Source: Candidatus Moraniibacteriota bacterium
Lineage (GTDB): Bacteria; Patescibacteriota; Minisyncoccia; Moranbacterales; UBA1568
Direction: 5' to 3'
Assembly (NCBI GenBank): GCA_016699875.1
Contig: CP064989.1
Span: 648,788 to 712,787, forward strand
Length of the DNA: 64,000 nucleotides
Part shown: positions 1 to 64,000 of the stretch, piece after piece
Layout: every line of letters starts with the position of its first letter
Position numbering within the stretch: the first letter of the stretch is position 1
Translations under genes and position numbers: made by a program
The notes under the pieces: generated by a model
Databases searched by the model: none
What the model was told of the DNA's origin: nothing
The model's input: the letters and a program-made list of their open reading frames with translations, nothing else

Positions 1-837
1 ATGCCCACATAAGCCGGCGTTCCTCGTTCCATTTGAGTCCCGCCATGACGCGTCCCCAGAGTTTCAAGAGGGAGAGCGGCTGTGTGTTGACGAGGCGGAA
101 GATAATGTCGTGCTGGTCGGCGCCCTTGTCCATGAGTCTTGAAGCGGCGCCAAGCGCGCCGGGCGAGAGATTCTTTTTCTGGAAACTTTCGGTGCCGATA
201 ACGATACCGGCGAGGAGGAGCCCCGCGACGCGGACGTCGAAGTATTTCCCGTCTATTTTTTCAAGGAGCGCCGTTGCTATTTCGCTTGTTGATGATGCGG
301 TGATGTCTATAATATTGATTTGCCCGAAGCGATCGTTTTCGGCGTGATGGTCGACGGTGATCACGGGAACTTCGTAGAAGATATCCGGATTGGTTTCGAA
401 TATTTGCCCGAGGGATTCTTTGTCCGGAGTGCCGACCGCGATGACGAGGTCGAAGGAGAATTTGGCGGGAACAAAAGAGAAGTCACGCGGATCGATCGAG
501 CCTTTCTCTGGCGTGATGAAGATATTGTATTCGCCATCGCCGCGTTCGGTGCGGACGGATACTATGTCATTGTGTTCGGTATTGAAGGAGAGAATAAATT
601 CGCGCACGCCGGATATGGACGAAAGAATATTCTTCGGCGGCTTGAGGAAACCGAAGGGCTGTGCGATATCCGCGATGCCGCTCCCGGCAATAGTAACCTC
701 CTTCCCGATATTTTCGAGAAAGGCGCCGATGCCGGATGCTGCTCCGAACGCGTCGCCACCCGCATGTTCGGGAATGAGGATGAGAACATGCTCGGACTTT
801 TCAATGAGCTCTTTGACCTGAAGTTCGGGAGGGAGGG
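1..837 (-). CDS. DHH/DHHA1 family phosphoesterase (NrnA-like nanoRNase/pAp phosphatase). The 3' end runs off the window start
   Basis: Manual minus-strand translation from ATG at 837..835: MSLPPELQVKELIEKSEHVLILIPEHAGGDAFGAASGIGAFL...ITVDHHAENDRF..., carrying the DHH signature. There is no stop before position 1. The plus-strand ORF 320..985 is its D/E-rich antisense shadow. Confidence 0.75.
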
Positions 838-1236
838 ACATATACGGTGTGAGACTGAGAATGAAAAAGAAATCCGGAGTTCCCGTCGAAGAATTTCGCA
901 GACCGCGGAACTTGTTCTTGATGGGTTTGTGAGAGACGCTTCAAGATACTCAAACCTACCAGAGAAGCCGGGAGTGGTCAAATAGCTCGGGAGAGTTCCC
1001 TGTCTGTCATTCTTGACAAACGTGATTCAAACTGATACAGTGCGAATGTTCTTTGAAAAGATATAAAAAACGAACACTCCGAATGGAATTTTCCCATTTG
1101 AACAAACGGTTGTTGGGACGATATTTCTCTCTTTTTGAGGGCGAATGCGCACAGGCTTTTGGTCCAAAAGAGGGAAATGGCCGTTTCAACAATCGGCGAA
1201 CCCCAGCCGCCTTTCGGGGACATGAGGAGAGGGAAG

Positions 1237-1452
1237 ATGACGGTAGAAGTTTGTTGTTCGAATCTGTTTTGCGATGGGCACTGCCCGTCGTGCCCGGCTA
1301 CTCCAAGCAATCTTGATCATCTGGATGAGCGCGAGGATTGCGGTTGTCAGTTTGCTCGTGCAGATCAGGTGCCAGCTTCCGCCTTCGATGATAAAGACTT
1401 CTTGCGGGTGGAAGGAATGCATGTGGTGTATCCTCCCACACGTCAGCAGTAA
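1237..1452 (+). CDS. small cysteine-rich hypothetical protein (MTVEVCCSNLFCDGHCPSCP...CGC)
   Basis: ATG at 1237 preceded by GGAGAGGG 4-12 nt upstream. Seven Cys in 72 aa, arranged CC-x5-C-x3-C-x2-C...CxC. No family recognised. Confidence 0.3.
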   Translation: MTVEVCCSNLFCDGHCPSCPATPSNLDHLDEREDCGCQFARADQVPASAFDDKDFLRVEGMHVVYPPTRQQ

Positions 1453-1544
1453 AAGACCGTGCTTTTTAGGTGAAATACCTGAGCAGCAAGCGATGCGTTG
1501 GGTTGTATTCCGACTTTGCAACAAACCAAGAAGGAGTCAGTGAG

Positions 1545-1739
1545 GTGAAAAAACATTCTCCAAGAAGAATTGTAGAGTATGAGGATGACTTGAATCCTCT
1601 GGATTTTGACGACGATCCTCTTCAGGATAGCTTGAAACAAATCCAAGAAGTGTTGCCGAAAGGAAGAGCGGTTTCGTTGAGTGAGTTAATTGAATTGCTT
1701 GATGCAAGAGAAGGAAGTGGAGGCAACCTGATAAATTAG
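1545..1739 (+). CDS. small acidic hypothetical protein
   Basis: GTG start 8 nt after AAGGAG, in frame with the 1470..1739 ORF. D/E-rich, 64 aa. Confidence 0.25.
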   Translation: MKKHSPRRIVEYEDDLNPLDFDDDPLQDSLKQIQEVLPKGRAVSLSELIELLDAREGSGGNLIN

Positions 1740-1820
1740 AAATGACAGTCTATTCAATCTCGCCCAGTATTTTCGTTTGACGTTTTCCTCTTTGGCCGGT
1801 ACGGTTGAAGAGGAATTTTT

Positions 1821-2279
1821 ATGCCGATTTTTCACACACAATCAGCGGAAGAGTTGCGGAAACTAGGGGCGAGTTTTGCTCGGGGGATTTGTCCGGGAGT
1901 CGTCGCGCTTTCGGGCGAGCTCGGTGCGGGGAAGACGACGTTTTCGCAGGGGATTCTTGCGGAGATGGGCGCGACAGGACCCTTCACGAGTCCGACGTTC
2001 GTCATCATGAAGCAATATGACCTCGCGGTTCCTCTGGAGGGCATCGAGCGTATCTATCATGTGGACGCATATCGAATAGGCGAAGCGGATCTTCGTGCGC
2101 AGGGATTTGCCGAGTGGGCGAGTGATCCGAATGGTGTAGTATTGCTCGAGTGGCCGGAGCGCGTTCCGGGACTCGTGCCGGAAACCGCAACTCGCATTTC
2201 ATTTACCGTAGAGAAAACGGGAAGGAGAATAGAATGGCAAAAAAACGAAATGCAGGACAAAGGGCTCTTGGTTTCATAA
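1821..2279 (+). CDS. tsaE: tRNA threonylcarbamoyladenosine (t6A) biosynthesis protein TsaE (YjeE P-loop ATPase)
   Basis: 152 aa with Walker A SGELGAGKTTF, and a length typical of TsaE. Confidence 0.8.
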   Translation: MPIFHTQSAEELRKLGASFARGICPGVVALSGELGAGKTTFSQGILAEMGATGPFTSPTFVIMKQYDLAVPLEGIERIYHVDAYRIGEADLRAQGFAEWASDPNGVVLLEWPERVPGLVPETATRISFTVEKTGRRIEWQKNEMQDKGLLVS

Positions 2280-2500
2280 ACACAAAAGAAGCGCCGTCTC
2301 TGGCAGAGCCGGTTGATACTGAAGAAACGCCGCCTTCGGCAGAGTCGGTTGATATCGAAGAATTTCAATTTGGCAAAGGAAGCCTTGCAAAGACAGTGGA
2401 CTACGTCCTCCGCGAAGGAGACCCAAACTTTTTCGCGGGAGTTTATGATCATCTGGACAGAGAACCTGACTATACTATTGGATGCAACGGAAAATATTGA
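2234..2500 (+). CDS. hypothetical small protein
   Basis: ATG after GGAAGGAGAATAGA. Overlaps the tsaE 3' end by 46 nt. Followed by a terminator. Confidence 0.35.
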   Translation: MAKKRNAGQRALGFINTKEAPSLAEPVDTEETPPSAESVDIEEFQFGKGSLAKTVDYVLREGDPNFFAGVYDHLDREPDYTIGCNGKY

Positions 2501-2532
2501 AATCCAATCCCGACTCAAGAATTGCAGACATG

Positions 2533-2565
2533 CGCCCGGACCAAACAGGTTCCGGGTTTTTTCAT
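2533..2565 (+). terminator. rho-independent terminator (CCGGAcc..ggTTCCGG + T6)
   Basis: GC stem followed by TTTTTT, downstream of the 2500 stop. Confidence 0.55.
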
Positions 2566-2590
2566 TCATTTCATAAAAACGAAGTATTGA

Positions 2591-2622
2591 AAAAGGCTGC
2601 CAGGTAAGGGGCAGCCTTTTCT
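2591..2622. terminator. bidirectional hairpin terminator (aaaaGGCTGCCaggtaaggGGCAGCCtttt)
   Basis: Perfect 7-bp stem flanked by A-run and T-run. Sits between convergent genes. Confidence 0.5.
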
Positions 2623-2675
2623 AGAAAAATCATGGGTCGCGCGACGGCGTTGCGTGTGCGGTATCCGTGTTTCTT

Positions 2676-3041
2676 CTAGCGTGCGCCGAGAGTGACGCGG
2701 TCATCGGTCTCGGATTCGAGATATGCAACCTTGCCGGTATCGAGTATATCTTCCTCGATCCGAGAGGCTATCTCGAAGGCACCTTTGATGCCGTCGCTTC
2801 GATATTCCTTTCCGAGGAACTCTACCGTTGCGCCGGACACGAGTGCCCGCACCAGTTTCATGGAAAGCTCTTGGCTTTCCCAGAGGTTCCGCTCGTCATC
2901 CGTTGCGTCGGAATAGTCCGTCGTCCACGGATAGCGATAGCCGGCGACTCCGCACAAGATATCTTGCGGGGTCACGAGCCCGAACGGCGCCTCTACTACT
3001 TGCCCGGCATACGGCCCGGCAAGCAAGGAAACTCGTACCAT
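2676..3041 (-). CDS. hypothetical protein (MVRVSLLAGPYAGQ...)
   Basis: In-frame ATG at 3041 of the minus ORF 2676..3236. Choosing this start avoids overlap with the polA 5' region. No recognised domain. Confidence 0.35.
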   Translation of the reverse strand: MVRVSLLAGPYAGQVVEAPFGLVTPQDILCGVAGYRYPWTTDYSDATDDERNLWESQELSMKLVRALVSGATVEFLGKEYRSDGIKGAFEIASRIEEDILDTGKVAYLESETDDRVTLGAR

Positions 3042-3214
3042 AGGGGTACTTTTAATTATTAAGCTGCTCAGAGGAATCCCAAAGAACATCCTCTGAAGCG
3101 AACAGTATACCCCTTCCGAGTACTTTGTCAAGATTTGTAGACGAGGATTATCTCGGAGAATTTTCAGAGTATTTCCGACTTCCCAATGGCGGGGGAATGC
3201 GATATGCTTTCGGT

Positions 3215-5848
3215 ATGAAAGAGACGCTGCCAACACTCGTCATTCTCGATGGAAATGCGCTCATACATCGTGCGTATCATGCGCTCCCGCCTTTGACGTC
3301 GAAGTCGGGGGAACTGGTGAATGCGGTCTATGGTGTCGCGCTGACACTACTCTCCGTCTTGGAGAAATTCCATCCGGAATATATTGCGGCGTCGTTCGAT
3401 CTTGCCGGGCCGACTTTTCGGCATGAGAAATTTACCGAGTACAAAGCGACGCGCGTCAAAGCGCCGGACGAACTCTACGGACAGATTCCTCGTGTGAAGG
3501 AATTGGTGAGAGCCTTCAATATCCCGATCTATGAAAAAGAAGGATTCGAAGCGGACGATTGTGTGGGGACGCTCGCGCGGCAGGCAAAACAGCAGCGCCC
3601 GTTGGTTCGAACGATTATTGTGACAGGCGACAATGATGCTTTGCAACTGGTGTCTGACCGTGTGAGTGTTTTTGCGCTTCGAAAGGGAGTGAAAGACACG
3701 GTGCTGTATGATGAAACGGGCGTTGTGGCAAAGTATGGTTTTCAGCCGAAGACACTGATCGAATTCAAAGGACTTCGCGGCGATACGTCGGACAATATTC
3801 CCGGGGTGCGTGGCATCGGTGAAAAGGGAGCGACTGACCTCTTGAAGAAATATGGAACATTGGAGTCCGTTTATGAGCATCTCCGAGACCTTTCTCCTTC
3901 TTTGCGGGTGAAACTCGAGGCGGGGCGCGAGTCGGCATTTCTCTCGCGTGAGCTTGGTACGATCGATACCGATGCGCCGGTTTCACTTGATCTTGAATCG
4001 TGTCGTCTCCGCGACTTCGATCGGAAGGTGGTCGAAGGTTTTTTTCGAGAAATGGGATTTTTCAGTTTGGTGAAAAAAATTCCAGCAAGTGATTCCGGGT
4101 TATCAGATGATGGCGGAGAAAAATCAAAGGCGACTGGGAATGTTCTCACAAAGCGTAAGGATCAAGAACTTTTTTTTGAACAGTGCGCATCGGCTGATCG
4201 CATCGTGTTTCTGATACTGCCCGAGAAGGGAACGCTTTTTCAGACATCCGCATTTACTTGCGATATCGCTTTTTTCAAAGAACGCGAATCTGGGAGTGCA
4301 CGCATTGTTTTTGATGCCGACAACCGGAGATCTTTCAAACTGTTCTTCGAGAGCAATATTTTGAAAACAACCTATGACGCGAAGACGGCGATGAAGATGC
4401 TCGAGACGGTCGGAATAGAACTTCGCTCCATTGATTTTGACTGTCTCTTGGCGGGATATCTCTTGAATGCCGGTGGGACAGTGTCGCTCTCGGCGCTTAT
4501 GATGGAATATGTGGACAGTGCCGAGTCGTTCGATGCCGAATCCGCCATGCGGATTCAGGTACTTCAAGAGAAGCTCTCGGAGAAACTTCAAGAGATAGCG
4601 AAGGAGCAGGCATCCGGAAGAACGATTCTCGATATTTTCTCGAATGTGGAGATGCCGCTCATCGCTATACTTCGCGGGATGGAGCGAGCCGGCATTCGGC
4701 TGAACAGTTCCATTCTCATCTCGCTTTCGGAAGAAATGGAAAAAGAGATCGATGCCATTCAGAAAGAGATATTCGTGCTTGCCGGTCGGGAATTCAATGT
4801 TGGTTCGCCGAAGCAGCTCTCCGAAGTGTTGTTTGCTGAACTTGAGATCCCGACGGCAAATCTCAAACGGACAAAGACGGGCGTTTCAACTGCTTCCTCC
4901 GAACTTGAGAAACTGAAAGACGAGTATCCGATCGTTGCCTTGGTCGAGCAGTATCGCGAGCGGACAAAATTGAAGAGCACCTATCTTGATGTTTTGCCGC
5001 GGCTGGTGGACACGGAGAGCCGCGTGCATACGACCTTCGGGCAAGCGACGGCGGCAACGGGGCGGCTCTCGTCGACCGATCCGAATCTGCAAAACATTCC
5101 CATTCGAAGCGAGTGGGGCGAGCGGATTCGAAGCGCGTTTGTGGCGTCGCCGGGAAAGCTCTTGGTCGGGGCGGACTATTCCCAGATCGAACTTCGTGTG
5201 GCGGCGCATCTTTCGGATGATGCGGAGATGTGCGCGGCTTTTCGACGCGGAGAAGATATACACCGACGTACGGCATCGCTTGTTTACAATGCGCCTCCCG
5301 AAAGCGTGACGGATGACATGCGCCGCAAGGCGAAAGCGTTTAATTTCGGTATTATCTATGGAATGGGAGCCTATGGACTTTCGCAGTCTGCGGGCATGAC
5401 GCGGGATGAGGCGGGGAAATTCATCGAAGACTACCTCGAACACTTCTCGGGCATTCGCGCTTTTATGGATTCGATGAGAAAATTCGCACTGGAGAAAGGA
5501 TATGTCGAGACGGAATTAGGGAGGCGGAGATTTTTGCCTGAGATTGAAAGTGACAATCATCAGGTTGTCGCCTCAGCGGAACGCATGGCGATCAATATGC
5601 CGGTGCAGGGGCTTGAGGCGGATATCGTAAAACTCTCTATGATCGCGGTTGATTCGTTTATTCGCGAACGATTTTCTGGGAAGGCAACGCTTCTCCTGCA
5701 GATCCATGATGAGCTTATATTCGACGTTGAAGAATCCGTTGCGCCGGTTTTCGCTCACGAAATAAAAGGCGTGATGGAATCAGTCTACACGCTCCGTGTT
5801 CCGCTTGTGGTTGATGTATCGGTTGGGAAGAATTGGGGTGAGATATAG
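3215..5848 (+). CDS. polA: DNA polymerase I (5'-3' exonuclease plus polymerase domains)
   Basis: N-terminal LVILDGNALIHRAYHAL (5' nuclease), motif B RRKAKAFNFGIIYGMGAYGL, motif C LLQIHDELIFDV. In-frame alternative starts at 3125 and 3197. Confidence 0.9.
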   Translation: MKETLPTLVILDGNALIHRAYHALPPLTSKSGELVNAVYGVALTLLSVLEKFHPEYIAASFDLAGPTFRHEKFTEYKATRVKAPDELYGQIPRVKELVRAFNIPIYEKEGFEADDCVGTLARQAKQQRPLVRTIIVTGDNDALQLVSDRVSVFALRKGVKDTVLYDETGVVAKYGFQPKTLIEFKGLRGDTSDNIPGVRGIGEKGATDLLKKYGTLESVYEHLRDLSPSLRVKLEAGRESAFLSRELGTIDTDAPVSLDLESCRLRDFDRKVVEGFFREMGFFSLVKKIPASDSGLSDDGGEKSKATGNVLTKRKDQELFFEQCASADRIVFLILPEKGTLFQTSAFTCDIAFFKERESGSARIVFDADNRRSFKLFFESNILKTTYDAKTAMKMLETVGIELRSIDFDCLLAGYLLNAGGTVSLSALMMEYVDSAESFDAESAMRIQVLQEKLSEKLQEIAKEQASGRTILDIFSNVEMPLIAILRGMERAGIRLNSSILISLSEEMEKEIDAIQKEIFVLAGREFNVGSPKQLSEVLFAELEIPTANLKRTKTGVSTASSELEKLKDEYPIVALVEQYRERTKLKSTYLDVLPRLVDTESRVHTTFGQATAATGRLSSTDPNLQNIPIRSEWGERIRSAFVASPGKLLVGADYSQIELRVAAHLSDDAEMCAAFRRGEDIHRRTASLVYNAPPESVTDDMRRKAKAFNFGIIYGMGAYGLSQSAGMTRDEAGKFIEDYLEHFSGIRAFMDSMRKFALEKGYVETELGRRRFLPEIESDNHQVVASAERMAINMPVQGLEADIVKLSMIAVDSFIRERFSGKATLLLQIHDELIFDVEESVAPVFAHEIKGVMESVYTLRVPLVVDVSVGKNWGEI

Positions 5849-5854
5849 AGTGGT

Positions 5855-6073
5855 ATGAAAGTTTTCGTTGCTGTGAAAACAAATGTGAAGGCGGAGTATG
5901 TTGAGCGGATCGACGATGCGCATTTTCGCGTTGGCGTGAAGGCGGTTCCCGAAAAAGGAAAGGCGAATACAAGGATCGTGAGATTGCTTGCCGACTTTTT
6001 CAACGTGTCGCCGGCGAGGGTTGTCTTGCGTTCCGGCGGAGTGTCGCGGATGAAATGTTTCAACATCGAGTAG
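5855..6073 (+). CDS. DUF167/YggU-family small protein
   Basis: 72 aa, VKAVPEKGKANTRIVRLLADFFNV..VVLRSGGVSRMK, which is typical of the UPF0235/YggU pattern. Confidence 0.55.
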   Translation: MKVFVAVKTNVKAEYVERIDDAHFRVGVKAVPEKGKANTRIVRLLADFFNVSPARVVLRSGGVSRMKCFNIE

Positions 6074-6186
6074 AAAATGAGGTTATTGATTGTTTCTTTG
6101 GGAGTCTGTAGAGGGGGTGCGCGGTTTTTCCGCTTCTGATTTTATGATACAGTGAAGACGTTCTAACTTCTTCCATATATTTCTCT

Positions 6187-7371
6187 ATGTCTCTTGGAAA
6201 AAAACTAAGTGTGTTGGCAGTCATTGTGGCGATTGCAGCGGGTATCGCATATTATTTTGAGGTTTGGCCATTTGCTTCGCGCGAGCCGCGGCAGGCGATA
6301 GAAATCGAAAATGGGAAGTCGGTCATGAACGATGAACCGGAGCCAATGAAAAACACGGGACCGGTGAGTCCGATCACTGGTATCGCCTGCGAGCACTGGG
6401 ATCGTCGACCGGTTGCTGTGATGCAGCCGGCGGATGTATCGGCGCGCCCGGCAGCCGGATTCTCCAGTGCGGATATGGTGTTTGAAATGCCAGTTTTCAC
6501 GGGGGCGAATACACGTCTTATGGGAGTGTACCTCTGCGATATTCCAGAAGACATCGGTTCTATGCGAAGTGCGCGGCATGACTATTTGCCACTTGCCAAG
6601 AGTCTCGATGCTATCTTCGTGCATTGGGGGTATTCCAAATTCGCCGAAACGCTTCTCTCTCAGAAGGTGATAGACAATATCAATTGTTTGACCACATCGT
6701 TTTGTCCGCGGTGGACGCAGACCGGTATCATGAAATACGAGGATACGGGGCATATTACCCGGGACGCTATAGAGCAAGCGATTGCAAAGTATGGCTATCG
6801 AACGACCGGAGAGTTCTCGGGGTATCCACACCAGGAGGAGGCGCCATTTGAGAATCGTCCAACGGGCGGGCATTTGCGCCTTGCTTTCCCGAATCCGTAT
6901 GACGTTTCCTACGACTATGATCGTAGTACGAACTCGTATCTTCGCATTTGGGACAAATCGCCCGATACGGACAAGAATAACGGAGAGCGTATTGCGCCAA
7001 AGAATATCGCGGTTCTTATTGCTGAGTCGGAGCAAATAAAGCTTGCGACCGATTATGTTGCCCGCGGTGTTCAGAATCCATGGGATCTTGTGCCAAAAGA
7101 CGAACAAGACGGTCTCGACTATGGTGGTATTGGACGATACAACAACATTAACATGGGTGATCCGTGGTTTGATACCAAAGACAGCGGTGACGCATTCTAC
7201 TATTTCAATGGCAAGGAGTATAAGGGGACGTGGAAGAAGGACAAGAAGAGTTTGGACAGTAAGCTGACCTTTCTCGATGAGTCCGGGAAAGAAGTTCTCT
7301 TTGTGCCCGGTCAGATATGGGTGGATGTAATGGAGCCCGGGCAAGGTATCAAATGGGAACCGGGTGTGTAG
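6187..7371 (+). CDS. membrane-anchored DUF3048-like (YerB-like) secreted protein
   Basis: N-terminal TM helix. PVSPITGI...RRPVAVM....GFSSADMVFEMPVFTGANTRLMGVY resembles the DUF3048 N-terminal domain. The antisense ORF 6205..7344 is treated as a shadow. Confidence 0.5.
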   Translation: MSLGKKLSVLAVIVAIAAGIAYYFEVWPFASREPRQAIEIENGKSVMNDEPEPMKNTGPVSPITGIACEHWDRRPVAVMQPADVSARPAAGFSSADMVFEMPVFTGANTRLMGVYLCDIPEDIGSMRSARHDYLPLAKSLDAIFVHWGYSKFAETLLSQKVIDNINCLTTSFCPRWTQTGIMKYEDTGHITRDAIEQAIAKYGYRTTGEFSGYPHQEEAPFENRPTGGHLRLAFPNPYDVSYDYDRSTNSYLRIWDKSPDTDKNNGERIAPKNIAVLIAESEQIKLATDYVARGVQNPWDLVPKDEQDGLDYGGIGRYNNINMGDPWFDTKDSGDAFYYFNGKEYKGTWKKDKKSLDSKLTFLDESGKEVLFVPGQIWVDVMEPGQGIKWEPGV

Positions 7372-7426
7372 AAAAATTCTGTCTCGTCATTCCCGCCCGT
7401 GCGGGGGTGATATATGTATGATCCTT

Positions 7427-8422
7427 TTCTTTTTCGGTGAGGATGCGTTTCGGTTGAAAGAGAAACGACTTGCTCTGAAAAATACGTTCTTTGAAAAAAA
7501 CCCGGGTTCGACGGGTTTTTTCGAATTTGATTTTTCCGATGGGGCGGAGGTAGGGGCTCTTGCCGAGTGTCTTTCGCAAAGGGGACTTTTTGTGTCCAAG
7601 AAATTCGTGATCGCGAGCGGTATCTTCGAGGCGCCGATTGAGATGCGACGCGAGCTCGCGGAATTTCTCGATGTGAATAGTACTGAGCTCTCCGCTGATG
7701 AAAATCGGATACTTCTTTTGTGTCAAAATGGCCAACCAAAGAAAGTGGAGAAGCTCTGGAAGACGCTCTCGAAGAAAGAGATAAAGACGCAGGAATTTGA
7801 AGCGCTTGGCGAGCCCATGTTGTTGCGTTGGTTGGATGAATCGGTGAAACGCGCCGGAGCAAGCGGTATGGAGCTTTCGGCGAAAAAAGCGCTCATTGAT
7901 ATTTGCCGGGAAGCGCCGAAACGTTCGGGAGGGAAACCGAATACGAATATGTTCCAGCTTGATACGGAAGTGAAGAAGCTCGCCGCATATCGGACGAAAG
8001 ACATGGTGCGAGAGGTTGATGTTCACGCACTCTCTCCAAAAGCGGCGAATGAAGAAACGGTTTTTCAGGCGCTTGATTTACTCTTCTCAGGGAAGAGAAG
8101 GGATGCGGCGTTGCTCTTTTCCAGGTTGGCAGAGGGAGGCGAATCGCTCGGGCTTCTCGGTATGTGCGCGTGGCAATTGCGCAATATTGTTCGCACGAAA
8201 GGTGCTCTTACGGACGGGCAGATTCGAAATGCTTCGGATACGGCAAAGCTTCTCGGTATGCACCCGTTTGCTGCGGGGAAATGTTTCCACATCGCCTCGC
8301 AATTCTCATTGAGCGCGCTTGAGAAATCATTTTCGCTCCTTGCGCGTCTGGATCGTGAGGCAAAGTCTGGCGATCGCGACCCGGAGGGAGCCTTGCTTGC
8401 TTTCGTGATGGGAATGCGATAA
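7427..8422 (+). CDS. holA: DNA polymerase III delta subunit (HolA-like)
   Basis: MILFFFGEDAFRLKEK.. matches the HolA N-terminal LYLLYGED motif, about 330 aa. Start after GGGGGTGATATATGT. Confidence 0.6.
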   Translation, partial: FFFGEDAFRLKEKRLALKNTFFEKNPGSTGFFEFDFSDGAEVGALAECLSQRGLFVSKKFVIASGIFEAPIEMRRELAEFLDVNSTELSADENRILLLCQNGQPKKVEKLWKTLSKKEIKTQEFEALGEPMLLRWLDESVKRAGASGMELSAKKALIDICREAPKRSGGKPNTNMFQLDTEVKKLAAYRTKDMVREVDVHALSPKAANEETVFQALDLLFSGKRRDAALLFSRLAEGGESLGLLGMCAWQLRNIVRTKGALTDGQIRNASDTAKLLGMHPFAAGKCFHIASQFSLSALEKSFSLLARLDREAKSGDRDPEGALLAFVMGMR

Positions 8423-8508
8423 ACGTGCATTTGCGTGCTAGTGTGGTGATGCGATAGAAGAATCTTTATCGGTCTCGTTTTAATCAGGAGAAACTTGTTA
8501 GGCAATTA

Positions 8509-9155
8509 GTGCATTTCGTAACCATTCGGATATACCATATCCTTATGGTAAAACGACAAGCAAACATTTTTAGTTGTGCAACCAATTTTGAGAGAGGGAG
8601 AAAGAGTGTTCCCTGTGGTTCTTTCAAACTGTCGAGAACTTGGAGAGGCTATGTGAAATGCGGACAGTGTTTGAGGCAGAAAAGCCTGCAGCGCTTGAAA
8701 TGGGAGATTGCGATCCTGAGAGGATTCTATTTGCAACAACCCGCGCACTGCCTGGCACATGACCTGGACGTGGAGTATCAGGGTATCACGCGCACCTATC
8801 AATGACTTCGAGAGATGCTCTATCATGTCGCTGAACTGGAAGGAGGTAGGCTGTCCGGGGAGATTGAAATGGACGAATCGTATTTCGGGGGCAGACGGAA
8901 GGGAAAACGAGGAAGATGCGCCAAGGTGAGAGTATCGTTTTCGGCCTCTTGGAGTGCGATGGACGAGTCTATACGAGGGTGGTGGAGCATGTGAGTGCCG
9001 AAGAGCTGATGGAAATCATCCGAAAGAGAACCAGAAAGGGATCAGTCTACTACACGGACACCTTCAATCGCTATAATTCCTTTACAATCACTCACCGGAA
9101 CAAGAATCTTTTCAAACCGTTTATTCGCGTCTATTTTGGTTATGTTTCGCACTAA
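8509..9155 (+). pseudogene. degraded IS1595/ISXO2-like transposase (split across two frames)
   Basis: One frame reads EMDESYFGGRRKGKRGR, the other VFGLLECDGRVYTRVVEHVSAEELMEIIRKRTRKGSVYYTDTFNRYNS. Together these form the ISXO2-like DDE domain. A zinc-ribbon-like N-terminus precedes them (VPCGS...YVKCGQC). Confidence 0.6.
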
Positions 9156-10633
9156 TTACCTTCTTTTGGGATCTTTTTTGAAGTTTTTAAATTGGCTATC
9201 TCATGGTACTCTGCATCGGAGTTGACGTTCCATTGGTCGTAATTTCCCTCACCGAGAATATTCTTTACGGCAAGGAAAGCGGTCATCATGGAATGATCTG
9301 AGTTGTTGTATTTATGAAGACCTCCTCTTCCAATCGGCTGGAGCGAATAGTCTTTAAATGTTGATAAGAGGCATCCCTTTATTTTCTCAACTTTTTCTTT
9401 GTACCCAAGCGTGTAGACAGGATATACGTTTTTCATCCGGATTACTTTTGCGTCAAACACGGATTTGGAATAGTCTCCGCAAAGTTTCTGTAAGTATGAC
9501 TTTGCTAAGTCAACCAAATCCTTATCGTTTGCTTTCCAAAGGGGGTCTCCCAGAGAACAGGTGAATTCGAATCCTACGCATGATGAATTCTTATTCGGAA
9601 CCATGAAGGGACTCCAATTGTGGAAGAATTGGACTCGAATGGATTGCATGCTCTCTTCGTGGGTGTATATCCACGTGTCTTGTAGCGGAATTCTTCCATC
9701 TATCATTAGGGAAACAGTGATGAAATCGCGAAAGGAAAGCTCATTTGCAGCGCAAAGAATATTCTGCGGCGGCGCAGGAGAAAGAGAGGTCACAAGTTCT
9801 TTGAGGGGCATGGTCGAAAGTACGAAGTCCGCAAGGAACTCTTTTCTCCCGGAAGGTGTTTGCGTAGAAATAGAAAGAATTTTTCCGTCTCGATGATGTA
9901 TTTGTGTGACAATGTGCTGTGTGAGTATATGTCCTCCGGAATTTTGAATTTTTTTTGCAACCGTTTCCCACATTTGTCCGGGACCATACTTTGGATATCT
10001 GAAGGTCTTGATAAGTGATTTTATGGAAGTATCTCCCGGTTTGAAGAGTTTCTTGAGCCGGTCTTTTAAGACGCTGAAAAAGGAAATCCCCCGTATTCTC
10101 TGGAAAGCGAAATCCTTGCTGAGTTTTGATGGGTGAATTCCCCAGAGTTTTCGGTTGTAATCGAGAAAGAATGGCTTTGCCAGGCGCGCTCCAAAGTTAT
10201 TGATACACCAATCGGCGAGCGTGTACCCCGGTCTTATTGGAAACAGTTTCGTTCGGATATAGCTCAAGAATATGTGAAGAGATTCCCTTACCCCAAAAGT
10301 TTTAAGAATGTCAATGAGTTGGATGGGATAATGAAAGAAATTTCCCCGGTAAAACCATCGGGAAAGGCGGGGACGATCAAGGAATTCATCTCCAAGCATT
10401 TTTTTCCACCACGCTTCTATGTCTTGGTTTTTGCTAAAGAAGCGATGTCCGCCAATATCAAAACGGAACCCATTGTGCCGGACGGTTCTCGAGATGCCAC
10501 CAATAACACGGTCCGATTCGAGGATAGTAACTTTGAATCCGCGCTGTGTGAGTTCGTATCCGGCAGTGAGTCCGGCCGGACCCGCACCTATAATAACTAC
10601 CTCTCTCTTTGGAGTCTCAGTTGATTTTTTCAT
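9152..10633 (-). CDS. FAD/NAD(P)-binding oxidoreductase (amine-oxidase / UDP-galactopyranose-mutase-like fold)
   Basis: N-terminal Rossmann [17 protein letters not shown]...[10 protein letters not shown]. 493 aa. Confidence 0.65.
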
Positions 10634-10641
10634 CCGTGTTT

Positions 10642-12939
10642 TTATGGGGAGTTTCGGTAGGTGTATACGGCAATATCTCCACTTCGGAATATTTCGGTAA
10701 GATATTTTTCTCTGAAATCGAGGTAGTTTTCTATGCTTTCCCGGAAGAGGGCGGAAGTCTTTGGAGAAGTATCCTTTGCGTACCTGGCAGAATCAAGCCA
10801 TTGTCTTAGGTCGCCTTCTTTGAAGATAAAATATGAAACTTCGAGAGACTTTAACTTTTCTGCGAGTAGAGCGCCTTGGTTTTTATTTTGAAGAAAGTGG
10901 AACAAGTGCAAACAATAATCATATGTCACGATTGACTCTGGATTTTTTACATAGTAGTTGAGTGACGGGCCAATGGAATCCCATATAATGCCATTGGAGT
11001 TGTTTTTATTGAGGAAATCGGCTGTACTGTACAGGTTGTATTTCCCGGAATCTTCCCTTACAAAGAGAGTTCCATTTCTGAAAACATTATCAAAACGAAC
11101 GACGGCAACCGCAAGAGAAAGAGCTATGATGGAAAAAAACAGTGGAATTTTTATGACGTCAAACTGCTTTCTTGAGAGAATATCTCCGAAATAGAGGAGG
11201 GTAAGCAATAGCATTGACATGGCGTACCATGAATTGAGATTGCTTGATATTGCCCAGGAGATTCCCTGAAGAATGATAATGGTGCCGAGAATTTTTCTGA
11301 ACGGTTTTGTTGAAATGTCATCTTTCTTTGTTGAACAGAAAAAGAGTATAGGGAGAAAGAGAAGGAATAGAGGACCGATGTTTGTGATATCATTCTGATT
11401 TTTCTTGTCGTAATCAAATGTGAAACGAAATGGGGATTCAAGGAGAAATAACCAGCCTTTGTTTTCTTGATTTTCCGTGAAGATATAAGAATCGGAAGTT
11501 TGCTCCTGCAGGTGTTTCGAATAACTCCTTCCGATTTGCTTGAAGAAGGTGTCGTTGCGGGAGAGCAGGTTGCCGAGCGCAGGTTCGACAGGGTTGCCGG
11601 AGAAGATGATGTTTTTCACTGCCCATGGCGAAAAACAGATGGCGATAACAGTAAGGAGGAGCGTGATGTGGACGAGTCTTCTCTTCAAGCTGAATTTTCT
11701 TGGGAAGAGCAGAAGAACAGCGAGAAAACTTGGAAGAATTATGGAGAAGAAATTGTATTTTGTGCCACTTGCTATTCCGGCAAGAATAGCGAAGAGGAGA
11801 AAGGTTTTTCGTTCCGGTGTTTGGAAGAACTTCAGGAGATAGAGTGTGGCGAGAAGCGTGTAGCACCAAAAGGCGAGGTCAATCTTGTGATCGACAGTGA
11901 TCATGAGGTACGGAATCGCAGAGAGCATATATAAGAGGACAATAACGGGAGAACTCGCCTTTGGAAAAACAAACCGTTTGATAAGAATGAGAATTCCGGG
12001 GAGAAGAAAGTAGAAAACGGTGTTGAGTCCTGCGGCGGGAGTGAAGCCCCTCAGGAGGTGTGCGAGCGTGAAGAGCATCTCGGTATTTTGTGGGAATCCG
12101 CTTGCGAACCAATACTTGAAATTGACAATTTTGTGTGCTTCCGCGTAGGCGTGCGGGAAGGCTTGATACGTATGCATTTCGTCCCAGCCGGCAGCGAATT
12201 GGGAGAGGAGTCCGGTTGTTGCGAAAACGAAGAGAAAGAAGGATGCAATGATTGCGAAGTTGTCTAGGGTAAAAAATGGCTTGATATTCCACGAAATCGA
12301 TGTTCTCCTAATATCGGAGAAGAGCGTCAACCATTCTTTTCGGAAAGCAAGGAGTGTGCCCAAAACAAGCGCGTAGGCGAATGTCCCATAGAGAAATCCA
12401 AACATGCCGGCAATGTAAACAATGAGCATGAGTATGCCGAAACCAAGGAGTGTCGAGAGAATGAAGTGTTCGAGAAGTTCGGTTGTTTCAACATGAACTC
12501 GGCGGATGAGATGGCTTCCGATCGAAAAGCCGGCAAGCGTGATGAGAGTGACGAGGAAAATAGAGATGGTACTGTTTATCGAGATACCAATGTCGGGTTT
12601 GAGAAGGTAAATGAGAAGTATCCAACTCGCCGTACAGCCGTAGAAAACGATGATGAGGCTTTTGATGGGAACAAAGACCGTACTTGGCAGACGACGGATC
12701 CAGTGTATTGGCGGGAATTCTTTTCTGAGGAAGAGATAGGGGAGCGAGGCGAAGAAAAGAAGCGGTGCGAAAAATGCTGCAAGGAAAAGAAACAAAAGAA
12801 AAGCATCGAGATAGGATTGTCCGTAGGTTCGATAGAAATAGAAATACGCCGCCATGACACAGAGTGTCCAGAGCGCAAAGAAAAACAGCGGGATTTTTCG
12901 GAGAAAATATCTCATGAAGTGGAGTAGAAATTGCCTCAA
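10642..12939 (-). CDS. large polytopic membrane protein, probably a GT-C-type glycosyltransferase (ArnT/PMT/YfhO-like)
   Basis: 765 aa with more than 12 hydrophobic segments, an acidic loop motif (GWDEMHTY) and a long soluble C-terminal domain. The family assignment is inference. Confidence 0.55.
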
Positions 12940-13039
12940 TGATAGCGCGAAAGTATATTTTTGTTGAGTTGTCTGTCTTGCAGCAAGATGGTAGGATTTT
13001 ACCGGTTGAGACCCCTTCAGCCTAAATTATGGAGTTGCT

Positions 13040-14209
13040 ATGATGAGAGAATCTGCAGGAAAGTTCTTTTCCATGTTGAACAGTCGCATGATATATCGCG
13101 TGCAGGCGGCGCATGTGATTCGGTCGGTAGCACTTTCGTTTGTAAGTGTGTACGTGCCGGCATTTCTTCTGACGAACGGGTATTCACTTCGCGAGACGAT
13201 TTTGTTCTTTGTTGTTTATCACGGAGTCGGGCTCATGGCTGTTTTCACTGTTGTGGTGCCGATGCTCCGAAGGTGGGGCATGGTGACGACGATTCGGTGG
13301 TACTACCCGTTACAGATGTTGTTTCTCGGGCTGTTGCTCTTTGGAAGTGGCGCGCATCTCTCCGTATGGACAGCGGCTATAGTGGGTGGTATTGCTAATA
13401 TGGTTTACTATGTGCCGCTCAATGTGTTGTTCATGCGGCATACGGATCGCGAGACCATCGCCAAAGATTTCTCAGTATTTTTTGCGCTCCCAACAATATT
13501 TGGTCTCGTGGGACCGCTTCTTGGGGCAGCTCTGGTTGTTTCCTTGGGATTCTGGGCAACGTTCATTGTTGCGTTTCTCGGTCTTCTTCTGTCGTCTCTT
13601 CCATTGCGGGCGCTTGAAAATGACGAACGAATCGATCTTCGTTTTTCTGAGACGTTGCCAATGCTTCGGCGTCGAAAATTCCTCTTTTTTCTCGAGGGAT
13701 TCGACAATATCGTGGAAGAATCGGAGTGGCTCTGGGGAATTATTGTGTACCTCCTTATTGGATCGCTTGCGACACCTGGTGTTGTGGGATCTCTCGAATC
13801 TCTCGGAGGCGCTCTGTTCACTATATTTGTCGGGCGGTATGTGAACAAGCAGAAAAGTACCATGGCTACTCTATTTGTAAGCATTATTTTCTTGGTGCTC
13901 GTGTGGTGTGCTCGGTTCTTTATCGGGACGCCGCTCCCGGCATATCTGATCACGGTCTCCTCATCGTTCATTATGACGCTCTTTTTGGTTTCATACTTTG
14001 CAATGATCTACCGGAAAGTGAAGGGAGATCAGGACACGGAGTTCATTATCTTGCGAGAGATTCCGACAGTGCTGGGAAGAATGGTTGTATTTGGTGTAGC
14101 AATACTTGTTGCCTCTGATATCGAGCGGTTCTTTTATCTTCCTATGGCTGCTATGGGAATCCTGCTTATCGCGATGGCTGCTATGCGCAAACAACTCGCA
14201 AGTGCGTGA
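13040..14209 (+). CDS. MFS-type transporter
   Basis: 389 aa with about 12 predicted TM helices. MFS-like topology and charge distribution. Confidence 0.65.
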   Translation: MMRESAGKFFSMLNSRMIYRVQAAHVIRSVALSFVSVYVPAFLLTNGYSLRETILFFVVYHGVGLMAVFTVVVPMLRRWGMVTTIRWYYPLQMLFLGLLLFGSGAHLSVWTAAIVGGIANMVYYVPLNVLFMRHTDRETIAKDFSVFFALPTIFGLVGPLLGAALVVSLGFWATFIVAFLGLLLSSLPLRALENDERIDLRFSETLPMLRRRKFLFFLEGFDNIVEESEWLWGIIVYLLIGSLATPGVVGSLESLGGALFTIFVGRYVNKQKSTMATLFVSIIFLVLVWCARFFIGTPLPAYLITVSSSFIMTLFLVSYFAMIYRKVKGDQDTEFIILREIPTVLGRMVVFGVAILVASDIERFFYLPMAAMGILLIAMAAMRKQLASA

Positions 14210-14244
14210 TGAATGAATCCTATTCACCGTAGTGTAAGAACAAA

Positions 14245-14281
14245 ACTCCCTCAGCCAAATGACCGGGGGAGTTTTAATAAC
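14245..14281. terminator. bidirectional terminator (AAAACTCCC...GGGAGTTTT)
   Basis: Hairpin between the convergent MFS gene and rpsT copy 1. Confidence 0.5.
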
Positions 14282-14310
14282 CAAACACTGATGTCCAGAT
14301 GTTGCTTTTG

Positions 14311-14583
14311 TTACTTTTCCAAAGCTGCTTTTTTCACGAGCGCGTTGAGGCGAGACTTTTTGCGCGCGGCGGTGTTTTTCTTGATGATATTCTTTTCACT
14401 TGCTTTGTCGAGGCTCTTGATAGCGAGTTTGAGCTCCTTTTGTGCGGTTTCGATGTCTTTCGCTTTGACCGCTTCGCGCGTCTTCTTGATGGCGCTCTTG
14501 AAAACACCCTTGGCGACTTTATTTCGCTCGGTCTTCTTGGCGGTGACGCGCATGTATTTCTTGGCGGAATCCTTAATCGGCAT
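14311..14583 (-). CDS. rpsT: 30S ribosomal protein S20, copy 1
   Basis: 90 aa, MPIKDSAKKYMRVTAKKTERNK...KNTAARKKSRLNALVKKAALEK. Typical S20 composition. Confidence 0.85.
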   Translation of the reverse strand: MPIKDSAKKYMRVTAKKTERNKVAKGVFKSAIKKTREAVKAKDIETAQKELKLAIKSLDKASEKNIIKKNTAARKKSRLNALVKKAALEK

Positions 14584-14787
14584 ATGCTTTCAAAAACAAA
14601 TTAGCATCCCCCATAGGGTGTGAATCGTTTTCCTTTTTTACCATGCGATTTGTTTTTTGGCAAGGGGAAGGCTTTTGTGATAGTGTAAAGACACTTTTGG
14701 ATGCATTATGATTGCTTTACTGGAAGGAAATGTTGTTGCTCTGCGTCATGATTCTGCGGTGGTGCAGACGGGGGGTGTGGGTTATAA
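14334..14787. repeat. direct repeat copy A (about 455 bp). Second copy at 20103..20557
   Basis: Near-identical sequence covering most of rpsT, its upstream region and the first 27 codons of ruvA. Confidence 0.9.
14708..14787 (+). pseudogene. ruvA 5' fragment (first 27 codons). Orphan copy inside repeat A
   Basis: ATGATTGCTTTACTGGAAGG... identical to the start of ruvA at 20476. Diverges after GGTTATAAGG. Confidence 0.6.
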
Positions 14788-14937
14788 GGGTTTGTTGGAA
14801 TGTATGAATTCTGCTAGTATTAACTTGTTGAGGATATGTGCACGTGAAGAAGAACAATTTAAGTGAGATGCAGAAACAAGGAAAGAAGTAGCTGCTAGGC
14901 TGAATAGGGATGTAAACTAAACCGTAATCTAAATCGT

Positions 14938-17900
14938 ATGCGTCAAGATGCTCTGTATGGAATTTGGAATGCACGAAGAGGAAAATCTGTTGCGTGGTGT
15001 TTTCGAATGGGAGTCTTGGTGCTTTCGTGTATTCTGGGGAATGTGATGAATGTTTATTCGGCGAAAGCCGATTTTTCTTTTGATGAAACCGTTATTGATA
15101 GCGATTTTGCAGGAGATGTAAAAGGAATTGGCGATGTAAACGGTGATGGATTTCCGGATGTGGTTATTGGCGGACTGCAAATGAATTGGTATGAGTACCC
15201 GTCATGGACAAAACACACCATTGCTTCAGCTGCTATTGAATTTACGACGGATATGCAACTGGCTGATATCGATGGTGATGGGGATCTTGACATTGTAACT
15301 GGCGATGGAAATGGAACGAATAATGTCATTTGGCTTGAAAACCCTCTTCCGTCCGGCGATCCAACTGCCACATGGACCGTTCATGTGGTTGGTGCACATG
15401 GCGATTGGATTCATGATGTTCAAGTAGCAGACATGGATCGTGATGGAAAACTTGATATTGTGACGAGAAAGACGTCCACTCGTATTTTTTTTCAAGACAC
15501 TCCAACTTTGTGGACCGAGCGGGACATTTCTTCGACAGTGGCTGATAGCGGTGAGGGTATGGGTTCGGGAGATGTTGATAATGATGGTGATATCGACCTT
15601 GTTGTAAATGGCGCGTGGGTGGAGACACCAACAGCAGCTCGGACGGGAACATTTGTAAAGCATACGATAGCATTCGGCTATGGCACGGAAGTGACAGGAG
15701 CGGTTGCGGATGTGAATGCCGATACGCGCCCGGATATTCTCATGATCAACCAGCATTCGCGCGGGAAGTTTGCTTGGTATGCGGGACCAATTGATCCGAT
15801 TTCGGGAACATGGACAGAGCATGTGATTGATTCCAATATGGGGAGTCATAAGCTCGAAGTGGGGGATATGGATGGTGATGGTGCTCTTGATGTGGTAACT
15901 GGCCTCGAACTTCAAGAGCTTTCCATATATGAAAGCGATGGTGGATCGGTACCGACATTTACGAAGACAATTCTTTCAACATCCGGTACACATAATCAAT
16001 GTATCGGCGATATCGGGAATGACGGCGATCTGGATATTTTCGGTGCAAATTATTTAGGACACCCGCCTGTTTCACTGTGGGAGAATCATGCTTCGGATCC
16101 GCTTCCTGTAAACCAATGGACCTATAAACAGATAACGGATGGACATAGTCAAACATTTGGACTGGGCTTTGGCGATATTGACGGTGATGGAAGGAGGGAT
16201 ATCATATCCGGACAATATTGGTATCGGAATCCAGGCGGAGATATGTTGGGTACGTGGACTCAGTCGATATCGCTGCCATCCGGAATGGAGGCGATATTGT
16301 TCGGGGATGTGGATGATGACTCGCTGTCTGATGTGATTGCTCAAAAAACGGAGGGATCTTCATTGGCACTCTATTGGCTGGAAGCAACGGATGCCTCGGC
16401 GTCATCGTGGAATAGCGTGTATATTGGTGATGCTCCCGCGGCGAGTCACGTCCTTGGCGCGCAAGGGTATCGTCTAGCTGATGTGCGAAGCGGTGGCAAA
16501 CCGGAGATAGTGGTTTCGAGCGGTGATGGCATTTGGTATTTTGAAGTGCCGGCAAACCCCGCTGTCGATTCGTGGACGAAGGTGCATGTGAGTAGTAATC
16601 CTTCCGATGAAGGATTCGGGGTAGCAGATATGGATGATGATGGCGATCTTGATATCGCTGCGGGAACGGGTGATACGAAACTGGTAGAGTGGTATCGGAA
16701 TCCGGGTGATGGCTCTGCGGACTGGCAGTCATTTACTATCGGGGATATGAATGAAGCAGTATATCCGGATCGATTTGCTGCTGTTGATCTGAACGGAGAT
16801 AATCGCCGGGACATTATTGGAACAGAAGAGAATGGTCTCGCATCTGGAGCGGAGACATTTTGGTGGGAAGCGCCGGTCGATCCTACATCACCGAATTGGA
16901 TACGGCATCTTATTGCAACACAAGGAAGTACGAACTCCATGGATGTGGATGACATTGACCAGGATGGCGATATGGATATTCTTCTTGGGGAACACAAGGG
17001 ATCTTTAACGACGAGCATTTGGCAAAATGACGGATCGGGGAATTTTACTGAGCAAGTTGTGGGCGCCGGAAAGGAATCGCATCTTGGTACGCGCGCAATT
17101 GACCTTGATGATGATGGTGATGCGGATATCGTAAGCATTGCCTATGATGCGCCGCAGTACATTCACCTCTGGCGAAATGATGCGATAGTGGCAGGGGGGA
17201 CCGCAGTATCCGACACCACTCCTCCCACGCTCTCCAATATCGCCTCTTCGAACATAACCGCAACCGGAGCAATCATAACCTGGACTACCAACGAACCTTC
17301 CGATTCTCAAGTCGAATACGGCACCACAATAAGCTATGGACAAAGCACGATACTCGATACTACTCTCGTGACCAATCATAGTGTCACTCTTTCCGGTCTT
17401 TCCGCAAATACAACGTACCACTATCGCGTGAAGTCAAAAGACGCTTCCGGAAACATGACAATGTCGGGAGATGAGGTGGTGGTGACGACTAATCAATCTC
17501 CGTCGCAGGCCGGACTTGTTGCGGCGTACAACTTTGATGAAGGGATTGGAACAACAGCGCAGGATGCGAGTGGCAATAGCATTACCGGCACATTGACCAA
17601 TGGTGTTTCTTGGACGACAAGTGGGAAAAACGGAAACGCACTTCAGTTTGACGGTGTTGATGATTTTGTAAATCTTGGGCATCCGAGCGCTTTGTCATTA
17701 TCAAACTTTACCTTTTCGGCCTGGGTGTATCCGGTGAGTCTTTCCGGCGATCGAGATATTATTACCAAGGTCAGTAGTTCGTCTTCGGAGTATCATTTCC
17801 AGGAGACTGGTGGTCAATTGCAAGTCGGATTTTCCAATGGATCCGGATCATGGTATTACCTCAATGCCTCTGCTCAATCTATGCCGCTTAATGCATGGAG

Positions 17901-19929
17901 TCACGTTGCTGCTCTGTTTGACGATACCGGGAATACGTTCTCTCTCTATGTCAATGGAAATGTAGTGGGAACGCAATCAGTATCGGCATCGATCCTTGCT
18001 GGAACGGATGATGTTCATATCGGTATGGGGTGGAGTGGGCAGTCATGGAACGGAAAAATTGACGATGTGCGTATTTACAATCGGGCGCTTTCGGGGAGTG
18101 AAATATCAAGCGATATGAATACGCCGGTTGGCGGAACGGTTGAAGATACGACACCGCCAATCCGTTCGAATGGAGCGCCAACCGGAACGCTTTCGGAGAC
18201 AACTACCGATGCGACCCTGAGTCTTTCAACAGATGAATCGGCGACCTGTAAGTACAGCACGGTTTCCGGAACATCATACGCCGCAATGATTGATACTTTC
18301 CAAACAACGGGGACAATCAACCATTCAACGGCCATTTCCGGACTGTCGAGCGGATCATATGTCTATTTTGTTCGATGTGAAGATGCGATCGGAAATCAGA
18401 ATACGGATGACTTTGCGATTGCATTTGATATCGCTGCTCCCGATACGGCCGATCCGACAGTAACGATAACAGCTCCGACGAATGGGGCGACTGTTACGGG
18501 AACGGTTTCTCTCTCAGTAAATGCCTCGGATGATCGCGGAGTGGATCATGTCAACTTTCTCGTCGATGAATCACTGAATGCAACCGATGTATCGAGTCCG
18601 TATTCGATATCGATTGATACAACATTGCTTGCCGATGGGCAGCATACGTTTTTGGCGCGAGCATTCGATGCTGCTCTCAATATGGCGGAAGACAATATAA
18701 CGGTGACAGTGGAAAACACTGATACGACAGTACCTAGTGTTCCTCAGAATCTTTCAGCGACAGCGGTCTCGACAATGAGTATCGACCTTGCTTGGTCGGC
18801 ATCGTCCGACAATATTGGTGTTGCCGGTTATAGAATTTTCCGCAATGGCAGCGAGATCGGAACAACGACGTCGTTGAGTGCGAGTGATACGGGTCTTGTT
18901 CCGGCAACACGGTACTCGTATGCAATCTCATCCTACGATGCGCAGGGAAACGAGTCGGCGCTTTCGAGTACCGTCTCGGTTACGACGCTCACTCCCGACA
19001 CCACTCCTCCCACGCTCTCCAATATCGCCTCTTCGAACATAACCGCAACCGGAGCAATCATAACCTGGACTACCAACGAACCTTCCGATTCTCAAGTCGA
19101 ATACGGCACCACAATAAGCTATGGACAAAGCACGATACTCGATACTACTCTCGTGACCAATCATAGTGTCACTCTTTCCGGTCTTTCCGCAAATACAACG
19201 TACCACTATCGTGTGAAGTCAAAAGACGCTTCCGGAAACATGACAATGTCGGGAGATGAGGTGGTGGTGACATCACTTGCTAATGATGTTCTGGCATACT
19301 GGAATTTTGATGAAACATCCGGTACAACAGCAGCGGATTCCTCAGGTCAGGGGAACGCGGCAACGCTGGTGAATGGTCCAACATGGGTGGCTGGGAAGTT
19401 TGGAAACAGTGTCAAATTGGATGGAAGCAATGACTATTTGAGCGCCGGCAATATCTCAGCGCTCAATAACGCTCAAGCAATTACTATTGTCGGGTGGTTC
19501 AAAGACAGTAATAAGAATGGAAATAGGGTTATCTTTGGGAAATCTGTTGATGCAACACACGACTTCAATGTGAATACGTATAGCGGAATCCTGTATTGGG
19601 AATTGGGGAATGGAAGTGATGTTGCGGCGGAATGGACCGGATACGCTTCTTCGGTAACGCAAAACCAATGGTATCATGCAGCCTTTGTTTTTGATGGGAC
19701 AGCTTCCGGAAATGCCAATCGGATGAAGGTGTATATAAATGGTGCAGGTCAATCGTTAAATTTCTATGGAACCGTCCCGAGTTCAACGGCAAACCTATCG
19801 AGTAGCATGCTTCGACTCGGTTCTGACACAGTTGTTCCCGGATACTGGAAGGGAGGTATGGATGAACTGCGCATATATAGTCGAGCACTGTCGGAGGGTG
19901 AGATTCAGACGCTTATGACGCAGAACTAA
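14938..19929 (+). CDS. giant secreted adhesin-like protein: FG-GAP/VCBS beta-propeller repeats, Fn3, LamG_3 (concanavalin-like), Ig-like, Fn3, Fn3, LamG_3
   Basis: 1663 aa. Signal-peptide-like MGVLVLSCILG (alternative start 15007). Repeated DxDGDGxxDIV motifs. TTPPTLSNIASSNIT...HYRVKSKDASGN is an Fn3 module present twice. KIDDVRIYNRALSGSEI and MDELRIYSRALSEGEI are LamG_3 hallmarks. Confidence 0.85.
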   Translation: MRQDALYGIWNARRGKSVAWCFRMGVLVLSCILGNVMNVYSAKADFSFDETVIDSDFAGDVKGIGDVNGDGFPDVVIGGLQMNWYEYPSWTKHTIASAAIEFTTDMQLADIDGDGDLDIVTGDGNGTNNVIWLENPLPSGDPTATWTVHVVGAHGDWIHDVQVADMDRDGKLDIVTRKTSTRIFFQDTPTLWTERDISSTVADSGEGMGSGDVDNDGDIDLVVNGAWVETPTAARTGTFVKHTIAFGYGTEVTGAVADVNADTRPDILMINQHSRGKFAWYAGPIDPISGTWTEHVIDSNMGSHKLEVGDMDGDGALDVVTGLELQELSIYESDGGSVPTFTKTILSTSGTHNQCIGDIGNDGDLDIFGANYLGHPPVSLWENHASDPLPVNQWTYKQITDGHSQTFGLGFGDIDGDGRRDIISGQYWYRNPGGDMLGTWTQSISLPSGMEAILFGDVDDDSLSDVIAQKTEGSSLALYWLEATDASASSWNSVYIGDAPAASHVLGAQGYRLADVRSGGKPEIVVSSGDGIWYFEVPANPAVDSWTKVHVSSNPSDEGFGVADMDDDGDLDIAAGTGDTKLVEWYRNPGDGSADWQSFTIGDMNEAVYPDRFAAVDLNGDNRRDIIGTEENGLASGAETFWWEAPVDPTSPNWIRHLIATQGSTNSMDVDDIDQDGDMDILLGEHKGSLTTSIWQNDGSGNFTEQVVGAGKESHLGTRAIDLDDDGDADIVSIAYDAPQYIHLWRNDAIVAGGTAVSDTTPPTLSNIASSNITATGAIITWTTNEPSDSQVEYGTTISYGQSTILDTTLVTNHSVTLSGLSANTTYHYRVKSKDASGNMTMSGDEVVVTTNQSPSQAGLVAAYNFDEGIGTTAQDASGNSITGTLTNGVSWTTSGKNGNALQFDGVDDFVNLGHPSALSLSNFTFSAWVYPVSLSGDRDIITKVSSSSSEYHFQETGGQLQVGFSNGSGSWYYLNASAQSMPLNAWSHVAALFDDTGNTFSLYVNGNVVGTQSVSASILAGTDDVHIGMGWSGQSWNGKIDDVRIYNRALSGSEISSDMNTPVGGTVEDTTPPIRSNGAPTGTLSETTTDATLSLSTDESATCKYSTVSGTSYAAMIDTFQTTGTINHSTAISGLSSGSYVYFVRCEDAIGNQNTDDFAIAFDIAAPDTADPTVTITAPTNGATVTGTVSLSVNASDDRGVDHVNFLVDESLNATDVSSPYSISIDTTLLADGQHTFLARAFDAALNMAEDNITVTVENTDTTVPSVPQNLSATAVSTMSIDLAWSASSDNIGVAGYRIFRNGSEIGTTTSLSASDTGLVPATRYSYAISSYDAQGNESALSSTVSVTTLTPDTTPPTLSNIASSNITATGAIITWTTNEPSDSQVEYGTTISYGQSTILDTTLVTNHSVTLSGLSANTTYHYRVKSKDASGNMTMSGDEVVVTSLANDVLAYWNFDETSGTTAADSSGQGNAATLVNGPTWVAGKFGNSVKLDGSNDYLSAGNISALNNAQAITIVGWFKDSNKNGNRVIFGKSVDATHDFNVNTYSGILYWELGNGSDVAAEWTGYASSVTQNQWYHAAFVFDGTASGNANRMKVYINGAGQSLNFYGTVPSSTANLSSSMLRLGSDTVVPGYWKGGMDELRIYSRALSEGEIQTLMTQN
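17210..17486 (+). repeat. intragenic 277-bp repeat (Fn3 module), copy 1. Copy 2 at 18996..19272
   Basis: Identical apart from one mismatch (cgcgtg vs cgtgtg). Confidence 0.9.
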
Positions 19930-20020
19930 TGTTCTGATGCATTAGTTCTCACTCAACGGTATAGAGCCTTCCCGGGAAGAAGTATACACACCGGAAAGCC
20001 GGGTATGTGCGAGTAAGTTT

Positions 20021-20058
20021 CAGGAAAAAGAGCCGTCGGTATGCCGACGGCTCTTTCT
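20021..20058. terminator. bidirectional terminator (aaaaaGAGCCGTCGGtatgCCGACGGCTCtttct)
   Basis: 10-bp perfect stem. The T-run lies on the minus strand downstream of rpsT copy 2. Confidence 0.55.
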
Positions 20059-20079
20059 GGTGTCTCCATGTGGGAATAG

Positions 20080-20352
20080 CTATTTCTCCATCACCGCCTT
20101 CTTCACGAGCGCGTTGAGGCGAGACTTTTTGCGCGCGGCGGTGTTTTTCTTGATGATATTCTTTTCACTTGCTTTGTCGAGGCTCTTGATAGCGAGTTTG
20201 AGCTCCTTTTGTGCGGTTTCGATGTCTTTCGCTTTGACCGCTTCGCGCGTCTTCTTGATGGCGCTCTTGAAAACACCCTTGGCGACTTTATTTCGCTCGG
20301 TCTTCTTGGCGGTGACGCGCATGTATTTCTTGGCGGAATCCTTAATCGGCAT
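20080..20352 (-). CDS. rpsT: 30S ribosomal protein S20, copy 2
   Basis: Identical to copy 1 except the last 5 residues (AVMEK vs AALEK). Confidence 0.85.
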   Translation of the reverse strand: MPIKDSAKKYMRVTAKKTERNKVAKGVFKSAIKKTREAVKAKDIETAQKELKLAIKSLDKASEKNIIKKNTAARKKSRLNALVKKAVMEK

Positions 20353-20557
20353 ATGCTTTCAAAAACAAATTAGCATCCCCATAGGGTGTGAATCGTTTTC
20401 CTTTTTTACCATGCGATTTGTTTTTTGGCAAGGGGAAGGCTTTTGTGATAGTGTAAAGACACTTTTGGATGCATTATGATTGCTTTACTGGAAGGAAATG
20501 TTGTTGCTCTGCGTCATGATTCTGCGGTGGTGCAGACGGGGGGTGTGGGTTATAAGG
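20103..20557. repeat. direct repeat copy B (about 455 bp)
   Basis: See 14334..14787. Confidence 0.9.
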
Positions 20558-21051
20558 TGTATCTTACGCCGTACGCATTGGGCAAGATTGCCGGAGTGGC
20601 GTCAGTTCGTCTGCATATATATACCAATGTCCGCGAAGACGCTATTACGCTCTACGGCTTTTTGGATGAAGGGGAGCTCGCGATGTTTGAGCTTCTCATA
20701 TCGGTGAATGGTGTCGGTCCCAAGATGGCGCTTGGGATTTTGTCGGTTGCCGAACCGGCGTCGATTCGGGCGGCGGTTGTCGGGAAAGATATCTCCATAT
20801 TGACAAGGATTTCCGGCATTGGAAAACGCACGGCAGAGCGCATCTTGCTCGACCTTGAGAATAAAGTGGGAACACTCACGGCAGAGGGGCTCAAAGGCGC
20901 GACGGAGGAGAGCGAAGTGATCGAGGCGCTTAATTCGATGGGCTATTCGCCGGGAGAGGTTCGAGAGGCGATGAAACTGATTGCTCCGGGAGCGACTCGT
21001 GTTGAAGAAAAAATCAGCGAACTCCTCAAGGTGCTTGGGAAAAAACGGTAG
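20476..21051 (+). CDS. ruvA: Holliday junction branch-migration complex subunit RuvA
   Basis: 191 aa. OB domain, HhH motifs (GIGKRTAERIL), C-terminal domain III. Confidence 0.85.
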   Translation: MIALLEGNVVALRHDSAVVQTGGVGYKVYLTPYALGKIAGVASVRLHIYTNVREDAITLYGFLDEGELAMFELLISVNGVGPKMALGILSVAEPASIRAAVVGKDISILTRISGIGKRTAERILLDLENKVGTLTAEGLKGATEESEVIEALNSMGYSPGEVREAMKLIAPGATRVEEKISELLKVLGKKR

Positions 21052-21117
21052 CATTGTATTCATACACATCTTTTTCTTTGCTTAGGCAAAGGAGTCGGTG
21101 GAAGTGAATGGAAATAT

Positions 21118-22131
21118 ATGGACATATCGGAGCAAACACGGTGGCTCAACGCGAAGTGTCCCGATGGCGGACTTCTTCAGTCGGAGGAGTGGCGACGGCT
21201 CAATGATCGAGAGGGCTTTGTTACAAGACACTTTGAAAGCGATGAGTTGTGGGCGAATGGTATCGAGTACGCGCTTCCGATAGCGGGGAAGTATTGGTAT
21301 CTGCCGCGCGGACCCGTCCTTGAATTGCCGATATCTGATTCTCAGCAAAGATGCTGGCGGGATATTCTCCAAGAGGCGCAGAAAAATGCCTTGGGCTGGA
21401 TACGAATGGAGCTGAAAAATGAGGAGGAACTCAGCCGTGTCGGCGAATGGTCAAAAGAATTTTCCATGAGGAAGGCGCCTCACGATATGCAACCGAGAGA
21501 GATTTTGGTTGCGGATATTTCGGGCAGTGAAGAGGATCTTTTCGCCAATATGAAATCAAAGACGCGGTACAATATCCGGATTGCCGAGAGGCATGGGGTC
21601 GAAGTTTTTTCCGGTCGGGACGAAGGTATGCTCTGTGAATTTCTCCGCATAAATCAAGAGATGGCTCGACGGAATCGGATTTCGACGCATGCTGACCAGC
21701 ATTACCGGATGCTTCTGGATTCTTTCCCGAGTGATCAAATCGAGTTACTTATAGCAAAGCATGGAGGGCGTTATCTTGCGGCGATGTTGGTAGTATTTTT
21801 CGGAGATACGGCGACCTATTTGCATGGCGCTTCGAGTGACGATGAACGCGGTCTTATGGCGCCGTATCTTTTGCAGTGGCGCGCGATAGAAATGGCACGG
21901 CGTCGCGGGTGCGTGCGCTATGACTTTGGCGGTGTCGACACGGCGGGTTTTGCGCCGAGTCTTTCGGGTGTTACGCGATTCAAGCAAGGATTTGCAAGAA
22001 ATGTCAACGCTATCCGGTATCCTGGAAGCTATGATATAGTGCTTATACCAAGCAGATATAGCCTGTATAAGGCGATGAGTATGTCAAAATATATTGTCAA
22101 TAAAGCAAAACGTGTCTTGACAAAACAATAA
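21118..22131 (+). CDS. FemAB-family aminoacyltransferase (peptidoglycan bridge formation / lipid II amino-acid transferase-like)
   Basis: KSKTRYNIRIAERHGVEV and an overall FemX-like architecture. 337 aa. Confidence 0.55.
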   Translation: MDISEQTRWLNAKCPDGGLLQSEEWRRLNDREGFVTRHFESDELWANGIEYALPIAGKYWYLPRGPVLELPISDSQQRCWRDILQEAQKNALGWIRMELKNEEELSRVGEWSKEFSMRKAPHDMQPREILVADISGSEEDLFANMKSKTRYNIRIAERHGVEVFSGRDEGMLCEFLRINQEMARRNRISTHADQHYRMLLDSFPSDQIELLIAKHGGRYLAAMLVVFFGDTATYLHGASSDDERGLMAPYLLQWRAIEMARRRGCVRYDFGGVDTAGFAPSLSGVTRFKQGFARNVNAIRYPGSYDIVLIPSRYSLYKAMSMSKYIVNKAKRVLTKQ

Positions 22132-22144
22132 TTTATTGCGATAA

Positions 22145-22945
22145 TTGCACGTCCGAATGGAGGCGGACAGCTTTAACCTTATGTCTATGATCGAAAAAGA
22201 TATTCAATCTCTCGGTCTCAACGAAAAAGAAGCGAAGGTCTATCTCGCATCGCTCGAGCTTGGGCAAGCGACGGTGCAGAAGATTTCGGCGAAAGCGGGT
22301 ATTAAGCGTCCGACCACCTATTTCATCATCGAGAACCTGATGGAGCGCGGTCTCATGTCGAGCTACTATCAGGGGAAGAAGCAGCTCTTCATGGCGGAAA
22401 TGCCGGAGCGTATTCTCGATCTTATCGCCAAGGAGCGGAAGGAATTGGAGCTTCGCGAAGAGCAGTTTAAGCGTCTGCTTCCCGAACTGCAGTCAATCAA
22501 CAATCGCAACAAAGACAAGCCAGTTGTGAAATACTACGAAGGGAAAGATGGGATTCTCACAATGACATCAGAGCATATCAAGTTGAGTAAGAATCAGACA
22601 TTTTACAATGTTTTCTCGCGAGATATTATTGAGCAAGTGGTGTCGCAAGATGAGTTAAAAACTCTGCGAAAAGAAAGAGTCGTTAATAAACTTCAGGCAA
22701 AAGCTATATATACTCGAGAGGCTGGTGATTTAGAAGGTGTAGAGAATGCCAATCTGGTTCGTTTGCCGCTAAAGGATTTTCCTGTTACGTGCGATATCGC
22801 TTTTTATGAAGACAAGGTTCGCATTGCTTCGTTCAAAGATAGGCTTATGGGTGTTGTGATTGAGGACAAAGAGATAGCTCAGTCGTTTAGAGCAGTGTTT
22901 GAACTTGCCTGGAAATGGGTGAACAGAGAACGGACAGAGCAATAG
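22145..22945 (+). CDS. TrmB-family transcriptional regulator
   Basis: N-terminal wHTH LNEKEAKVYLASLELGQATVQKISAKAGIKRPTTYFIIENLMERGL. An alternative start at 22181 (MSMIEKD) is likely. Confidence 0.55.
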   Translation: MHVRMEADSFNLMSMIEKDIQSLGLNEKEAKVYLASLELGQATVQKISAKAGIKRPTTYFIIENLMERGLMSSYYQGKKQLFMAEMPERILDLIAKERKELELREEQFKRLLPELQSINNRNKDKPVVKYYEGKDGILTMTSEHIKLSKNQTFYNVFSRDIIEQVVSQDELKTLRKERVVNKLQAKAIYTREAGDLEGVENANLVRLPLKDFPVTCDIAFYEDKVRIASFKDRLMGVVIEDKEIAQSFRAVFELAWKWVNRERTEQ

Positions 22946-23031
22946 TATGCAGAGAATGAAATAGAAGAAACCAAAAAAGTGCACATAAAAAGCATAAAAA
23001 AATGGGCCCCGAAATATTCTCCGGAGCCCTT

Positions 23032-23040
23032 GGGGGGGGG
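23032..23040. repeat. poly-G homopolymer (G9)
   Basis: cccttGGGGGGGGGtat, 260 bp upstream of murE. A possible slipped-strand site. Confidence 0.6.
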
Positions 23041-23298
23041 TATTTTAGTACGGCATGACCTTTTCTCCTTCATGGGAGAGTCTCCTTATACTCTGTGCAC
23101 AGAGCTTTCGGAGGTGAAAGAACCATCCGCGAATCCTCCCGATCCTTTGCTGGAAAGACGCGCGAACACCGACACTACATCTCGAAGTTAGCATATTTTG
23201 AGATTTTGTCAAGTACGGAAGCCATTTGGCGTATTTCTTTGGATTATTTCAAATGTAGATTTCTAATCGTTGTTCTCCTGTGTGTTATACTTTAAATC

Positions 23299-24573
23299 AT
23301 GATGAGGACCTTTTTGAAGAGGCTTTTTCCGCAATCGTTGAAGAATATCTATCATCTTTCAGGTGCTGCGATGGCGGGTGTTTTCTTCGGGTTTCCGGGG
23401 CGGAAATTGCGAGTGATTGGGGTAACAGGGACGGACGGAAAGACAACCACAGTCCAGTGTATCGGCGCCATTATTCGCGAGTCAGGAAAGAAGGCAGCGA
23501 TTGCGTCGACAATCAACTTCCGTATCGGAGAGCGGGAATGGGTGAATACATCGAAATTCACGACACTTTCCGGCTGGAAGGTGCAGAAGTTTTTGCGCGA
23601 GGCGGTTTCTGCCGGATGTGAGTATGCTGTGCTCGAGGTGTCGTCACATGCTCTTGATCAGGGGAGGGTATTTGGCGTGCCGTTCGAGGTGGCGGTTATT
23701 ACCAATGTGACGCGCGAGCACCTCGATTATCACGGGACCATGGAGGAATATCGCCGGGCAAAGCGCCGGCTTTTTGATCGAGCGAAGGTCGGCGTGGTGA
23801 ATCTCGATATGGAAGACTCCGAGGAATTTCTGGCAACGCCTCCGCCCAAACACGTGACATACAGCAGAGTAGACGCTTCGGCGGATGTCTTGGCAGAAGA
23901 TATCTCCGCAACGCTCGAAGGGTCGGCATTCCGTATCAGCGAGACAGAATTCTGTCTGGCGCTTCCGGGACTATTTAACATCGAGAATGCGCTTGCGGCA
24001 GTTGCTGCAATGGTGTCGTGCGATATTTCCTATGAAATTGCCGCACGCGCCTTGTCTCATGTCCGAGGTGTTCCGGGGCGCATGGAACATGTGGCAAATG
24101 ATCGGGGTATTACGGTTTTAATTGACTATGCGGTGACACCGAATGCATTGGAGAATCTCTATGCTCTTGTTTCAAGCATAAGAACGTCACGAGAAAAGAA
24201 AGTTATCGCTGTTTTTGGCGCCTGTGGCGATCGTGATCGAGGAAAACGGCCTCTTATGGGAGAAATCGTTTCATCGAACGCCGATATCATCATATTGACC
24301 AATGAGGATCCGTATACGGAAGATCCCGGCAGAATTGTTCGTGAGATACAGTCGGGAATTGTGAACAAGATCCTTGGGAAAAATCTTTTTGTGATCATGG
24401 ATCGGCGGGAGGCGATTGCAAAAGCTCTTGATCTGGCTGTTCCGGGCGATATGGTGCTGGTGACAGGAAAGGGCGCCGAGGAATTCATGGCAGTCGGCAG
24501 TCGTCGGATTCCTTGGAATGACAAACGGGTTATTGAAAGTATCTTGCAAGGGATGAATGACAATGAAGTGTAG
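23299..24573 (+). CDS. murE: UDP-N-acetylmuramoyl-tripeptide synthetase (MurE-type Mur ligase)
   Basis: GVTGTDGKTTT P-loop, LIDYAVTPNALE (DYAHTP-like) and the Mur ligase C-terminal domain. Confidence 0.8.
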   Translation: MMRTFLKRLFPQSLKNIYHLSGAAMAGVFFGFPGRKLRVIGVTGTDGKTTTVQCIGAIIRESGKKAAIASTINFRIGEREWVNTSKFTTLSGWKVQKFLREAVSAGCEYAVLEVSSHALDQGRVFGVPFEVAVITNVTREHLDYHGTMEEYRRAKRRLFDRAKVGVVNLDMEDSEEFLATPPPKHVTYSRVDASADVLAEDISATLEGSAFRISETEFCLALPGLFNIENALAAVAAMVSCDISYEIAARALSHVRGVPGRMEHVANDRGITVLIDYAVTPNALENLYALVSSIRTSREKKVIAVFGACGDRDRGKRPLMGEIVSSNADIIILTNEDPYTEDPGRIVREIQSGIVNKILGKNLFVIMDRREAIAKALDLAVPGDMVLVTGKGAEEFMAVGSRRIPWNDKRVIESILQGMNDNEV

Positions 24574-24618
24574 TGCGCATCATGTTTTCTGAGCGGACGA
24601 TATCGCTGTTATACATAT

Positions 24619-24652
24619 AAAAACAAGAGTGTCATGGAACTCTTGTTTTTAT
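24619..24652. terminator. bidirectional terminator (aaaaACAAGAGTgtcatggaACTCTTGTttttatt)
   Basis: Hairpin between convergent murE and the FtsX-like gene. Confidence 0.6.
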
Positions 24653-24718
24653 TCCCGCTTTCTGAATTTGCAGCGGTTTTTATCGATTTGCTGCGAACAG
24701 TTTGTGTGTTGTGTGTCT

Positions 24719-25903
24719 CTATTTGTATCGCAGAGCGTCCAGGGGATCAATGCGGCTTGCTTGTCGGGCTGGGAAGAGTCCGGTGAAGAGTCCGACGACA
24801 GACCCGAATGCGACTACGACAAGAATAAACCAGGCAGGTGTCGAAAAGAGGCTGACGCTTGTGCCACCAAAGCGCGTTGCAATGAAGTTGAGAAGAGAAT
24901 TGCACACTTTGCCACCGAACCATCCCAAGAGGACTCCAACCAAGCTTCCGAGGAAACCCATGAGGGTTGCTTCTACGATAAACATAAGGGAGATGCTTGA
25001 TTTCGAAGCGCCGATTGATCGCATAATGCCGATTTCCTCGGTGCGCTCCAGAAGGGCGATAGTCATGGTATTGAACATTCCGATTGCGGAAACGAAGAGG
25101 GCGACCAGTCCGAATGCCATGAGAATTATCTGTATCGCACTGAATACCTTGTTTGCCTGACTGATTGTGTCGGAGATGGATGAAACGGAGAAACCGAGCG
25201 CGAGGATTTTATCTCGTATGGGCGTGGTTTGATCGGCAGTTTCCGCCTTTACTTTGAGTGCCTGGAAGCGCCCGGTGTTGGCAGCGGGAAAATCATCAAG
25301 GGAAAAATACGCTATATTTTCTTCGGTTTCAACGACGCCGACGATCTGAAAAGTTTTCGGGCCGGCTGTGGCAGTTTTTCCAGCCTCTCCTTCGACGGGG
25401 AGAAAAAGTGTAAGCGCGAAATCTTTCCCTATCATCTCTTCCGGAGATTTTCCGAATGTTTTTGCAATGCCGGAGGTGATTACTATCGTATTCGGATCAG
25501 TGGAGAGAAGTGTGCCGGAAAGCGTCTTGATGTTTTCCAATCGGAGAAATGTGGCCGAAGAGCCAAGGGTGTCGAGATCGAGTGTGATATCGCCGAATTT
25601 TCCCTGTCCGCGAACACGAACGGCGGGAATGGTTGCTGTGACGCCGGGAAGATCTCGTATGGTATCTATGGATTCTTGGTTAATGATAGCGCCTTTCGTT
25701 TGGTCCTCGGAAATATCGAGTGTTGCGAGCGCATCGGATGTGGTGATGCGTTGGAGAAGGGTTTCTTGCAATCCGTACCCGAGCGATACGAGGAAGAGGA
25801 TAGCAGCGATGCCGATTGACATGCCGAGAATTGTGAGGAGTGTTCGCATGGTACGCGCGCGAAACATGCGAAGGGACAGTTTGAGTATGTCAGAGAAATG
25901 CAT
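24719..25903 (-). CDS. FtsX/MacB-like ABC transporter permease
   Basis: 394 aa. N-terminal TM, large extracytoplasmic domain, three C-terminal TM helices (FtsX fold). Confidence 0.75.
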   Translation of the reverse strand: MHFSDILKLSLRMFRARTMRTLLTILGMSIGIAAILFLVSLGYGLQETLLQRITTSDALATLDISEDQTKGAIINQESIDTIRDLPGVTATIPAVRVRGQGKFGDITLDLDTLGSSATFLRLENIKTLSGTLLSTDPNTIVITSGIAKTFGKSPEEMIGKDFALTLFLPVEGEAGKTATAGPKTFQIVGVVETEENIAYFSLDDFPAANTGRFQALKVKAETADQTTPIRDKILALGFSVSSISDTISQANKVFSAIQIILMAFGLVALFVSAIGMFNTMTIALLERTEEIGIMRSIGASKSSISLMFIVEATLMGFLGSLVGVLLGWFGGKVCNSLLNFIATRFGGTSVSLFSTPAWFILVVVAFGSVVGLFTGLFPARQASRIDPLDALRYK

Positions 25904-25929
25904 ATGGAGAGAGTGAGAACGGAATTTTG

Positions 25930-27249
25930 TTAAGAATATTTCAACAGCATAATGATCTCGACCTCGCGGACGATACGATCGGCAGTGTTGCTATAGAGGC
26001 CAACTCCCCCGAGAGATTTCGGCGCATCGAGGCGTTTCTCGAGTTCGGCGCGATTAATGCGATTGTCAATGCGGAGTCTGAGTGCGGCACGAAAACGATC
26101 AAGGGCGACGCCCGAAAGCTTTATACTGAACTGGTCGCTCAGATAGTCGGAAAGTGCCGTGTGTGCCCGATCGACGTGGTCGGCAATGATTCTTGATTGT
26201 GTGACGAGCGATTCGATTCGGTTGGAAAAATTTCGAGCCTGTTTCTTGTTCCATCCGCCACCGCCTTTCTCCGGATCGAGGTCGAGCTTGCTAGAGAATT
26301 GTTCGCGGTTGATATTGTTGAAGAGATACTCTTTGAGGAAGCTTTCTGCAGATGAGAGCTGCTCTTCGGTCAGATTAGAAAGCACATGCGCGAGGAGCTG
26401 CTTGGCTTTGAAGGGAATAAGAAGGACATTCATTTGCTGGGATGAGAGGCTTCGGAATGACCCCATGAGCATTTTGAGTTCTGGCGGGAGGTTATCTTCG
26501 ACGGGCTCAGGTTCCGGTTTCTTCGCTTCGAGCTTTCGCTTGTCTTTCTGTACAACCTCTTTCTCAATTCGTCCGTCCTTCATGTAGATAACGCGGTCGG
26601 CATAAGGGAGGTGTTCGGCATTATGCGTTACCATGATGACCGTTTTCTTGTCGACCTCGTTGAGTTCTTTGAGAATTTCGAGCACGTTCTGCGCGGATTC
26701 GCTATCGAGATTGCCGACGGGTTCGTCTGCGAGAATTATCTCCGGATTGTTGACGAGGGATCTTGCAATAGCGACTCGCTGCTTCTGTCCGCCGGAGAGC
26801 TGGTTGGGGAACTTATCCATTTGCTCAGCAATGCCAAACCGTCGCAAGAGTTTGATGCCGTCTTTGCGGCGGTTCTTGACGTTTTCACCTCGGAATGTCT
26901 TTGGAAGGCAAACATTTTCGACAATGTTGAGAGAAGGAATGAGATAGAATGCCTGGAAAACCATCCCAATCCACATTTGATGGAATTCGAGTTCTTCGCG
27001 CGGCGTCATCTTTGAAAGGGGCTTTTGTTTGACGATTACATCGCCGTAAGTCGGCTTTTGAAGTCCGGATATTGAGTAGAGGAGCGTTGATTTCCCGCAT
27101 CCGGACGGTCCATAAATGATGACATATTCCTCCGGGTAAATTTCAAGATTCGTTTCCTCGAGTGCGCGAACCTCATTTGATTTTCCCTGATTGTAGATGA
27201 CGCGGAGTCGATTGATGGCGATAATGGGCGTGGACATAGAAAGGGGCAA
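25930..27249 (-). CDS. ABC transporter ATP-binding protein (FtsE/MacB-type) with a roughly 200-aa C-terminal extension of unknown function
   Basis: Walker A GPSGCGKST, signature LSGGQKQRVAIAR, Walker B ILADEP. The extension begins around KDKRKLEAKKPEPEP. Confidence 0.85.
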   Translation of the reverse strand: MPLSMSTPIIAINRLRVIYNQGKSNEVRALEETNLEIYPEEYVIIYGPSGCGKSTLLYSISGLQKPTYGDVIVKQKPLSKMTPREELEFHQMWIGMVFQAFYLIPSLNIVENVCLPKTFRGENVKNRRKDGIKLLRRFGIAEQMDKFPNQLSGGQKQRVAIARSLVNNPEIILADEPVGNLDSESAQNVLEILKELNEVDKKTVIMVTHNAEHLPYADRVIYMKDGRIEKEVVQKDKRKLEAKKPEPEPVEDNLPPELKMLMGSFRSLSSQQMNVLLIPFKAKQLLAHVLSNLTEEQLSSAESFLKEYLFNNINREQFSSKLDLDPEKGGGGWNKKQARNFSNRIESLVTQSRIIADHVDRAHTALSDYLSDQFSIKLSGVALDRFRAALRLRIDNRINRAELEKRLDAPKSLGGVGLYSNTADRIVREVEIIMLLKYS

Positions 27250-27395
27250 ATGGCGACGTGAAAGCTCTTTGCGTATTATACCATTCTTTGATTTTTCACA
27301 CGCGTGATATACTGGAAAAAAGTTATGCCCACAGTTTCTTTATGGGTGAATATTTGGGGTGATATTGTTTCGGCGTCATTGTGATTTCTGATGCT

Positions 27396-27932
27396 ATGAA
27401 AACAAACAAAAAAGATATTAGCGTGCTCATTGTTGACGATGATCAGTCGACTCGTGAGGTATATCGGGATCTCTTGAAATTGGCCGGGTTTTCCATTATC
27501 GAATCTCAGGATGGAAAAGATGCACTCACAAAGTTCAAACAGCATCTTCCGCAAGTAGTATTTACCGGGATCGATCTTCCTGGGTCGGACGGCTTCTCGC
27601 TCATTACTCATATTCGCGAGAGCGATCTTCCGCAGCCTTTTTTTATTGTAAACAGCCACAATGATCGGCAGATTGATCGCGCCAAGGCCGTTGAATTCAA
27701 TGTGGATGGTTTCTTTGTGCGAGGATTTTCCGCCCCAAAGAATGTGATCGATTTGATAACGGCACTCACAAAGAAGCGGAGTCGGCATCATTCTTGGGGA
27801 GCTGATCCTATTTTTTGGGATCGATCCCGCTTTGAGGATGTGACAGAAAAGTATGGTATGAAGCTCTTCTTACTGTCGGCTATTATGATATTTCTCGCCT
27901 TGCTCATTGCGCTGTTTGTGCGGGGTATGTAA
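27396..27932 (+). CDS. stand-alone response-regulator receiver (REC) domain protein with a C-terminal TM anchor
   Basis: ISVLIVDDDQSTREVYRDLL...D at the phospho-acceptor position. C-terminal hydrophobic LFLLSAIMIFLALLIALFV. Confidence 0.6.
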   Translation: MKTNKKDISVLIVDDDQSTREVYRDLLKLAGFSIIESQDGKDALTKFKQHLPQVVFTGIDLPGSDGFSLITHIRESDLPQPFFIVNSHNDRQIDRAKAVEFNVDGFFVRGFSAPKNVIDLITALTKKRSRHHSWGADPIFWDRSRFEDVTEKYGMKLFLLSAIMIFLALLIALFVRGM

Positions 27933-28096
27933 TTGGGCGGCTTAATGTAGATGATATTGGCGCAAAAAATCCGCGCGCGCTTCTCTCTTTCGAACACATG
28001 CGGTATACTGATGTACTCAGTATAAATGTGTCGTTTCATTGCGAACGGACTGTTATGCTGATCCGTATGGAATGGCTTGGACTTTGAGAACGCTCC

Positions 28097-29359
28097 ATGT
28101 TGTCTAAAATAGGAATCAAACAAATAGTCGTAGCGCTTCTTGTTTTTGCAGGAGCATTGTTTGGCGCGTCTCCAATAATGCGAGCGCATGCCGATGAGAC
28201 CATGGTTATTGAGGTGCTCGAACGTTCCGACTGTGCGCACTGTCAAGAGGAGGAGAAATTTCTCTCCGAACTGAGCGCGCGTCGGGATGATTTCTCGGTC
28301 AAGCTCTACGATATAGATAGGGAAGGAAAGGAATTATTTGACAGAATTACTGCTCTTGAACAACTTCCGAAAGCAACGCCCGTTACGATTGTTGGCGGGG
28401 TCATCATTCAGGGGTTCGATGCGTCGGATACGACTGGAAAGCGCATCGAATCGCTTCTCGATGCGAGCAAAGGAAAAGAACAAGTGACGTTTGATCAGTA
28501 TTTGGCTATGGATAGCGAGCGTCGTGCATCGAAAGCGGAGCAAGTGGCTGGAGCTTCATGCGCAGATGGAACTGTGTGCGCATTTCCGAATGCCGAATCG
28601 TACCTGGTCTCCCTGCCGTTTATTCGGAGTGCGGTGGATGTTTCAAAATTTTCTCTCCCAATGCTTTCAGTGGTGCTTGGATTTGTTGACGGCTTCAATC
28701 CCTGTGCTATGTGGGTTCTGGTGACATTTCTCGTGCTTCTTGCTCAGACGGGGTCGAGGAAGAAATTGATTCAGGTTGCCGGACTCTTTATTGTGGCGGA
28801 GACAGTCATGTACTACCTTATCCTGAATGTTTGGTTTACGACATGGAATTTCATTGGGCTTGATCGTATTGTGACGCCGATTGTCGGTATCGTGGCAACG
28901 GGTGGCGGTCTGTTTTTTCTCTATGAGTGGTATAAATCGCTTGGAACAAAAATAGCGTGTCAGATTGTCGATGCTGAAAACCGGTCCAAGATTGTGCAAA
29001 AAATAAAAAAATTCATTACCGGGGACTTTACCGTCTTGGCGGCGCTTGGTATCATTGGACTTGCTTTTACTGTAAATGTAATCGAATTTGCTTGCTCCAT
29101 TGGGATTCCGCAGGCGTTTACAAAGATTATCGAGCTCAACCACTTAGGGTTTTGGCAAACGCAGTTCCTGATGGCAATATTCATATTCTTCTACATGATT
29201 GATGATATTTTGGTGTTTGGATTGGCGATCTGGGGGTTTGAGAAAATGCACCTGACCGAAAAATATTCGCAGTGGTCGGCACTGATTGGCGGTGTTCTTA
29301 TGCTTCTTCTCGGATATCTGCTCATGTTTCGTCCGGATGTTGTCAGTCGGCTTGGCTGA
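28097..29359 (+). CDS. thioredoxin/glutaredoxin-like CxxC domain fused to a CcdA/DsbD-type membrane thiol-disulfide transporter
   Basis: Signal peptide. CAHC redox motif. The membrane domain carries the two conserved cysteines (FNPCAMWVL and EFACSIGIP) that are typical of the DsbD/CcdA family. Confidence 0.55.
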   Translation: MLSKIGIKQIVVALLVFAGALFGASPIMRAHADETMVIEVLERSDCAHCQEEEKFLSELSARRDDFSVKLYDIDREGKELFDRITALEQLPKATPVTIVGGVIIQGFDASDTTGKRIESLLDASKGKEQVTFDQYLAMDSERRASKAEQVAGASCADGTVCAFPNAESYLVSLPFIRSAVDVSKFSLPMLSVVLGFVDGFNPCAMWVLVTFLVLLAQTGSRKKLIQVAGLFIVAETVMYYLILNVWFTTWNFIGLDRIVTPIVGIVATGGGLFFLYEWYKSLGTKIACQIVDAENRSKIVQKIKKFITGDFTVLAALGIIGLAFTVNVIEFACSIGIPQAFTKIIELNHLGFWQTQFLMAIFIFFYMIDDILVFGLAIWGFEKMHLTEKYSQWSALIGGVLMLLLGYLLMFRPDVVSRLG

Positions 29360-29456
29360 CACGGAGGATGAACCGGATATTTTGGAATGAGGCGAGGGTT
29401 TTTGTAAGAGGAATGCTCGAACGAATTGATAACTATAATTTACTTTTTTCTCTCCT

Positions 29457-30293
29457 ATGGAAGAAAAGGAACGACAAGAAATGCCGACGCGTCGCCGACG
29501 ATCGGAAGGATCGCTCATAGCTTCGAGTATGTGGGGCGCGGGGATATTGATCTCTATTGCGATTGTTGCCGGGTCGGTTGCCATCACTTTCGCTATTTTG
29601 AAATCAAGCCTCTTTGTTTCATCGGACGCCTCGCAGAAAGCCGGTTCAGCAGCAGTGCCTGCTATTGGGAACCAGGCGGCTCCATCTGCTGCGAATGTTC
29701 CGGCTCCGACGGAGAAGACCGTGGTAATGGCATCGATGGGAAGCTCTCCGGTTTTAGGAAATCCGAAAACGGCAAAAGTGGCTATTGTCGAGTGGACCGA
29801 CTTGGAATGCCCGTTCTGTAAACAGTTTCATGATCAAACATTCGATTCAATCGTGAAGAACTATGTGGATACCGGGCAAGCGCTTTTCGTGCTACGGAAT
29901 TATCCGTTGAGTTTTCATGGCGAGGCAGCGATAAAGGAGGCGAATGCGGCACTGTGTGTTCGTGAGGCAGCTGGCGATAAAGCATACTTTTCTTTTGTGG
30001 GTGATGTGTATGCAACAACCGGGACCAACGGAAAGGGGATGCCAGATGAAACCCTGGCAAGTCTTGCGGCAAAAGCTGGTGGGAAATCACTTGCTTCATG
30101 TATAGGTGATCAGAAATTTAAGAGCGTTATTGATGCGGATCTTCAAGAAGGGACGGATACCGGCATATCCGGAACGCCGGGATTTGTCATTGGGAAGATA
30201 AGTAGTGGAGGTTCAGTTGAAGGTGAACTCATCTCCGGGGCCATGCCGTACTCGGAATTCAAGAAGGCGATTGATGCCGCGCTGGGATCGTAG
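29457..30293 (+). CDS. DsbA-family thiol:disulfide oxidoreductase, membrane-anchored
   Basis: TM anchor, then a thioredoxin fold with a CPFC active site (WTDLECPFCKQF). Alternative start at 29481. Confidence 0.7.
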   Translation: MEEKERQEMPTRRRRSEGSLIASSMWGAGILISIAIVAGSVAITFAILKSSLFVSSDASQKAGSAAVPAIGNQAAPSAANVPAPTEKTVVMASMGSSPVLGNPKTAKVAIVEWTDLECPFCKQFHDQTFDSIVKNYVDTGQALFVLRNYPLSFHGEAAIKEANAALCVREAAGDKAYFSFVGDVYATTGTNGKGMPDETLASLAAKAGGKSLASCIGDQKFKSVIDADLQEGTDTGISGTPGFVIGKISSGGSVEGELISGAMPYSEFKKAIDAALGS

Positions 30294-30373
30294 GGCACTC
30301 ATTATCGCATACTGAAAATACCCCCGCACTTTCTATGTGGCACAGTAATGTGATGTATGGAGGGAATCAAGAA

Positions 30374-31621
30374 ATGGATGGCACCTGCACCTTAACGGTC
30401 GGAGCGTTCCTTGACGTTTTGAATGAGAGTTTCATTGGCATGCGACTCGCAATTAGAGGGGAGGTATCGAGTGTTGAGGATCGGCGCAATGTCATCTATT
30501 TCTCTCTCAAGGATGCTGACGGAGAAGGGATGCTCTCGTGTCTTATCTTTCGAAATGATTTTCTGCTCCACGGAGTTCATCTTGAAGAAGGGCAGGAGGT
30601 GATTGTGGAAGGGATGCCGAATATCTGGAAGCCGCGAGGCAAGTTTTCCTTTCGAGTGTCAGTAATCCGACTGGCCGGTGCGGGAGCGCTCAAAAAGGCA
30701 TACGATCGGATTCGGCTCAAACTAGAGCGAGAAGGTTTGTTTTTGTCGGAAAGAAAGCGGCCGACCCCTGTGAGTCCGCGAAGGGTGGCGCTCATTACTT
30801 CGCGTGAGGGTGCTGCTTTGGGTGACTTCTCTGCTAATCTTGAACGATATGGGTTTTCCGTAGCATTGTTTGATGCACATGTCGAGGGGAGACGCGCTAT
30901 TGGCGATATACTCGAGGGCATCGCATTCTTCAATCAGCACCCGAAGAATTGGGATATTTTGGTGATTATTCGTGGCGGGGGTAGCCTGGAAAGTCTCGAA
31001 GCATTCAATAGTGAACCAGTGGTGCGCGCCATTGCAGAGTCCCATATCCCGACAATTGCTGGAATCGGACATGAGAAGGATATATCGCTTGCGGCACTTG
31101 CCGCAGATATGATGGTGTCGACACCGACAGCAGTAGCGAAGATTCTCAGTGTGTCTGAAAGGGAAGTGAGAGAACGGTGTTCTTTTCTTGCCCGAAGTAT
31201 ACTTGATGATTTCCAGCGGAACGTATTCGACAGCATGGAACGAGTTCGGGATATTTCGGATACTGTTCGTCGAGCGAGTGAGAGAATAACGGACCCCATA
31301 CGAAGAATCGACCGTGTCGGCGTTCGTATCTCGTCGATGTTTTCTTCATGGTGTGATCGGACAAGGGTAGAGCACTCGCATTTTTCGCATCTGATTTCTC
31401 GAATGGCGAATACATCGCGTATGTACAAACGATTGGACGAGTTGTCACTTCGGATTGAGGCCAATAATCCGAAGCGCCTCTTGGAACGCGGGTATGGGAT
31501 ATTGCGGAAAGATAACCGGGTGGTCCGAAGCGTTTCGGAAGTTGTTGTTGGGGACGCTTTCGAGGTGATGCTTGCTGACGGATGCGTCGGAGCGAGTGCG
31601 CAGGAGATACGATATAGCTAA
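30374..31621 (+). CDS. xseA: exodeoxyribonuclease VII large subunit
   Basis: OB fold, then catalytic core (RVALITSREGAALGDF...IIRGGGS.E.L..FN). 416 aa from the ATG at 30374. Confidence 0.8.
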   Translation: MDGTCTLTVGAFLDVLNESFIGMRLAIRGEVSSVEDRRNVIYFSLKDADGEGMLSCLIFRNDFLLHGVHLEEGQEVIVEGMPNIWKPRGKFSFRVSVIRLAGAGALKKAYDRIRLKLEREGLFLSERKRPTPVSPRRVALITSREGAALGDFSANLERYGFSVALFDAHVEGRRAIGDILEGIAFFNQHPKNWDILVIIRGGGSLESLEAFNSEPVVRAIAESHIPTIAGIGHEKDISLAALAADMMVSTPTAVAKILSVSEREVRERCSFLARSILDDFQRNVFDSMERVRDISDTVRRASERITDPIRRIDRVGVRISSMFSSWCDRTRVEHSHFSHLISRMANTSRMYKRLDELSLRIEANNPKRLLERGYGILRKDNRVVRSVSEVVVGDAFEVMLADGCVGASAQEIRYS

Positions 31622-31728
31622 AAAAGCTGTTTGTAGTTGTTGGAATCCTTGGTGCGGAACTTTTCTTAGAAACAATTTATAACCGGAATTAAACTTGGTT
31701 CGGATCGATATTTCCAATAAGAGCATAT

Positions 31729-31935
31729 ATGAAAAAGAGAACGGGATCTGTTTCTATAGATGAGACGCTTAAGAAACTGGAAGGAATTGCCGCGTGGTTT
31801 GAACAACAGAATGAGCCGAACCTCGAAGAGGGACTCAGGAAAATTGAAGAAGCGGTTGCTCTGCTTGATACAAGTCGAAAGCGTCTTGGTGAGATCGAGA
31901 ACAGATTTGAAGAAGTAAGAAAGAAGATAGAATGA
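31729..31935 (+). CDS. xseB: exodeoxyribonuclease VII small subunit
   Basis: 68 aa. The LEEGLRKIEEAVALL helical pattern, immediately downstream of xseA. Confidence 0.75.
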   Translation: MKKRTGSVSIDETLKKLEGIAAWFEQQNEPNLEEGLRKIEEAVALLDTSRKRLGEIENRFEEVRKKIE

Positions 31936-31940
31936 CATTG

Positions 31941-32997
31941 TTAGGACTTACGCGTTTGCCAAACAATACCGTGTAGCCATTCTTGAAATCATCGCCTTCT
32001 GTTCGTACCAACTGATACCGCTTTTCAATCTTTGTCGCTCCAGTTTTACGAAAGCGACAAAGGCGGAGAAGATATGAGTTCTTTGAGAAACGGCTTTTAT
32101 GGATTCGCACTGTTCAATACCGGTGGTTTGCTTCACGCCTCGATGGAACTCCTCAATCTTCCACCGATGATTGAAATGATTCGTAAAGTCTGCATACTCG
32201 GTAAGAGTAAGATCGTCTGTTGCCAGAAAGGTGCGGTCGCCGTTCTTGTCGATCAACGCACACACAAGGATGGAACCAAAACCCCTCAACCAGACCTGTC
32301 TTACCTGTTTATCGGCAAGCTCCAGATCTTGGATGGCGAGCGTGGTACCATAACTCGGGCTTACTTGACGATTGGATTTGAGCATAGTGATGAAGTGCCA
32401 CTCTTTGTCTCTGACGTGCTTCAGGTTATCAAGGCCGGAATACCAAGAGTCAGTGAGAATATATCTTGGTGAAAACCCTCTTTTTTTGGCGACATCGAGC
32501 ATATTTTTGAAGTGATCATTCTTGGTGAGACCATCGTCTTCCCTGCGATAGACACGATAGTCAACCGGCACGTATTCCTCGCCACTCGTCCAAAGAAAGT
32601 TTACCAAACATATGCCATCTATGAGTCCGTGTTCATTGCCGGAATACTGTTTTTTGACAAGCTCGTTCTTTCGGGAGTGCCGCTTGTCGAGAATGGAATC
32701 ATCGCAGATTAGGTAGCCAGTTTCTTTTTTTACCAGGTATCGGGTATGTTGCCAGAGCTGAAGAGGGCTGTACGATTTTGAGAGTCTCCATCGATCAATG
32801 GCATCGTGGGCTATTGAAGTATGCGGCAATGATTTTGACATCTCAACGCTTGAACAACGATTCTGATTGGCAATGAGGAAACGAGTGTACAATCCGAAAG
32901 AACATTTTTGTTTTTGCATGAACGATGAGAAAAGGATTGCGACCAATGGGTCCGATATCATTTTCTCATGGATTCAGGCAAACGCGTAAGTCCTAAT
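31941..32997 (-). mobile_element. IS element (IS4/IS701-like), 1057 bp, perfect 20-bp terminal IRs
   Basis: IRL 31941..31960 TTAGGACTTACGCGTTTGCC is the exact reverse complement of IRR 32978..32997. Single DDE transposase ORF inside. Inserted 5 bp after the xseB stop. Confidence 0.8.
31948..32961 (-). CDS. DDE transposase (IS4/IS701-like)
   Basis: 337 aa. Candidate catalytic residues in YLICDDS, YILTDSWYSG and WKIEEFHRGVKQ. Confidence 0.75.
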   Translation of the reverse strand: MISDPLVAILFSSFMQKQKCSFGLYTRFLIANQNRCSSVEMSKSLPHTSIAHDAIDRWRLSKSYSPLQLWQHTRYLVKKETGYLICDDSILDKRHSRKNELVKKQYSGNEHGLIDGICLVNFLWTSGEEYVPVDYRVYRREDDGLTKNDHFKNMLDVAKKRGFSPRYILTDSWYSGLDNLKHVRDKEWHFITMLKSNRQVSPSYGTTLAIQDLELADKQVRQVWLRGFGSILVCALIDKNGDRTFLATDDLTLTEYADFTNHFNHRWKIEEFHRGVKQTTGIEQCESIKAVSQRTHIFSAFVAFVKLERQRLKSGISWYEQKAMISRMATRYCLANA

Positions 32998-33235
32998 TGT
33001 ATAAAGTACAGGCTTATATTTCTTATTCATTACGGAGTGGTTCGTATCTTGACTAGCGCTCATCTCAAAAATTTTTCATGACTCGAATCTCGAATTTTGA
33101 TTTTTTTGGGCTCAAAAATTATTTTTTGAGATGATCCCTAAAGATGGTATATTCTTAGTAGATCCCAGTTTTTGCTGCGCGCATATTTTTAATGTGTACC
33201 GCTCGGATTGAGTTGGTTTTATTGTGTAGGAAGGT

Positions 33236-34573
33236 ATGTTGTTACTGAGTCAAAGATCTTTTGGAAAACACCTTTCTGTTCGGAGAGGGTTTCTCTTTGT
33301 TGCACTCCTCACTTTTTTTCTTGGTGTTACGGCGGTATTCGCTGTGAAGAAAAGCACTGCTTTTTCTACGGATTCACCCGTTTCGTTCGAGGTGGCAGAC
33401 GCGGGTCTGCGCCTGTATTTTGAGAAATATCAAAACGCATCGTCAAATGCTTCCATCGGTACTCTCGGACTTTGTTCGGACGGTATTTTGAGCGGGGACT
33501 ACTTTACTATTGGAAAGTACGAGGTATCGTTTTATGGAGTTGGAGATCGTAGATTGAGTTGTAACAATCAACTTGCTTCGGCAGTGTTGATACGAAGTAT
33601 GAGTTTTTATCGCGGCATGTCTATGGTAGTTCAGAGGCGAGTTCATCAAGAGACTGACACTGTCCAGCCGCCAACTCCAACACCAACACCAACACCAACT
33701 CCAACTCCAACTCCAACTCCAACTCCAACTCCAACTCCAACTCCAACTCCAACTCCAACTCCAACTCCAACTCCAACTCCAACTCCAACTCCAACTCCAA
33801 CACCAACTCCAACGCCAACCTTGCGCAATGTTTCCTATAAGGGTGGGCTTTCGCTGGATGTCTATCCAGCAGCGAATGGAACTGCGCATGCACCAGTCCT
33901 CCTGCTTCTTCATAGTGGTGGCTGGTATAAGGGTGATAAGACGGATGATGCGGCACGTATTGGCAGCAGTCTCTCAGCTTTTGGTATAACCGTTGTCGCA
34001 CCGAATTATACGCTGGTTCCCTCGGGATATTATCCGGCACCGCTCCTTGACACGAATTGTGCGCTTCGGTGGATTGCAGCAACAGCCTCTGCGTATGGAT
34101 TTGATACCAGTAACGTTTCTCTTGGTGGATACTCGTCTGGTGGGCATATCGCCCTGCTCTATAGTCTCCAGCCATATGTATATAAGGATGCGTCATGTTC
34201 TTGGAATGCCTCACCACCAGTGCTTAAAAAAGTCGTGTCCCTTGCTGGTCCGACAAATCTCGCGACTCTTTCCGGAGATGTACGAAGTATGGCGAATACA
34301 TTTTTGAATGGCGCGTCTTTAGAAGCAGCGAGCCCCAGTTCCTATGTTGGCAATCGGAGCTCTTCTCGATATCTTCTTTTGCATGCGCGAGACGATGAGT
34401 TGGTATCCTTTGATAGCCAGGCGGAGCCGTTTTACAATGCGCTTCTTGCTTCGAGTCCATCAGCTGTGGAAGCGAAATGGTATGCAAGTGGCGGACACCT
34501 CTTTGCTTATTCAACGGGTACGGCAATATATAACGATGTTGTGAACCGGATTCGATTATTCTTGGCGCCATAG
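33236..34573 (+). CDS. secreted alpha/beta-hydrolase (esterase/lipase, HSL-like HGGG family) with an N-terminal unknown domain and a (PT)n linker
   Basis: Signal/TM. About 38 PT dipeptide repeats. HSGGW oxyanion motif. GYSSGGH nucleophile elbow. Confidence 0.7.
33667..33825 (+). repeat. hexanucleotide microsatellite (CCAACW)n encoding the PT linker
   Basis: About 26 tandem units of ccaact/ccaaca. The antisense frames read (GV)n and (WS)n. Confidence 0.9.
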
Positions 34574-34854
34574 AGGAGAATGGATGCGTTCTGTGCAGAC
34601 TATGAGAGTTTGTTTGGAGAGCTTTCCATCCGTGGCGTGGTGATGTTTTTGGAGAATGTAACTTGTGGAATGTGGAATGGCGAATCAAGAAGTCTTGCGC
34701 TTGCTTCTTGGGGTAAACGGGAAACTTCTCGGCGAGATAGAGTTGGTTTGATGAAATGAAGAGAACGGAGAATAGTTAATTGAGGAGATGTGTGATACAC
34801 TGAAAAAATCGAGGTGAAGTAATTACCTTCCTCAAGTTTGTCTACCGAGCTGTT

Positions 34855-36030
34855 TTGCTTGTGTCATGGAACGCAGCTCCCACACATAATACAAATATGC
34901 GTCGCGTTTCAATACTGTCTTCTCGAGGTTCGATTCTCGCATACTCACTCATCTTGCTCGGCATTGTTCTGGTTGCTTCAATCGGAATGATGTCAGCATC
35001 AGTCACGAACCTCAAATCTGTTTCTTCCAATGATAAATCCGTTAGTGCTTTTCAGATAGCTGATTCGGCATCTCAGATTGCGATACGGCTGCTCAATGAC
35101 ACGTCGAGTGGAACCTTGAAGGACATGGTTGAGCCTGACACAAGTTGTCCAGGCGGAAGTGCCGCAGCTATGGAAGATGGGAATTTTCTCGGTGGGAGCT
35201 ACCGGATTGTCTTTTTAGATGTTGATGGGCAGATGCTGAAATGTGGTGACGACGTGTCTGATGTTGTCTCGGTGAAGTCGGTTGGAACCTATGGTGATAC
35301 GGTGCGAGCCGTTCAGGCGGCGGCAATGAGTGGATCGAAGCTCCTCGGATGGTGGAAATTCAATGATGGATCTGGGGTGACGGCAGTGAATGAAGCGTCG
35401 AGTAGGGGAAATGGTACGCTTGGAGGTTCGTCTCTTCCGATCTGGGGGGATGGTCCGCCAAATTACACTTTGGATTTCAGTGGGGCGGACGGAGAGGTGA
35501 CGATGGCAAATGAGTCGGATTTTGATTTGAAGCGTACAATAAGTATATCGCTCTGGTTTCGAGTGGATAATTTTCCATCGGGATCTGGGTGGGCGCCGCT
35601 TGTGTCGAAGATGGACTCGTCCGGATCTGATGCCTCTCAAAATTACTCGGTGTGGATTAATGGGCTCAAATTTGTTCACCTGACATCATCAAGTAGTTCC
35701 GGTACGCAAGCGTGTTCGGATACAAAGGACATTTTAAATACGGGAACATGGTATCACTACGTTGGTGTCATTGACCGGGATTCAGGCAGTATGAAACGCT
35801 ATGTTGACGGCAATCTGGTTCTTCCTGGATTGACCACACACCATTGTTCCGGGGCGGGAGTGTTCACGTCCGGGGATGCTCAGGAGAATAACAACCCAGT
35901 AAAAGTAGGTGGGAAATTTGGCAGCTTCGATTCGTTTGACGGAAAGATAGATGATGTCCGTATCTATAATGGACTCCTGTCTTCAACGGATGTCTCCTTG
36001 TTATACGACAGTGGAAATGGAAGGGAGTAA
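34855..36030 (+). CDS. membrane-anchored secreted protein with a C-terminal LamG_3 (concanavalin A-like) domain
   Basis: N-terminal hydrophobic anchor. LLGWWKFNDGSG...KIDDVRIYNGLLSSTDV, a LamG_3 signature. Alternative start at 34897. Confidence 0.55.
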   Translation: MLVSWNAAPTHNTNMRRVSILSSRGSILAYSLILLGIVLVASIGMMSASVTNLKSVSSNDKSVSAFQIADSASQIAIRLLNDTSSGTLKDMVEPDTSCPGGSAAAMEDGNFLGGSYRIVFLDVDGQMLKCGDDVSDVVSVKSVGTYGDTVRAVQAAAMSGSKLLGWWKFNDGSGVTAVNEASSRGNGTLGGSSLPIWGDGPPNYTLDFSGADGEVTMANESDFDLKRTISISLWFRVDNFPSGSGWAPLVSKMDSSGSDASQNYSVWINGLKFVHLTSSSSSGTQACSDTKDILNTGTWYHYVGVIDRDSGSMKRYVDGNLVLPGLTTHHCSGAGVFTSGDAQENNNPVKVGGKFGSFDSFDGKIDDVRIYNGLLSSTDVSLLYDSGNGRE

Positions 36031-36058
36031 TAGTAGAAGAATCGGGGAAGTCTCGTAA

Positions 36059-37825
36059 ATGATTTGGAAACGCTGGTCTTTTGAAGTTCTACTCTTCTCT
36101 CAACAAATTTCTGGAAATCGGGTTATGCACAGTTCTCATAACGAAATTTCCGTAGTGCTTGCCGGCGCCGCGGGAAAAGGAGTACAAACGGTTGAAGGGA
36201 TACTACTTTCGGTCTTGAAGAGCGAAAGGTATCCTGTTTTCGCGTCCAAAGAGTATATGTCGCGGGTTCGCGGTGGATCAAATTCAACCGAAATCCGCAT
36301 TGGCGGAAGGAGACCCCGCGCATATGTTCGGTCAATGGATATTTGCTTCCCGTTTGACAAAGCGGCGTTTGAACATATACGGCGGAGAGTAACGCCGGAA
36401 ACGCTCATTCTTGCCGATGAACATTTGGTGGCCAGCGGAATGGATCACTCAGTTGTGCATGTACCGATATCATCCATCGCAACAGGGCTCGGGAATCCGC
36501 TTTTTGAGAATACAGTTGCGGCGGGTGTGGTGCTTGGGATTTTGGGGGTGAATATTTACGGCCTTGATGAATATCTTCGGGAACGATTTGCCAAGAAGGA
36601 TGACAACGTCATCGAAGGAAATATTGAGGCGGGGAAACAGGGGTATAAAATTGGGCAGCATCTCGCTTACGCGGAGAATTTGGAATTGCATATTGCGCAG
36701 GATGTGCGAGTGAAAGAGGAGGTGATACTTGACGGGACGGAAGCGATTGCTTTGGGGGCGATTGCCGGCGGATGCAGTTTTATCGCTTCCTACCCAATGT
36801 CGCCCTCAACGGGCGTTTTGCAATTTCTTGCCAAAGAATCCGCAGCGTTTGGCATTGCGGTTGAGCAGGCGGAGGACGAGATTGCGGCGATCAATATGGG
36901 GCTTGGCGCGAGTTATGCTGGGGCACGAGCGATGGTGACGACTTCTGGCGGCGGTTTTGCGCTTATGTGTGAAGGGGTGAGCCTTTCCGGGATGATGGAG
37001 TTGCCGATTGTCATCCATATTGCGCAGCGTCCGGGACCGGCAACGGGACTCCCGACGCGAACTGAGCAGGGAGATTTGGAACTCGCGCTCTATTCGGGGC
37101 ATGGAGAATTTCCGCGCGCGATTTTTGCGCCGGGGACGCACGAGGAAGCATTTGAAATGATGCGACAGGCATTTCATATGGCGGAAAAATGGCAATCCCC
37201 GATCTTCTTTTTATCTGATCAATATTTTCTTGATACGGTGGCAACTGTTTCGCAGGATGCATTTACTTTCTCTTCGGAAACGAGAGAGATCGTTGAAACC
37301 TCCAAGGAATATGAGCGCTATGTCTTAACAGAGAGTGGCGTTTCGCCGAGGGGTATTCCTGGCTGGGGAGCGGGAATAGTGGTTGTTGACAGTGATGAAC
37401 ATACCGAAGACGGACATCTCACCGAACGCCTCGACATGCGTGTCCTCATGATGGATAAGCGTCTCAAGAAGCTTGAGGGAATGATAGCTGATGTGCTATC
37501 CCCGGTATTGACTGGCAATAAAGATGCTGAAACCATGCTAGTCGGGTGGGGGTCTACCTTCGGTGCAATTGCGGAAGCGCTTGAAAAATCCGGACGAACA
37601 GATATTGCACATCTCCATTTTAGACAAGTGTATCCGCTGCCGGCGAATGTGAAAGAACTTTTCAAAAATGTCAAAAATATCGTGGTTATCGAGAATAACT
37701 ATTCCGGTCAATTCGCGAGCCTTTTGGAGAAACATGGATTGCCGGTCTCCGAGCGAATGGTGAAATACGACGGTGAGCCGTTCTCAGTTGAGGAAATCGC
37801 AGAAAAAATAAAAAATCAGGAATAA
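36059..37825 (+). CDS. korA: 2-oxoacid:ferredoxin oxidoreductase alpha subunit (gamma-alpha fusion)
   Basis: N-terminal gamma-like domain (VLAGAAGKGVQT..GGSNSTEIRI), then the alpha domain (SYPMSPSTGVLQF, GASYAGARAMVTTSGGGF). The real start is probably 36125. Confidence 0.8.
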   Translation: MIWKRWSFEVLLFSQQISGNRVMHSSHNEISVVLAGAAGKGVQTVEGILLSVLKSERYPVFASKEYMSRVRGGSNSTEIRIGGRRPRAYVRSMDICFPFDKAAFEHIRRRVTPETLILADEHLVASGMDHSVVHVPISSIATGLGNPLFENTVAAGVVLGILGVNIYGLDEYLRERFAKKDDNVIEGNIEAGKQGYKIGQHLAYAENLELHIAQDVRVKEEVILDGTEAIALGAIAGGCSFIASYPMSPSTGVLQFLAKESAAFGIAVEQAEDEIAAINMGLGASYAGARAMVTTSGGGFALMCEGVSLSGMMELPIVIHIAQRPGPATGLPTRTEQGDLELALYSGHGEFPRAIFAPGTHEEAFEMMRQAFHMAEKWQSPIFFLSDQYFLDTVATVSQDAFTFSSETREIVETSKEYERYVLTESGVSPRGIPGWGAGIVVVDSDEHTEDGHLTERLDMRVLMMDKRLKKLEGMIADVLSPVLTGNKDAETMLVGWGSTFGAIAEALEKSGRTDIAHLHFRQVYPLPANVKELFKNVKNIVVIENNYSGQFASLLEKHGLPVSERMVKYDGEPFSVEEIAEKIKNQE

Positions 37826-37838
37826 GAAATAAAGCTCT

Positions 37839-38705
37839 ATGGAAGTGGGAATTTCTTCAAAATCATTTGACATGCCAGCGGAAACCGATATCGCGTGGTG
37901 TCCGGGGTGTGGAAATTTTCCGCTTCTGACCATCATGAAAATGGCGCTTGCGGAATTGGAAATCGCGCCGGAGAAGCTTGTGACCGTATCCGGTATTGGA
38001 CAGGCAGCGAAAGCGCCGCACTACTTCAAGGGGAATGTGTTCAATGGGCTGCATGGACGAGCTTTTTCTCCGGCGACGGCAATCAAAGTCGCGAATCCGG
38101 AGTTGACGGTGATTGTCGAAACCGGTGATGGTGATGCATATGGAGAGGGCGGGAACCATTTCACGCATACGATTCGACGAAATCCGAATATTACGGCGCT
38201 CATCCATAACAATATGGTCTATGGGCTGACAAAGGGGCAGGCTTCGCCTACATCGGAAGTGGGCATGAAAACGCCGGTGCAGGTTGCAGGGGTTATTCTC
38301 GAACCGTTCAATCCAATAGCCTCAGCAATCGCTCTGGACTGCTCGTTTGTGGCGCGGGCGTTTGTGGGCAATGTACCGCAAGCCAAAGAGATTATAAAGA
38401 AAGCGATTCTACATAAGGGTTTTGCATTGGTTGACATATTCCAACCATGCACGGTATTCAACAAGATCAATACGTATCAGTGGTTCAAGGAGAAGACCTA
38501 TGAGCTCGAAAAGACGCATGATACGCGTGACCGTATCGAGGCATTTCGGCGCGCTATCGAGACGGATCGACTCCCGCTCGGCGTCTTCTATGAAAATCCC
38601 GATCGGCGTATATTTGAAGATCAACTGGCAAGTCATGGTAAAGTGCACTATAAGCACCAGGTGAATGCCGATAAGTTCCGAGAGTTGATACGAAGCAAAG
38701 TTTGA
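37839..38705 (+). CDS. korB: 2-oxoacid:ferredoxin oxidoreductase beta subunit (TPP-binding)
   Basis: CPGCGNF near the N-terminus and the TPP motif [13 protein letters not shown]...NNMVYGLT. Confidence 0.85.
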
Positions 38706-38730
38706 TTGATTTCTCTAGAGAGTGTTTCAA

Positions 38731-38758
38731 AAAAAGAGCCTTTGAGGCTCTTTTTTCA
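38731..38758. terminator. bidirectional terminator (aaaaaAGAGCCTttgAGGCTCTttttt)
   Basis: Perfect hairpin immediately after the korB stop. Confidence 0.6.
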
Positions 38759-38779
38759 GAGAGATTTTACCGGTTTTGG

Positions 38780-38980
38780 TTACGGAGCCCGACAGAGGGG
38801 AGTGAAGAGGTTGATGATCCAGGGGACGCTTATGGCAATGCCGATAAACGGTAAGATGAAGAGGATGGTGTTTATAACAAATCTTAGGAATATCTGCTTA
38901 CGAACCTTTTCAATCGATTGTTGAATAGCCTCGAGTTTTCTATCTTGCTGTTCGAGTCGATGAAGTATTTCTTGGTCCAT
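38780..38980 (-). CDS. small hypothetical membrane protein (coiled coil plus one TM)
   Basis: MDQEILHRLEQQDRKLEAIQQ...FVINTILFILPFIGIAISV. Weak support. Confidence 0.2.
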   Translation of the reverse strand: MDQEILHRLEQQDRKLEAIQQSIEKVRKQIFLRFVINTILFILPFIGIAISVPWIINLFTPLCRAP

Positions 38981-39000
38981 AGAGAAATGTGAAGCCCTTG

Positions 39001-39330
39001 CTACTCCATGCCAAGTTCCGCTTTGGCATGTTCGGAAAGGCGAGATGGATCCCATGGGGGATCGAAAGTGAGTTCAACCTCGACTGACTTTACTCCCGGG
39101 AGCGCGGATACTTTCTCTCTCACTTCGTTTTCGATGGTTTGAAAAAGCGGACACCCGATGGTGGTGAGTGTCATGGTAATTTTCACAGCACTGTCTTTGA
39201 CGGCGATATCGTAGACGAGGCCCAAGTCGACAATTGATACGAATAGCTCTGGATCAAGGATGGTCTTGAGGGCTCTTGTAATGGCGGCCTTGCCGGGTTT
39301 CTTTGGTGGCATACTCTTGCTTTTGAACAA
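39001..39330 (-). CDS. DUF59/MIP18-family Fe-S cluster assembly protein (SufT-like)
   Basis: ALKTILDPELFVSIVDLGLVYDI....TMTLTTIGCPL..., the DUF59 pattern. Lies at the distal end of the suf operon. Confidence 0.6.
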   Translation of the reverse strand: MFKSKSMPPKKPGKAAITRALKTILDPELFVSIVDLGLVYDIAVKDSAVKITMTLTTIGCPLFQTIENEVREKVSALPGVKSVEVELTFDPPWDPSRLSEHAKAELGME

Positions 39331-39387
39331 AGAGACGGTGATGCCGCCTCTTTGTTGTATATTCTCTTGATATCTTGCGAGTGTTCT

Positions 39388-39660
39388 CTAATTCGGGAAT
39401 ATAACCTCGCCCTTCTCGTTCTTTACGGTGATCGCAGAGACAGGGCAGGATCGCGCAGCATTCAAAATAGTTTCGGCATCATCCTGGTCACAGGTTTCGA
39501 GGATGGTTGCTTTGGCGGCATCATCAAGTACAAATGTATTCTGCGCAACGCCAACGCATGGTCCGGCGCCGATACAGGTATTGGCATCGACCTCGACGGT
39601 CCATCCGTTCTTCAGGGTAATCGGTCCGTGCGGTTTTGCAGTATCTTTGACATTTGCCAT
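39388..39660 (-). CDS. small [4Fe-4S]/[3Fe-4S] ferredoxin
   Basis: ATG at 39660. CIGAGPCVGVA...CP, a single-cluster ferredoxin motif. About 90 aa. Confidence 0.55.
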   Translation of the reverse strand: MANVKDTAKPHGPITLKNGWTVEVDANTCIGAGPCVGVAQNTFVLDDAAKATILETCDQDDAETILNAARSCPVSAITVKNEKGEVIFPN

Positions 39661-39670
39661 ACATGTTTCT

Positions 39671-40042
39671 TTATTGGTTAATTTCAGATTTTTTTTGAAA
39701 AAACTCCAAATAATTGTTGAGAGCTCTCCCTTTGAGATAGACATCGATATTGTGACCAGCTCCTTCTCCTTCAAATACGATGTGAATTTGCTTGGGGGTT
39801 TCAATATTTGGAAATCTTTTTATGTAGAGTATCTTCGCTGAACCATCCGAGATTCTTTCATTTACAGTTGTATTGGTTCCCGAAAAATGAAGCTCTGTTA
39901 ATGAGTCGTATCGAGACCTTTGTTCAATTGGTGTTTGGGCATGATCTTTCAAAAAGTCTTTCACTGAATCGTGGTCTTGCTGGGTCGTGTCTTTCCATGA
40001 ATCTTCAGAGTATGTTTCTGATTGACGTTCAAATTGAAGCAT
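39671..40042 (-). CDS. hypothetical protein within the suf operon
   Basis: 123-aa ORF filling the gap between sufU and the ferredoxin. No recognised motif. Confidence 0.3.
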   Translation of the reverse strand: MLQFERQSETYSEDSWKDTTQQDHDSVKDFLKDHAQTPIEQRSRYDSLTELHFSGTNTTVNERISDGSAKILYIKRFPNIETPKQIHIVFEGEGAGHNIDVYLKGRALNNYLEFFQKKSEINQ

Positions 40043-40069
40043 ATTTCTGCTTTAGAGGAGTAGATCTTT

Positions 40070-40429
40070 TTATTTTTCAAGAGTTTTCTTTATGGTTTCG
40101 AGTGAGAGGAGGGCGCAACGAAGGCGGGTAGGGGAGAGTGTCTCGATGCCGAGAAACGAAAGAACGGTTTCCTTTGAAAGGCTTTCCATGTCACTTACTG
40201 ATTTTCCCATTATAAACTCCGAGATGACTGAGGCGCTTGCTTGTGAGAGGGCACAGCCGTTTCCTGTCCATCCGATTTCCTCTATTATATCGTCTTTTAT
40301 GATGATGTCCATGGCGAGCGAATCGCCGCAAGAGAGATTGCTGGTCTCAGCGTGATGTGTTGCGTGCTGAAGACTTCCGGAGTTTCTCGGGTGATGATAG
40401 TGATCAAGAATGAGATCGTTTGAGCTCAT
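40070..40429 (-). CDS. sufU: SufU/IscU-like Fe-S scaffold / sulfurtransferase (NifU N-terminal domain)
   Basis: LDHYHHPRN, SCGDSL and NGCALSQAS, the three conserved Cys-containing motifs. Confidence 0.8.
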   Translation of the reverse strand: MSSNDLILDHYHHPRNSGSLQHATHHAETSNLSCGDSLAMDIIIKDDIIEEIGWTGNGCALSQASASVISEFIMGKSVSDMESLSKETVLSFLGIETLSPTRLRCALLSLETIKKTLEK

Positions 40430-40529
40430 AATAAATGGATGGACTGGTCTTGTTATTCTCGTGAAATGGAATGTGTGCGCTGTCTGCTTGAACTGCTTGA
40501 AGTCTGCTACTTTCTGAGTGTATCTAATT

Positions 40530-41762
40530 TTACATTCTTTCAGGGTGGCGATAGAAATGTTGAGCTTTCTCTATTCCCGCTATAGCCCGATCGATATCCT
40601 CTTTCGAATTGTATATCGAGAAGCTCATGCGTGCGGTTGCCGGAATCCCCAGCATCGAATGGATCGGATGCGCGCAGTGGGCTCCGGCACGGATGCATAT
40701 GTTTTCTGTGGCTAGCGATTCGGCGAGGTCGTGCGGATGAATGTCGGGAAGCGAAAACGAGATGAGGCTTCCGCGTTCCATATTCTCGTCCGGACCGAGG
40801 ATGCGGATATCCGGAAATGTTGATCGGAGTGTGTGTAGGGCGTATTCGGTAAGTACGTGTTCATGCTTTCGAACCCCTTCTCTATCGAGAGATTGCATGT
40901 ATTCGATGGCGGCGCGAAATGCGATGACACCGGAGATATTTGGTGTGCCGGCTTCGAATCGATGGGGCGCTTCTTTGAAAGTTGACCTTTCGATTCGAGC
41001 GTTTTCCACCATATCGCCGCCATATTGAAAGGGTGGAAGCGTATTGAGGAGAGAATATTTTCCCCAGAGAATGCCGACACCGGTCGGACCGAAACATTTG
41101 TGTGCGGAGAAGGCGAGAAAATCTACGCCGAGCGTTCGTGCATCGAGAGCCATGTGCGGAGCGGCTTGCGCGGCATCAAGTACGATTTTTGCCTCGGGTG
41201 CGAGTGCGTGGACAGCATCTGCCAACTCTTTGACCGGCGAGATGGATCCCAATACGTTTGAGATATGCGGAAACGCGAAGATTTTTGTGGCCGTATCGAT
41301 ATAGGATGAGAGCGTTGCCATATCGATCTCTCCCAATTGCGAAACCGGTACGACGCGGAATGATGCGCCTGTTCTCTGTGCGAGTGCTTGCCAGGGGAGA
41401 AAGTTTGCATGGTGATCCATGCCAGTGACAACAATGGAGCTGTTTCTTGAGATTGTGTTGCCGAGCGTCGCTGCAAGGAGATTTATGGATTCGGTGGTTC
41501 CTTTGGTGAAGACGATTTCTTTCCTCTCGGCACCGATCCATTGCGCGACTGCATCTCGCGTTGCTTCATACTCTTGCGTGGCACGATTTGAAAGTCCGTA
41601 GAGTCCGCGAGATATGTTTGCGGGGTATTCTTCGAGGTACTCGCGTTCTTTTTCGATGACAACCCGTGGCTTCAATGATGTGGCTGCTGAGTCGAGATAG
41701 ATCAGATCGGGCTGATTCGTGAATACGGGGAAATCTTTTCGAATTGTTTCCGGATGAATCAT
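40530..41762 (-). CDS. sufS: cysteine desulfurase SufS
   Basis: PLP-lysine region SAHKCFGPTGVGIL. Active-site RAGAHCAHP. Confidence 0.9.
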   Translation of the reverse strand: MIHPETIRKDFPVFTNQPDLIYLDSAATSLKPRVVIEKEREYLEEYPANISRGLYGLSNRATQEYEATRDAVAQWIGAERKEIVFTKGTTESINLLAATLGNTISRNSSIVVTGMDHHANFLPWQALAQRTGASFRVVPVSQLGEIDMATLSSYIDTATKIFAFPHISNVLGSISPVKELADAVHALAPEAKIVLDAAQAAPHMALDARTLGVDFLAFSAHKCFGPTGVGILWGKYSLLNTLPPFQYGGDMVENARIERSTFKEAPHRFEAGTPNISGVIAFRAAIEYMQSLDREGVRKHEHVLTEYALHTLRSTFPDIRILGPDENMERGSLISFSLPDIHPHDLAESLATENICIRAGAHCAHPIHSMLGIPATARMSFSIYNSKEDIDRAIAGIEKAQHFYRHPERM

Positions 41763-42367
41763 GAACGTGAATGAAGGGTCAATTGCCGAAATGCTGCCTG
41801 CTCCAAAGCATCTACTTCCGCATCATCGGTGTATGCGCGCATGTGGTCGAAGAAACTCCGAACGGCACCCTCTGCAAGAAGCTGCCTAGCACCCGGTAGT
41901 TTGATGCCGCGTGTTTCAAGGAAAAACAGTGACTCGGGCTGTGTTGTCCCGGTTGCGGACGCATGTCGCGCGGATACGTCGTCGGCGAGAATTTCGAGCT
42001 GAGGAGAAGAGCTGGCCCGCGCGTCTTCGGAGAGGAGAATATTGCGGTTCGTTTGTGATGCATCGGTACGAATCGCTTCGCGCTCGATACGGATGAGTCC
42101 GCTATAGGAGAGTCGCGCCTGCCCGTCGAGAATACTGAGAACGGTAAGATGTGATTGCGTGTCCGGTTTTGTGTGGTGTTGGATAACTGACAGGTTGAAT
42201 GAATCGGAACGGTTTCCGATAAAAAGCGCGAAGATATGGGCGACAGCGCCGGAACGTGCCAGAGAGAATTCTATCTGACGCGATTCGTTCCACAGGAAAA
42301 AGACTCTCGGTTCGAGGCGGAGAACAATCTCTTTGGCTGGCGTATGGTTGAGATTGAAGAATTGCAT
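41759..42367 (-). CDS. sufD: Fe-S cluster assembly protein SufD (short form)
   Basis: The conserved SufB/SufD C-terminal beta-helix region (ILLSEDARASSSPQLEI..DVSARHASATG). 4-bp overlap with sufS. Confidence 0.65.
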   Translation of the reverse strand: MQFFNLNHTPAKEIVLRLEPRVFFLWNESRQIEFSLARSGAVAHIFALFIGNRSDSFNLSVIQHHTKPDTQSHLTVLSILDGQARLSYSGLIRIEREAIRTDASQTNRNILLSEDARASSSPQLEILADDVSARHASATGTTQPESLFFLETRGIKLPGARQLLAEGAVRSFFDHMRAYTDDAEVDALEQAAFRQLTLHSRS

Positions 42368-42373
42368 AGCATG

Positions 42374-43780
42374 TTAGCCGACTTTCTTGGTCATCTCGAA
42401 ATGTATGAGACGATTGAGCTCGATGGAATACTCGAGAGGAATCTCTCTGGCGATCGGTTCGATGAAGCCGTTCACGAGGAGCCCTTCAGCGTCGCTTCGT
42501 GCAATCCCGCGCGACTCCAGAGAGAAGAGTTTCTCTTCGCCGATTTTTTCTACAGTGGCCTCGTGCTCCACGGTGGCATCGCTTCGATCGATGGTCATGG
42601 TCGGGTAGGTATCGCTCCTACTTGATGCGTCGAGCATCATGGCGTCACACGTGACGCTTGTTTTTGCCCGGCGCGCGTTCTTTCCGATATGCACAAGCCC
42701 GCGATAGGATGTCTGTCCACCGTTTTTTGATAGGGATTTGGAGAGGATGCGCGAGGTAGTGTTTGGTGCGAGGTGGTACATTTTGCTGCCGGCATCTTGG
42801 CACTGTGCGTTGCTTGCAAGTGCGATTGAGAGCATATCGCCGTGTGCGCCGTCGCCGACGAGATAGACGGACGGATACTTCATGGTCACTTTGCTGCCGA
42901 TATTACAGTCTACCCATTCCATAACCCCGTTTGATTCGGCGCGAGCGCGCTTGGTGACGAGGTTGTAGATGTTGTTGCTCCAGTTTTGCACGGTGGTGTA
43001 GCGGACACGCGCGCCTTTGTGAACGAACACCTCAACAACGGCCGCATGGAGCGAATCCGTCGAGTAGATGGGTGCGGTACAGCCTTCGGTGTAGTGTACG
43101 AAGCTTCCTTCCTCGGCGATTATCAGTGTGCGCTCGAATTGCCCGAACCGCTCGGCATTGATGCGGAAATATGCCTGAAGAGGGAGTTGTACTGTGACCC
43201 CCTTCGGGACATAGACGAATGAGCCTCCCGACCAAACGGCGGAATTGAGCGCGGCAAACTTGTTGTCTTGCGGCGGGATAAGCGTACCGAAGTATTTCCG
43301 AACGATATTGGGGTGTTTCCGAACCGCCGTATCCATATCGCAGAAAATGACCCCGAGTTTTTCCAGCTCGCGATTCATGCTCTCGTACACCACTTCGGAT
43401 TCGTATTGAGCTGAAACGCCGGAAAGAAATTTCTTCTCCGCTTCGGGGACGCCGATCCGGTCATAGGTCTCTTTGATTTCATCGGGGAGTGATTCCCATG
43501 AATCAGACCGGTCTTTGGTGGCTTTGAGAAAATAGGTGATGTCGGAGAAATCAATCGCCGAAAGATCCGGACCCCATGCCGGGAGCTTTTTCTTTTTGAA
43601 TGTCTCGTAGCTTTTCAGTCGGAATTCTCGCATCCACTCGGGTTCATTTTTGATGCGAGAAATTTCCTCGACCGTTTTCTTGTTGAGCCCGCGCCCCGAT
43701 TTGTGCGATGAAACCTCCGGCATGGAAAACCCGAACGAATAGTCGAAGTCGAGCCCGTGTTTTTTAGACGCATCTTCCAT
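42374..43780 (-). CDS. sufB: Fe-S cluster assembly protein SufB
   Basis: 468 aa with highly conserved SufB blocks (KMYHLAPNTTSRILSKSLSKNGGQTSYRGLV..). Confidence 0.9.
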   Translation of the reverse strand: MEDASKKHGLDFDYSFGFSMPEVSSHKSGRGLNKKTVEEISRIKNEPEWMREFRLKSYETFKKKKLPAWGPDLSAIDFSDITYFLKATKDRSDSWESLPDEIKETYDRIGVPEAEKKFLSGVSAQYESEVVYESMNRELEKLGVIFCDMDTAVRKHPNIVRKYFGTLIPPQDNKFAALNSAVWSGGSFVYVPKGVTVQLPLQAYFRINAERFGQFERTLIIAEEGSFVHYTEGCTAPIYSTDSLHAAVVEVFVHKGARVRYTTVQNWSNNIYNLVTKRARAESNGVMEWVDCNIGSKVTMKYPSVYLVGDGAHGDMLSIALASNAQCQDAGSKMYHLAPNTTSRILSKSLSKNGGQTSYRGLVHIGKNARRAKTSVTCDAMMLDASSRSDTYPTMTIDRSDATVEHEATVEKIGEEKLFSLESRGIARSDAEGLLVNGFIEPIAREIPLEYSIELNRLIHFEMTKKVG

Positions 43781-43783
43781 ATT

Positions 43784-44527
43784 CTATATCCCATCTTCTA
43801 TCTCACTCTCCTCTTCCTTCTTCTCAAATCCTTCTTCTTCGATAATTTTTCGAGCGAGCGATCCATAGCCGGTGCGGGATATGCCGCCGTTTTTCATGAC
43901 AAATGTCTTGTCCGGAGGAAGGATTGAAAGAAAGGCGGGCGAGTGTGTGATGAAGACAGATGTCTGTTCGGGCGTCCGATGAGTTTTGAGAAAGTTGCCG
44001 ATAATCTTTTGCGCATCGACATCGACACCGGTATCGAGTTCGTCAAAAAAGGCGATCTTTGGTGCGAGCATGGCCCAAATCAGTGCTTCGAATTTCTTTT
44101 TTTCTCCACCGGAGAATCCGTCGTGAAGACCGCGATGCAGAAGCGGAGCGGGGATGTCGAGTTCTTTTGCGAATTCCCCTACTTTTTTCCGAGCGTCCAG
44201 AGCGCTTACCGTCGGAAGGGCGAATCGGAGAAATGCAAAAATAGAAACGCCTGGCAAAGGAGGTGGCGACTGGAAAGAGCCGAAAATGCCGAGTCGTGCT
44301 CGCCGATCGGGAGAGAGTGAGAGTATTGATTGGGTGTTCCAGATGATGTCGGATCCGTCATGTACCCGTATGTTCGGGTGTCCGAGCACGGCACTTGCAA
44401 GTGTCGACTTTCCCGACCCGTTTGGTCCGAGAAGGGCGTAGGTTTTTCCGGTTTGAAATGAAAGGGAGATATTATTGAGAATAGTTTTCTCTTCTATTGA
44501 TGCCGTGAGGTGTTTGATTTCCAGCAT
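43784..44527 (-). CDS. sufC: Fe-S cluster assembly ATPase SufC
   Basis: Walker A GPNGSGKSTL, signature FSGGEKKK, and the SufC-specific GHP motif. Confidence 0.9.
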   Translation of the reverse strand: MLEIKHLTASIEEKTILNNISLSFQTGKTYALLGPNGSGKSTLASAVLGHPNIRVHDGSDIIWNTQSILSLSPDRRARLGIFGSFQSPPPLPGVSIFAFLRFALPTVSALDARKKVGEFAKELDIPAPLLHRGLHDGFSGGEKKKFEALIWAMLAPKIAFFDELDTGVDVDAQKIIGNFLKTHRTPEQTSVFITHSPAFLSILPPDKTFVMKNGGISRTGYGSLARKIIEEEGFEKKEEESEIEDGI

Positions 44528-44542
44528 AGTATGAATAAGGTA

Positions 44543-44971
44543 TTAACGGGGCTGTTGCGCACGAGCTTCGTGCGGTACGAGATCAGCCAATGTGACCCGG
44601 GAAAGCGTGTTCCGAACGGTACTTTCGAGCTGTTCCCAAACGCTCTTGGTTTGACAGTGAGTCATGACGGGGCATGGAGAGAGTATTCCTGAGAATGCGG
44701 GGCGCTCGGCTTCTTCAAAGCCGCCATCGAGTGTTTCGAGTATGTCCCACGAGGTGATGCTGTGCGGAGACTTGGCAAGTGCATATCCACCTCGCGCACC
44801 TTTTTCGGACACGACAAAGCCACCTCGCTTCAGATGCTGAAGGATTTTCTCAAGGTAGTCTTCGGGAAGGTGTTCTTCTTGAGCAAGAGCGTGTACCGAA
44901 CAACCCTCCGGATGCCGAGCAAGAGCGACAAGTGCGCTCAGTCCATACGATGCCTTTCGAGATATTTTCAT
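44543..44971 (-). CDS. Rrf2-family transcriptional regulator (IscR/SufR-like)
   Basis: MKISRKASYGLSALVALA wHTH and a C-terminal Cys cluster (SPCPVMTHC). First gene of the suf operon. Confidence 0.8.
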   Translation of the reverse strand: MKISRKASYGLSALVALARHPEGCSVHALAQEEHLPEDYLEKILQHLKRGGFVVSEKGARGGYALAKSPHSITSWDILETLDGGFEEAERPAFSGILSPCPVMTHCQTKSVWEQLESTVRNTLSRVTLADLVPHEARAQQPR

Positions 44972-45135
44972 AGAAAACGGACTCTTTTAGTCCGAATTTG
45001 AGTGTAGATGAGGAGGAGTGATATGTCAAGGAGGTTTTTATGCCAAGTTCATCTGCATATGGAACATTGACTCTATATTGGAATTATGATAGAAGTTCAG
45101 TGCTTTCGAGTCGAAAGTTTTGTGGAGGGTTTCAG

Positions 45136-45444
45136 ATGAAAGTAGAACTTGAGCAGGGCGATTTCTTCGACGCCAATTTTCAACGCTACGGGATTTGCTT
45201 CGGACTGGTTCTTTCGAATAAAATTGGCGACGACCTACAAGCGTGTGCTCTTTCTGTAGGCAATGATAGCGTAGTGATTTCTCTGGCGAATCTTCCAGAT
45301 GATCCTATGCCTCTTCGGGAAGAACGTGTTCCCCTGGAATGCTTGAAGTTGTTACGGGCAGCACAGAGCGCTTGGGGCATTGGATTGCAATACCCGATAT
45401 TCTTCGGTGTCGGAAAGTCAGAAGCTAATAATGACAGTAGCTGA
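45136..45444 (+). CDS. hypothetical protein
   Basis: ATG 8 nt after GGAGGG in the divergent intergenic region between rrf2 and rpoD. No motif. Confidence 0.25.
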   Translation: MKVELEQGDFFDANFQRYGICFGLVLSNKIGDDLQACALSVGNDSVVISLANLPDDPMPLREERVPLECLKLLRAAQSAWGIGLQYPIFFGVGKSEANNDSS

Positions 45445-45608
45445 AAGGTGTGATGCTTGAAGTGAGTTAAGCTACAATCAACAAAAGCCATCTCCGGGTG
45501 GCTTTTCCTTTTGACTCTCTTCCTACTCTCGTGTAGGATAAAGCTGGTTTATGCTCGGGAATAGAGGATGAAACGATACATAGAGTCTCTTTCTTTTTCT
45601 CATATCTT

Positions 45609-47114
45609 ATGGCGCGTCAACCATCTTCTCGAAAGGCTCTGTCGAAGAAGAATCGCACAGCCCCCTCTTCTCATAAGAAGAAGTCTGTGCTGTTGTCGGC
45701 TCGACGATCGGTTCGGGGAGTATCCAAGACATCGAAAACATCCATGAAGAGTCTCAAGACCAAGAAAACGAAATCGACCAAGAAAGCGGTTGTGCGCCCC
45801 GCAAAAAAGAAATCCGTGGCGAGACCAGCAAAAAAGCCGGCGAAGAAATCATCGCCAAAGCAAAAACCGGCAAAGGCAAAGAAGCCGGTGTCAGCAAAGG
45901 CTTCTTTAAATCGAAAGGCTGCTCTTGAGAAGAAGCCGACTCCTACCAAACAAGAGCGCGAAGTGAAGAAACAGGAACGGGAAAGCAAGCGAGCTAATGC
46001 GTTTGAAGAGTTGCTGTTTCGCGGACGTCAACGCGGCTTTGTGACGGAAGACGAAATCATACACATCCTGCCGGATATCGAGCAGGATTTGGAAAATCTC
46101 GAAAATCTCTACGAAAAATTCGAGACAAGTGGCGTCAAAGTCGTGGACTCAAACGACATGTTGAAGCTCGAGACTGACAAGATCGGCGAGTCATTCTCGG
46201 ATAAGAAAGGAAAGTTGAAGAAGAAGACGAAAGATGCCCCGAGTCTCATGGGTGGCGTTGATCGTCCTGAAGAGGGCTCGGGCGATTCGTCGGATCTCGT
46301 ACAGATGTATCTCAAAGAGATCGGCCGCGTGCCGCTTATCTCCGGACAAGAAGAAGTGCGACTTGCGAAAGCGATGGAGGCGGGCGATGCGTCTGCCAAA
46401 CAGCGCCTGACCGAGGCTAATCTTCGTCTGGTGGTCTCGATTGCCAAGAAGTATGTCGGGCGTTCGCACAATCTTTCATTGCTTGATTTGGTGCAAGAGG
46501 GGAATATCGGGCTCTTTCGTGCCGTTGAGAAGTTCGACTTCCGTAAGGGTTTCAAATTTTCGACCTATGCGACCTGGTGGATTCGCCAGGCGATCACACG
46601 TGCGCTTGCTGATCAGTCGCGCACGATTCGCATCCCGGTCCACATGGTGGAGACGATCAATAAGTATTCCCAAGTGACTCGCCGTCTCGTGCAAGAGCTC
46701 GGTCGAGAGCCGCTTCCCGAGGAAATTGCCGTTGAGATGGGCGTTGAGGTAGAGAAAATCCGGCATATTCAGAAGATTTCTCAAGAAACCGTCTCGCTTG
46801 AGACGAGTGTCGGGTCGGACGATGATGAGAGTGTCTTGGGCGACTTCATCGAAGATACCGAGACGATTATGCCGCACCAGTCAGCGGCGCGGAAACTGCT
46901 TTCCGGACATATTGCCGAAGTCTTGGACGAGCTCTCGCCACGCGAGCAGAAGATTCTCAAGATTCGCTTCGGACTCGAAGACGGCATCGTGCATACGCTC
47001 GAAGAAGTCGGGCAAGAATTCGGCGTGACGCGCGAACGTATCCGCCAGATCGAGGCCAAAGCACTCGAAAAAATCCGCGATCATGATATTGTAAAGAAGC
47101 TCAAAGATTATTAA
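45609..47114 (+). CDS. rpoD: RNA polymerase primary sigma factor (sigma-70) with an N-terminal lysine/alanine-rich basic tail
   Basis: Regions 2-4 ([18 protein letters not shown].., [15 protein letters not shown]-terminal HTH). The first roughly 110 aa are a KKxxAKK-type low-complexity tract. Confidence 0.9.
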
Positions 47115-47195
47115 GAGTGTTAGCTGTAGTAAGTCTGTTCTTTCAGTGCAATCCATCCCCAACTTTCCCCGGATATTTCCGGAAAGGAGCAAGGT

Positions 47196-47456
47196 ATGTG
47201 TAGCATCTTCCCGGTTGAAGTCATTTCTCTCCTTGGTGGCGATCAAGCAGTTGTCATGGTTGGAGGAGAAAAGAAAGTTGTATCTACGGCGTTGCTACTA
47301 GAGGAAGTGACTGTCGGAGATTATGTGACAGTCTTCTTTGGCTATGCGCGGGAGAGGCATGCTCCTGAGGTGGCGAAAGAAATACTTTCTTTTTCGCGGC
47401 AGTTTCATTCCGGAGAGTATGGGAAGCAAGTTGTGCAGGAAGCATTGCCGGCGTAA
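47196..47456 (+). CDS. HypC/HupF-like small protein (MC-x-x-P N-terminus)
   Basis: MCSIFPVEVISL...GDYVTVFFGYA. 86 aa. RBS GGAAAGGAG. No other hydrogenase genes in the window. Confidence 0.45.
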   Translation: MCSIFPVEVISLLGGDQAVVMVGGEKKVVSTALLLEEVTVGDYVTVFFGYARERHAPEVAKEILSFSRQFHSGEYGKQVVQEALPA

Positions 47457-47572
47457 AACCACCGCCTTGGTTTAAAAATACGTTCTTTTGGCTCTCGAGT
47501 CGCTTGCCAAGGGTGGCTTGGTTGCCTATACTGTGGGAGTCGCCTGAAACAGACGGCTTTCCACAATTCTAT

Positions 47573-47647
47573 TCCGGCGTAGCTCAGCGGTAGAGCGAGG
47601 GACTGTTAATCCCCAGGTCGCAGGTTCGAATCCTGCCGCCGGAGCAA
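47573..47647 (+). tRNA. tRNA-Asn (anticodon GTT)
   Basis: Acceptor TCCGGCG/CGCCGGA, D-arm GCTCAGCGGTAGAGC, anticodon loop CTGTTAA, T-arm GCAGGTTCGAATCCTGC. No encoded CCA. Confidence 0.85.
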
Positions 47648-47652
47648 ATGAA

Positions 47653-47681
47653 AATAAGGCTTAAACACGCCTTATTTTTTG
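47653..47681 (+). terminator. terminator hairpin after the tRNA (ATAAGGCttaaacacGCCTTATTTTTT)
   Basis: Stem followed by T6. Confidence 0.55.
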
Positions 47682-47757
47682 TTACCCCGGACTGGAGTTC
47701 GAACCAATTTGTTTAAGATGCTATGATTTATTTATTATTTGCAAAGGAAATTAAATC

Positions 47758-48468
47758 ATGGAAGATAAAATTCTAAAATTAAATAATACAAGAATTTATG
47801 TTGTGAGAAGTATTCATCCATACACAAGAACCGTTACGGATGAAGAGCTTGCAAAGAAAGGTATTGGAATTGGAAATGATTGGGATAGCGATACTGATCA
47901 TGCGGCATATCAATGGAAAATGGTAGATCATTATGGATCGGGTATGGGCGTTATGTCCCGTGAATATAATATGCCTGTTGGAAAATGGTCCGTATATTTA
48001 GCTAAAGACTTGGAGCATGCAAAAAATAAATTTCTCAAGGAAAAGAAAAAAGAAGGCGATGTATTGTATATTGCTGAAATCGATTTAATTAAAGTTAAAC
48101 TTGGAAAAAATCTGCCGTTTGAATATATGGAGAAAGATGAAAATGGAAAATTGAAATATGCAGAAACTGCTTTAGAAATAGATAGTGATAATGAAGCTGG
48201 AGAGTATCACTTGGTATCCCAAAGGAGCTTAGAAACATTACAGGCAGGTCTCAAATGTGGATTTGATTCGACTGGAAGACTAAAAGATGATGGAAATCTT
48301 TTTGGCGAATTCTATTTGGATAATTATAAAGATCCCTCTCAAATTGAAAAAGAATATATTTTTAGAGTCAAAGAGGGGGAACATGTAGAAATAACCTCAG
48401 AAATAAAACGTCTAAGAGGGGAGATGGAATCTCAAAAAGAAAGGCTATCTAGTTTTAAGTTGAGATAA
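47758..48468 (+). CDS. hypothetical protein (first cassette of the low-GC island)
   Basis: 236 aa, K/E-rich and AT-rich coding. No recognised domain. Confidence 0.5.
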   Translation: MEDKILKLNNTRIYVVRSIHPYTRTVTDEELAKKGIGIGNDWDSDTDHAAYQWKMVDHYGSGMGVMSREYNMPVGKWSVYLAKDLEHAKNKFLKEKKKEGDVLYIAEIDLIKVKLGKNLPFEYMEKDENGKLKYAETALEIDSDNEAGEYHLVSQRSLETLQAGLKCGFDSTGRLKDDGNLFGEFYLDNYKDPSQIEKEYIFRVKEGEHVEITSEIKRLRGEMESQKERLSSFKLR

Positions 48469-48470
48469 TA

Positions 48471-48503
48471 AGGTTCTGGCATCATCCAATCTGGGTCTCA
48501 TGA
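48471..48503 (+). repeat. island 3' box, copy 1 (AGGTTCTGGCATCATCCAATCTGGG)
   Basis: Member of a repeat family sharing GGTTCKRAC-NTCNTCCA...CGGAGC. Confidence 0.6.
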
Positions 48504-48513
48504 ATTAATGAAA

Positions 48514-48578
48514 GAAGTTCGAACTTCCTCCAAGGCTCGGAGCTAGCTAATTTGAGGCTTTGTTAAGCCTCTTTTTTG
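48514..48578 (+). repeat. island 3' box, copy 2, plus hairpin terminator
   Basis: GAAGTTCGAACTTCCTCCAAGGCTCGGAGC...TTTGAGGCTTTGTTAAGCCTCTTTTTT. Confidence 0.7.
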
Positions 48579-48602
48579 ATACAAGGGGTTCTAACCTGGT
48601 AT
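48567..48602 (+). promoter_or_regulatory. sigma70-like promoter (TTGATA-18-TATACT) for the SDR cassette
   Basis: Spacing and hexamers close to consensus. ATG at 48615. Confidence 0.4.
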
Positions 48603-48614
48603 ACTAAAAGTACT

Positions 48615-49373
48615 ATGGAAAATTCTAAATCACTACAATCTAAAGTTGCTCTCGTTACTGGTGTTGGCAGAAAGGAGGGGATTGGTATGGCTATCTGTCG
48701 TGAACTTGCCAAAAATGGGGCAGATATTTTCTTCACCTACTGGCATCCCTACGATCAGGAAACTCATCCTGATAGTGAAAACAATATGCAAGCTCTTAGT
48801 ACTGATTTAGAGCAACTTGGTGTAAAAGTGAAGAGCAGGGAAGTAGACTTGTCTCAACCTGACTCTGCAGAGAGGCTCTTTGAGGAAGTAGAAAAAAAGT
48901 TAGGCACTCCTTCTGTTCTCGTAAATAATGCTTGCCATGACTTTGAAGTTGACTTCACGGAACTTTCACCAGAGATATTGGACTAGCATTATGTAGTGAA
49001 TGTCAGAGCTGTTACGATGCTCTGTAAAGAGTTTGTGAAAAGAGGAAAGACTGGACATATCATCAATATGACATCAGGCCAGTCTCTCGGTAGTATGGGA
49101 GGTCATAAAATTCCTTATACTATTACGAAGGCAGCTTTAGAGATGCTAGCACCGCAACTCGCTCCTGAATTGAAAAATCTCGGAATCTCTATAAATTCGC
49201 TCGATCCAGGGCCAACTGACACTGGTTGGATGACAGAAGAAGTAAAAGAGATGATTTTGAAGGATTCTAAAAAAGGATTTATAACTACCCCAGAAGAAAT
49301 CGGAAAGCTGGTCGTAAAGATTCTTACTCAAAATCAGTATAAAAGTGGAGAAGTAATTCACGCTGAACGTTAG
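48615..49373 (+). pseudogene. short-chain dehydrogenase/reductase interrupted by an in-frame TAG at 48984..48986
   Basis: N-terminal ALVTGVGRKEGIGMA (TGxxxGxG), NNAC, then after the stop S-x12-YxxxK (MTSGQS...YTITKAAL) in the same frame. Confidence 0.6.
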
Positions 49374-49384
49374 AAATCAAGGGC

Positions 49385-49950
49385 ATGGCTAAAATTTCAT
49401 TAGAAAAATTACTTTCTGAAAAAGAAGCAAAAGTTGGGGATACGATCTTTATTGCAGTTGATGGTCATGGTGGTTCTGGAAAATCAACATTTGCAAAATG
49501 GCTTTCAGAAGAGTTAGATGCACAAATTATTCAGACAGATGATTTTGCCTCCTGGGATAACCCGCTAAACTGGTGGCCACTTGTCATTGAGAAAGTATTT
49601 GATCCCATAAAAAAAGGAGCTAGGACTTTAAGTTATCCTCGATCATCGTGGTGGGAGAATCATCATCCAGAGCCAGTTATTGACCAGCCAGTAACAAAAA
49701 TTATGATTCTTGAGGGAGTGAGCTCTTTGAGAAAGGAATTTCGTAATTACATCAGCCTAGGTTTTTTTGTAGATACACCTTTGTTTGCAAAGAGGAGTAG
49801 AGAGAGATTCTGGCACTGGGAAAACAGCGCAGGAGCTCGAGGAAATGTGGAATAAGTGGTTTGCTGAGGAAGAAGTGTATATGAAGAGGGATAACCCTAA
49901 GAACTATGCTGATGTTGTTCTCGAGGGGTCAAAGTCATTTGTAGACCAGG
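49385..49950 (+). pseudogene. P-loop nucleoside/nucleotide kinase-like protein with a frameshift near 49815 (A-run)
   Basis: IAVDGHGGSGKSTFAKWL P-loop. The C-terminal AQELEEMWNKWFAEEEVYMKRDNPKNYADVVLEGS continues in another frame. Confidence 0.5.
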
Positions 49951-49963
49951 TTGATTAACCAAA

Positions 49964-50030
49964 CGGGTTCTAACATCATCCAGTACCCGGAGCTTACTTC
50001 AGAAAATGGCTTAGTATAGCCATTTTTTGT
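49964..50030 (+). repeat. island 3' box, copy 3, plus terminator
   Basis: CGGGTTCTAACATCATCCAGTACCCGGAGC...AATGGCTtagtatAGCCATTTTTTG. Confidence 0.7.
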
Positions 50031-50154
50031 TGCCTGGGAGTATTGACTCAAAGATGAAATTATGCTAAGATATATTATTCATTGACCTTCCTAAATAGAC
50101 GCGACAAACATCACGCGTTGTGGTGAGTCGAACCTGTTTAGGAGGATAAACGCA

Positions 50155-50361
50155 ATGGCGGAATATTGTAATTTGTCTCGAACGGACAGAGACAAGTTTC
50201 TCCAGTTTGCCAGAAATGGACGCTGGGGGACATGCGACGACTGCCCAAGAGATACGGATGGCCGAGTGTATCCCGAGTTCTGTCCCAATACGGACCGTTA
50301 TGACCATCGGATGACAATGGAGGAGTTGGCCGACTACTACAAGGTCCTTATAAAGGGATAG
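50155..50361 (+). CDS. small cysteine-containing hypothetical protein
   Basis: 68 aa. RBS AGGAGGATAAACGCA. CxxC-like (CDDCP...CP). Confidence 0.4.
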   Translation: MAEYCNLSRTDRDKFLQFARNGRWGTCDDCPRDTDGRVYPEFCPNTDRYDHRMTMEELADYYKVLIKG

Positions 50362-50466
50362 TCTGACCCAGAAGTAAGCAGAAGACTGCTGTTCTGGGTC
50401 TTTTGCTTTTCTATACCACCACCCACTCCAATTCTTTTAAGTCTTTCTGAATATTTCCCCAATCAA

Positions 50467-50530
50467 AAGTTCTAAGTTCATCCACTAGAGGGAGCCATTT
50501 AAAAAAGAGGCTTAGATTAGCCTCTTTTTT
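50467..50530 (+). repeat. island 3' box, copy 4, plus terminator
   Basis: AAAGTTCTAAGTTCATCCACTAGAGGGAGCC..AAGAGGCTTAGATTAGCCTCTTTTTT. Shares an extended roughly 110-bp unit with copy 5. Confidence 0.7.
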
Positions 50531-50695
50531 GTTTTTTCTGAATGCATACTAAAACATATTGACATAAATTTTAACATGTGCTATTTTAAAACGTTGTTTT
50601 GAGGTCTATTTATTTGGCTTATGGCACAATAAATACTTCAACAACAGATGATAAATTTGTTTTTTTGTTTTACAACACTACGTTGGAGGTCTACC

Positions 50696-50989
50696 ATGTC
50701 AAACGGAAGAACCTACGCTGTTCCGGCAGAGGATATCAAAAAGTATGTGGATCAGGCAATAGCGCAGCTTGGCCTCGATCCGGTGTTCGTGGATGACATG
50801 GACAGTGCCATGTATGCGCATCACCTTGTGTACCATTCCGAAAATGCAAGTGTTGCGAGGGAAGTATTTAATATGCCAGAGGCTTCCATTAGCGAACTAG
50901 CTCGGAAAATGGCTGATGCTGACGGGGAAACTATTACGAAAATTGAGAAAGATGAAAGGTATCAGTTGCCCCCCCCCTCATACAGGTGA
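50696..50989 (+). CDS. hypothetical protein
   Basis: 97 aa. RBS GGAGGTCTACC before the ATG. A TTGACA-17-TATTTT promoter lies upstream (about 50560). Confidence 0.4.
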   Translation: MSNGRTYAVPAEDIKKYVDQAIAQLGLDPVFVDDMDSAMYAHHLVYHSENASVAREVFNMPEASISELARKMADADGETITKIEKDERYQLPPPSYR

Positions 50990-51102
50990 GCGATGATCAA
51001 TAACTGATTACCCACCGCAGGAATCTGCCTCGGTGGGTTCTTGCTTTTTATGTCAAAGTCCATTCCAATTTCCGAAACACTTTCATAATTTCTCCCAAAT
51101 CC

Positions 51103-51175
51103 AGAGTTCTAAGTTTGTCCACCAGGCGGAGCAGCGCTAAATAGAGGCTTTAAAAAAGCTTTAATTTTTGTTTTT
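51103..51175 (+). repeat. island 3' box, copy 5
   Basis: AGAGTTCTAAGTTTGTCCACCAGGCGGAGC...ATAGAGGCTTTAAAAAAGCTTTAATTTTTG. Confidence 0.7.
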
Positions 51176-51314
51176 GTGGAGGGCTTTCTGGTTTGTTGGG
51201 AGAAACAAAAAATGATTTTGATTTACAGCTTAGCTATATTTACTTGCATAGAATATAACTAAGATGTACTATAGTTAGTATCGGGTAGATAAAATGTAAC
51301 TAAATTGCAAAGGT

Positions 51315-52484
51315 ATGATTTTAGGGAAATTTATTCGACAAAATACCGGTAGTATAGGCGAATATAAGGCATTTATACCAGACAAGTTCCCTCCAAAGGG
51401 CGGATTTTCGTTTTCTCCGGACATAGTGAAACAAGATGCAAAAGCCCAACATTTAGTAAGTAAGCTTGATGGAATTACTCAATTGCTTCCCGATGTCGAC
51501 TTTTTCATTTTCATGTATATCTTGAAAGATGCGACGTCATCAAGCCAGATTGAAGGTACGGGTGCTACCATGATTCATGCCCTGGAAGCGGAGGCTAAGA
51601 TTGATGTTGACCTTCCTGATGATGTCGACGATATCGTTCACTATATCAATGCACTTAACAAGGGCATGGAAATGCTTGGTAAACTTCCAATAAGTAGCAG
51701 ACTTGTGAAATCGATTCATAAGGAGCTGATGCAAGGAGCGCGATCGACCCATGATGCCGTTCCTGGTGAGTTTCGTCATGATCAGAATTGGATCAATGGT
51801 ACGAAACCTCAGGATGCGAAATTTGTTCCGCCGCCGGTACACGAAATGCAGCGAGCGCTCGACGATTGGGAAAAATTCGTACATAAAGATGATAATCTAC
51901 TTCCGCTTACCAAGGCCGCTATGTTGCATGGACAGTTCGAGACCATTCATCCATTTCGAGACGGTAATGGAAGAACTGGTCGCATGATAACCACGCTTTA
52001 CCTTCATGAAGCTGGTCTTCTCGAAAAACCAACACTGTTTCTCTCGTCGTATTTTAAGAGATATCAAAAGACATACTATGCTCGACTTGAAGGGTATCAC
52101 TCGGGTGAGGTTGAGGAATGGGTGCGATTCTTTTTGACTGGTGTAGCGGAAACGGCACAGGAAGCAATTGAAACTGTACATCGAATTACGAAGCTGCGCG
52201 AACGAGATATTTTGAAGATACAAGGTTTGGACAAAAGATCCTCGCAGAGCGCTATAGTTGTACTCCCGCAACTCTTTGCCTTGCCAATTATCGATATTGT
52301 GACAGTGAGCAGATGGACCGGTTTTAGTCAGAACGGGGCGCAAAAGCTGGTTGATCGATTCGTTGATCTCGGCATTTTGCATATTCGCGATGAGAATCGG
52401 AAATATCGACGGTCGTATATTTACAAAGATTATGTTGATATTTTTTATGACGCTCGAAGAGAAAAAAATGAAGCAATTGAATAG
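51315..52484 (+). CDS. Fic-family protein (AMPylase/ADP-ribosyltransferase-like), copy 1
   Basis: HPFRDGNGRTGR Fic motif. C-terminal wHTH-like region. 389 aa. Confidence 0.85.
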   Translation: MILGKFIRQNTGSIGEYKAFIPDKFPPKGGFSFSPDIVKQDAKAQHLVSKLDGITQLLPDVDFFIFMYILKDATSSSQIEGTGATMIHALEAEAKIDVDLPDDVDDIVHYINALNKGMEMLGKLPISSRLVKSIHKELMQGARSTHDAVPGEFRHDQNWINGTKPQDAKFVPPPVHEMQRALDDWEKFVHKDDNLLPLTKAAMLHGQFETIHPFRDGNGRTGRMITTLYLHEAGLLEKPTLFLSSYFKRYQKTYYARLEGYHSGEVEEWVRFFLTGVAETAQEAIETVHRITKLRERDILKIQGLDKRSSQSAIVVLPQLFALPIIDIVTVSRWTGFSQNGAQKLVDRFVDLGILHIRDENRKYRRSYIYKDYVDIFYDARREKNEAIE

Positions 52485-52519
52485 GTTTCGGAGTTTTTTG
52501 CTATGAACGAATTATTATT

Positions 52520-53178
52520 AGAACCTGTTTACAATCTTCCGGTACACTGAGGACATAATCCTCAAACCAAAAGAACCATGTATCCAAGCGACATAACCCG
52601 AGAACAATTCGAACACATCAGACCATTTCTCGAATCAACCAGGAAGAGAACCAAACCAAAGACACTTGATTCCTATGACGTATTCAACGCTCTGCTCTAC
52701 ATTCTGGTCACGGGTTGCCAATGGAGGGCACTTCCCAAGGATTATCCAAAATGGCAGAGTGTCTATCGACACTTCCTTGTCTGGAAGGAACGAAAAAACA
52801 AACAGACAGAGAGTATGCTTGAGCAAGTCTTAAAAAAAATTGGTCGAACAAGAACGTATGAAAAATGGCAAACAATGCAAAACCAGTTTCTGCATCGTTG
52901 ATGCTCAAAGTGTCAAGAATACAGATACGGCTCGAGAAAAAGGTTATGATGCAGGAAAAAAAGTTTCCGGTATCAAGCGACATATTCTCGTTGACACCAA
53001 CGGATTGCCGCATGCGTTCACGGTAACCACTGCTAACGTCACTGATCGAAAGAGAAGTTTCTCCTGGCTGGAGAAATGCCGAAGGCTCTGGAAGAATTGC
53101 GAACGGACACTGGATTCGAGCTTACAGATGATGGTTTTAAGTTTTGATCGATTGTTGTTGAAAAGATTGTAAACAGGT
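52520..53178 (+). mobile_element. internally deleted IS5-family element (IS427-like) with intact 18-bp terminal IRs
   Basis: IRL AGAACCTGTTTACAATCT (52520..52537) is the reverse complement of IRR (53160..53178). Only about 660 bp long. Confidence 0.7.
52578..53172 (+). pseudogene. IS5-family transposase remnant (orfA-like plus frameshifted, truncated orfB-like)
   Basis: FNALLYILVTGCQWRALP (DUF4096-like), then IVDAQSVKNTDTAREKGYDAGKKVSGIKRHILVDTNGLPHAFTVTTANVTD in the -1 frame, then a further frameshift and premature end. Confidence 0.65.
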
Positions 53179-53216
53179 TCTAAGACGTCTTAAGTAAGCC
53201 TAATTATTTATAAGAC

Positions 53217-53282
53217 AGGTTCTGACATCGTCCAGTGCTCGGAGCAGATGAAATAGAGGCTCATACAAGCCTCTGTTTTTAT
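53217..53282 (+). repeat. island 3' box, copy 6, plus terminator
   Basis: CAGGTTCTGACATCGTCCAGTGCTCGGAGC..ATAGAGGCTCATACAAGCCTCTGTTTTT. Confidence 0.7.
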
Positions 53283-53359
53283 GCTCTTACCAAGCAGATT
53301 CAGTCGTATCAATAAAAAACAGTGAATATTGTGATACTTATGCATTTTGTTAACTGTAA

Positions 53360-53388
53360 ATTGACAGAATATAGTGAATAGAATATAA
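53360..53388 (+). promoter_or_regulatory. consensus sigma70 promoter (TTGACA-17-TATAAT) for Fic copy 2
   Basis: Perfect -35 and -10 hexamers with 17-bp spacing, 27 bp upstream of the ATG at 53415. Confidence 0.55.
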
Positions 53389-53414
53389 TAAACACATAAT
53401 ATTCACTAAAAAAT

Positions 53415-54305
53415 ATGGCCATTACTAAACCAATTCGGAATCGTATTCAAAAATTAAAGAAAGAATTTGACGCTTTAAGAAAGGGAAAGGAGTCGCTTCT
53501 GACTCTTATTGATGAAGCTGAAATTCCGGAGAGTGTCTACAACTCTAATGCTATTGAGAATTCAACGCTGACGCTCCAGGAGACCGAAAAAATACTCCTT
53601 GATATTGCCGTATCGCGAGATGTATCTGTGCGGGAAGTCTTTGAAGCGAAGAATCTCGCTCGTGTTATCAACTATATCCGTACAAAGTCCCAGGAAAAAG
53701 AAATTGATAGGGATGTAATTTTACTCTTGCATCAGATGCTCATTGGAGGCATTAAAGATGAGATTGCGGGGCGTTTCCGAAATAAAGGAGAGTATGTTCG
53801 AGTGGGAACATATATCGCTCCGGCTCCGGAGCATATCAATCTGATGCTTGACTCGATCCTTTCCGAATACGGAAGCGATCATGATTCATATTTTCTTGAT
53901 AAAATAGCGAAGTTCCATCTACATTTCGAAAATGTTCATCCATTTTGCGATGGTAATGGTCGGATTGGCCGGGCTCTTGTCTGTTATCAACTGCTTCGAT
54001 TGGGATTTCCTTTGGTCATCGTTCGAAATAAAGAGAAAGAAATTTATTATAAAGCATTTTCAGATTATCGTGATCAAAAGAATTCGAAAACTATGGAAAA
54101 AATGTTTTCCCTGGCTCTTACAGAATCATTGCATAAGCGTATCACCTACCTGAAAGGAGAGAACGTTATTACTCTTTCCGAATATGCTAAGAAACATGGC
54201 GAATCGTCACCCGCCCTCTCGAATGCAGCTCGTCGACAGAATATTCCGGCTTTCCGAGAGAAGGGAGTTTGGAAGATCGGTGAGAAATTCAAAAAAGACC
54301 GGTAG
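53415..54305 (+). CDS. Fic-family protein, copy 2 (shorter, divergent)
   Basis: HPFCDGNGRIGR Fic motif. 296 aa. Confidence 0.85.
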   Translation: MAITKPIRNRIQKLKKEFDALRKGKESLLTLIDEAEIPESVYNSNAIENSTLTLQETEKILLDIAVSRDVSVREVFEAKNLARVINYIRTKSQEKEIDRDVILLLHQMLIGGIKDEIAGRFRNKGEYVRVGTYIAPAPEHINLMLDSILSEYGSDHDSYFLDKIAKFHLHFENVHPFCDGNGRIGRALVCYQLLRLGFPLVIVRNKEKEIYYKAFSDYRDQKNSKTMEKMFSLALTESLHKRITYLKGENVITLSEYAKKHGESSPALSNAARRQNIPAFREKGVWKIGEKFKKDR

Positions 54306-54327
54306 AGGATTTACTTGTTTTCTCAAG

Positions 54328-54392
54328 TAGGCTCGAACTTCTTTGAGAGCTCGGAGCTAGTAAAAGCAAGGCTTAATAGAGCTTTGTTTTTG
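54328..54392 (+). repeat. island 3' box, copy 7
   Basis: TAGGCTCGAACTTCTTTGAGAGCTCGGAGC...hairpin...GTTTTTG. Confidence 0.65.
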
Positions 54393-54518
54393 TTACCGAA
54401 GGAGGATTTAAACGGTCTGGACAGAAGCAACAAAGTATGCTATTATTAGAGGTCAGTTGAAATGACTGACCATTGTTGGGATGTTTCCGCAATGTCTTCC
54501 TGAAAGAGGATTGCAATC

Positions 54519-54962
54519 ATGTCACTTAAAAAATATACCCTCCCGAATCTACTCACATCGTTGTATGAAAGTGCAACAAAAGCGCTTCATGTAATTTGGT
54601 CAGACCGATTTGTAGTCATTCATGGGACTATTGTAAACCGTGAAGGGTCAAATTGGATTGTCAACCTGACCGTGCAGGTGCACTTCAAAACACCGCATTA
54701 TCACGGATGGACATTCCTTGAAGTTTCTGTGCATGTGAGTGAGTCTTTAAGGCATGCGACTGACAACGGACCCATCCTTGTCGAGGTGAAAAATCCTAAA
54801 ATGGATCCTCCTAAAATCATGATTGCCAGAGTTCTCGTCTGGAAGGACTGCTACAACCCAGACAATCCTCTGGACGCCTGGGGTCGGATGTATGTACGCG
54901 ACGACGACAAAAAAGACTTGGAGGTCATAGAGTACCTTGTATTGGAGGGAATTGTCGACTGA
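54519..54962 (+). CDS. hypothetical protein
   Basis: 147 aa. No motif. Confidence 0.4.
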   Translation: MSLKKYTLPNLLTSLYESATKALHVIWSDRFVVIHGTIVNREGSNWIVNLTVQVHFKTPHYHGWTFLEVSVHVSESLRHATDNGPILVEVKNPKMDPPKIMIARVLVWKDCYNPDNPLDAWGRMYVRDDDKKDLEVIEYLVLEGIVD

Positions 54963-55059
54963 TTCTCCCTGAGAAGAAGCTCCCAAAGGATAACTATCCG
55001 GCGGGAGCTTTTCAATTTCAAATGCTCAGCATGTAGATTTGAACTCGGTGCTTGATCCC

Positions 55060-55128
55060 CTTAATACATGGGTTCGTACTTCGTCCAACATGTGGAGCTA
55101 GTTTGGATGGTTTGTCCCCAAGGCAGAT
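55060..55128 (+). repeat. island 3' box, copy 8
   Basis: GGGTTCGTACTTCGTCCAACATGTGGAGC...GATTTTTTG. Confidence 0.6.
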
Positions 55129-55322
55129 TTTTTGTTTATATTAATCTTTGTTTTTATCCTGTAGATAAATGATTTCTGTACTCGGGAGAGCTTTTCTTCT
55201 TTAAGACTTGGTTCGAGAGGATACAAAATTAAGAAATTGCTGCTCTTGCTCGATATTTTCCTCTAGGAAGGTGGTCTTTGCTTAGCTGGCAGTTTTGACT
55301 AGGGATACCCGGGTAAACTATA

Positions 55323-55351
55323 TTGACAATTTATACTTCATGTCGTATAGT
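55323..55351 (+). promoter_or_regulatory. consensus-like promoter (TTGACA-17-TATAGT)
   Basis: Upstream of the 393-aa ORF. Confidence 0.45.
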
Positions 55352-55417
55352 GAGTTGTCAGTCTGGAAATCCAGGTATGACAAAACCCGATAGTAACTTA
55401 ACAGAGGACTAGACAGA

Positions 55418-56599
55418 ATGAGTAACAGCACCATTTTCTTTGAAGAAGCTCTGCGCGAAGTTGGTGTGAGCGATGTGGCGATTGCTGCCTTGATCGATAA
55501 CGAATACACTGATGTCAGCCAGTTGACTAACCTTGATGTCAATGACTTTTTGGCACTAGGCATCAAGGGTCGTCCAGCCTCGCTTTTGGCAGAAAAGTTC
55601 GGTAGACGTTCTGGCGGTCAATCAGTAGATTTGGATCAATCTACTTCGAAGCAGCCCATCAAGGTCGAGGTATCGTTGCCGAAATCGTTCGATCAAATGG
55701 GAACTTCCGAACTTCTCTCACAGCTCGCTGATACCAGTAACGCAGATGCGTTGTCGACATTGCTAGGTAAGCCGGAAGTGATTGCTGCTTCGGCTAGGAC
55801 GGATTCATGGGCTATTCCTGGCACTGGTGGAACGAAGCTGGATGTCGACGCGACAATGGCGTACATTCGCTATCTCGGTAAGCCAGGGGCAACTCCCCAA
55901 CGCCTGTATCAGGGACGTCGTCCCAAGAGCATCCATGTCATCCTTGGCGTTGTCGAGAAGACCCTGGTTAACCCATTTACGGGCGAGCCGGTGGTTGAGG
56001 GTTTGGATGCATCCGGAAATGACTGGTCGAAGACTGATCGTATCCTCATGAAAGCGATTTTGTGGGCGCGATTCACTCGACATAGGTTCTTCCCAGCCGC
56101 CATCGATCCATTCTCAGCCTTTGAGGAAATTTCTCAGCAGCCGCTGCCGCGGCGTTGGCAAGGTATTTTGGATGATTACAACGCGGCGGTCGAGGATGAA
56201 GATCCCGCGGCCTTGGGTGTGAGCTTGGCGTGGAAGGCTCCTACTGCTACCAATACCAACGGTAAGGGTGATACGATTGGCGGTGTCGCTGCTGAACAGC
56301 GGACTCGTGGCGCAGCGCTTGACCCGGAGTCTTTTGTCCGGGCGAAGTGTCAGGGTGCTGGTACTTTGTCCGGTATGGATTCAAAACTTGTTGGTGTCTT
56401 TTCGACTGTTGCTGTTTCTGGAATGAATCAGTCAGTCTGTGTTATAGTGCTGGATTCTTTTAAAGTAAGTGGTATGAATCAATCCGGCGTTGTTTACCTT
56501 GCTCCAGGTGCTGTCACAAAAGGATCGGGTATGGGAAACACCATCAGCATAGAACGGAAGAGTTGGGAACAGTTGGCTCAGATAGCCAGGGAATGGTAA
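55418..56599 (+). CDS. hypothetical protein (higher GC than its neighbours, two SGMNQS repeats near the C-terminus)
   Basis: 393 aa. No recognised domain. Confidence 0.45.
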   Translation: MSNSTIFFEEALREVGVSDVAIAALIDNEYTDVSQLTNLDVNDFLALGIKGRPASLLAEKFGRRSGGQSVDLDQSTSKQPIKVEVSLPKSFDQMGTSELLSQLADTSNADALSTLLGKPEVIAASARTDSWAIPGTGGTKLDVDATMAYIRYLGKPGATPQRLYQGRRPKSIHVILGVVEKTLVNPFTGEPVVEGLDASGNDWSKTDRILMKAILWARFTRHRFFPAAIDPFSAFEEISQQPLPRRWQGILDDYNAAVEDEDPAALGVSLAWKAPTATNTNGKGDTIGGVAAEQRTRGAALDPESFVRAKCQGAGTLSGMDSKLVGVFSTVAVSGMNQSVCVIVLDSFKVSGMNQSGVVYLAPGAVTKGSGMGNTISIERKSWEQLAQIAREW

Positions 56600-56674
56600 T
56601 AGTCCGTTAGCATCCTTCTAAAAGGAGCTTTATCAGGCGGTAGACTAGCATGTCTGCCGCTTTATTTTTTTAAA

Positions 56675-56705
56675 GAGGTTCGAACTTCTTCCATCGCTTG
56701 GGCAT
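56675..56705 (+). repeat. island 3' box, copy 9
   Basis: GAGGTTCGAACTTCTTCCATCGCTTGGGC. Confidence 0.55.
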
Positions 56706-56778
56706 TAAACGAGTGCCACGAGATTTTGAGTCTGTAACAGAGTATCTTCTGGATCAGGAAATATCCTCCCCCACTCAA

Positions 56779-56838
56779 ACGTTCGAAGGCTGTCCATCCA
56801 AGAGCAGATCAAATAGAGACTTGTATGATTCCCTATTT
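56779..56838 (+). repeat. island 3' box, copy 10 (degenerate)
   Basis: AACGTTCGAAGGCTGTCCATCCAAGAGCAGATCAAATAGAGACTTGTATGATTCCCTATTTTG. Confidence 0.45.
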
Positions 56839-56933
56839 TGTACCTTGGATCGAGGTTTATAATTCCGGGGTTGACCTTGGTAGTACTTCTGATGTAGAAT
56901 TCGACTTCTTTAACAACAAAAGGAGCGGGTGTA

Positions 56934-57365
56934 ATGAAAAAAATACCCTCAACGCTCGAACGTGTTCTTGCTGAAGTTGAGCTGGGAAATGTGCAGACGG
57001 AACAAGCTTTAGTCGATTTCAATCCAAACGGCATACCAATTAATTATCTTTTGTACTTCTGTGAACTGCCCGATGGGACAGTTGTATATTTTGGTCGCGA
57101 GAGTATATTCAAAGATCGTAGATTAATTCTTCGAGAGGATTTCCTTGCTGTTGGCAAGAATAAACAGCGCGTCAAAGATGGTCTCAAGTACCCGACGCTT
57201 CGATCCCCAACGTTCCTTAAGGAAGGGTTTGATGATGTTGAGATGATCGAACCACTTGCTTATGAAGTGCTGCCTAGAGAACAGCATGCGGATGCTCTTG
57301 AATACAACAAGGTGTTGCAGCAGACTCTCGAGAGACTTTATCGAGCTCTCACATTGAATGACTGA
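56934..57365 (+). CDS. hypothetical protein
   Basis: 143 aa. RBS AAAGGAGCGGGTGTA before the ATG. Confidence 0.4.
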   Translation: MKKIPSTLERVLAEVELGNVQTEQALVDFNPNGIPINYLLYFCELPDGTVVYFGRESIFKDRRLILREDFLAVGKNKQRVKDGLKYPTLRSPTFLKEGFDDVEMIEPLAYEVLPREQHADALEYNKVLQQTLERLYRALTLND

Positions 57366-57574
57366 CTCCCTTATAAATTCAAATATAAGTGGCACACGAC
57401 CCGCCAAAAGAGGTCGTTTTTTATTTTCCACATGCATATGTACAGTTAACACTCAAGGGTAACACTTTGTAACATTTTCTCACGAGGAGTCAGTCCGTTT
57501 AAGGATAAATGAATCCGTTCGTAATTGTAGTACCGTAATCACGCTTCTCTCGTTGTCCACACTCTCAGAGGATT

Positions 57575-57588
57575 CTGATGGTATAATA
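57575..57588 (+). promoter_or_regulatory. extended -10 promoter (TGgTATAAT) upstream of the giant surface-protein gene
   Basis: ctgaTGgTATAATatc, 26 bp before the ATG at 57614. Confidence 0.35.
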
Positions 57589-57613
57589 TCGAGTATCAGA
57601 CTTCTTTGATTGT

Positions 57614-60600
57614 ATGAGTCAAGAAAAGTTGAGCGCGCGTTTACTTTGGTCATTTGGACCTGTTTTTGTGGCGGGCATTTTTCTCTGTATCTTTCCTAAA
57701 AGCGCTTCAGCTGAATGGTTGGCGAACTGGCAGTATCGAAAGGCAATTACCATCACAGGTCAATCAGGCGCGGGAACGGATTTTCAGATGAAGCTTCTCA
57801 TTGGAGAAAGCGCCGGATCATCGGGTGCGAATTTTAATCTTGGGGGAAATGCTGCGAACTTCCCCTCCGGGAAAGGTCAGGGGGGCGATCTCTTTTTTAC
57901 CGATAATGATGGTTCGACAGCTCTTTCATTTTGGGTGGAAAGTATCTCGGGATCGTCTCCAAATCGTACGGCGACAGTGTGGGTGAAGGTGGCCGATAAC
58001 TTGTCATCTACTCAGACTATCGATTGCTATTACGGGAATGAGGGTGCATCGAATGTGAGTAGCGGCGACAATACATTTTTGCTGTTTGACGATTTCGATG
58101 GAGCGAGTTTGGATACGGGGAAGTGGGCGAAGCAAAGTTCTGCGGGAGGATCTGTCTCTCTCGGGAGTTCGCAATTGACGTTGAGTAGCACCTCGACGTC
58201 TGACTATGTGTGGGTTGACTCAGTAAATACATACAGCATACCAACGTTGTCCGAAACGAAAGTAGATTCCTTTTCGCCGTCCGGAGCGACGTATCGTATG
58301 GGACAAACGACTGGCGTTACGCCGCGTGGAGACAATGGAAATCTGTATAGCGAGTACTCTGCCGATGCCCTGGGTACGAGCTATCGTATCGTGGGGGATA
58401 ACGCGTCAGCCGGTTGGTCGGTGTCAGTGACATCGCTCGGGTCGGACACGAGTGGCATCTGGTCTTTTGCTTGGCCTTCGACCGGTTCGCAGAAGTTCTT
58501 TGTCAACTACAGCCAAAAACTGACGGGGAGTGATAGTGTCAATAGTTTGAGTTCATACCACATGTATCTGGGCAATGCGATGTCGAGTGCGGGGTCGTCC
58601 AGGGTGGATTGGGCGAGAGTGAGGAAGTATGTATCAACGGAGCCGAGCGTGAGCAGTGTGGCGAGCGAGGAGAGTGTGTCAACGTGCATCGCCGGGAACT
58701 TTTCGGGAGGGTCGGGAATGGAGGCGGATCCATACCATGTGGCTACACTCAATGAGCTTGAGAGTGTGCGAACATGTTTGAACAGTCATTTTATTCAGAC
58801 GGCTGATATCGATGCCTCTGCTACGAGTACGTGGAATGGCGGTGATGGTTTCCATCCTATCGGCGACGGTACGGCTCAGTTTAGCGGGACATACGACGGA
58901 GACAGCCATGTGATTGACCATCTTTCAATCAATCAAACCGGAAATTATCGAGGGTTGTTCGGATATATAAAGGGGTCTTCGCCATATACGGCGGAAGTAA
59001 AAAATGTGGGACTGACGAATGCCACGGTACAAGGAACCTACATGATCGGTGTCCTCGCAGGATTTTTTGATGCAGCGCTCATTGATCGTTGTTATGCCAC
59101 GGGGAGCGTGACCAGCGATGCTCTTTCGCTCACCGACTGGACCAATGCCGGAGGTCTTGCGGGAAGGGGTTACCGGTCAAAAATCCAAAACTCTTGGGCA
59201 CATGTGACGGTGACAGCAAAAGGATATCGCAACGGAGGATTGGTAGGGCAGATGTGGGATGATGCTACGGATTCGTCTCAGATTCTCAGCTCTTTCAGTT
59301 TGGGTGATGTGGTGGGCGGGTCCACCTACACGGGAGGGCTGGTAGGCGTGATGAATGGCGGCATTATCCGAAACTCGTATGCTCGTGGAGATGTGACGCG
59401 CAGCTCCGGAGCAACTAGCGCAACACTCGGAGCCTTTATGGGCGGCTGGTATGACGATCAGTCGGAGGTTCACACCTCATACAGTACGGGGAACGTATAT
59501 TATGCCGGAACATCCGACCCGACAGACAGAGGATTTAGCGGAGGAAACATTACCAATGATGCTAACTTTTTTGACGGCGAAGTATCAAACCAATCAAGCG
59601 CTCTGGGCGCAACCGTCAAGACAATCGCGCAGATGAAGACTGTGGGCACGTTTACCGGGGCGGGGTGGAATTTCGGCTCCGTGTGGGGTATTGAAAGCGG
59701 AGCGAATGACGGATACCCGCGGTTACTCGCATCAAACGAACGAACGCTCACATATGCTGCCGGGGCGGGGGGAACTGTTTCCGGGACGACATTTCAAATT
59801 GTCTCTTCAGGATCAAGCGGTGCGGCGGTAACGGCGGTACCGAGTACGGGATATCATTTTGTAAACTGGAGCGACAGCTCGACTGACAATCCTCGGACCG
59901 ATACGAATGTTGCGAGCAGTGTTTCTGTTACTGCCAATTTTTCGCCTGATACTTTCACGCTCACGTACGCTGCCGGGACGGGCGGGTCTCTTAGTGGGTC
60001 GGCAACGCAGACCGTCTCGTATGGATCGGATGGCAGCGCTGTCGAGGTGGTCCCGTCGAGTGGTTACGCGTTTTCCAAATGGAGCGATGATGCGACTGAC
60101 AATCCTCGGACCGATACGAATATTACGACGGATGTTTCCGTTTCGGCTCTCTTTGTTGATTCGGGTGCTCCGACGATATCCGGAGCATCTGCTGTGCCAA
60201 CGGACAGCTCGGTAGATATCACATGGAACACAGACGAAGCGAGCACGTCTCAGGTATCGTATGGACTGACATCGTCTCTCGGATCTTCCACTGCCAAAGA
60301 CAGTTCGCTTGTTGGCAGTCATAGTGTGAACATAGGTTCACTCCATGCGTGTGCCCGCTACTTTGTGCGCCTGGTGTCGGATGATGCCGCGAGCAATACC
60401 GCAACATCGAGTATATTCACTTTTAGCACCCTTGGGTGCGACACCTCTGCGATCGAAGACGGCGGGGAAGAATCTGTGCCCACCAGCGGAGGGACAGTTT
60501 CTACCAATACCACAAAAGGAACGGCGTCCCTTACGATTCCCGGTGATTTCTATACTTCCGGTGGGATTCCCAAAGAGGCAACCTTTCAAATCAATACGCT

Positions 60601-61672
60601 CGACACGGACAGTGTTTCTTCCGAGCCATCGGGGACGGGCTTGGTAGGAGATAATCTTTTCGATCTTTTGGCGGTATCTGAGGATGATGTGCCGATAACT
60701 GCTTTTGACAAAGATATCACGTTTGTTGTGCACTACGGGAGCGATGTGCAAGATTCTTTTGAGGAGGGGACGCTGGATATATACCGCTACTCCGGTGGAG
60801 AGTGGATAAAACAAAACTGTACGCTTGATACGACCGCTCATACGCTCACCTGCCTGTTGTCACATTTCTCTTCCTATGGCGTGTTTGGATCGGAGATAGG
60901 CGAGGGTGGGACGGGGGACGGCGAGGATGCCTCCAATGACAATGACACGGAAGAGGTAAAGAAGGCCGATATAAACTCATGGAGCGCCTCCCTCTACAAC
61001 GTGCTTGTGCCATCGAGTTCATGCCCGGAGCGTGTGAGGCTGGTCATCACCGGGCACGATTTTGCTAAGCATCCACAGGTACGAATCGGAGGAAAGAAGG
61101 CTCTCTGGGTGGAGAGAAAATCGAGCCGGAAGATCGTGGCAGGCTTTTGTTTGACCGATTTGCTGAAAGTAAAAGTGGGAAACAAAAGGTCTGTCAAAGT
61201 AGTGAATCCGGGGACCAAAGCGGAGGAAGCGGACAAGAAAATCGATCTTGAACAATTGGACTTTGAAGACGAATATGAGAGCGTCTCTCAAGATGCGCCA
61301 ACGGGCGGGTCTGTCCCCTCAGGGAAAGAGGATGAGCCGAATATTGAGGAAATGCCGGAATACTTGGGAGCGGGAACGCCGAATGTATGCTCATATTCCG
61401 TTGAAGCGGGAGACTCGCTCTGGTCTATCGCCAAGCAGGTCTATGGAGATGCGACAGCCTACCCATTGATTGTTCGGGAGAATATGGAGCGATACCCTGA
61501 TATTTCCAAAGGGACACTGCACGTCGGGCAGTCTCTCGTATTCGGATGTGATGGTTCTTCCGGCATGCCAGAAAGTTCGCATTCCGATGAGCGAGATGAT
61601 ACAGCGCAGACGAATAGTGAATCAGAAAATTCGCAGGATGCCCGCTGGTGGAACCCGCTGAGTTGGTTTTGA
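57614..61672 (+). CDS. giant cell-surface protein: signal peptide, DUF2341-like N-terminal domain, beta-helix/GLUG-like repeats, two Listeria-Bacteroides (Flg_new) repeats, Fn3/Ig-like, C-terminal LysM
   Basis: 1352 aa. WLANWQYRKAITI (DUF2341 hallmark). YDGDSHVIDHLSIN..NYRGLFGYI beta-helix-type repeats. TLTYAAG.GG.VSG...Y.F..WSD motifs twice. C-terminal CSYSVEAGDSLWSIAKQVYGD..HVGQSLV (LysM). Confidence 0.85.
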   Translation: MSQEKLSARLLWSFGPVFVAGIFLCIFPKSASAEWLANWQYRKAITITGQSGAGTDFQMKLLIGESAGSSGANFNLGGNAANFPSGKGQGGDLFFTDNDGSTALSFWVESISGSSPNRTATVWVKVADNLSSTQTIDCYYGNEGASNVSSGDNTFLLFDDFDGASLDTGKWAKQSSAGGSVSLGSSQLTLSSTSTSDYVWVDSVNTYSIPTLSETKVDSFSPSGATYRMGQTTGVTPRGDNGNLYSEYSADALGTSYRIVGDNASAGWSVSVTSLGSDTSGIWSFAWPSTGSQKFFVNYSQKLTGSDSVNSLSSYHMYLGNAMSSAGSSRVDWARVRKYVSTEPSVSSVASEESVSTCIAGNFSGGSGMEADPYHVATLNELESVRTCLNSHFIQTADIDASATSTWNGGDGFHPIGDGTAQFSGTYDGDSHVIDHLSINQTGNYRGLFGYIKGSSPYTAEVKNVGLTNATVQGTYMIGVLAGFFDAALIDRCYATGSVTSDALSLTDWTNAGGLAGRGYRSKIQNSWAHVTVTAKGYRNGGLVGQMWDDATDSSQILSSFSLGDVVGGSTYTGGLVGVMNGGIIRNSYARGDVTRSSGATSATLGAFMGGWYDDQSEVHTSYSTGNVYYAGTSDPTDRGFSGGNITNDANFFDGEVSNQSSALGATVKTIAQMKTVGTFTGAGWNFGSVWGIESGANDGYPRLLASNERTLTYAAGAGGTVSGTTFQIVSSGSSGAAVTAVPSTGYHFVNWSDSSTDNPRTDTNVASSVSVTANFSPDTFTLTYAAGTGGSLSGSATQTVSYGSDGSAVEVVPSSGYAFSKWSDDATDNPRTDTNITTDVSVSALFVDSGAPTISGASAVPTDSSVDITWNTDEASTSQVSYGLTSSLGSSTAKDSSLVGSHSVNIGSLHACARYFVRLVSDDAASNTATSSIFTFSTLGCDTSAIEDGGEESVPTSGGTVSTNTTKGTASLTIPGDFYTSGGIPKEATFQINTLDTDSVSSEPSGTGLVGDNLFDLLAVSEDDVPITAFDKDITFVVHYGSDVQDSFEEGTLDIYRYSGGEWIKQNCTLDTTAHTLTCLLSHFSSYGVFGSEIGEGGTGDGEDASNDNDTEEVKKADINSWSASLYNVLVPSSSCPERVRLVITGHDFAKHPQVRIGGKKALWVERKSSRKIVAGFCLTDLLKVKVGNKRSVKVVNPGTKAEEADKKIDLEQLDFEDEYESVSQDAPTGGSVPSGKEDEPNIEEMPEYLGAGTPNVCSYSVEAGDSLWSIAKQVYGDATAYPLIVRENMERYPDISKGTLHVGQSLVFGCDGSSGMPESSHSDERDDTAQTNSESENSQDARWWNPLSWF

Positions 61673-61968
61673 TATACGAGTGCCCAAAGAGGGAAGATGA
61701 ATACCCCTAAAGAGGTTTACTGTATTGAAACAAGACAACTGAGAAAACAGGAGTTGCCCGGCTCCTGTTTTTGTCAAAGAAGAGCATTGAGCAGTTGCTT
61801 CGGAGCATATTGAAGACTCTAAAAAAACAGCAAGTCGTTTGGCAGAAATGGACGCGCGAAGGCGTTTTCGAGCAATAGGATTTAAAAAATAAAAAGCTCT
61901 CGAAAAGAGAGCTTTGCTATGTGCTGATTTTAGGTTGTCCCAAGTTGCTTAAGTGGAAACAGAGTGTT

Positions 61969-62283
61969 CTATGTGGCGATGCCGTGAAGTTCGAGTATTT
62001 CTTGGAAGGAGTGTATTTCCCAGAAATCTACTTCAAGTTTCACGGTAATGATGATAGTGTCTGGCCTCATCTCCGGTATTTCCCGGAGAAGCCGCCGACA
62101 GTGCCGGCAGGGATGGAGCGTGCACGTCATGACCCCGCTTTCTCCATCGGGCTCGTCTTGCGGTTCACCTGCCACGACGAGTGCGAGCATTCTCTCTGTC
62201 GGGAACAAATGTCCTTGCTGACGAATTTGCGCCACCACTTCCTGCTCAGCGCAGGTATTCCGCGCGTCTCTTTCGAGCTTCAA
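61969..62283 (-). CDS. cytidine/dCMP-deaminase-like zinc-binding protein (CAE...PCxxC), possibly N-terminally truncated
   Basis: NTCAEQEVVAQ and LHPCRHCRRLL motifs. The frame is open upstream, but the only start codon is the TTG at 62283. Confidence 0.35.
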   Translation of the reverse strand: MKLERDARNTCAEQEVVAQIRQQGHLFPTERMLALVVAGEPQDEPDGESGVMTCTLHPCRHCRRLLREIPEMRPDTIIITVKLEVDFWEIHSFQEILELHGIAT

Positions 62284-62711
62284 ATTTGCTCCAGTGTATA
62301 TGGCGTAACCGGATCTTCCAAGAGCATGAAGCGCTTCTGGTTCCGTGCTTGTTAGAAATGCGGCTGCTCAGACACGAAAGCCTCGATATGACCGACCTCT
62401 TTGCCGCGCTGCTGCACGCGCTCGATCGATCAGGTGCCATCGAATCTGCCAAAGGGCGCTCCAATTATGATGCCAGACCAATTCCGAGGGGACATGTTCT
62501 TGATTGAGAACAAATGCCTGTTTGAATATTTCCGCCGGTGACAGTGACATGGTCACGCTCCTCTTGAAGGAAAACAACTTGCGCGAACGTAGCATTATTT
62601 CGAGTCACTGTCAATCTTCGTCTTGGCGGAGTATCTTGAATAGTATGAAATGGTGTGTAAAGGAGATTCGATTGAGTTTTGTATCGTTGTTTGTATACAG
62701 ATGTTCTCAAC

Positions 62712-62740
62712 TTGACATATATCTATAAATAGGTATATTT
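62712..62740 (+). promoter_or_regulatory. consensus-like promoter (TTGACA-16/17-TATATT)
   Basis: In an AT-rich intergenic region, about 120 bp upstream of the 62858 ORF. Confidence 0.4.
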
Positions 62741-62857
62741 TAGGGCAGTAATAGCGTGCTCGTTGACAATAAGTAGCTTCGCTTCTTGTGCAAAGTGTCC
62801 TCTCTTGATATGTATCCGGGAGAGGCAATTTCTTCTGAAAAGACCGGAGAATAAACA

Positions 62858-63850
62858 GTGAATACTTCTTCTGTTCGTGTGATTCAAACGTTTGAAACAG
62901 CAAATGTTTATGGTCGGGTGAGCGTGCTTGAGCAGGATGGGCTGACATTTGTTGTCCATACTCTCCGAAAGAAACAGGTATCTTCTCGGGGTGATTTCGT
63001 GGTGGCGAAAGTACTCGACCAGTATGGACAAATTCTCTGGCTATTTCCGAAATCGTTTCAGGGGCTCGCGCTGTTGAAACAGGTGGGTGATGAGGCGGTA
63101 ATTGCGTTGGTTGAACGAGGCCGGGAAGGTAGGGTGATGGAAGTCATCGCCTTTTCGTCGCTTGGCAAAGATAGTCCTGTCGATTTGCATCGGAGTATTA
63201 GATTGAAACGACTTGCCGCTCAACATCTTGAGCGGGAATATTATTTGACTGACGCCGAAGCCGCCAGCGTGATGAGCGGAAACAAGCCGGAGCCTTCCCG
63301 TCGACAAATGTCTCATGCTGCCCGTCGGCAAGCTTGGATGGAATCGGCACGCTGCATCAGAGGACGACACAGCGTAACAGTTCGGTCTGAAGACGGCAGG
63401 GTTCTCTCGGGGATTCCGGTCGTCGGCAATGAATGGAGATATCTTAAACCCGGAACTTATGCAGTGACGGTTGAACGATTTGATGATGCGTCCGGACTGC
63501 ATGAAAAACCGATCGAGGCATTTAAAGTGGTGACTGACCGTCAAGGAAAACTCGTTCGAACTTTTGTAACTCCCGTTGCTCCGGAATGGCGTCCTGATAA
63601 TGTTGTACGACCGTCTGCCATGGAAGGTGCCATACGGAAGATGACTGTTTGCAATGCGGGTGACGGAGAGAATCTCAAAGTGTTGGTGTATGCCAGCATG
63701 GATGATATTCGCAAAGCGCGTGGTTGCGGTCTGGGTGGTGGTACTTATGTGACCTCACTTGATAAGCGGCAGGCGGATGATCGCTGGACGGTGTTCCGTG
63801 TTTACGATGGTAAGATAGAGACTATCGGAAATCTTGGAGTGGTACGATAG
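62858..63850 (+). CDS. hypothetical protein
   Basis: 330 aa. GTG start after GGAGAATAAACA. Followed by the terminator CCCTCAAG..CTTGAGGG+T-run at 63866..63905. Confidence 0.45.
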   Translation: MNTSSVRVIQTFETANVYGRVSVLEQDGLTFVVHTLRKKQVSSRGDFVVAKVLDQYGQILWLFPKSFQGLALLKQVGDEAVIALVERGREGRVMEVIAFSSLGKDSPVDLHRSIRLKRLAAQHLEREYYLTDAEAASVMSGNKPEPSRRQMSHAARRQAWMESARCIRGRHSVTVRSEDGRVLSGIPVVGNEWRYLKPGTYAVTVERFDDASGLHEKPIEAFKVVTDRQGKLVRTFVTPVAPEWRPDNVVRPSAMEGAIRKMTVCNAGDGENLKVLVYASMDDIRKARGCGLGGGTYVTSLDKRQADDRWTVFRVYDGKIETIGNLGVVR

Positions 63851-64000
63851 TAGGGAAACTCCCAAAACCCTCAAGTCTTTAACAAGGCTTGAGGGTGTTT
63901 TATTTTCTGTGCCAAAACCGAATTTTTAGTGTGGGAATGACCTCTGTGAATTTTTCTCAAGACTACTTTACTTGTTGTGTGTTTCAATTTTCGTAAGAGG

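Follow-up and report, generated by a model that had tools for sequence, protein, structure and literature searches.

A large surface-protein gene between direct rpsT–ruvA repeats in a Candidatus Moraniibacteriota genome, probably gained by one-ended homologous integration

The integration of foreign DNA by homology-facilitated illegitimate recombination (HFIR) is known in the naturally transformable bacteria Acinetobacter baylyi, Streptococcus pneumoniae, and Pseudomonas stutzeri (PMC3240628). When HFIR was tested in E. coli, most of the recombinants carried duplications of the homologous locus of 109–950 bp, which were formed via single crossover of a recircularised fragment (PMC3240628). Transformation also yields duplications through interchromatid integration, as in the merodiploids of S. 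pneumoniae (PMC3784515). Here, we describe a duplication of comparable kind in a metagenome-assembled genome (MAG) of Candidatus Moraniibacteriota, a member of the CPR. The whole 64-kb stretch of DNA that was analysed is referred to below as the window. Judging from the structure of its two junctions, the locus probably arose when DNA of a related bacterium was integrated by homology at one of its ends, in an HFIR-like manner or else by single crossover of a recircularised fragment.

The duplicated segment comprises most of rpsT, the beginning of ruvA, and the spacer between them. The two copies and the genes to which they belong were as follows:

14333–14789, no strand: R1, containing all but the last 22 nt of rpsT, the spacer with the divergent promoters, and codons 1–27 of ruvA
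20102–20557, no strand: R2, the repeat copy of R1 (456 nt)
14311–14583, minus strand: proximal rpsT (S20, 90 aa, C-terminus AALEK) with a resident-type 3' end; NCBI protein QQS15373.1
20080–20352, minus strand: distal rpsT (S20, 90 aa, C-terminus AVMEK), a mosaic gene; NCBI protein QQS15376.1
14708–14866, plus strand: ruvA' remnant ORF (52 aa), 27 RuvA codons followed by 25 unrelated codons
20476–21051, plus strand: intact ruvA (191 aa); FemAB and TrmB-family genes come next, an order common to all relatives

R1 (457 nt) and R2 are direct repeats, about 99.8% identical and 5.8 kb apart. Their sole difference is a homopolymer in the rpsT–ruvA intergenic spacer, C5 at 14612–14616 and C4 at 20381–20384. 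An earlier sequence-only reading of the window had recognised the near-identity of 14334–14787 and 20103–20557, with ends 1–2 nt off those listed above. It had also assigned a whole S20 gene, its upstream region, and ruvA codons 1–27 to each repeat copy, and had noted that ruvA continues beyond codon 27 only at the distal copy; both observations were reproduced, the distal product having 191 aa with RuvA_N, HHH_5, and RuvA_C domains and the proximal copy running into the 52-aa ORF. Besides R1/R2, the 64-kb window contained just one other dispersed repeat that was both long and nearly perfect, a 277-nt block inside the surface-protein gene. Both rpsT copies have an intact reading frame, the S20 proteins of all relatives are also 90 aa long, and the proximal product matches the S20 family (Pfam PF01649, E=6e-22, residues 5–84).

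The arrangement of the locus in related genomes was then compared with that of the window, for which the following features are needed:

13040–14209, plus strand: gene of a 389-aa membrane protein, which adjoined rpsT on the left in the ancestral locus; a weak match to MFS_1 is its sole domain hit
14241–14276, minus strand: T1, the ancestral terminator hairpin of proximal rpsT, also closing the 389-aa gene
14790–20101, plus strand: insert (5312 nt), consisting of a 148-nt leader, the surface-protein gene, a terminator (T2), and a donor-type rpsT 3' end
14938–19929, plus strand: gene of a secreted FG-GAP (VCBS) beta-propeller/Fn3/LamG/Big_7 protein of 1663 aa; NCBI protein QQS15375.1

The sequence-only reading had proposed looking in related genomes for an rpsT–ruvA arrangement without the insert, and this was found in all nine of the related Moraniibacteriota loci (L001–L004, L040, L041, L043, L045, and L046), each with one rpsT directly beside ruvA. 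In L041–L044, the gene order PMT, 389-aa gene, rpsT, ruvA, FemAB, TrmB was that of the window minus the insert; when the outer flanks of the window were joined (389-aa gene, T1, and rpsT to ruvA, FemAB, and TrmB), the uninterrupted layout of these loci was obtained. Orthologues of the 389-aa gene, 81–84% identical, lie beside rpsT in L040, L041, and L043. The left flank is ancestral, its 389-aa gene and T1 having orthologues in the relatives, and so is the right flank (ruvA, FemAB, TrmB, and a Mur ligase gene). Since the relatives have a single rpsT–ruvA, several of them in the exact pre-insertion order, the segment 14790–20101 was defined as the insert. The relatives carry the R segment once; in the window, the insert stands between two copies of this uninterrupted stretch of the target.

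The right end of the insert lies within rpsT, where two further features are found:

20080–20101, minus strand: donor-type 3' end of distal rpsT, encoding ...AVMEK*
20025–20058, both strands: T2, a bidirectional terminator hairpin common to the surface-protein gene and distal rpsT

The two S20 proteins had been described as differing only in their last five residues; this holds, with two of the five changed (AALEK vs AVMEK). The proximal C-terminus resembles those of the relatives (AALEK, AALGK, or AASEK). The repeat begins on the left just within the rpsT 3' end, and this edge had been taken as an end-point of the duplication. That part of the earlier interpretation did not stand: the copies remain homologous beyond the edge, with 28 of 46 nt (about 61%) identical (p about 1.5e-6). 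The last 30 nt of distal rpsT (20080–20109) match L040 (CP064974) at 27 positions vs 21 for the proximal copy, and mismatches between the copies number 9/30 nt at the rpsT end vs 0/455 nt in the repeat (Fisher p=4e-12). Only the 30–46 nt left of R can tell donor from resident; there, the proximal copy is of resident type and the distal copy of donor type, as a single crossover would predict, whereas R itself has no differences of this kind. The donor-type end reads ...GTGATGGAGAAATAG and is followed by T2. T1 (−20.2 kcal/mol, z=−4.2) aligns with the rpsT terminators of L001, L002, L003, and L041–L043, whereas T2 (−25.8/−25.9 kcal/mol, z about −7 on both strands) is not orthologous to T1 and is unrelated to the rpsT terminators of the relatives. 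As had been claimed, the cell carries two S20 genes; both are complete, and each possesses a promoter region and a terminator hairpin of its own.

To judge from these alignments, the distal AVMEK* end is the genuine rpsT 3' end of another Moraniibacteriota lineage, over 30–46 nt only, and the switch from donor to resident rpsT at 20101/20102 is a recombination breakpoint. Because the distal rpsT end matches another lineage better than it matches the proximal copy, the right junction is taken to be homologous. The insert thus carried an rpsT fragment of its own, as would be expected if foreign DNA had been integrated through homology at one end, rather than after plain duplication. The locus had been read as the footprint of an insertion or a duplication event; the first is upheld by the empty site in nine relatives, and the second, as a plain duplication, is disfavoured by the donor-type rpsT end. 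A simple tandem segmental duplication was considered separately and rejected: only R is doubled, the left flank is diverged homologous sequence, and the 5.3-kb segment, except for its internal Fn3 repeat, is unique in the window.

The left end of the insert is of a different nature:

14789–14790, no strand: J1, the abrupt left junction, at which ruvA codon 27/28 meets insert DNA

At J1, the identity falls from 100% to none, and no residual ruvA similarity was found to the right of it, beyond codon 27. J1 is read as an illegitimate junction. As the source is a MAG, it was considered whether the assembly had joined co-existing strains or separate loci via a common rpsT–ruvA segment of which only one true copy exists. 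Independent copies of the junctions were sought in public data. Exact-protein look-ups with both S20 variants, P0121, and the J1-spanning 52-aa ORF returned no contig on record; neither J1 nor the right junction was thus recovered in a second, independent assembly. In the JGI metagenomes, a 26-nt tag from where R ends on the right had no match, and the surface protein gave only one locus, at 27% identity. The only other public trace is a 920-nt Logan contig (L048, SRR11673978) inside the surface-protein gene (15433–16355, 0 mismatches, 3 indels); being internal to the gene and probably from the same project as the source genome, it says nothing on the junctions. However, J1 is novel and lacks a shared k-mer, so it is not created by mis-joining of an assembly graph, and its assembly requires a physically real truncated ruvA'. 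In addition, the indel that separates R1 and R2 shows that they do not derive from one collapsed consensus, and both flanks are perfectly syntenic with the relatives. The contig is a single one of 1.09 Mb in an accession series of Nanopore-based closed CPR genomes (the link to the study is inferred), and reads of that study would span the 456-bp repeat and probably the whole 6.2-kb structure. An assembly artefact is therefore considered decidedly unlikely, and one-ended integration is retained as the preferred reading.

The surface-protein gene was correctly placed between the repeat copies by the sequence-only reading and is the only gene there. Its product contains FG-GAP, fn3, Laminin_G_3, and Big_7 domains, and the name "adhesin" is a label suggested by these domains. 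At its N-terminus, a hydrophobic segment lines up with the signal peptides found in three homologues (P0001–P0003), of which P0001, from Moraniibacteriota CP064975, is the best (60% identical). Homologues of the gene occupy unrelated contexts in other Patescibacteria, which shows that the gene moves. No rpsT was found beside the three best homologues (contexts L037–L039), and a donor with the surface-protein gene adjoining rpsT was not found among the homologue contexts, the loci of the relatives, or the JGI scan. Neither the 148-nt leader nor, with the exception of the rpsT end, the stretch that follows the gene matched any of the loci compared. The GC3 of the insert was 0.44 vs 0.50–0.58 in most neighbouring genes; since GC3 and tetranucleotide composition are only mildly atypical, they were not used as strong evidence.

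The differing genomic contexts of the homologues, together with a 3' flank of rpsT that is variable among the relatives, would suit the cargo of a mobile element (a transposon, an integrative element, or a prophage remnant) inserted by its own enzyme. However, no transposase or integrase was detected in 14790–20101, in which the sole gene-sized ORF encodes surface-protein domains only. Neither inverted repeats of more than 7 nt nor terminal direct repeats were found at the insert ends, and a short target duplication was absent: the duplication is 456 bp, not 2–14 bp. Rfam and tRNA scans revealed nothing near the locus, the only tRNA being at 47573, nor was there an attachment-site-like feature; comparison of the insert with phage and plasmid collections gave no match. 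Moreover, the right junction falls within gene homology. Insertion by an element's own enzyme is thus highly improbable, and the insert is better explained by integration through rpsT homology.

The 277-nt block mentioned above is an internal repeat of the surface-protein gene:

17210–17486, plus strand: internal Fn3 repeat copy 1, which agrees with copy 2 at 276/277 positions
18995–19271, plus strand: internal Fn3 repeat copy 2, 276/277 identical to copy 1

In the homologues, the corresponding Fn3 modules are only about 80% alike. This homogenisation-like pattern, and the fact that the copies left of the repeat are homologous yet diverged, would be in line with an older insertion or duplication whose rpsT–ruvA' copies, once diverged, were recently re-equalised by gene conversion over about 456 bp. 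The conversion tract would then end at the left edge of the repeat, and homology itself at the right edge. Such a history involves more steps and does not dispense with the insertion, one junction of which would again be homologous and the other illegitimate; the tract would need to stop exactly at the homology boundary. It also sits poorly with the lack of any part of the insertion in the nine relatives and with a non-functional ruvA' part that has not decayed at all. We therefore regard later conversion as rather unlikely compared with direct one-ended integration.

Under the one-ended integration reading, the ancestral locus would have been the 389-aa gene convergent with rpsT, followed by the divergent ruvA, FemAB, and TrmB. 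The incoming DNA would have come from a related Moraniibacteriota bacterium in which the giant FG-GAP/Fn3/LamG gene was convergent to rpsT. Its right end would have recombined homologously inside rpsT (20101/20102), and its left end would have been joined illegitimately at ruvA codon 27/28 (J1, 14789/14790). On the resident map, the homologous join comes first and the illegitimate one follows 456 bp further right, so that the resident stretch enclosed by the two would appear on both sides of the insert. Three routes could lead to this result: a single crossover by a previously recircularised fragment, one fragment bridging two sister chromosomes, or template switching during replication. These fit the data alike, with no discrimination among them. 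The duplication would be a by-product of the integration. Both rpsT and ruvA are intact after the insertion; since the target was duplicated, no essential gene or promoter was lost.

The duplication also placed a second copy of a promoter-like site ahead of the insert:

14657–14684, plus strand: ruvA promoter-like site copy 1, TTGGCA-16-GATAGT with an upstream TG, facing ruvA' and the surface-protein gene
20425–20452, plus strand: ruvA promoter-like site copy 2, ahead of intact ruvA

The TTGCCAA/TTGGCAA block of this site is conserved in all relatives. The sole terminator-like match, 14604–14621 (a hairpin followed by GAATCGTTTT), is upstream of copy 1. As no terminator-like site lies between them, the surface-protein gene is probably transcribed from this second copy of the ruvA promoter, which is predicted from its consensus match.

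The locus may plausibly be unstable through excision or amplification, as its repeat structure suggests. If the 456-bp repeats recombined with each other in a RecA-type reaction, the insert would be lost and the locus would return precisely to its ancestral form. It is conceivable, but unlikely, that the repeats make the gene a reversible cassette, deleted via RecA and re-acquired by transformation, so that a population of this episymbiotic CPR bacterium would be polymorphic for a host-contact protein under the captured ruvA promoter. If this were true, the footprint would be direct genomic evidence of transformation-type one-ended homologous gene capture in Patescibacteria. On the preferred reading of one-ended integration, with or without such a cassette, the locus is a clean natural example of a reduced-genome CPR bacterium gaining a large surface protein without mobile-element machinery, anchored by the homology of a conserved housekeeping gene. 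It is also a concrete site at which population reads could reveal whether genes are gained and lost, whether promoters are captured, and whether recombination or competence is active in Patescibacteria. The class of mechanism is well known, and the footprint is clear but ordinary: a useful illustration, with no new principle.

Comparison with the described systems demonstrated likeness to each of them in part. As in Campbell-type integration (PMC3240628), direct repeats of the target flank the insert, 456 bp here vs 109–950 bp there, and a single novel illegitimate joint lies inside the structure, for which a site-specific enzyme is unnecessary. Unlike in that assay, the repeats are identical and the 30–46 nt outside one of them are of donor type; thus, either R was the same in donor and recipient, or the crossover occurred at the very edge of R. 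A simple Campbell crossover with a diverged donor should give hybrid, non-identical repeats, so this route accounts for the observed structure only with a donor identical across R or with subsequent conversion. In contrast to the assay, the event took place naturally, in a CPR bacterium that has not been cultivated, and is known here from sequence. As in HFIR, foreign DNA was apparently anchored by homology at one end (rpsT) and joined illegitimately at the other (J1), the outcome being that a related organism's gene was captured. However, HFIR normally deletes the recipient DNA between the joints, whereas here the order of the joints is reversed and 456 bp are duplicated. The illegitimate joint of HFIR usually has 3–10 bp of microhomology; to score this at J1, which is abrupt, would require the donor sequence. 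The S. pneumoniae merodiploids are similar in that one fragment pairs with two positions on sister chromosomes, the duplication is bordered by recombined sequences, and an intact copy of otherwise disrupted genes is kept. They differ in scale and in their joints: those duplications are 100–900 kb long, with both joints homologous and IS-derived repeats, whereas the one described here is 456 bp with one illegitimate joint. Finally, like other deletable or amplifiable units flanked by direct repeats, the 456-bp copies 5.8 kb apart form a standard substrate for RecA-dependent deletion or tandem amplification.

The repeat search and pairwise alignment showed that 14333–14789 (the proximal copy, R1) and 20102–20557 (the distal copy, R2) are identical except for one homopolymer in the intergenic spacer, a C5 run at 14612–14616 vs C4 at 20381–20384. 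The direct repeats that the sequence-only reading had described around a giant adhesin gene were thus confirmed. Apart from this pair, the 64-kb window has just one long near-perfect dispersed repeat, a 277-nt block within that surface-protein gene. The locus contains the following features:

14311–14583, minus strand: proximal rpsT, 90 aa, Pfam S20 (E=6e-22), NCBI QQS15373.1
14938–19929: surface-protein gene, the single gene between the repeat copies, 1663 aa, NCBI QQS15375.1
20080–20352, minus strand: distal rpsT, 90 aa, S20, NCBI QQS15376.1
124 nt, in each repeat copy: divergent spacer between rpsT and ruvA
First 27 codons of ruvA, in each repeat copy

In the proximal copy, the 27 ruvA codons are followed by 25 unrelated ones, and the frame ends at 14866; the distal ruvA is complete and encodes a 191-aa RuvA. 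Both rpsT and ruvA were kept intact despite the insertion. The cell does carry two S20 genes, as had been claimed; their promoter regions are identical, and each has its own terminator. RuvA, S20, and the surface protein each indicate Candidatus Moraniibacteriota (Patescibacteria/CPR), and an exact-sequence look-up assigned both S20 variants and the surface protein to a single NCBI MAG with a 1,088,644-nt contig.

The proposed insertion footprint was supported by nine related loci, found among GTDB species representatives (L001–L004) or via S20 homologues (L040, L041, L043, L045, and L046). Each has one rpsT back to back with ruvA; next come genes of the FemAB and TrmB families and a Mur-ligase gene. 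The RuvA proteins of these loci are 70–86% identical to that of the window. In L041–L044, the order is PMT_2 glycosyltransferase, a 389-aa gene, rpsT, ruvA, FemAB, and TrmB, which is the window order minus 14790–20101 and minus one repeat copy. In addition, the proximal rpsT is followed by a hairpin, T1 (14241–14276), that can be aligned with the relatives' rpsT terminator. This synteny and the T1 alignment indicate that the ancestral flanks lie to the left of the proximal copy and to the right of the distal one.

Immediately past the 3' end of rpsT, the relatives (L001, L002, L003/L004, L040/L045, and L046) show a hot spot of gene content. A holA-like gene immediately follows rpsT in L003, L004, and L045. 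The rpsT 3' flank holds an additional 355-aa gene in L001; L002 has an additional 376-aa gene there, along with 34 codons left over from the 389-aa gene; and in L040 and L045 a spacer of 0.45–0.5 kb contains a small Cys-rich ORF. The L046 contig ends 156 nt past rpsT.

At the left insert junction (J1, 14789/14790), identity ends abruptly. A tblastn search with RuvA against 14701–15000 gave nothing beyond the 27 shared codons, and the 148-nt leader (14790–14937) had no match in any fetched locus. No terminal inverted repeats, integrase, transposase, or nearby tRNA were found at the insert, and comparison with phage and plasmid records revealed no similarity. Arrival as a mobile element is therefore highly improbable, every tested defining feature being absent. 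Since identity stops abruptly and no such features were found, J1 is, judged from its sequence, an illegitimate joint and not a mobile-element end.

An artifact of assembly was also considered, and no independent assembly of J1 was present in the searchable collections. However, J1 is a novel junction, the repeat copies differ by one indel, both outer flanks are perfectly syntenic, and the source is a single 1.09-Mb contig; mis-assembly is thus quite improbable. The related closed genomes CP064974, CP064975, and CP064994 bear isolate names of a Danish activated-sludge study, in which Nanopore reads were assembled with CANU, Flye, or Unicycler and polished with Illumina data (PMC8012365). The accession series suggests the same origin for the window. 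If so, the reads would be far longer than the 456-bp repeat, and the lone homopolymer difference would be a typical residual Nanopore error.

The right junction has a different structure. To the left of the perfect repeat, the copies are still in register, with ~61% identity over 46 nt (28/46, p about 1.5e-6). The sequence-only reading had overlooked this homology; its insertion stands, but its account of the footprint was incomplete. Both rpsT frames stop at the same codon, the proximal one after AALEK and the distal one after AVMEK. Over its last 30 nt, the distal rpsT agrees with L040 (CP064974) at 27/30 positions, with the proximal copy at only 21/30, and with other relatives at 19–22/30, and S20 proteins with an AVLEK ending occur in the L040 clade (P0123, P0124, and P0127). 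The 9 mismatches in 30 nt vs 0 in the adjoining 455 nt (Fisher p=4e-12) show that the divergence is not homogeneous. Behind the distal rpsT lies another hairpin, T2 (20025–20058); it is strong in both orientations and is not related to T1. Taken together, the L040-like tip, the inhomogeneous divergence, and the unrelated hairpin indicate that the distal rpsT is a mosaic: the insert brought in its 3' tip and terminator from another lineage, and the remainder of the gene is resident. The right-hand junction is evidently a homologous exchange within rpsT.

The 1663-aa protein contains FG-GAP/VCBS propeller repeats, Fn3, two LamG domains, and one Big_7. Its top homologue, P0001 (Moraniibacteriota CP064975), is just 60% identical, and the next two are 55% and 50% identical. 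The three occupy unrelated contexts: a variable array of LamG, polysaccharide-lyase-like, and AbiEii genes (L037), a position between nusG and rplK (L038), and one adjoining unrelated small genes (L039). No genome was found with such a gene adjoining rpsT. The GC3 of the surface-protein gene (0.44) is lower than that of most neighbors and its tetranucleotide deviation is moderate, a composition compatible with foreign origin without proving it.

Direct repeats were also observed around two homologues. In the closed genome CP064975.1 (L037), the P0001 gene (10001–14875) is flanked by repeats of ≥300 nt at 8222–8521 and 18720–19019, which are separated by 10.5 kb and share 99% identity; paralogous genes are arrayed across this region, and many of them end in a conserved C-terminal motif of the DTTPPAAPTGLGVQ-stop type, the DNA motif having 10–12 copies. 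In L038 (JGI Ga0268731_1000853, 1–10450), a 1918-aa homologue inside the normally conserved secE-nusG-rplK cluster is bracketed by repeats (2586–2721 vs 9712–9853, 82–85%) formed by the 3' ends of small paralogous genes. Apart from the window, the surface-protein gene has just one public trace, a 920-nt Logan contig (L048, SRR11673978), which matches 15433–16355 with 0 mismatches and 3 indels; at the sole judgeable indel, the window keeps the open frame and a canonical FG-GAP motif, which indicates an error in the Logan contig.

Within the gene, two Fn3 modules (17210–17486 vs 18995–19271, Pur_ac_phosph_N-like) are identical at 276/277 positions with sharp edges, the lone mismatch being 17427/19212, and the LamG modules that follow are diverged. 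In the homologues, the same modules have the same ~1.78 kb spacing and are ~80% alike. The near-identity looks like intragenic gene conversion. Such homogenization at the same locus would favor an older event followed by a 456-bp conversion tract; however, this would need extra steps and still require the same two junctions, and seems rather unlikely.

Elsewhere in the window, a long (CCAACT/CCAACA)n run (33647–33838) encodes a Pro-Thr linker in a 445-aa ORF (33236–34573) with the lowest GC3 among the genes checked (0.37). The strongest tetranucleotide deviation (46000–55000) lies beside the only tRNA gene (tRNA-Asn, 47573–47645), after which three 64-nt copies of a gene-end-plus-terminator motif occur (48519–48582, 53221–53284, and 54333–54396; 67–70% to the reference copy). 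The region is possibly a small island made up of paralogous genes.

Both repeat copies carry a ruvA promoter-like site, TTGGCA-16-GATAGT with an upstream TG (14657–14684 and 20425–20452), whose -35 overlaps a block conserved in all relatives. The proximal site is directed through the ruvA fragment into the surface-protein gene; no terminator-like site lies between them, and the 148-nt leader gave no promoter-like hit in the scan. It is likely that the surface-protein gene has taken over a copy of ruvA's promoter. At 14640–14690 and 20408–20458, the rpsT and ruvA promoter-like sites stand back to back with overlapping -35 elements on opposite strands (TTGGCAA/TTGCCAA); the shared block, CTCTTGCCAAAAAACAA, is conserved in all aligned relatives. 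Recombination between R1 and R2 would remove the insert and restore the ancestral locus exactly, and unequal exchange could amplify it.

The locus thus has a homologous joint and an illegitimate one, and the resident DNA between these joints is duplicated. The most plausible reading is that a foreign surface-protein gene was captured through homology at one end only, the 456-bp target duplication being a by-product. Three routes would each yield this anatomy: a linear fragment with one homologous end could recircularize and integrate by a single crossover; the incoming fragment could bridge two sister chromosomes; or a stalled fork could copy donor DNA and rejoin by homology 456 bp behind the break. 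Under the first, the identity of R1 and R2 would imply a donor matching the recipient across the repeat, or later conversion; under the others it would be automatic, because both copies are resident DNA. Interchromatid integration has been documented during transformation of S. pneumoniae (PMC3784515). In an E. coli assay built to detect homology-facilitated illegitimate recombination, 56/60 recombinants had a partial duplication of the homologous locus and no deletion, with duplications of 109–950 bp in 14 sequenced clones, which the authors explained by a single crossover of a recircularized, partly degraded molecule (PMC3240628). The recircularized-fragment route therefore has a direct experimental precedent. 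The event is a further example of an already described type and is moderately interesting for CPR biology.

Follow-up and report, generated by a model that had tools for sequence, protein, structure and literature searches.

A tandem array of small gene cassettes at tRNA-Asn in a Patescibacteria genome, probably built by a large serine recombinase acting in trans

Bacteria of the candidate phyla radiation (Patescibacteria) have tiny genomes, and gene exchange among them is little understood. The locus considered here, from one such bacterium, poses the question of how single genes may accumulate beside a tRNA gene. In the 64-kb stretch of DNA that we analyzed, hereafter called the window, a tRNA-Asn gene is followed by about nine small cassettes, mostly of one gene each, every one of them closed by a conserved 28-nt box (table 1); the G+C content of this region is 37-44%, against about 50% in its flanks. 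Our preferred reading, to which we assign a probability of roughly 0.7, is that the segment between 47.6 and 56.8 kb would consist of small mobile gene cassettes arranged in tandem, which a large serine recombinase (LSR) acting in trans would have assembled at the 3' end of tRNA-Asn.

Table 1. Coordinates of the tRNA-Asn anchor, the cassettes and the region beyond them (positions in the window)
Feature	Position	Strand	Details
tRNA-Asn(GTT), array anchor	47573..47645	+	ARAGORN; Rfam RF00005, 71.8 bits
Cassette 1	47646..48543	+	box b1 48516-48543; degenerate box 48472-48499
Cassette 1, hairpin and T-run	47650-47681		doubles as tRNA terminator
Cassette 1, second GTTCGAAC palindrome	47697-47704
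Cassette 1, gene	47758-48468	+	236 aa, without family match
Cassette 2	48544..49993	+	box b2 49966-49993; terminator hairpin 48554-48577
Cassette 2, short-chain dehydrogenase gene	48576-49373		broken by in-frame TAG at 48984-48986
Cassette 2, GTTCTAAC	48588-48595		immediately 5' of extended -10 (TGGTATACT)
Cassette 2, P-loop kinase-like gene	49385-49855
Cassette 3	49994..50495	+	hairpin 50000-50029; small ORF 50155-50361; box b3 50468-50495
Cassette 4	50496..51132	+	hairpin 50500-50531; box b4 51105-51132
Cassette 4, promoter-like TTGACA-17-TATTTT	50559-50587
Cassette 4, ORF	50648-50989		own terminator 51017-51044
Cassette 5	51133..53245	+	box b5 53218-53245
Cassette 5, SoFic-type Fic gene	51315-52484		Pfam; PADLOC SoFic 1e-107
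Cassette 5, IS5-family fragment	52518-53183		perfect terminal inverted repeats, 21 nt
Cassette 6	53246..54357	+	hairpin 53250-53279; box b6 54330-54357
Cassette 6, consensus promoter TTGACA-17-TATAAT	53361-53389
Cassette 6, Fic gene	53415-54305		PADLOC candidate family PDC-S04
Cassette 7	54358..55098	+	hairpin 54361-54392; ORF 54519-54962; box b7 55071-55098 (core TGGAGC)
Cassette 8	55099..56704	+	box b8 56677-56704, decayed core TTGGGC
Cassette 8, promoter TTGACA-17-TATAGT	55323-55351
Cassette 8, ORF	55418-56599		own terminator 56635-56662
Distal degenerate box b9	56780-56805	+	CGTTCGAAGGCTGTCCATCCAAGAGC; decayed hairpin 56811-56838; probable far end of the array
ORF beyond box b9	56934-57365
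Large surface-protein gene beyond box b9	57614-61672

The tRNA gene ends (47623-47645) in GGTTCGAATCCTGCCGCCGGAGC, a stretch of 23 nt that can be divided into GGTTCGAA-TCC-TGCCGC-CGGAGC and that forms the proposed attB-type (B) half-site, its final six bases (47640-47645) being the core shared with the boxes. The nine to ten boxes, all on the + strand between 48.5 and 56.8 kb, follow the consensus (A/G)GTTC(G/T)AAC-NTCNTCCA-N5-CGGAGC; seven of them (b1 to b7) fit it well (box profile, E values from 3e-8 to 3e-4), those starting at 48472, 56677 and 56780 are degenerate, and most are followed after 4-12 nt by a hairpin with a T-run. The likeness between boxes and tRNA end on which the first-pass annotation had drawn is confirmed insofar as the family is real and the elements GGTTCGAA...TCC...CGGAGC are common to both, and the box quoted there does exist (b1, AGTTCGAACTTCCTCCAAGGCTCGGAGC), with A instead of G as its first base. 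Within the window alone the likeness is not significant: GTTCGAA-N5-35-GGAGC is matched twice where 0.53 matches are expected, a count of 2 that is reached in 10 of 100 shuffles. The significance of the likeness rests on data from outside the window. Moreover, GGTTCGAA and TCC are generic T-loop sequence, and CGGAGC is the sole portion specific to tRNA-Asn (5.5/6 matches in 23 tRNA-Asn genes versus 1-4/6 in other tRNAs). (A box-like 17-mer at 6159, which has neither core nor hairpin, was discarded as a chance match).

Outside the window, the box was recovered from no fewer than 120 metagenome contigs, a set biased by the pattern used to search for it, versus about 14 chance matches estimated for a collection assumed to hold roughly 1e12 bases. 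The box profile returns 287 hits in these contigs, whereas control loci totalling 1.2 Mb give no hit; 115 of the 120 have all their boxes on one strand, and the 96 boxes that fall outside the search pattern yield an identical consensus, which is kept across hosts having RpoD proteins only 54-70% identical. Neighbouring boxes are spaced by a median of 792 bp, and the longest ORF runs in the direction of the box in 93 of 120 intervals. The anchor is equally constant: among the 19 contigs with a tRNA upstream on the same strand, the closest one is tRNA-Asn in 16, and two others, called Thr, are intron-containing tRNA-Asn genes, for a total of 18. The order RpoD-tRNA-Asn is preserved in the window and in five box contigs linked to tRNA-Asn. 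An apparent association with tRNA-Gln in L097 and L133 proved to be an artefact, because ARAGORN either missed the split tRNA-Asn or called it Thr; the array there really follows a tRNA-Asn interrupted by a group I intron. The closest relative in the genome collection by RpoD reaches only 73% identity, and rpoD is not followed there by tRNA-Asn; the box is absent from all 80 loci of that RpoD scan, and exact-protein look-ups for the RpoD and HypC of the window found no identical protein on record.

Comparison of related loci shows where the cassettes join. Contigs L133 and L186 are 99.7% identical over 2.2 kb and then diverge exactly at |GGAGC, the orthologous L133 and L097 part at the final base of the tRNA, and the homology between L155, in which the LSR adjoins the tRNA, and L112, in which it adjoins a box, begins at the core. 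In each of these three independent comparisons, then, similarity ends at CGGAGC or inside it, and the putative crossover dinucleotide would lie in or next to these bases. Related genomes hold different cassettes at the orthologous site, and the linkage of the array with tRNA-Asn extends over many lineages, which upholds the earlier proposal of serial integration at the 3' end of the tRNA. We interpret the pattern as accretion through site-specific recombination at tRNA-Asn.

The recombinase most closely connected with these sites is an LSR with Resolvase, Recombinase and Zn_ribbon_recom domains, which forms the most recurrent protein family of box-containing loci; of the 120 box contigs, only about 8 carry one. 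It is physically linked to the sites in L100, L139, L155, L201, L101, L112, L202, L106, L160 and L164; its gene abuts tRNA-Asn in the first four and a box in L101, L112 and L202. The gene is read from the opposite strand in a frame that passes through CGGAGC, and the next box, with which the far side of the element ends, lies 5.5-11 kb away. Although these LSRs are otherwise only 27-51% identical, conservation of their tail ..FEP.K..YSQSP.LLR extends as far as the core, and among 120 database homologues about 94 have tails of the tRNA type and about 22 of the box type. The complement of the box codes for this C-terminal tail: translated from their complement, boxes b2, b3 and b4 of the window yield peptides that match LSR proteins at the extreme C-terminus (E values down to 6e-6), and b3 belongs to a sub-family with a complement coding for LPLVDELRTFDWGNIQKDLKELEWVVV*. 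The window itself contains no LSR, as judged by phmmer with two LSRs against all ORFs of at least 60 aa, and Pfam scans of about 40 of its larger ORFs detected no recombinase domain.

The spacing of the motifs provides a further connection with serine recombinases. All boxes have GGTTCGAA 5 nt farther from CGGAGC than 18 tRNA-Asn genes do, so that the stretch from GGTTC to CGGAGC is exactly 5 nt longer in every box of the window than in the tRNA end, while TCC stays at positions -9 to -7 from the core in both; GGTTC and the midpoint of CGGAGC are 20 nt apart in the tRNA, against 25 nt in the box. In serine integrases, according to the model for the A118/LI integrase, the distal motif lies 5 bp nearer the centre in attB than in attP whereas the proximal motif remains in register, the half-sites being of about 20 bp and 25 bp, respectively (Rutherford et al. 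2013, PMC3783163). On sequence grounds the offset between tRNA and box corresponds to this published geometry, and the box looks like the attachment half-site of an LSR; the slightly longer spacer already remarked upon in the boxes acquires here a meaning that a direct repeat left by a tyrosine integrase would not give it. The LSR elements present a roughly symmetric arrangement, TCCA-N5-CGGAGC-AN3-TGGGA(C/T), and the right (P') half of the recombinase-less cassettes is almost unconserved. Canonical LSR sites have two recognisable half-sites.

From these elements a mechanism can be proposed. The final 23 nt of the tRNA would serve as attB-type half-site and each box as attP-type half-site, with GGTTCGAA as the putative motif for the zinc-ribbon domain and TCC for the recombinase domain, and strands would be exchanged within or beside CGGAGC. 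Each unit would begin with the core (C)GGAGC and a terminator hairpin, continue with a promoter of its own and a single gene on the strand of the tRNA, and close with the P arm (AAAnAGGTTCTAACATCGTCCA-N5), upon which the next core follows. The full-length parent elements would measure about 5.5-11 kb and encode the LSR on the opposite strand straight after the core, so that attP would fall within the final 25-35 codons of that gene. Integration would then exchange the tail of the recombinase, predicted to read ..LLRxxDDVRT.. beside a box or in an excised circle and ..LLRxxDSN..PID* beside the tRNA; the half-site being the 3' coding end of the gene, the C-termini of the free, box-adjacent and tRNA-adjacent forms would differ. 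We infer that the LSR moves the recombinase-less cassettes as well, and the tail swap may have a regulatory role. Canonical serine integrases recombine attP with attB only, and attL with attR when a directionality factor is present; the array would need pairings of attL-like with attP-like sites, which those enzymes disallow. Serial insertion beside an occupied tRNA requires relaxed pairing of the kind known for Ccr recombinases. Weighing against the proposal are also the rarity of the LSR in box contigs and its absence from the window, the unconserved P' halves, and the fact that neither a circle nor an empty site was seen as a recombination product.

Whether the array of the window is still active is a separate matter. 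Its boxes could be LSR gene-end remnants of old insertions and its cassettes immobile in this lineage, a possibility that concerns only the present activity of the window and is compatible with movement by an LSR. The decayed boxes, the dehydrogenase gene with its in-frame stop and the IS fragment of cassette 5 suggest that the array may be partly fossil, and the window has no LSR; however, its seven other boxes remain near consensus, strain-level differences are found at the core in other lineages, and assembly graphs fork at boxes, with contig ends sharing 127 nt. Furthermore, the cassette genes are oriented against the cargo of the LSR elements, so the cassettes are not simple deletion remnants. 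We regard a fossil array as unlikely overall, if deserving of serious attention.

Another recombinase, a chromosomal enzyme of the Xer type or one encoded elsewhere, might also move the cassettes, the LSR elements being passengers at the same hotspot. This would agree with the absence of LSR genes from the window and from most box contigs, and with P' halves that are atypically variable for LSR sites. It leaves aside, however, that the P arm is the 3' coding end of the LSR gene, the frame of which crosses the core, that the same box ends the far side of the LSR elements, and that a distal motif shifted by 5 bp with a fixed proximal one is a specific LSR signature; hence we hold this alternative improbable.

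Still less probable is the classical situation, in which tyrosine integrases would have moved tRNA-targeting islands and the boxes would be displaced, decaying 3' ends of tRNA-Asn. The array does abut tRNA-Asn and shares GGTTCGAA...CGGAGC with it, and precedents exist for tandem islands that contain partial tRNAs, tycheposons among them. Yet the boxes are uniformly longer and keep their own consensus across very distant hosts, the box profile matches neither the tRNA-Asn of the window nor other tRNAs, and the run of contiguous identity amounts to some 5-6 nt, essentially the core, and is no longer with the tRNA of the same locus than with others. Tyrosine recombinases do not recur in box loci, being absent among the 25 commonest Pfam families of 150 mid-sized ORFs from them. 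The suggestion of att scars, in which each box would be a tRNA end regenerated or left behind, is consequently not supported: the boxes constitute a family of their own, 5 nt longer, with about 6 nt in common with the tRNA and with the LSR tail encoded in their complement. (Loci L089 and L130 seemed to show a striking covariation between the 3' end of the box and the acceptor of the neighbouring tRNA, but 37 cognate and 555 non-cognate pairs behave alike, p = 0.32).

That the boxes act at the level of RNA or expression (as tRNA-like 3' UTR, terminator accessory or REP-like element), or else are integron attC sites, is scarcely credible despite their position between stop codon and terminator hairpin and the integron-like scale of the approximately 0.8 kb cassettes, since the Rfam search of the array matched the tRNA alone, no pairing was found in a stem enclosing the core (N5 versus the bases after CGGAGC), a T-arm cannot form, conservation lies at the level of the opposite-strand peptide with breakpoints at the core, and IntI and the R''/L''/L'/R' symmetry are missing while cassettes bring their own promoters.

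A cassette array served in trans by an LSR has its closest analogue, as far as such comparisons go, in the tandem SCC cassettes of staphylococci. SCC/SCCmec elements likewise combine a large serine recombinase (CcrAB/CcrC) with the 3' end of a conserved housekeeping gene (rlmH), form tandem recombinase-less cassettes between repeated att sites and are mobilised in trans, as proposed here. SCC arrays are enriched for anti-phage defence genes (PMC11470126), and the present cargo appears similar, with SoFic and PDC-S04 in the window and AbiEii, Mrr, ResIII and type I R-M genes in related loci. The differences are in the host (Patescibacteria versus staphylococci), the target (a tRNA gene versus rlmH), the size (a median of 0.8 kb and one gene versus 24-68 kb for SCCmec) and the location of attP, which would be inside the recombinase ORF only in the array system. 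The LSR is not an orthologue of CcrA/B/C either, scoring 35-110 bits with their NCBIfam models, far under the equivalog cut-offs of 700-900, and it scores equally with XisF.

Other systems share single traits. The sites of phage serine integrases of the A118/LI type show the same 5-bp distal shift and in-register proximal motif, but in the array the right half-sites of the cassettes are poorly conserved, and the sites recur in long series. Tycheposons and the tRNA islands of Prochlorococcus also use specific tRNA genes, pile up in tandem so that older elements are pushed inward, and have partial att repeats scattered in the island; they mostly carry tyrosine recombinases (a large serine recombinase is found in 27 of 937 elements), partial tRNAs of about 40 nt and replication modules, whereas the array has a repeat that is no piece of a tRNA, and the majority of its units comprise one gene and lack hallmark genes. 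Integrons resemble the array in their long one-directional series of single-gene cassettes of about 0.5-1.5 kb, their fixed entry site and their cargo, which includes defence and toxin genes, but the array is without tyrosine IntI, folded attC and common Pc, and its cassettes have T-run terminator hairpins and promoters of their own. Finally, the integration-dependent switches that Broussard and colleagues are said to have described in mycobacteriophages in 2013 have attP within a gene, so that integration alters the C-terminus. As in the array, attP lies in a coding region and the integrated and excised forms have different C-terminal tails; that switch splits a repressor and employs a tyrosine integrase, whereas the array system would split the LSR itself.

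Literature searches returned no earlier description of such a cassette system, which to that extent is not yet described. Tentatively, and at somewhat less than even odds, we extend our reading to propose that Patescibacteria own an LSR-driven, rather than tyrosine recombinase-driven, platform for cassette capture at the scale of integrons, with entry at tRNA-Asn, attP-type half-sites and a C-terminal switch. If true, hundreds of different one-gene cassettes would travel with their own promoter and terminator and an attP-type half-site only, the C-terminus of the LSR could report the state of integration as a built-in switch, and the system would be the serine-recombinase counterpart of the integron for single-gene cassettes. 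Given that the LSR family counts more than 5,000 members, this system may be a major path for the flux of genes and the turnover of defence genes in such reduced genomes. This would explain the hypervariable locus beside tRNA-Asn, where contigs often break, the supply of genes for defence, among them SoFic, AbiE-type toxins and restriction enzymes, and the abundance of 'recombinase family protein' annotations in genomes of the candidate phyla radiation. It would also offer a natural case in which one good half-site and a 6-nt core are seemingly enough, and a serine integrase that has short, defined sites and whose target, a tRNA sequence, is nearly universal would have practical interest for genome engineering.

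The second GTTCGAAC palindrome of cassette 1 was considered as a piece of the att site and rejected, lying about 55-70 nt from the core, too distant, and recurring in only about 12 of 217 units. A GGTTCGAACC palindrome is present in the 3' region of the LSR gene.

Downstream of tRNA-Asn(GTT), the sole tRNA that ARAGORN finds in the window, the G+C content falls from ~50% to 37-44% as far as ~56.8 kb. The interval holds about nine units, every one on the + strand, which comprise a T-run hairpin, in many cases a good promoter of the sigma-70 type such as TTGACA-17-TATAAT at 53361, as a rule a single gene and, closing the unit, a 28-nt box of the pattern (A/G)GTTC(G/T)AAC-NTC-NTCCA-N5-(C)GGAGC, in which CGGAGC is the core. 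The first-pass annotation, which considered these boxes as possible serial att-site remnants of the tRNA-Asn 3' end, misread the first base of the box it quoted (A, not G) but otherwise described them accurately. Several boxes and one cassette gene have decayed, so this copy of the array may be partly fossil; the in-frame TAG of the short-chain dehydrogenase gene probably reflects nonsense mutation in a cassette undergoing decay. The degenerate box upstream of b1 (boxes b1 to b9 are numbered from the tRNA) resembles a near-empty cassette or a local duplication.

Features of the array and its surroundings in the window, and of related metagenome contigs or loci (L-numbers)
Feature	Position	Strand	Remarks
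tRNA-Asn(GTT)	47573-47645	+	ARAGORN; Rfam 71.8 bits; 3' end GGTTCGAATCCTGCCGCCGGAGC, then hairpin with T-run
Box copies, profile matches	starts 48516, 49966, 50468, 51105, 53218, 55071	+	
Weaker box copies, profile	starts 48472, 56677	+	
Box copies visible by alignment only	starts 54330, 56780	+	
Degenerate box	48472-48499		without core; 45 nt upstream of b1
Cassette gene, 236-aa protein			unknown
Cassette gene, short-chain dehydrogenase	48576-48986 + 48996-49373		one frame; in-frame TAG 48984-48986
Cassette gene, P-loop kinase-like protein			
Cassette genes, three ORFs			without family match
Cassette gene, SoFic defence protein	51315-52484		full-length match to SoFic anti-phage system; PADLOC 1e-107
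Cassette gene, second Fic protein	53415-54305		matches candidate family PDC-S04
Cassette gene, 393-aa protein			unknown
IS5-family fragment inside SoFic cassette	52518-53183		DUF4096 + truncated DDE_Tnp_1; 21-nt perfect terminal inverted repeats
Separate DDE transposase	31948-32961		
Large secreted/surface proteins, three paralogues	14938-19929, 34855-36030, 57614-61672		
Second palindrome	47697-47704, 48588-48595		also units in L093, L097, L104, L133, L181
Second palindrome, LSR 3' coding regions examined	L100, L139, L160, L201		
Group I intron in tRNA-Asn anticodon loop	L133 4583-4882; L097 ~3176-3700; L084		
Reverse transcriptase in LSR elements	L139 9014-10027; L201 6166-8001		L201: 611-aa RVT_1
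Inverted box, complete	L098 683-817		27 nt from tRNA-Asn 3' end
77-nt insertion	L113 4728-4804		~350 nt from box

Inside the window, the likeness of box and tRNA that had been pointed out from the sequence stays at chance level: GTTCGAA-N5-35-GGAGC has 0.53 matches expected and two observed, and two are also reached in 10 of 100 shuffles. GGTTCGAA-TCC is generic T-arm sequence, and only CGGAGC is specific to tRNA-Asn (5.5/6 matches over 23 tRNA-Asn genes vs 1-4/6 in other tRNAs). It is other sequences that take the likeness beyond chance. The box pattern matched at least 120 metagenome contigs, many with several boxes, against a chance expectation estimated at ~14 matches for an assumed collection size of roughly 1e12 bases. 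Of the 120 contigs listed, 115 have all their boxes in the same orientation, four of the five exceptions being weak matches, and a box profile has 287 matches in the listed box contigs vs none in 80 control loci (1.2 Mb). The 96 boxes that fall outside the search pattern have the same consensus, AAAnAGGTTCTAACATCGTCCA-N5-cGGAGC, which therefore is no product of ascertainment. Successive boxes are a median of 792 bp apart (quartiles 510 and 1387 bp), and in 93 of 120 intervals the longest ORF points the same way as the box. The array hosts are Patescibacteria; the window RpoD finds its closest match in the genome collection in a Moraniibacteriota MAG (73%), and the RpoD proteins of array-bearing contigs share only 54-70% pairwise identity, so the box is conserved across very deep divergence. 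Related arrays also carry defence-type genes (AbiEii, Mrr, ResIII, type I R-M, OLD nuclease).

A same-strand tRNA precedes the first box in 19 contigs and is tRNA-Asn(GTT) in 16 of these; those of L097 and L133, called Thr or Gln, are tRNA-Asn interrupted by a group I intron (RF00028 in Rfam, 68.8 bits), a form that ARAGORN misses or, in intron mode, calls Thr(TGT), and one of the 19 contigs has tRNA-His. Five of the tRNA-linked contigs show the RpoD-tRNA-Asn arrangement of the window, and three rpoD contigs of other candidate-phyla-radiation bacteria (L003, L007, L013) stop 0-150 nt past tRNA-Asn, which suggests that assemblies break at the locus. At boxes, contigs of a single assembly have 127-nt ends in common, indicating forks in the assembly graph. 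L133 and L097 are ~94% identical in flanking core genes, their similarity ends at the last tRNA base, and the cassettes then differ. The island thus goes with tRNA-Asn, with different cassettes at orthologous sites, and the earlier proposal of integrations at this tRNA is not refuted by the checks set for it. Two further comparisons locate the junction: L133 and L186 match at 99.7% over 2.2 kb until all similarity is lost exactly at ...|GGAGC of a box, and homology between L155 and L112, with a recombinase gene adjoining the tRNA and a box, respectively, starts at the core. Neither circles nor empty sites were seen. In L098, the 25 nt following the tRNA recur without change behind a direct box at a distance of 640 nt, which together with its inverted box looks like an inverted or palindromic junction, and the insertion in L113 is seen against the otherwise identical L122.

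The protein family that recurs most often in the box contigs is that of a large serine recombinase, hereafter abbreviated as LSR, which carries Resolvase, Recombinase and Zn_ribbon_recom domains. Among solved structures it is closest to the integrases of A118 and TP901-1, and it scores far under the Ccr and XisF equivalog cut-offs. It is present in only ~8 of the 120 listed box contigs; in the window, a search with LSR proteins finds no homologue among ORFs of at least 60 aa, and Pfam scans find no recombinase domain in ~40 of the larger ORFs. The LSR gene lies directly after tRNA-Asn on the opposite strand (L100, L139, L155, L201) or directly after a box (L101, L112, L202), with 5.5-11 kb of element up to the next box. 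The simplest case, L201 from a 709-kb contig, reads tRNA-Asn, LSR and reverse transcriptase, one box, terminator and ordinary genes; such a reverse transcriptase, between LSR and far-end box, is found in two elements.

Six LSRs at only 27-51% identity share the tail ..FEP.K....YSQSP.LL(R), and the tail continues in one reading frame up to and across the core into the adjoining sequence. At a tRNA it reads ..LLRxxDSN..PID and stops at TAA (complement of the anticodon-loop TTA) or earlier at TAG (complement of the T-stem CTA); the version at a box is ..LLRxxD(D/N)(V/I/F)RT... In a protein search, homologues at E <= 1e-20 number more than 5,283, from sources named Patescibacteria, Nomurabacteria and Minisyncoccia among others, and the best 120 comprise ~94 tRNA-type and ~22 box-type tails. 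The box complement, in frame CTC-CGN, encodes a conserved peptide, commonly LRIVDDVRT.I...EYIYIPDL, with a second form, LPLVDELRTFDW..I..EL, in window boxes b3 and b4 for example; the peptides of b2, b3 and b4 match only the extreme C-termini of LSR proteins (E down to 6e-6). Since the tail frame crosses the core and the box peptides match LSR C-termini, the box is, on sequence grounds, the 3' coding end of an LSR gene, with the putative attP inside that gene.

The longer spacer noted earlier in the boxes is borne out, and its difference from the tRNA is always exactly 5 nt. When tRNA and box are aligned at the core, TCC occupies -9..-7 in both and GGTTCGAA lies 5 nt further out in the box, the distance between GGTTC and the middle of CGGAGC being 20 nt (tRNA) or 25 nt (box). 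Given the rule that the distal motif of serine integrase sites is 5 bp nearer the centre in attB than in attP, with the proximal motif in register (Rutherford et al. 2013, PMC3783163), the tRNA end corresponds in geometry to an attB half-site and the box to an attP half-site. On the basis of this geometry and the frame continuity we assign the system to the LSR, though most cassettes are without one, and give this explanation of the array a probability of about 0.7. LSR elements extend from a tRNA or box to a further box, and recombinase-less units, in arrays, have the same ends. An LSR acting in trans would exchange strands within or beside CGGAGC, one partner being a circular cassette with P arm (the box without its core), core and hairpin, and the other the tRNA or any box; the newest cassette would adjoin the tRNA and provide its terminator, and a cassette run between any two sites could exit as a circle. 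This mechanism would need relaxed site pairing of the kind documented for Ccr recombinases, by which tandem SCC-like cassettes downstream of rlmH are mobilised (PMC11470126). In the cassettes, the right half-site shows no conservation. That cassettes are simple deletion remnants of LSR elements is ruled out by opposite gene direction, since cassette genes run with the tRNA and LSR-element cargo with the LSR.

Among known systems, the SCC composite array is closest in function, having in common a large serine recombinase, a housekeeping-gene 3' target, tandem recombinase-less cassettes and defence cargo, but it differs in target (here tRNA-Asn), scale (here single genes), host phylum, recombinase lineage and the apparent position of attP, here within the recombinase ORF. 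Integrons are alike in scale and directionality, whereas every feature that defines them is absent here. Tycheposons likewise target tRNAs and accrete, but no tyrosine integrase is used in the arrays here, and their repeat is no tRNA fragment. Arrays of this kind in Patescibacteria are not described in the full texts searched, an incomplete collection.

A second GGTTCGAAC(C) palindrome occurs ~55-70 nt past the core in ~12 of 217 units, and in cassettes it falls within an extended -10 promoter, in the spacer. Some LSRs translate this stretch as FEP and others, shifted by one frame, as VRT (..RLEPLKN.. vs ..KVRTSKN..), so the conservation is of DNA, not of protein. The outer 13 nt of the IS5-fragment repeats (TTAGAACCTGTTT / AAACAGGTTCTAA) are identical to the box consensus AAACAGGTTCTAAC at its 5' end; chance, target mimicry or common ancestry may be the cause. 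One of the three surface-protein paralogues lies directly 3' of the array; one of the three has Laminin_G_3 and one has DUF2341, InlB B-repeat and LysM.

Follow-up and report, generated by a model that had tools for sequence, protein, structure and literature searches.

A tandem cassette array at the 3' end of tRNA-Asn in a Candidatus Moraniibacteriota genome, probably built by a CcrB-like large serine recombinase

What assembles a run of short genes, each unit closed by a similar box, directly behind a tRNA gene? The window considered here, a 64-kb stretch of a Candidatus Moraniibacteriota genome (contig CP064989.1), holds such an island between tRNA-Asn and about 56.8 kb. A sequence-only reading had proposed a site-specific cassette array beside the tRNA, of integron type or another kind and driven by a trans-acting enzyme encoded elsewhere or an unrecognized mechanism, or else a family of structured 3'-UTR RNAs. 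The array has gained support, and our analysis makes it probable that the island grew by tandem accretion at the tRNA-Asn 3' end, through a large serine recombinase (LSR) that is CcrB-like and encoded outside the window.

The repeated element itself is confirmed. The box consensus GTTCKAAC-NTCNTCCA-N6-GGAGC was found in seven strong and three degenerate copies, all on one strand and confined to the region from tRNA-Asn to ~56.8 kb. The pattern GTTCNNANNTNNTNCAN6GGAGC matched without mismatch at 48517, 49967, 50469, 51106, 53219 and 55072 and with two mismatches at 54331, in each case on the + strand, with two further chance-like matches elsewhere in the window; shuffling gave an expectation of 0.44, and no shuffle reached nine matches. 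Those at 48471, 56675 and 56779 are genuine copies too, though degenerate (4-7 mismatches against the consensus), the two distal ones being the most degenerate in the window. The copies can be aligned over ~85 nt, hairpin and T-run included. Within the 64-kb window TCCA-N6-GGAGC occurs on the + strand inside the island only, and the box is not the generic species terminator that the sequence-only reading had considered as a way to be wrong. A clean hairpin is not universal among the boxes, being weak at box 55072 and missing at box 48473. Several cassettes have their own terminator 5' of the box, and thus box and hairpin form a module distinct from the gene's own terminator.

The island is also lower in GC (0.418) than its flanks (0.487 and 0.505), and the reported near-consensus promoters were recovered on the + strand at cassette starts (53361, 12/12; 55323, 11/12; 48576; 50559; 54418). 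Promoter-like sites numbered 31 against 20.4 +/- 3.7 expected and terminator-like sites 17 against 7.6 +/- 2.6. The units of the window carry cargo but no LSR, and the cargo includes the SoFic and PDC-S04 defense genes (Table 1). The decayed IS5-like element has a frameshifted transposase (phrog_33747 transposase, 1.5e-11) and at its right end resembles the first part of a box; a box look-alike at 53176, absent from the earlier list of copies, is its right inverted repeat.

Table 1. Features of the tRNA-Asn island, in window coordinates. Cargo was annotated from the ORF list, Pfam, PADLOC and PHROGs.
Feature	Position	Strand	Evidence or remarks
tRNA-Asn(GTT), intact target gene	47573..47645	+	ARAGORN; Rfam RF00005 71.8 bits
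Putative attB-type (B) half-site	47623-47645	+	last 23 nt of tRNA-Asn, GGTTCGAA-TCCT-GCCGCC-GGAGC; half-site comparison
Flank right of putative crossover at tRNA-Asn	47646..47705	+	A-rich spacer, hairpin terminator, LE
Terminator hairpin AAGGC..GCCTT and T-run after tRNA-Asn	47656-47680	+	
LE	47681-47705	+	GTTACCCCGGACTGGAGTTCGAACC
Cargo, ~8 units	47706..56677	+	almost all co-oriented with tRNA-Asn
Unknown 236-aa ORF	47758-48468		
Degenerate box	48473..48499	+	6 mismatches, no hairpin; directly after cassette-1 stop codon, 18 nt before next full box
Box c48514 and LSR tail codons	48498..48543	+	GTTC 48517, GGAGC end 48543; terminator 48554-48577; opposite strand L-R-A-L-E-E-V-R-T-S-F-I-N-S-stop
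SDR pseudogene	48615-49373		in-frame stop; ORF list and Pfam
P-loop kinase-like gene	49385-49958		frameshifted; ORF list and Pfam
Box c49964	49967..49993	+	opposite strand ..LRVLDDVRT...; hairpin and T-run ~50008-50029
68-aa ORF	50155-50361		
Box c50467	50411..50497	+	complete 24-codon LSR tail with natural stop, opposite strand W-L-P-L-V-D-E-L-R-T-F-D-W-G-N-I-Q-K-D-L-K-E-L-E-W-V-V-V-stop; terminator 50500-50537
97-aa ORF	50696-50989		
Box c51103	51048..51132	+	24-codon tail L-L-R-L-V-D-K-L-R-T-L-D-L-G-E-I-M-K-V-F-R-K-L-E-W-T-L-T-stop
SoFic defense protein	51315-52484		PADLOC E=1e-107
Decayed IS5-like IS	52520..53180	+	19-bp perfect inverted repeats AGAACCTGTTTACAATCTT; between SoFic gene and c53217
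Box c53217	53219..53245	+	opposite strand LLRALDDVRTCLINN-stop; hairpin and T-run ~53255-53280; tail match E=6e-4
PDC-S04 Fic protein (defense)	53415-54305		PADLOC E=5.6e-35
Box c54328	54331..54357	+	4 mismatches against consensus; then hairpin, T-run, partial LE GTTACCGAAGGAGGATTTAAAC
147-aa ORF	54519-54962		
Box c55060	55072..55098	+	opposite strand LHMLDEVRT..; weak hairpin after
393-aa ORF	55418-56599		
Two distal, most decayed boxes	56678..56807	+	right edge of array
Box c56675	56678-56704	+	opposite strand NAQ-A-M-E-E-V-R-T-S-L-K-K-stop
Box c56779	56781-56807	+	24-codon-type tail MDSLRTFEWGRI...

Read in antisense, the box specifies W-L-x-x-V-D-D/E-V-R-T followed by a short tail. Across 20 diverse copies this frame varies least at codon position 2 and most at position 3; the wobble entropy of the conserved Pro codon CCN is 1.96 bits, with similar behavior at Ile and Thr. 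In one subfamily, of 24 codons, 8 of 11 diverged copies end with a stop at codon 25. In two related loci, L181 and L174, the frame runs open through the box to ...ADNPNWLPLVDEFRTLNWVKIERELEFY-stop, and both ORFs share homology with the C-terminus of the full-length LSR at L093 8110-9603 (Pfam Resolvase 1.3e-16, Recombinase 1.3e-13). A third locus, L204, retains a full-length LSR with the box intact. The c50467 tail matched the C-termini of LSR fragments by blastp (E=6e-9 for P0001 and 1.2e-8 for P0028; best of 160 shuffles, 2e-3) and gave E=1.8e-4 by tblastn, and c56675 is 90% identical to the last 10 residues of a full-length LSR, P0172 (..HVMEEVRTLLKK-stop; E=9e-5). Because the box carries the last LSR codons on its opposite strand, the enzyme family is identified: by this homology to LSR 3' ends, the box is the C-terminal end of a CcrB-like LSR.

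Over 1700 full-length relatives, 487-542 aa long, belong to the family, and NCBI names one of them 'cassette chromosome recombinase B'. Their C-termini mostly read W-L-[PR]-x-[QLR]-D-S-N-.. or WLPG-stop, with box-type tails in a minority; the former ends are the antisense T-arm and acceptor of a tRNA, i.e. the integrated form. Accordingly placed junctions can be seen in L207, where tRNA-Asn directly abuts an LSR fragment, and in L206, where the LSR frame stops inside the antisense tRNA. Neither an LSR gene nor a remnant of an LSR body was detected by regex scan or tblastn in the 64-kb window, including its ~10 junctions. The sequence-only reading was thus half right in seeing no recombinase: the window does not encode the enzyme, but the box holds the last codons of one.

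The box also differs from the tRNA in a manner that fits this enzyme class. Relative to tRNA-Asn (GGTTCGAA-TCCT-N6-GGAGC), the box (GGTTCKAA-CNTCG-TCCA-N6-GGAGC) has a 5-bp insertion between the distal motif (GGTTCGAA) and the proximal motif (TCCW-N6-GGAGC), so that the distal motif alone is shifted, 5 bp outward. Precisely such a displacement separates the attP and attB half-sites of LSRs (Rutherford et al. 2013, PMC3783163). The box and tRNA-Asn thus display the attP-versus-attB half-site geometry of LSRs, as judged from putative half-site motifs, and the predicted site sizes (~44 bp vs ~54 bp) are consistent with the LSR att-site model.

On the right of the junctions, a terminator/LE module lies 3' of boxes and of tRNA-Asn in five other loci with an offset that stays within 29-36 nt, LE itself being present after only ~7% of boxes. 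Reverse-complemented, LE is spaced like the tRNA (B-type), GGTTCGAA-C-TCCA-N6-GGTAAC. The right half-sites are alike after tRNA-Asn and after each box (12-14 nt, then GGCTT), with the 3' flank of c53217 closest to that of tRNA-Asn itself; the tRNA junction therefore looks like B-c-B' and not B-c-P'. Classical LSR rules forbid a second integration into attL, and both points weigh against the model that follows.

We propose that in this LSR clade attP lies within the 3' end of the recombinase gene, which would run antisense to the tRNA, its W-L codons (TGGCTC) matching the tRNA-Asn end GGAGCCA in reverse complement. The exact crossover dinucleotide would fall in or beside GGAGC(C). Integration would split the LSR gene: the body would stay at the tRNA with its frame ending inside the antisense tRNA, and the P-type half-site with the last 10-26 codons would land at the far junction (attR). 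Each box of the window would then be an attR-type scar in which P arm and LSR tail meet a tRNA-flank-like terminator at GGAGC, and each unit would consist of terminator, promoter, one or two genes, tail and P arm, with no recombinase. Since new units would enter at the tRNA, older junctions would be displaced outward and decay there; c56675 and c56779 are presumably the oldest of the array. The units are probably small cargo cassettes, perhaps still mobile, that need the LSR of a phage or integrative element acting in trans, or alternatively attR-proximal 'moron' ends left by such elements. For the tandem accretion array as a whole, the mechanism is a recognized one, LSR attP x attB recombination at a tRNA 3' end, although its miniaturized form is undescribed.

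Similar arrays were found well beyond this genome. At least 120 box loci were detected in a metagenome scan, whose frequencies are biased since the pattern was derived from the window and also required GGCT downstream. Among the matches listed, a tRNA was found in 11 of 40 loci, each time tRNA-Asn, upstream of the boxes and co-oriented with them; 31 loci, together with the window, have two to six boxes each on a single strand, and the median box spacing is 1192 bp (47 intervals). The 3' end of the box tracks the 3' end of the host's tRNA. L111 and L137 share their right-hand unit (98.8% identity) and differ in their left-hand units, and the converse holds for L104 and L173, as expected if units recombine at boxes. 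The partner switch in L104/L173 occurs at about box position 16 rather than at GGAGC, which suggests that homologous or other recombination also operates there. A prophage adjoins a box in L203, and phage-borne relatives have a like tail swap at tRNA-Gln, tRNA-Pro and tRNA-Arg. The box marks a widespread gene-capture and defense hotspot in ultra-small (CPR) bacteria.

It is possible, if rather unlikely, that the units never moved as small cassettes and are attR-proximal stumps of full-size prophages or integrative elements that lost recombinase and body by deletion. In many CPR genomes, truncated LSR remnants of 103-209 aa lie beside tRNA-Asn or a box; the L203 box has its prophage neighbor, pseudogenes occur in two cassettes of the window and a dead IS in one, and temperate phages usually carry promoter-gene-terminator 'morons' beside attP. 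However, the window junctions are free of LSR-body remnants, unit sizes are tight (median 1.2 kb over the 47 intervals among the matches listed), units occur beside differing neighbors, and their left ends share a conserved terminator (+/- LE) module whose offset is fixed, not the random end-points of deletions.

The remaining explanations fare much worse. Direct repeats every 0.4-2 kb, small diverse cargo with toxin-like and defense genes, and the loose imperfect palindrome formed by box, hairpin and LE recall integrons, in which the boxes would be attC-like sites folding as single strands for an IntI-like tyrosine recombinase encoded elsewhere. This is extremely improbable: regex scans (six-frame for the window) detected no tyrosine-recombinase active-site motif in the window or at any true box locus, the box lacks RYYYAAC...GTTRRRY attC cores, the cassettes have their own promoters, LE is too rarely present, and LSR coding sequence plus LSR half-site account for the box base by base. 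Nor is the box likely to be a tRNA-like 3'-UTR or processing element of cassette transcripts, a highly doubtful reading even though on the sense strand the box separates gene from terminator and looks like a T-loop plus the acceptor end of tRNA-Asn, CCA often included. Across 42 diverse copies RNAalifold recovered no pairing beyond an invariant stem of 3 bp (-1.5 kcal/mol, covariation term 0), Rfam had no match for the box, variation follows the opposite-strand codon phase, and an RNA role leaves the exclusive placement downstream of tRNA-Asn unexplained. The codon-like conservation and the fixed 24-codon length of one subfamily might instead suggest a free-standing gene for a 10-30 aa peptide repeated after each cassette. 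We give this hardly any credence, because the 'start' codon is GTG in 54%, CTG in 28%, TTG in 11% and ATG in 7%, a Shine-Dalgarno sequence is absent, the frame extends upstream into the recombinase in L181, L174, L204 and many database proteins, and the fixed length is set by the recombinase's natural stop codon.

The accretion array proposed here finds its closest known counterparts in the ssrA islands of Dehalococcoides and the tandem cassettes of SCC. The former are tandem elements downstream of a single-copy small-RNA gene, bounded by direct repeats of its 3' end, with a CcrB-family LSR on the reverse strand adjoining attL and a conserved element-specific motif just 5' of each repeat; some lack an integration module, which the authors ascribed to 'accretion' or cis-mobilization (McMurdie et al. 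2011, PMC3146451). Tandem layout, repeats, reverse-strand CcrB-family LSR at attL, motif and module-less units are all shared. In contrast, the target here is tRNA-Asn rather than tmRNA, the units are single-gene cassettes of ~0.4-2 kb rather than islands of 10-30 kb, the crossover would lie at the extreme 3' end rather than in the T-loop, the hosts are CPR/Patescibacteria and others, and the scar demonstrably holds the recombinase's own last codons. Similarly, CcrB-type LSRs insert SCC/SCCmec cassettes at the 3' end of a housekeeping gene (rlmH), giving arrays split by att repeats in which ccr-less cassettes are mobilized by a neighbor's Ccr, whereas the present system has a tRNA target, far smaller units and attP within the recombinase gene. 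SCC arrays are enriched in anti-phage defense genes (Hossain et al. 2024, PMC11470126).

The large serine integrases of phages (A118/LI, Bxb1, phiC31) show the same common proximal motif and a distal motif displaced by 5 bp between P-type and B-type sites, but they do not target tRNA 3' ends, carry attP inside the 3' end of int or form arrays, and their attL is inert to further integration. Integration into a tRNA gene that splits or truncates an element gene overlapping attP, so that the protein differs between free and integrated states, is known from SSV1-type archaeal integrases and from mycobacteriophage integration-dependent immunity. Both involve tyrosine recombinases; int is cut near its 5' end in SSV1, and the truncated gene of the mycobacteriophages is the repressor, whereas here 10-35 C-terminal residues of a serine recombinase would be exchanged. 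Integrons share small, diverse, mostly co-oriented cassettes, a repeated recombination site and a fixed entry point with the array, but differ in enzyme class and site architecture, the sites here being double-stranded rather than folded single strands and the cassettes having promoters and terminators of their own.

Downstream of tRNA-Asn the window holds about 9.2 kb of DNA with a GC content of 0.418, compared with 0.49-0.50 on either flank. Within it, short gene units are separated by a repeated element, the box, with the consensus GTTCKAAC-NTCGTCCA-N6-GGAGC. The pattern GTTCNNANNTNNTNCAN6GGAGC has seven + strand matches from 48.5 to 55.1 kb, against 0.44 expected from shuffled sequence, and three more degenerate copies were identified. 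These matches bear out the repeated box that the sequence-only reading had described. The stricter core TCCA-N6-GGAGC had zero + strand matches in the other 54 kb of the window. The copies can be aligned across approximately 85 nt, hairpin and T-run included, and the most decayed are the distal ones. Most units begin with a consensus-like promoter and nearly every unit ends in a terminator-like hairpin; there are about 10 junctions. A look-alike at 53176 was rejected as a box, since a dead IS5-like element has its right inverted repeat there. This element, which lies inside the array, has 19-bp perfect inverted repeats, a frameshifted and shortened transposase, and a terminal repeat (..AAACAGGTTCT) similar to the start of the box.

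Features of the tRNA-Asn island in the window and of related loci (window positions unless a locus is named)
Feature	Position	Remark
RpoD	45609-47114	long Lys-rich N-terminal extension; directly upstream of tRNA-Asn
tRNA-Asn(GTT)	47573-47645	
LE motif	47681-47705	3' of terminator hairpin
Degenerate box copies	48473, 56678, 56781	
Second cassette	48615-49958	short-chain dehydrogenase and P-loop kinase-like gene
In-frame TAG	48984-48986	in the short-chain dehydrogenase
P-loop kinase-like gene	49385-49855 / 49785-49958	split by a frameshift
SoFic anti-phage defence protein, Fic-domain	51315-52484	full-length model match, E=1e-107
Decayed IS5-like element	52520-53180	
Second, different Fic-domain protein	53415-54305	cassette adjacent to that of SoFic; matches candidate system PDC-S04
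LSR fragment ORFs of 100-140 aa (P0001-P0120)	e.g. L181 1156-1533, L207 10001-10357	
LSR with intact box in defence island	L204 1-21521	
LSR codons ..ETKNPFAG..	L204 ~11380-11460	conserved K-N-P-F motif

The two Fic-domain proteins among the cargo fit a defence hotspot. Both genes of the second cassette are disrupted, and the cargo close to tRNA-Asn is already in decay. At related loci the cargo is varied (hydrolases, Fic, MNT/HEPN, GNAT, methyltransferases and TetR), with 72 cargo ORFs in the same orientation as the boxes and 22 in the opposite one.

An integron-type cassette array, a family of structured 3'-UTR RNAs and a generic terminator were each considered for this arrangement. The integron reading does not hold: a six-frame regular-expression search of the window and of the true box loci detected no tyrosine-recombinase box II motif and no IntI, and the attC architecture R''(RYYYAAC)-L''...L'-R'(GTTRRRY) was not found in the box consensus, the inverted partner LE following only about 10 of 134 boxes. 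Integron cassettes are mostly promoterless and depend on a common Pc; the cassettes here start with near-consensus promoters of their own. Structured RNA is also disfavoured, as RNAalifold on the box copies returned three invariant pairs with a covariation term of 0, and a scan of the window at Rfam gathering thresholds reported tRNA only. Finally, the box is separable from the hairpin and, in the window, confined to the island, which argues against a generic terminator.

We conclude instead that the boxes are attachment-site scars of a large serine recombinase (LSR) at tRNA-Asn. Bases in the box and upstream of it vary as codons of the opposite strand would, least at position 2 and most at position 3, and the conserved Pro is encoded by CCN with a wobble entropy of 1.96 bits; codon-position entropy led us to reject a forward-strand coding frame. 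In a second box subfamily, 8 of 11 diverged copies have a stop at codon 25. The apparent start codons of the opposite-strand frame are mainly GTG or CTG, which argues against a free-standing gene, and all-against-all clustering of ORFs across loci showed that the frame passes through the box in L181 and L174 (...ADNPNWLPLVDEFRTLNWVKIERELEFY-stop). The two ORFs with this frame share homology with the C-terminal end of a 498-aa L093 protein, which carries Resolvase and Recombinase domains. The tRNA-Asn end GGAGCCA, when reverse-complemented, gives TGGCTCC, the source of the W-L-P/R codons. In the window, the opposite strand of the c50467 copy reads WLPLVDELRTFDWGNIQKDLKELEWVVV-stop and matches LSR C-termini with E=6e-9 (best shuffle 2e-3), and c56675 corresponds to the last ten residues of P0172, a full-length LSR. 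We rejected a mini-gene, as the frame is part of the recombinase, as well as antitoxin N-terminal pieces (YefM, AbrB or HicA-like), as the frame extends upstream into the recombinase. A Pfam run on the reverse-strand peptides gave no match.

Searching metagenome contigs for the box pattern recovered at least 120 loci. Most of those listed contain genuine boxes, whose consensus, (a)aacagGTTCTAACgTCGTCCAc...gGGGAGCCA, is much tighter than the pattern demanded. ARAGORN, applied to 40 of the listed loci, found a tRNA in 11, and in all 11 this was tRNA-Asn, which precedes the boxes and has their orientation. At least 31 metagenome loci, in addition to the window, carry 2-6 boxes each, invariably on a single strand; among the matches listed and the window, the boxes of such loci are spaced 378-5297 bp apart (median 1192 bp). 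At its 3' end the box copies the end of the host tRNA, with CGGAGC in the window and CGGGGAGCCA elsewhere. As in CcrB-family tandem accretion islands (SCC, Dehalococcoides ssrA-GI), insertion is at the 3' end of a housekeeping gene, with an end repeat at each boundary. In viral contigs the pattern gave chance matches in coding DNA, bar one real box, which adjoins a prophage (L203).

Upstream of tRNA-Asn, the window encodes RpoD and a small HypC-like ORF. Exact-sequence searches with these two genes found no matches. By its RpoD the window belongs to Patescibacteria, and a genome scan based on RpoD identified only a Moraniibacteriota relative, 73% identical, without boxes; L046, from the same scan, has a high GC content and was uninformative. 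The RpoD-tRNA-Asn synteny was also seen in box loci L171, L192, L112 and L180, where the downstream sequence differs. In several Patescibacteria assemblies (L003, L007, L013 and L206) the contig ends at or within tRNA-Asn, consistent with strain-variable downstream DNA breaking assemblies.

The geometry of the sites was compared between the tRNA-Asn end (GGTTCGAA-TCCT-N6-GGAGC) and the box (GGTTCKAA-CNTCG-TCCA-N6-GGAGC). The centre-proximal TCCW-N6-GGAGC occupies the same place in both, and the distal motif is 5 bp farther out in the box. Between attP and attB half-sites of serine integrases, the zinc-ribbon-domain (ZD) motif is shifted by 5 bp while the recombinase-domain motif is fixed (PMC3783163; see also PMC12286644). 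Judged by sequence, the tRNA and box half-sites appear to follow this attB/attP rule. With the centre set at about the GC of GGAGC, where the geometry puts it, the distal motif spans positions 13-21 (tRNA) or 18-26 (box); the corresponding positions in the LI integrase model are close, at 11-19 and 16-24 (PMC3783163). Identity between tRNA and box is confined to (C)GGAGC(CA), and in one junction pair the switch of partner falls near position 16. We rejected a T-loop crossover, since box 3' parts could not then have been tRNA ends; one farther 5' is excluded because those parts are unable to pair with the 5' acceptor strand of the tRNA.

The LSR family comprises more than 1700 full-length members, with source names that include Parcubacteria, Peregrinibacteria and Peribacteraceae, and one member carries the name 'cassette chromosome recombinase B'. 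Most members end in W-L-x-x-Q/L-D-S-N.. or WLPG-stop. These endings are the tRNA T-arm and acceptor read antisense, which identifies integrated copies; box-type tails are retained in a minority. Accordingly positioned genes were found at three loci: a recombinase fragment directly adjoins tRNA-Asn in L207, the LSR of L206 lies next to an antisense tRNA within which the contig ends, and that of L093 reads into a tRNA-like 3' end. In each the recombinase is on the reverse strand next to attL, as in CcrB islands. In L204 the LSR is full-length and the box intact.

LSR relatives with 32-39% identity were also observed on IMG/VR viral contigs (L217, L229-L234, L238 and L239), where they end antisense within tRNA-Gln, tRNA-Pro or tRNA-Arg, and free-phage copies (L213, L214 and L221-L225) have W-L-x5-(V/F)-R-T followed by a tail of 20-35 aa. 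These endings and long tails indicate that swapping the tail upon integration characterises the clade as a whole and extends beyond tRNA-Asn. Furthermore, the viral relatives and the prophage adjoining the box in L203 indicate that the enzyme is at least partly phage-borne.

The mechanism that we propose starts from the attP of this LSR clade, which is located inside the integrase gene, at its 3' end. On insertion at tRNA-Asn, the gene body would stay beside the tRNA and gain a new, shorter C-terminus encoded by the antisense tRNA. The P arm would be carried to the far junction together with the natural LSR tail, so that every box would be an attR-type scar, and later insertions at the tRNA would shift older scars outward. 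Loci L111 and L137 share a right-hand unit (98.8% identity) next to unlike left-hand units; in L104 and L173 it is the left-hand unit that is shared, with the change of partner at about box position 16. Sequence comparison of these junctions indicates that units recombine at boxes. The occurrence of units beside different neighbours is also indirect evidence that they may excise or circularise.

Not all of the array follows classical LSR rules. The conserved left end of the window units is the terminator, at times followed by LE, an inverted, B-type-spaced copy of a tRNA-like half-site that occurs at a fixed offset where present (approximately 7% of boxes). The sequence to the right of tRNA-Asn is similar to that to the right of each box, so that the tRNA junction looks like attB and not like attL, unlike what those rules predict. 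Neither half-site alignment nor local alignment to L204 and L181 yielded a B' or P' assignment for the right half-sites (the GGCTT hairpin arm and LE). In L100 (oriented 481-700) a 15-nt exact repeat of the tRNA-Asn 3' end (CTACCCGGGGAGCCA) was noted about 130 nt past tRNA-Asn, with an LE-like inverted motif in front; it is either a very short unit or an empty junction.

The LSR is absent from most array units and from all window units, and regular-expression and tblastn searches detected no LSR gene or body at any window junction. Cassettes may be moved in trans by a permissive, Ccr-like enzyme, or they may be attR-proximal 'moron' ends that remain after imprecise excision. Homologous recombination at boxes possibly contributes as well, as the L104/L173 break near position 16 hints. 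We also entertain, as a speculative and rather improbable joint reading, that tRNA-Asn serves as an integron-like gene-capture platform in CPR/Patescibacteria and some other lineages, with the tail swap as a switch and LSR fragments as domesticated regulators. In this reading, CcrB-like serine recombinases borne by phages or other elements would act in trans to insert, shuffle and excise recombinase-less, defence-enriched single-gene cassettes. With attP inside the 3' end of the recombinase gene, each integration would exchange the extreme C-terminal tail of the enzyme, and this exchange could be a built-in directionality or re-targeting switch. If true, such a switch would account for attL staying receptive and for the growth of arrays. 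The conserved 100-aa coiled-coil LSR fragments found by tRNA-Asn in hundreds of CPR genomes could be the domesticated regulators.

Among known systems, Dehalococcoides ssrA islands and SCC arrays come nearest; a literature search for these tRNA-Asn arrays found no description. The ssrA islands are tandem and bounded by ssrA 3'-end repeats, with the CcrB-family DsiB on the reverse strand adjoining attL, and some lack integration modules (PMC3146451). SCC arrays include tandem, defence-rich cassettes that have no ccr and are mobilised by Ccr recombinases (PMC11470126). In contrast to both, the array described here targets tRNA-Asn, consists of miniaturised single-gene units with their own promoter and terminator, resides in CPR bacteria, and has an attP that demonstrably overlaps the integrase stop region.

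What seemed an enzyme-less, integron-like oddity thus becomes a testable system in which the enzyme family can be read from the site itself, as can predictions of attP, attB and the crossover region. The large serine integrase clade concerned, phage-borne relatives included, targets tRNA 3' ends and has attP in its own 3' end, so that the C-terminus changes between the free and the integrated enzyme. This difference is relevant to directionality control; for the SprA integrase, a toggle switch has been proposed of which an extreme C-terminal element would form part (as cited in PMC12286644). Few mobile elements have been described in CPR bacteria, whose genomes are tiny, and a conserved hotspot is now identified downstream of RpoD-tRNA-Asn. 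It accumulates accessory and anti-phage genes (SoFic, PDC-S04, HEPN/MNT and R-M) and probably also accounts for the assembly breaks at tRNA-Asn. The short sites could be used as new LSR landing pads.

Further observations concern the LSR gene itself. The fragment ORFs of hundreds of CPR genomes contain the LSR coiled-coil and C-terminal part only (..RITKDIYDKKHQE...SPFNLVLELADNPNWL..). With a constant N-terminal breakpoint, inter-copy identity of 60-75% and no internal stops, the fragment looks conserved, and possibly domesticated, rather than randomly decayed. In L204, the LSR and its box lie beside a tyrosine integrase, with no tRNA less than 10 kb from the LSR, and the defence island includes HpaII R-M with Vsr, an OLD-like ATPase, a 2262-aa NACHT protein and SocA/Panacea. 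The K-N-P-F motif of this LSR is encoded by AAAAACCCCTTT, which on the tRNA strand is a GC hairpin followed by a T-run, and the integrase coding sequence may double as the tRNA terminator after integration.
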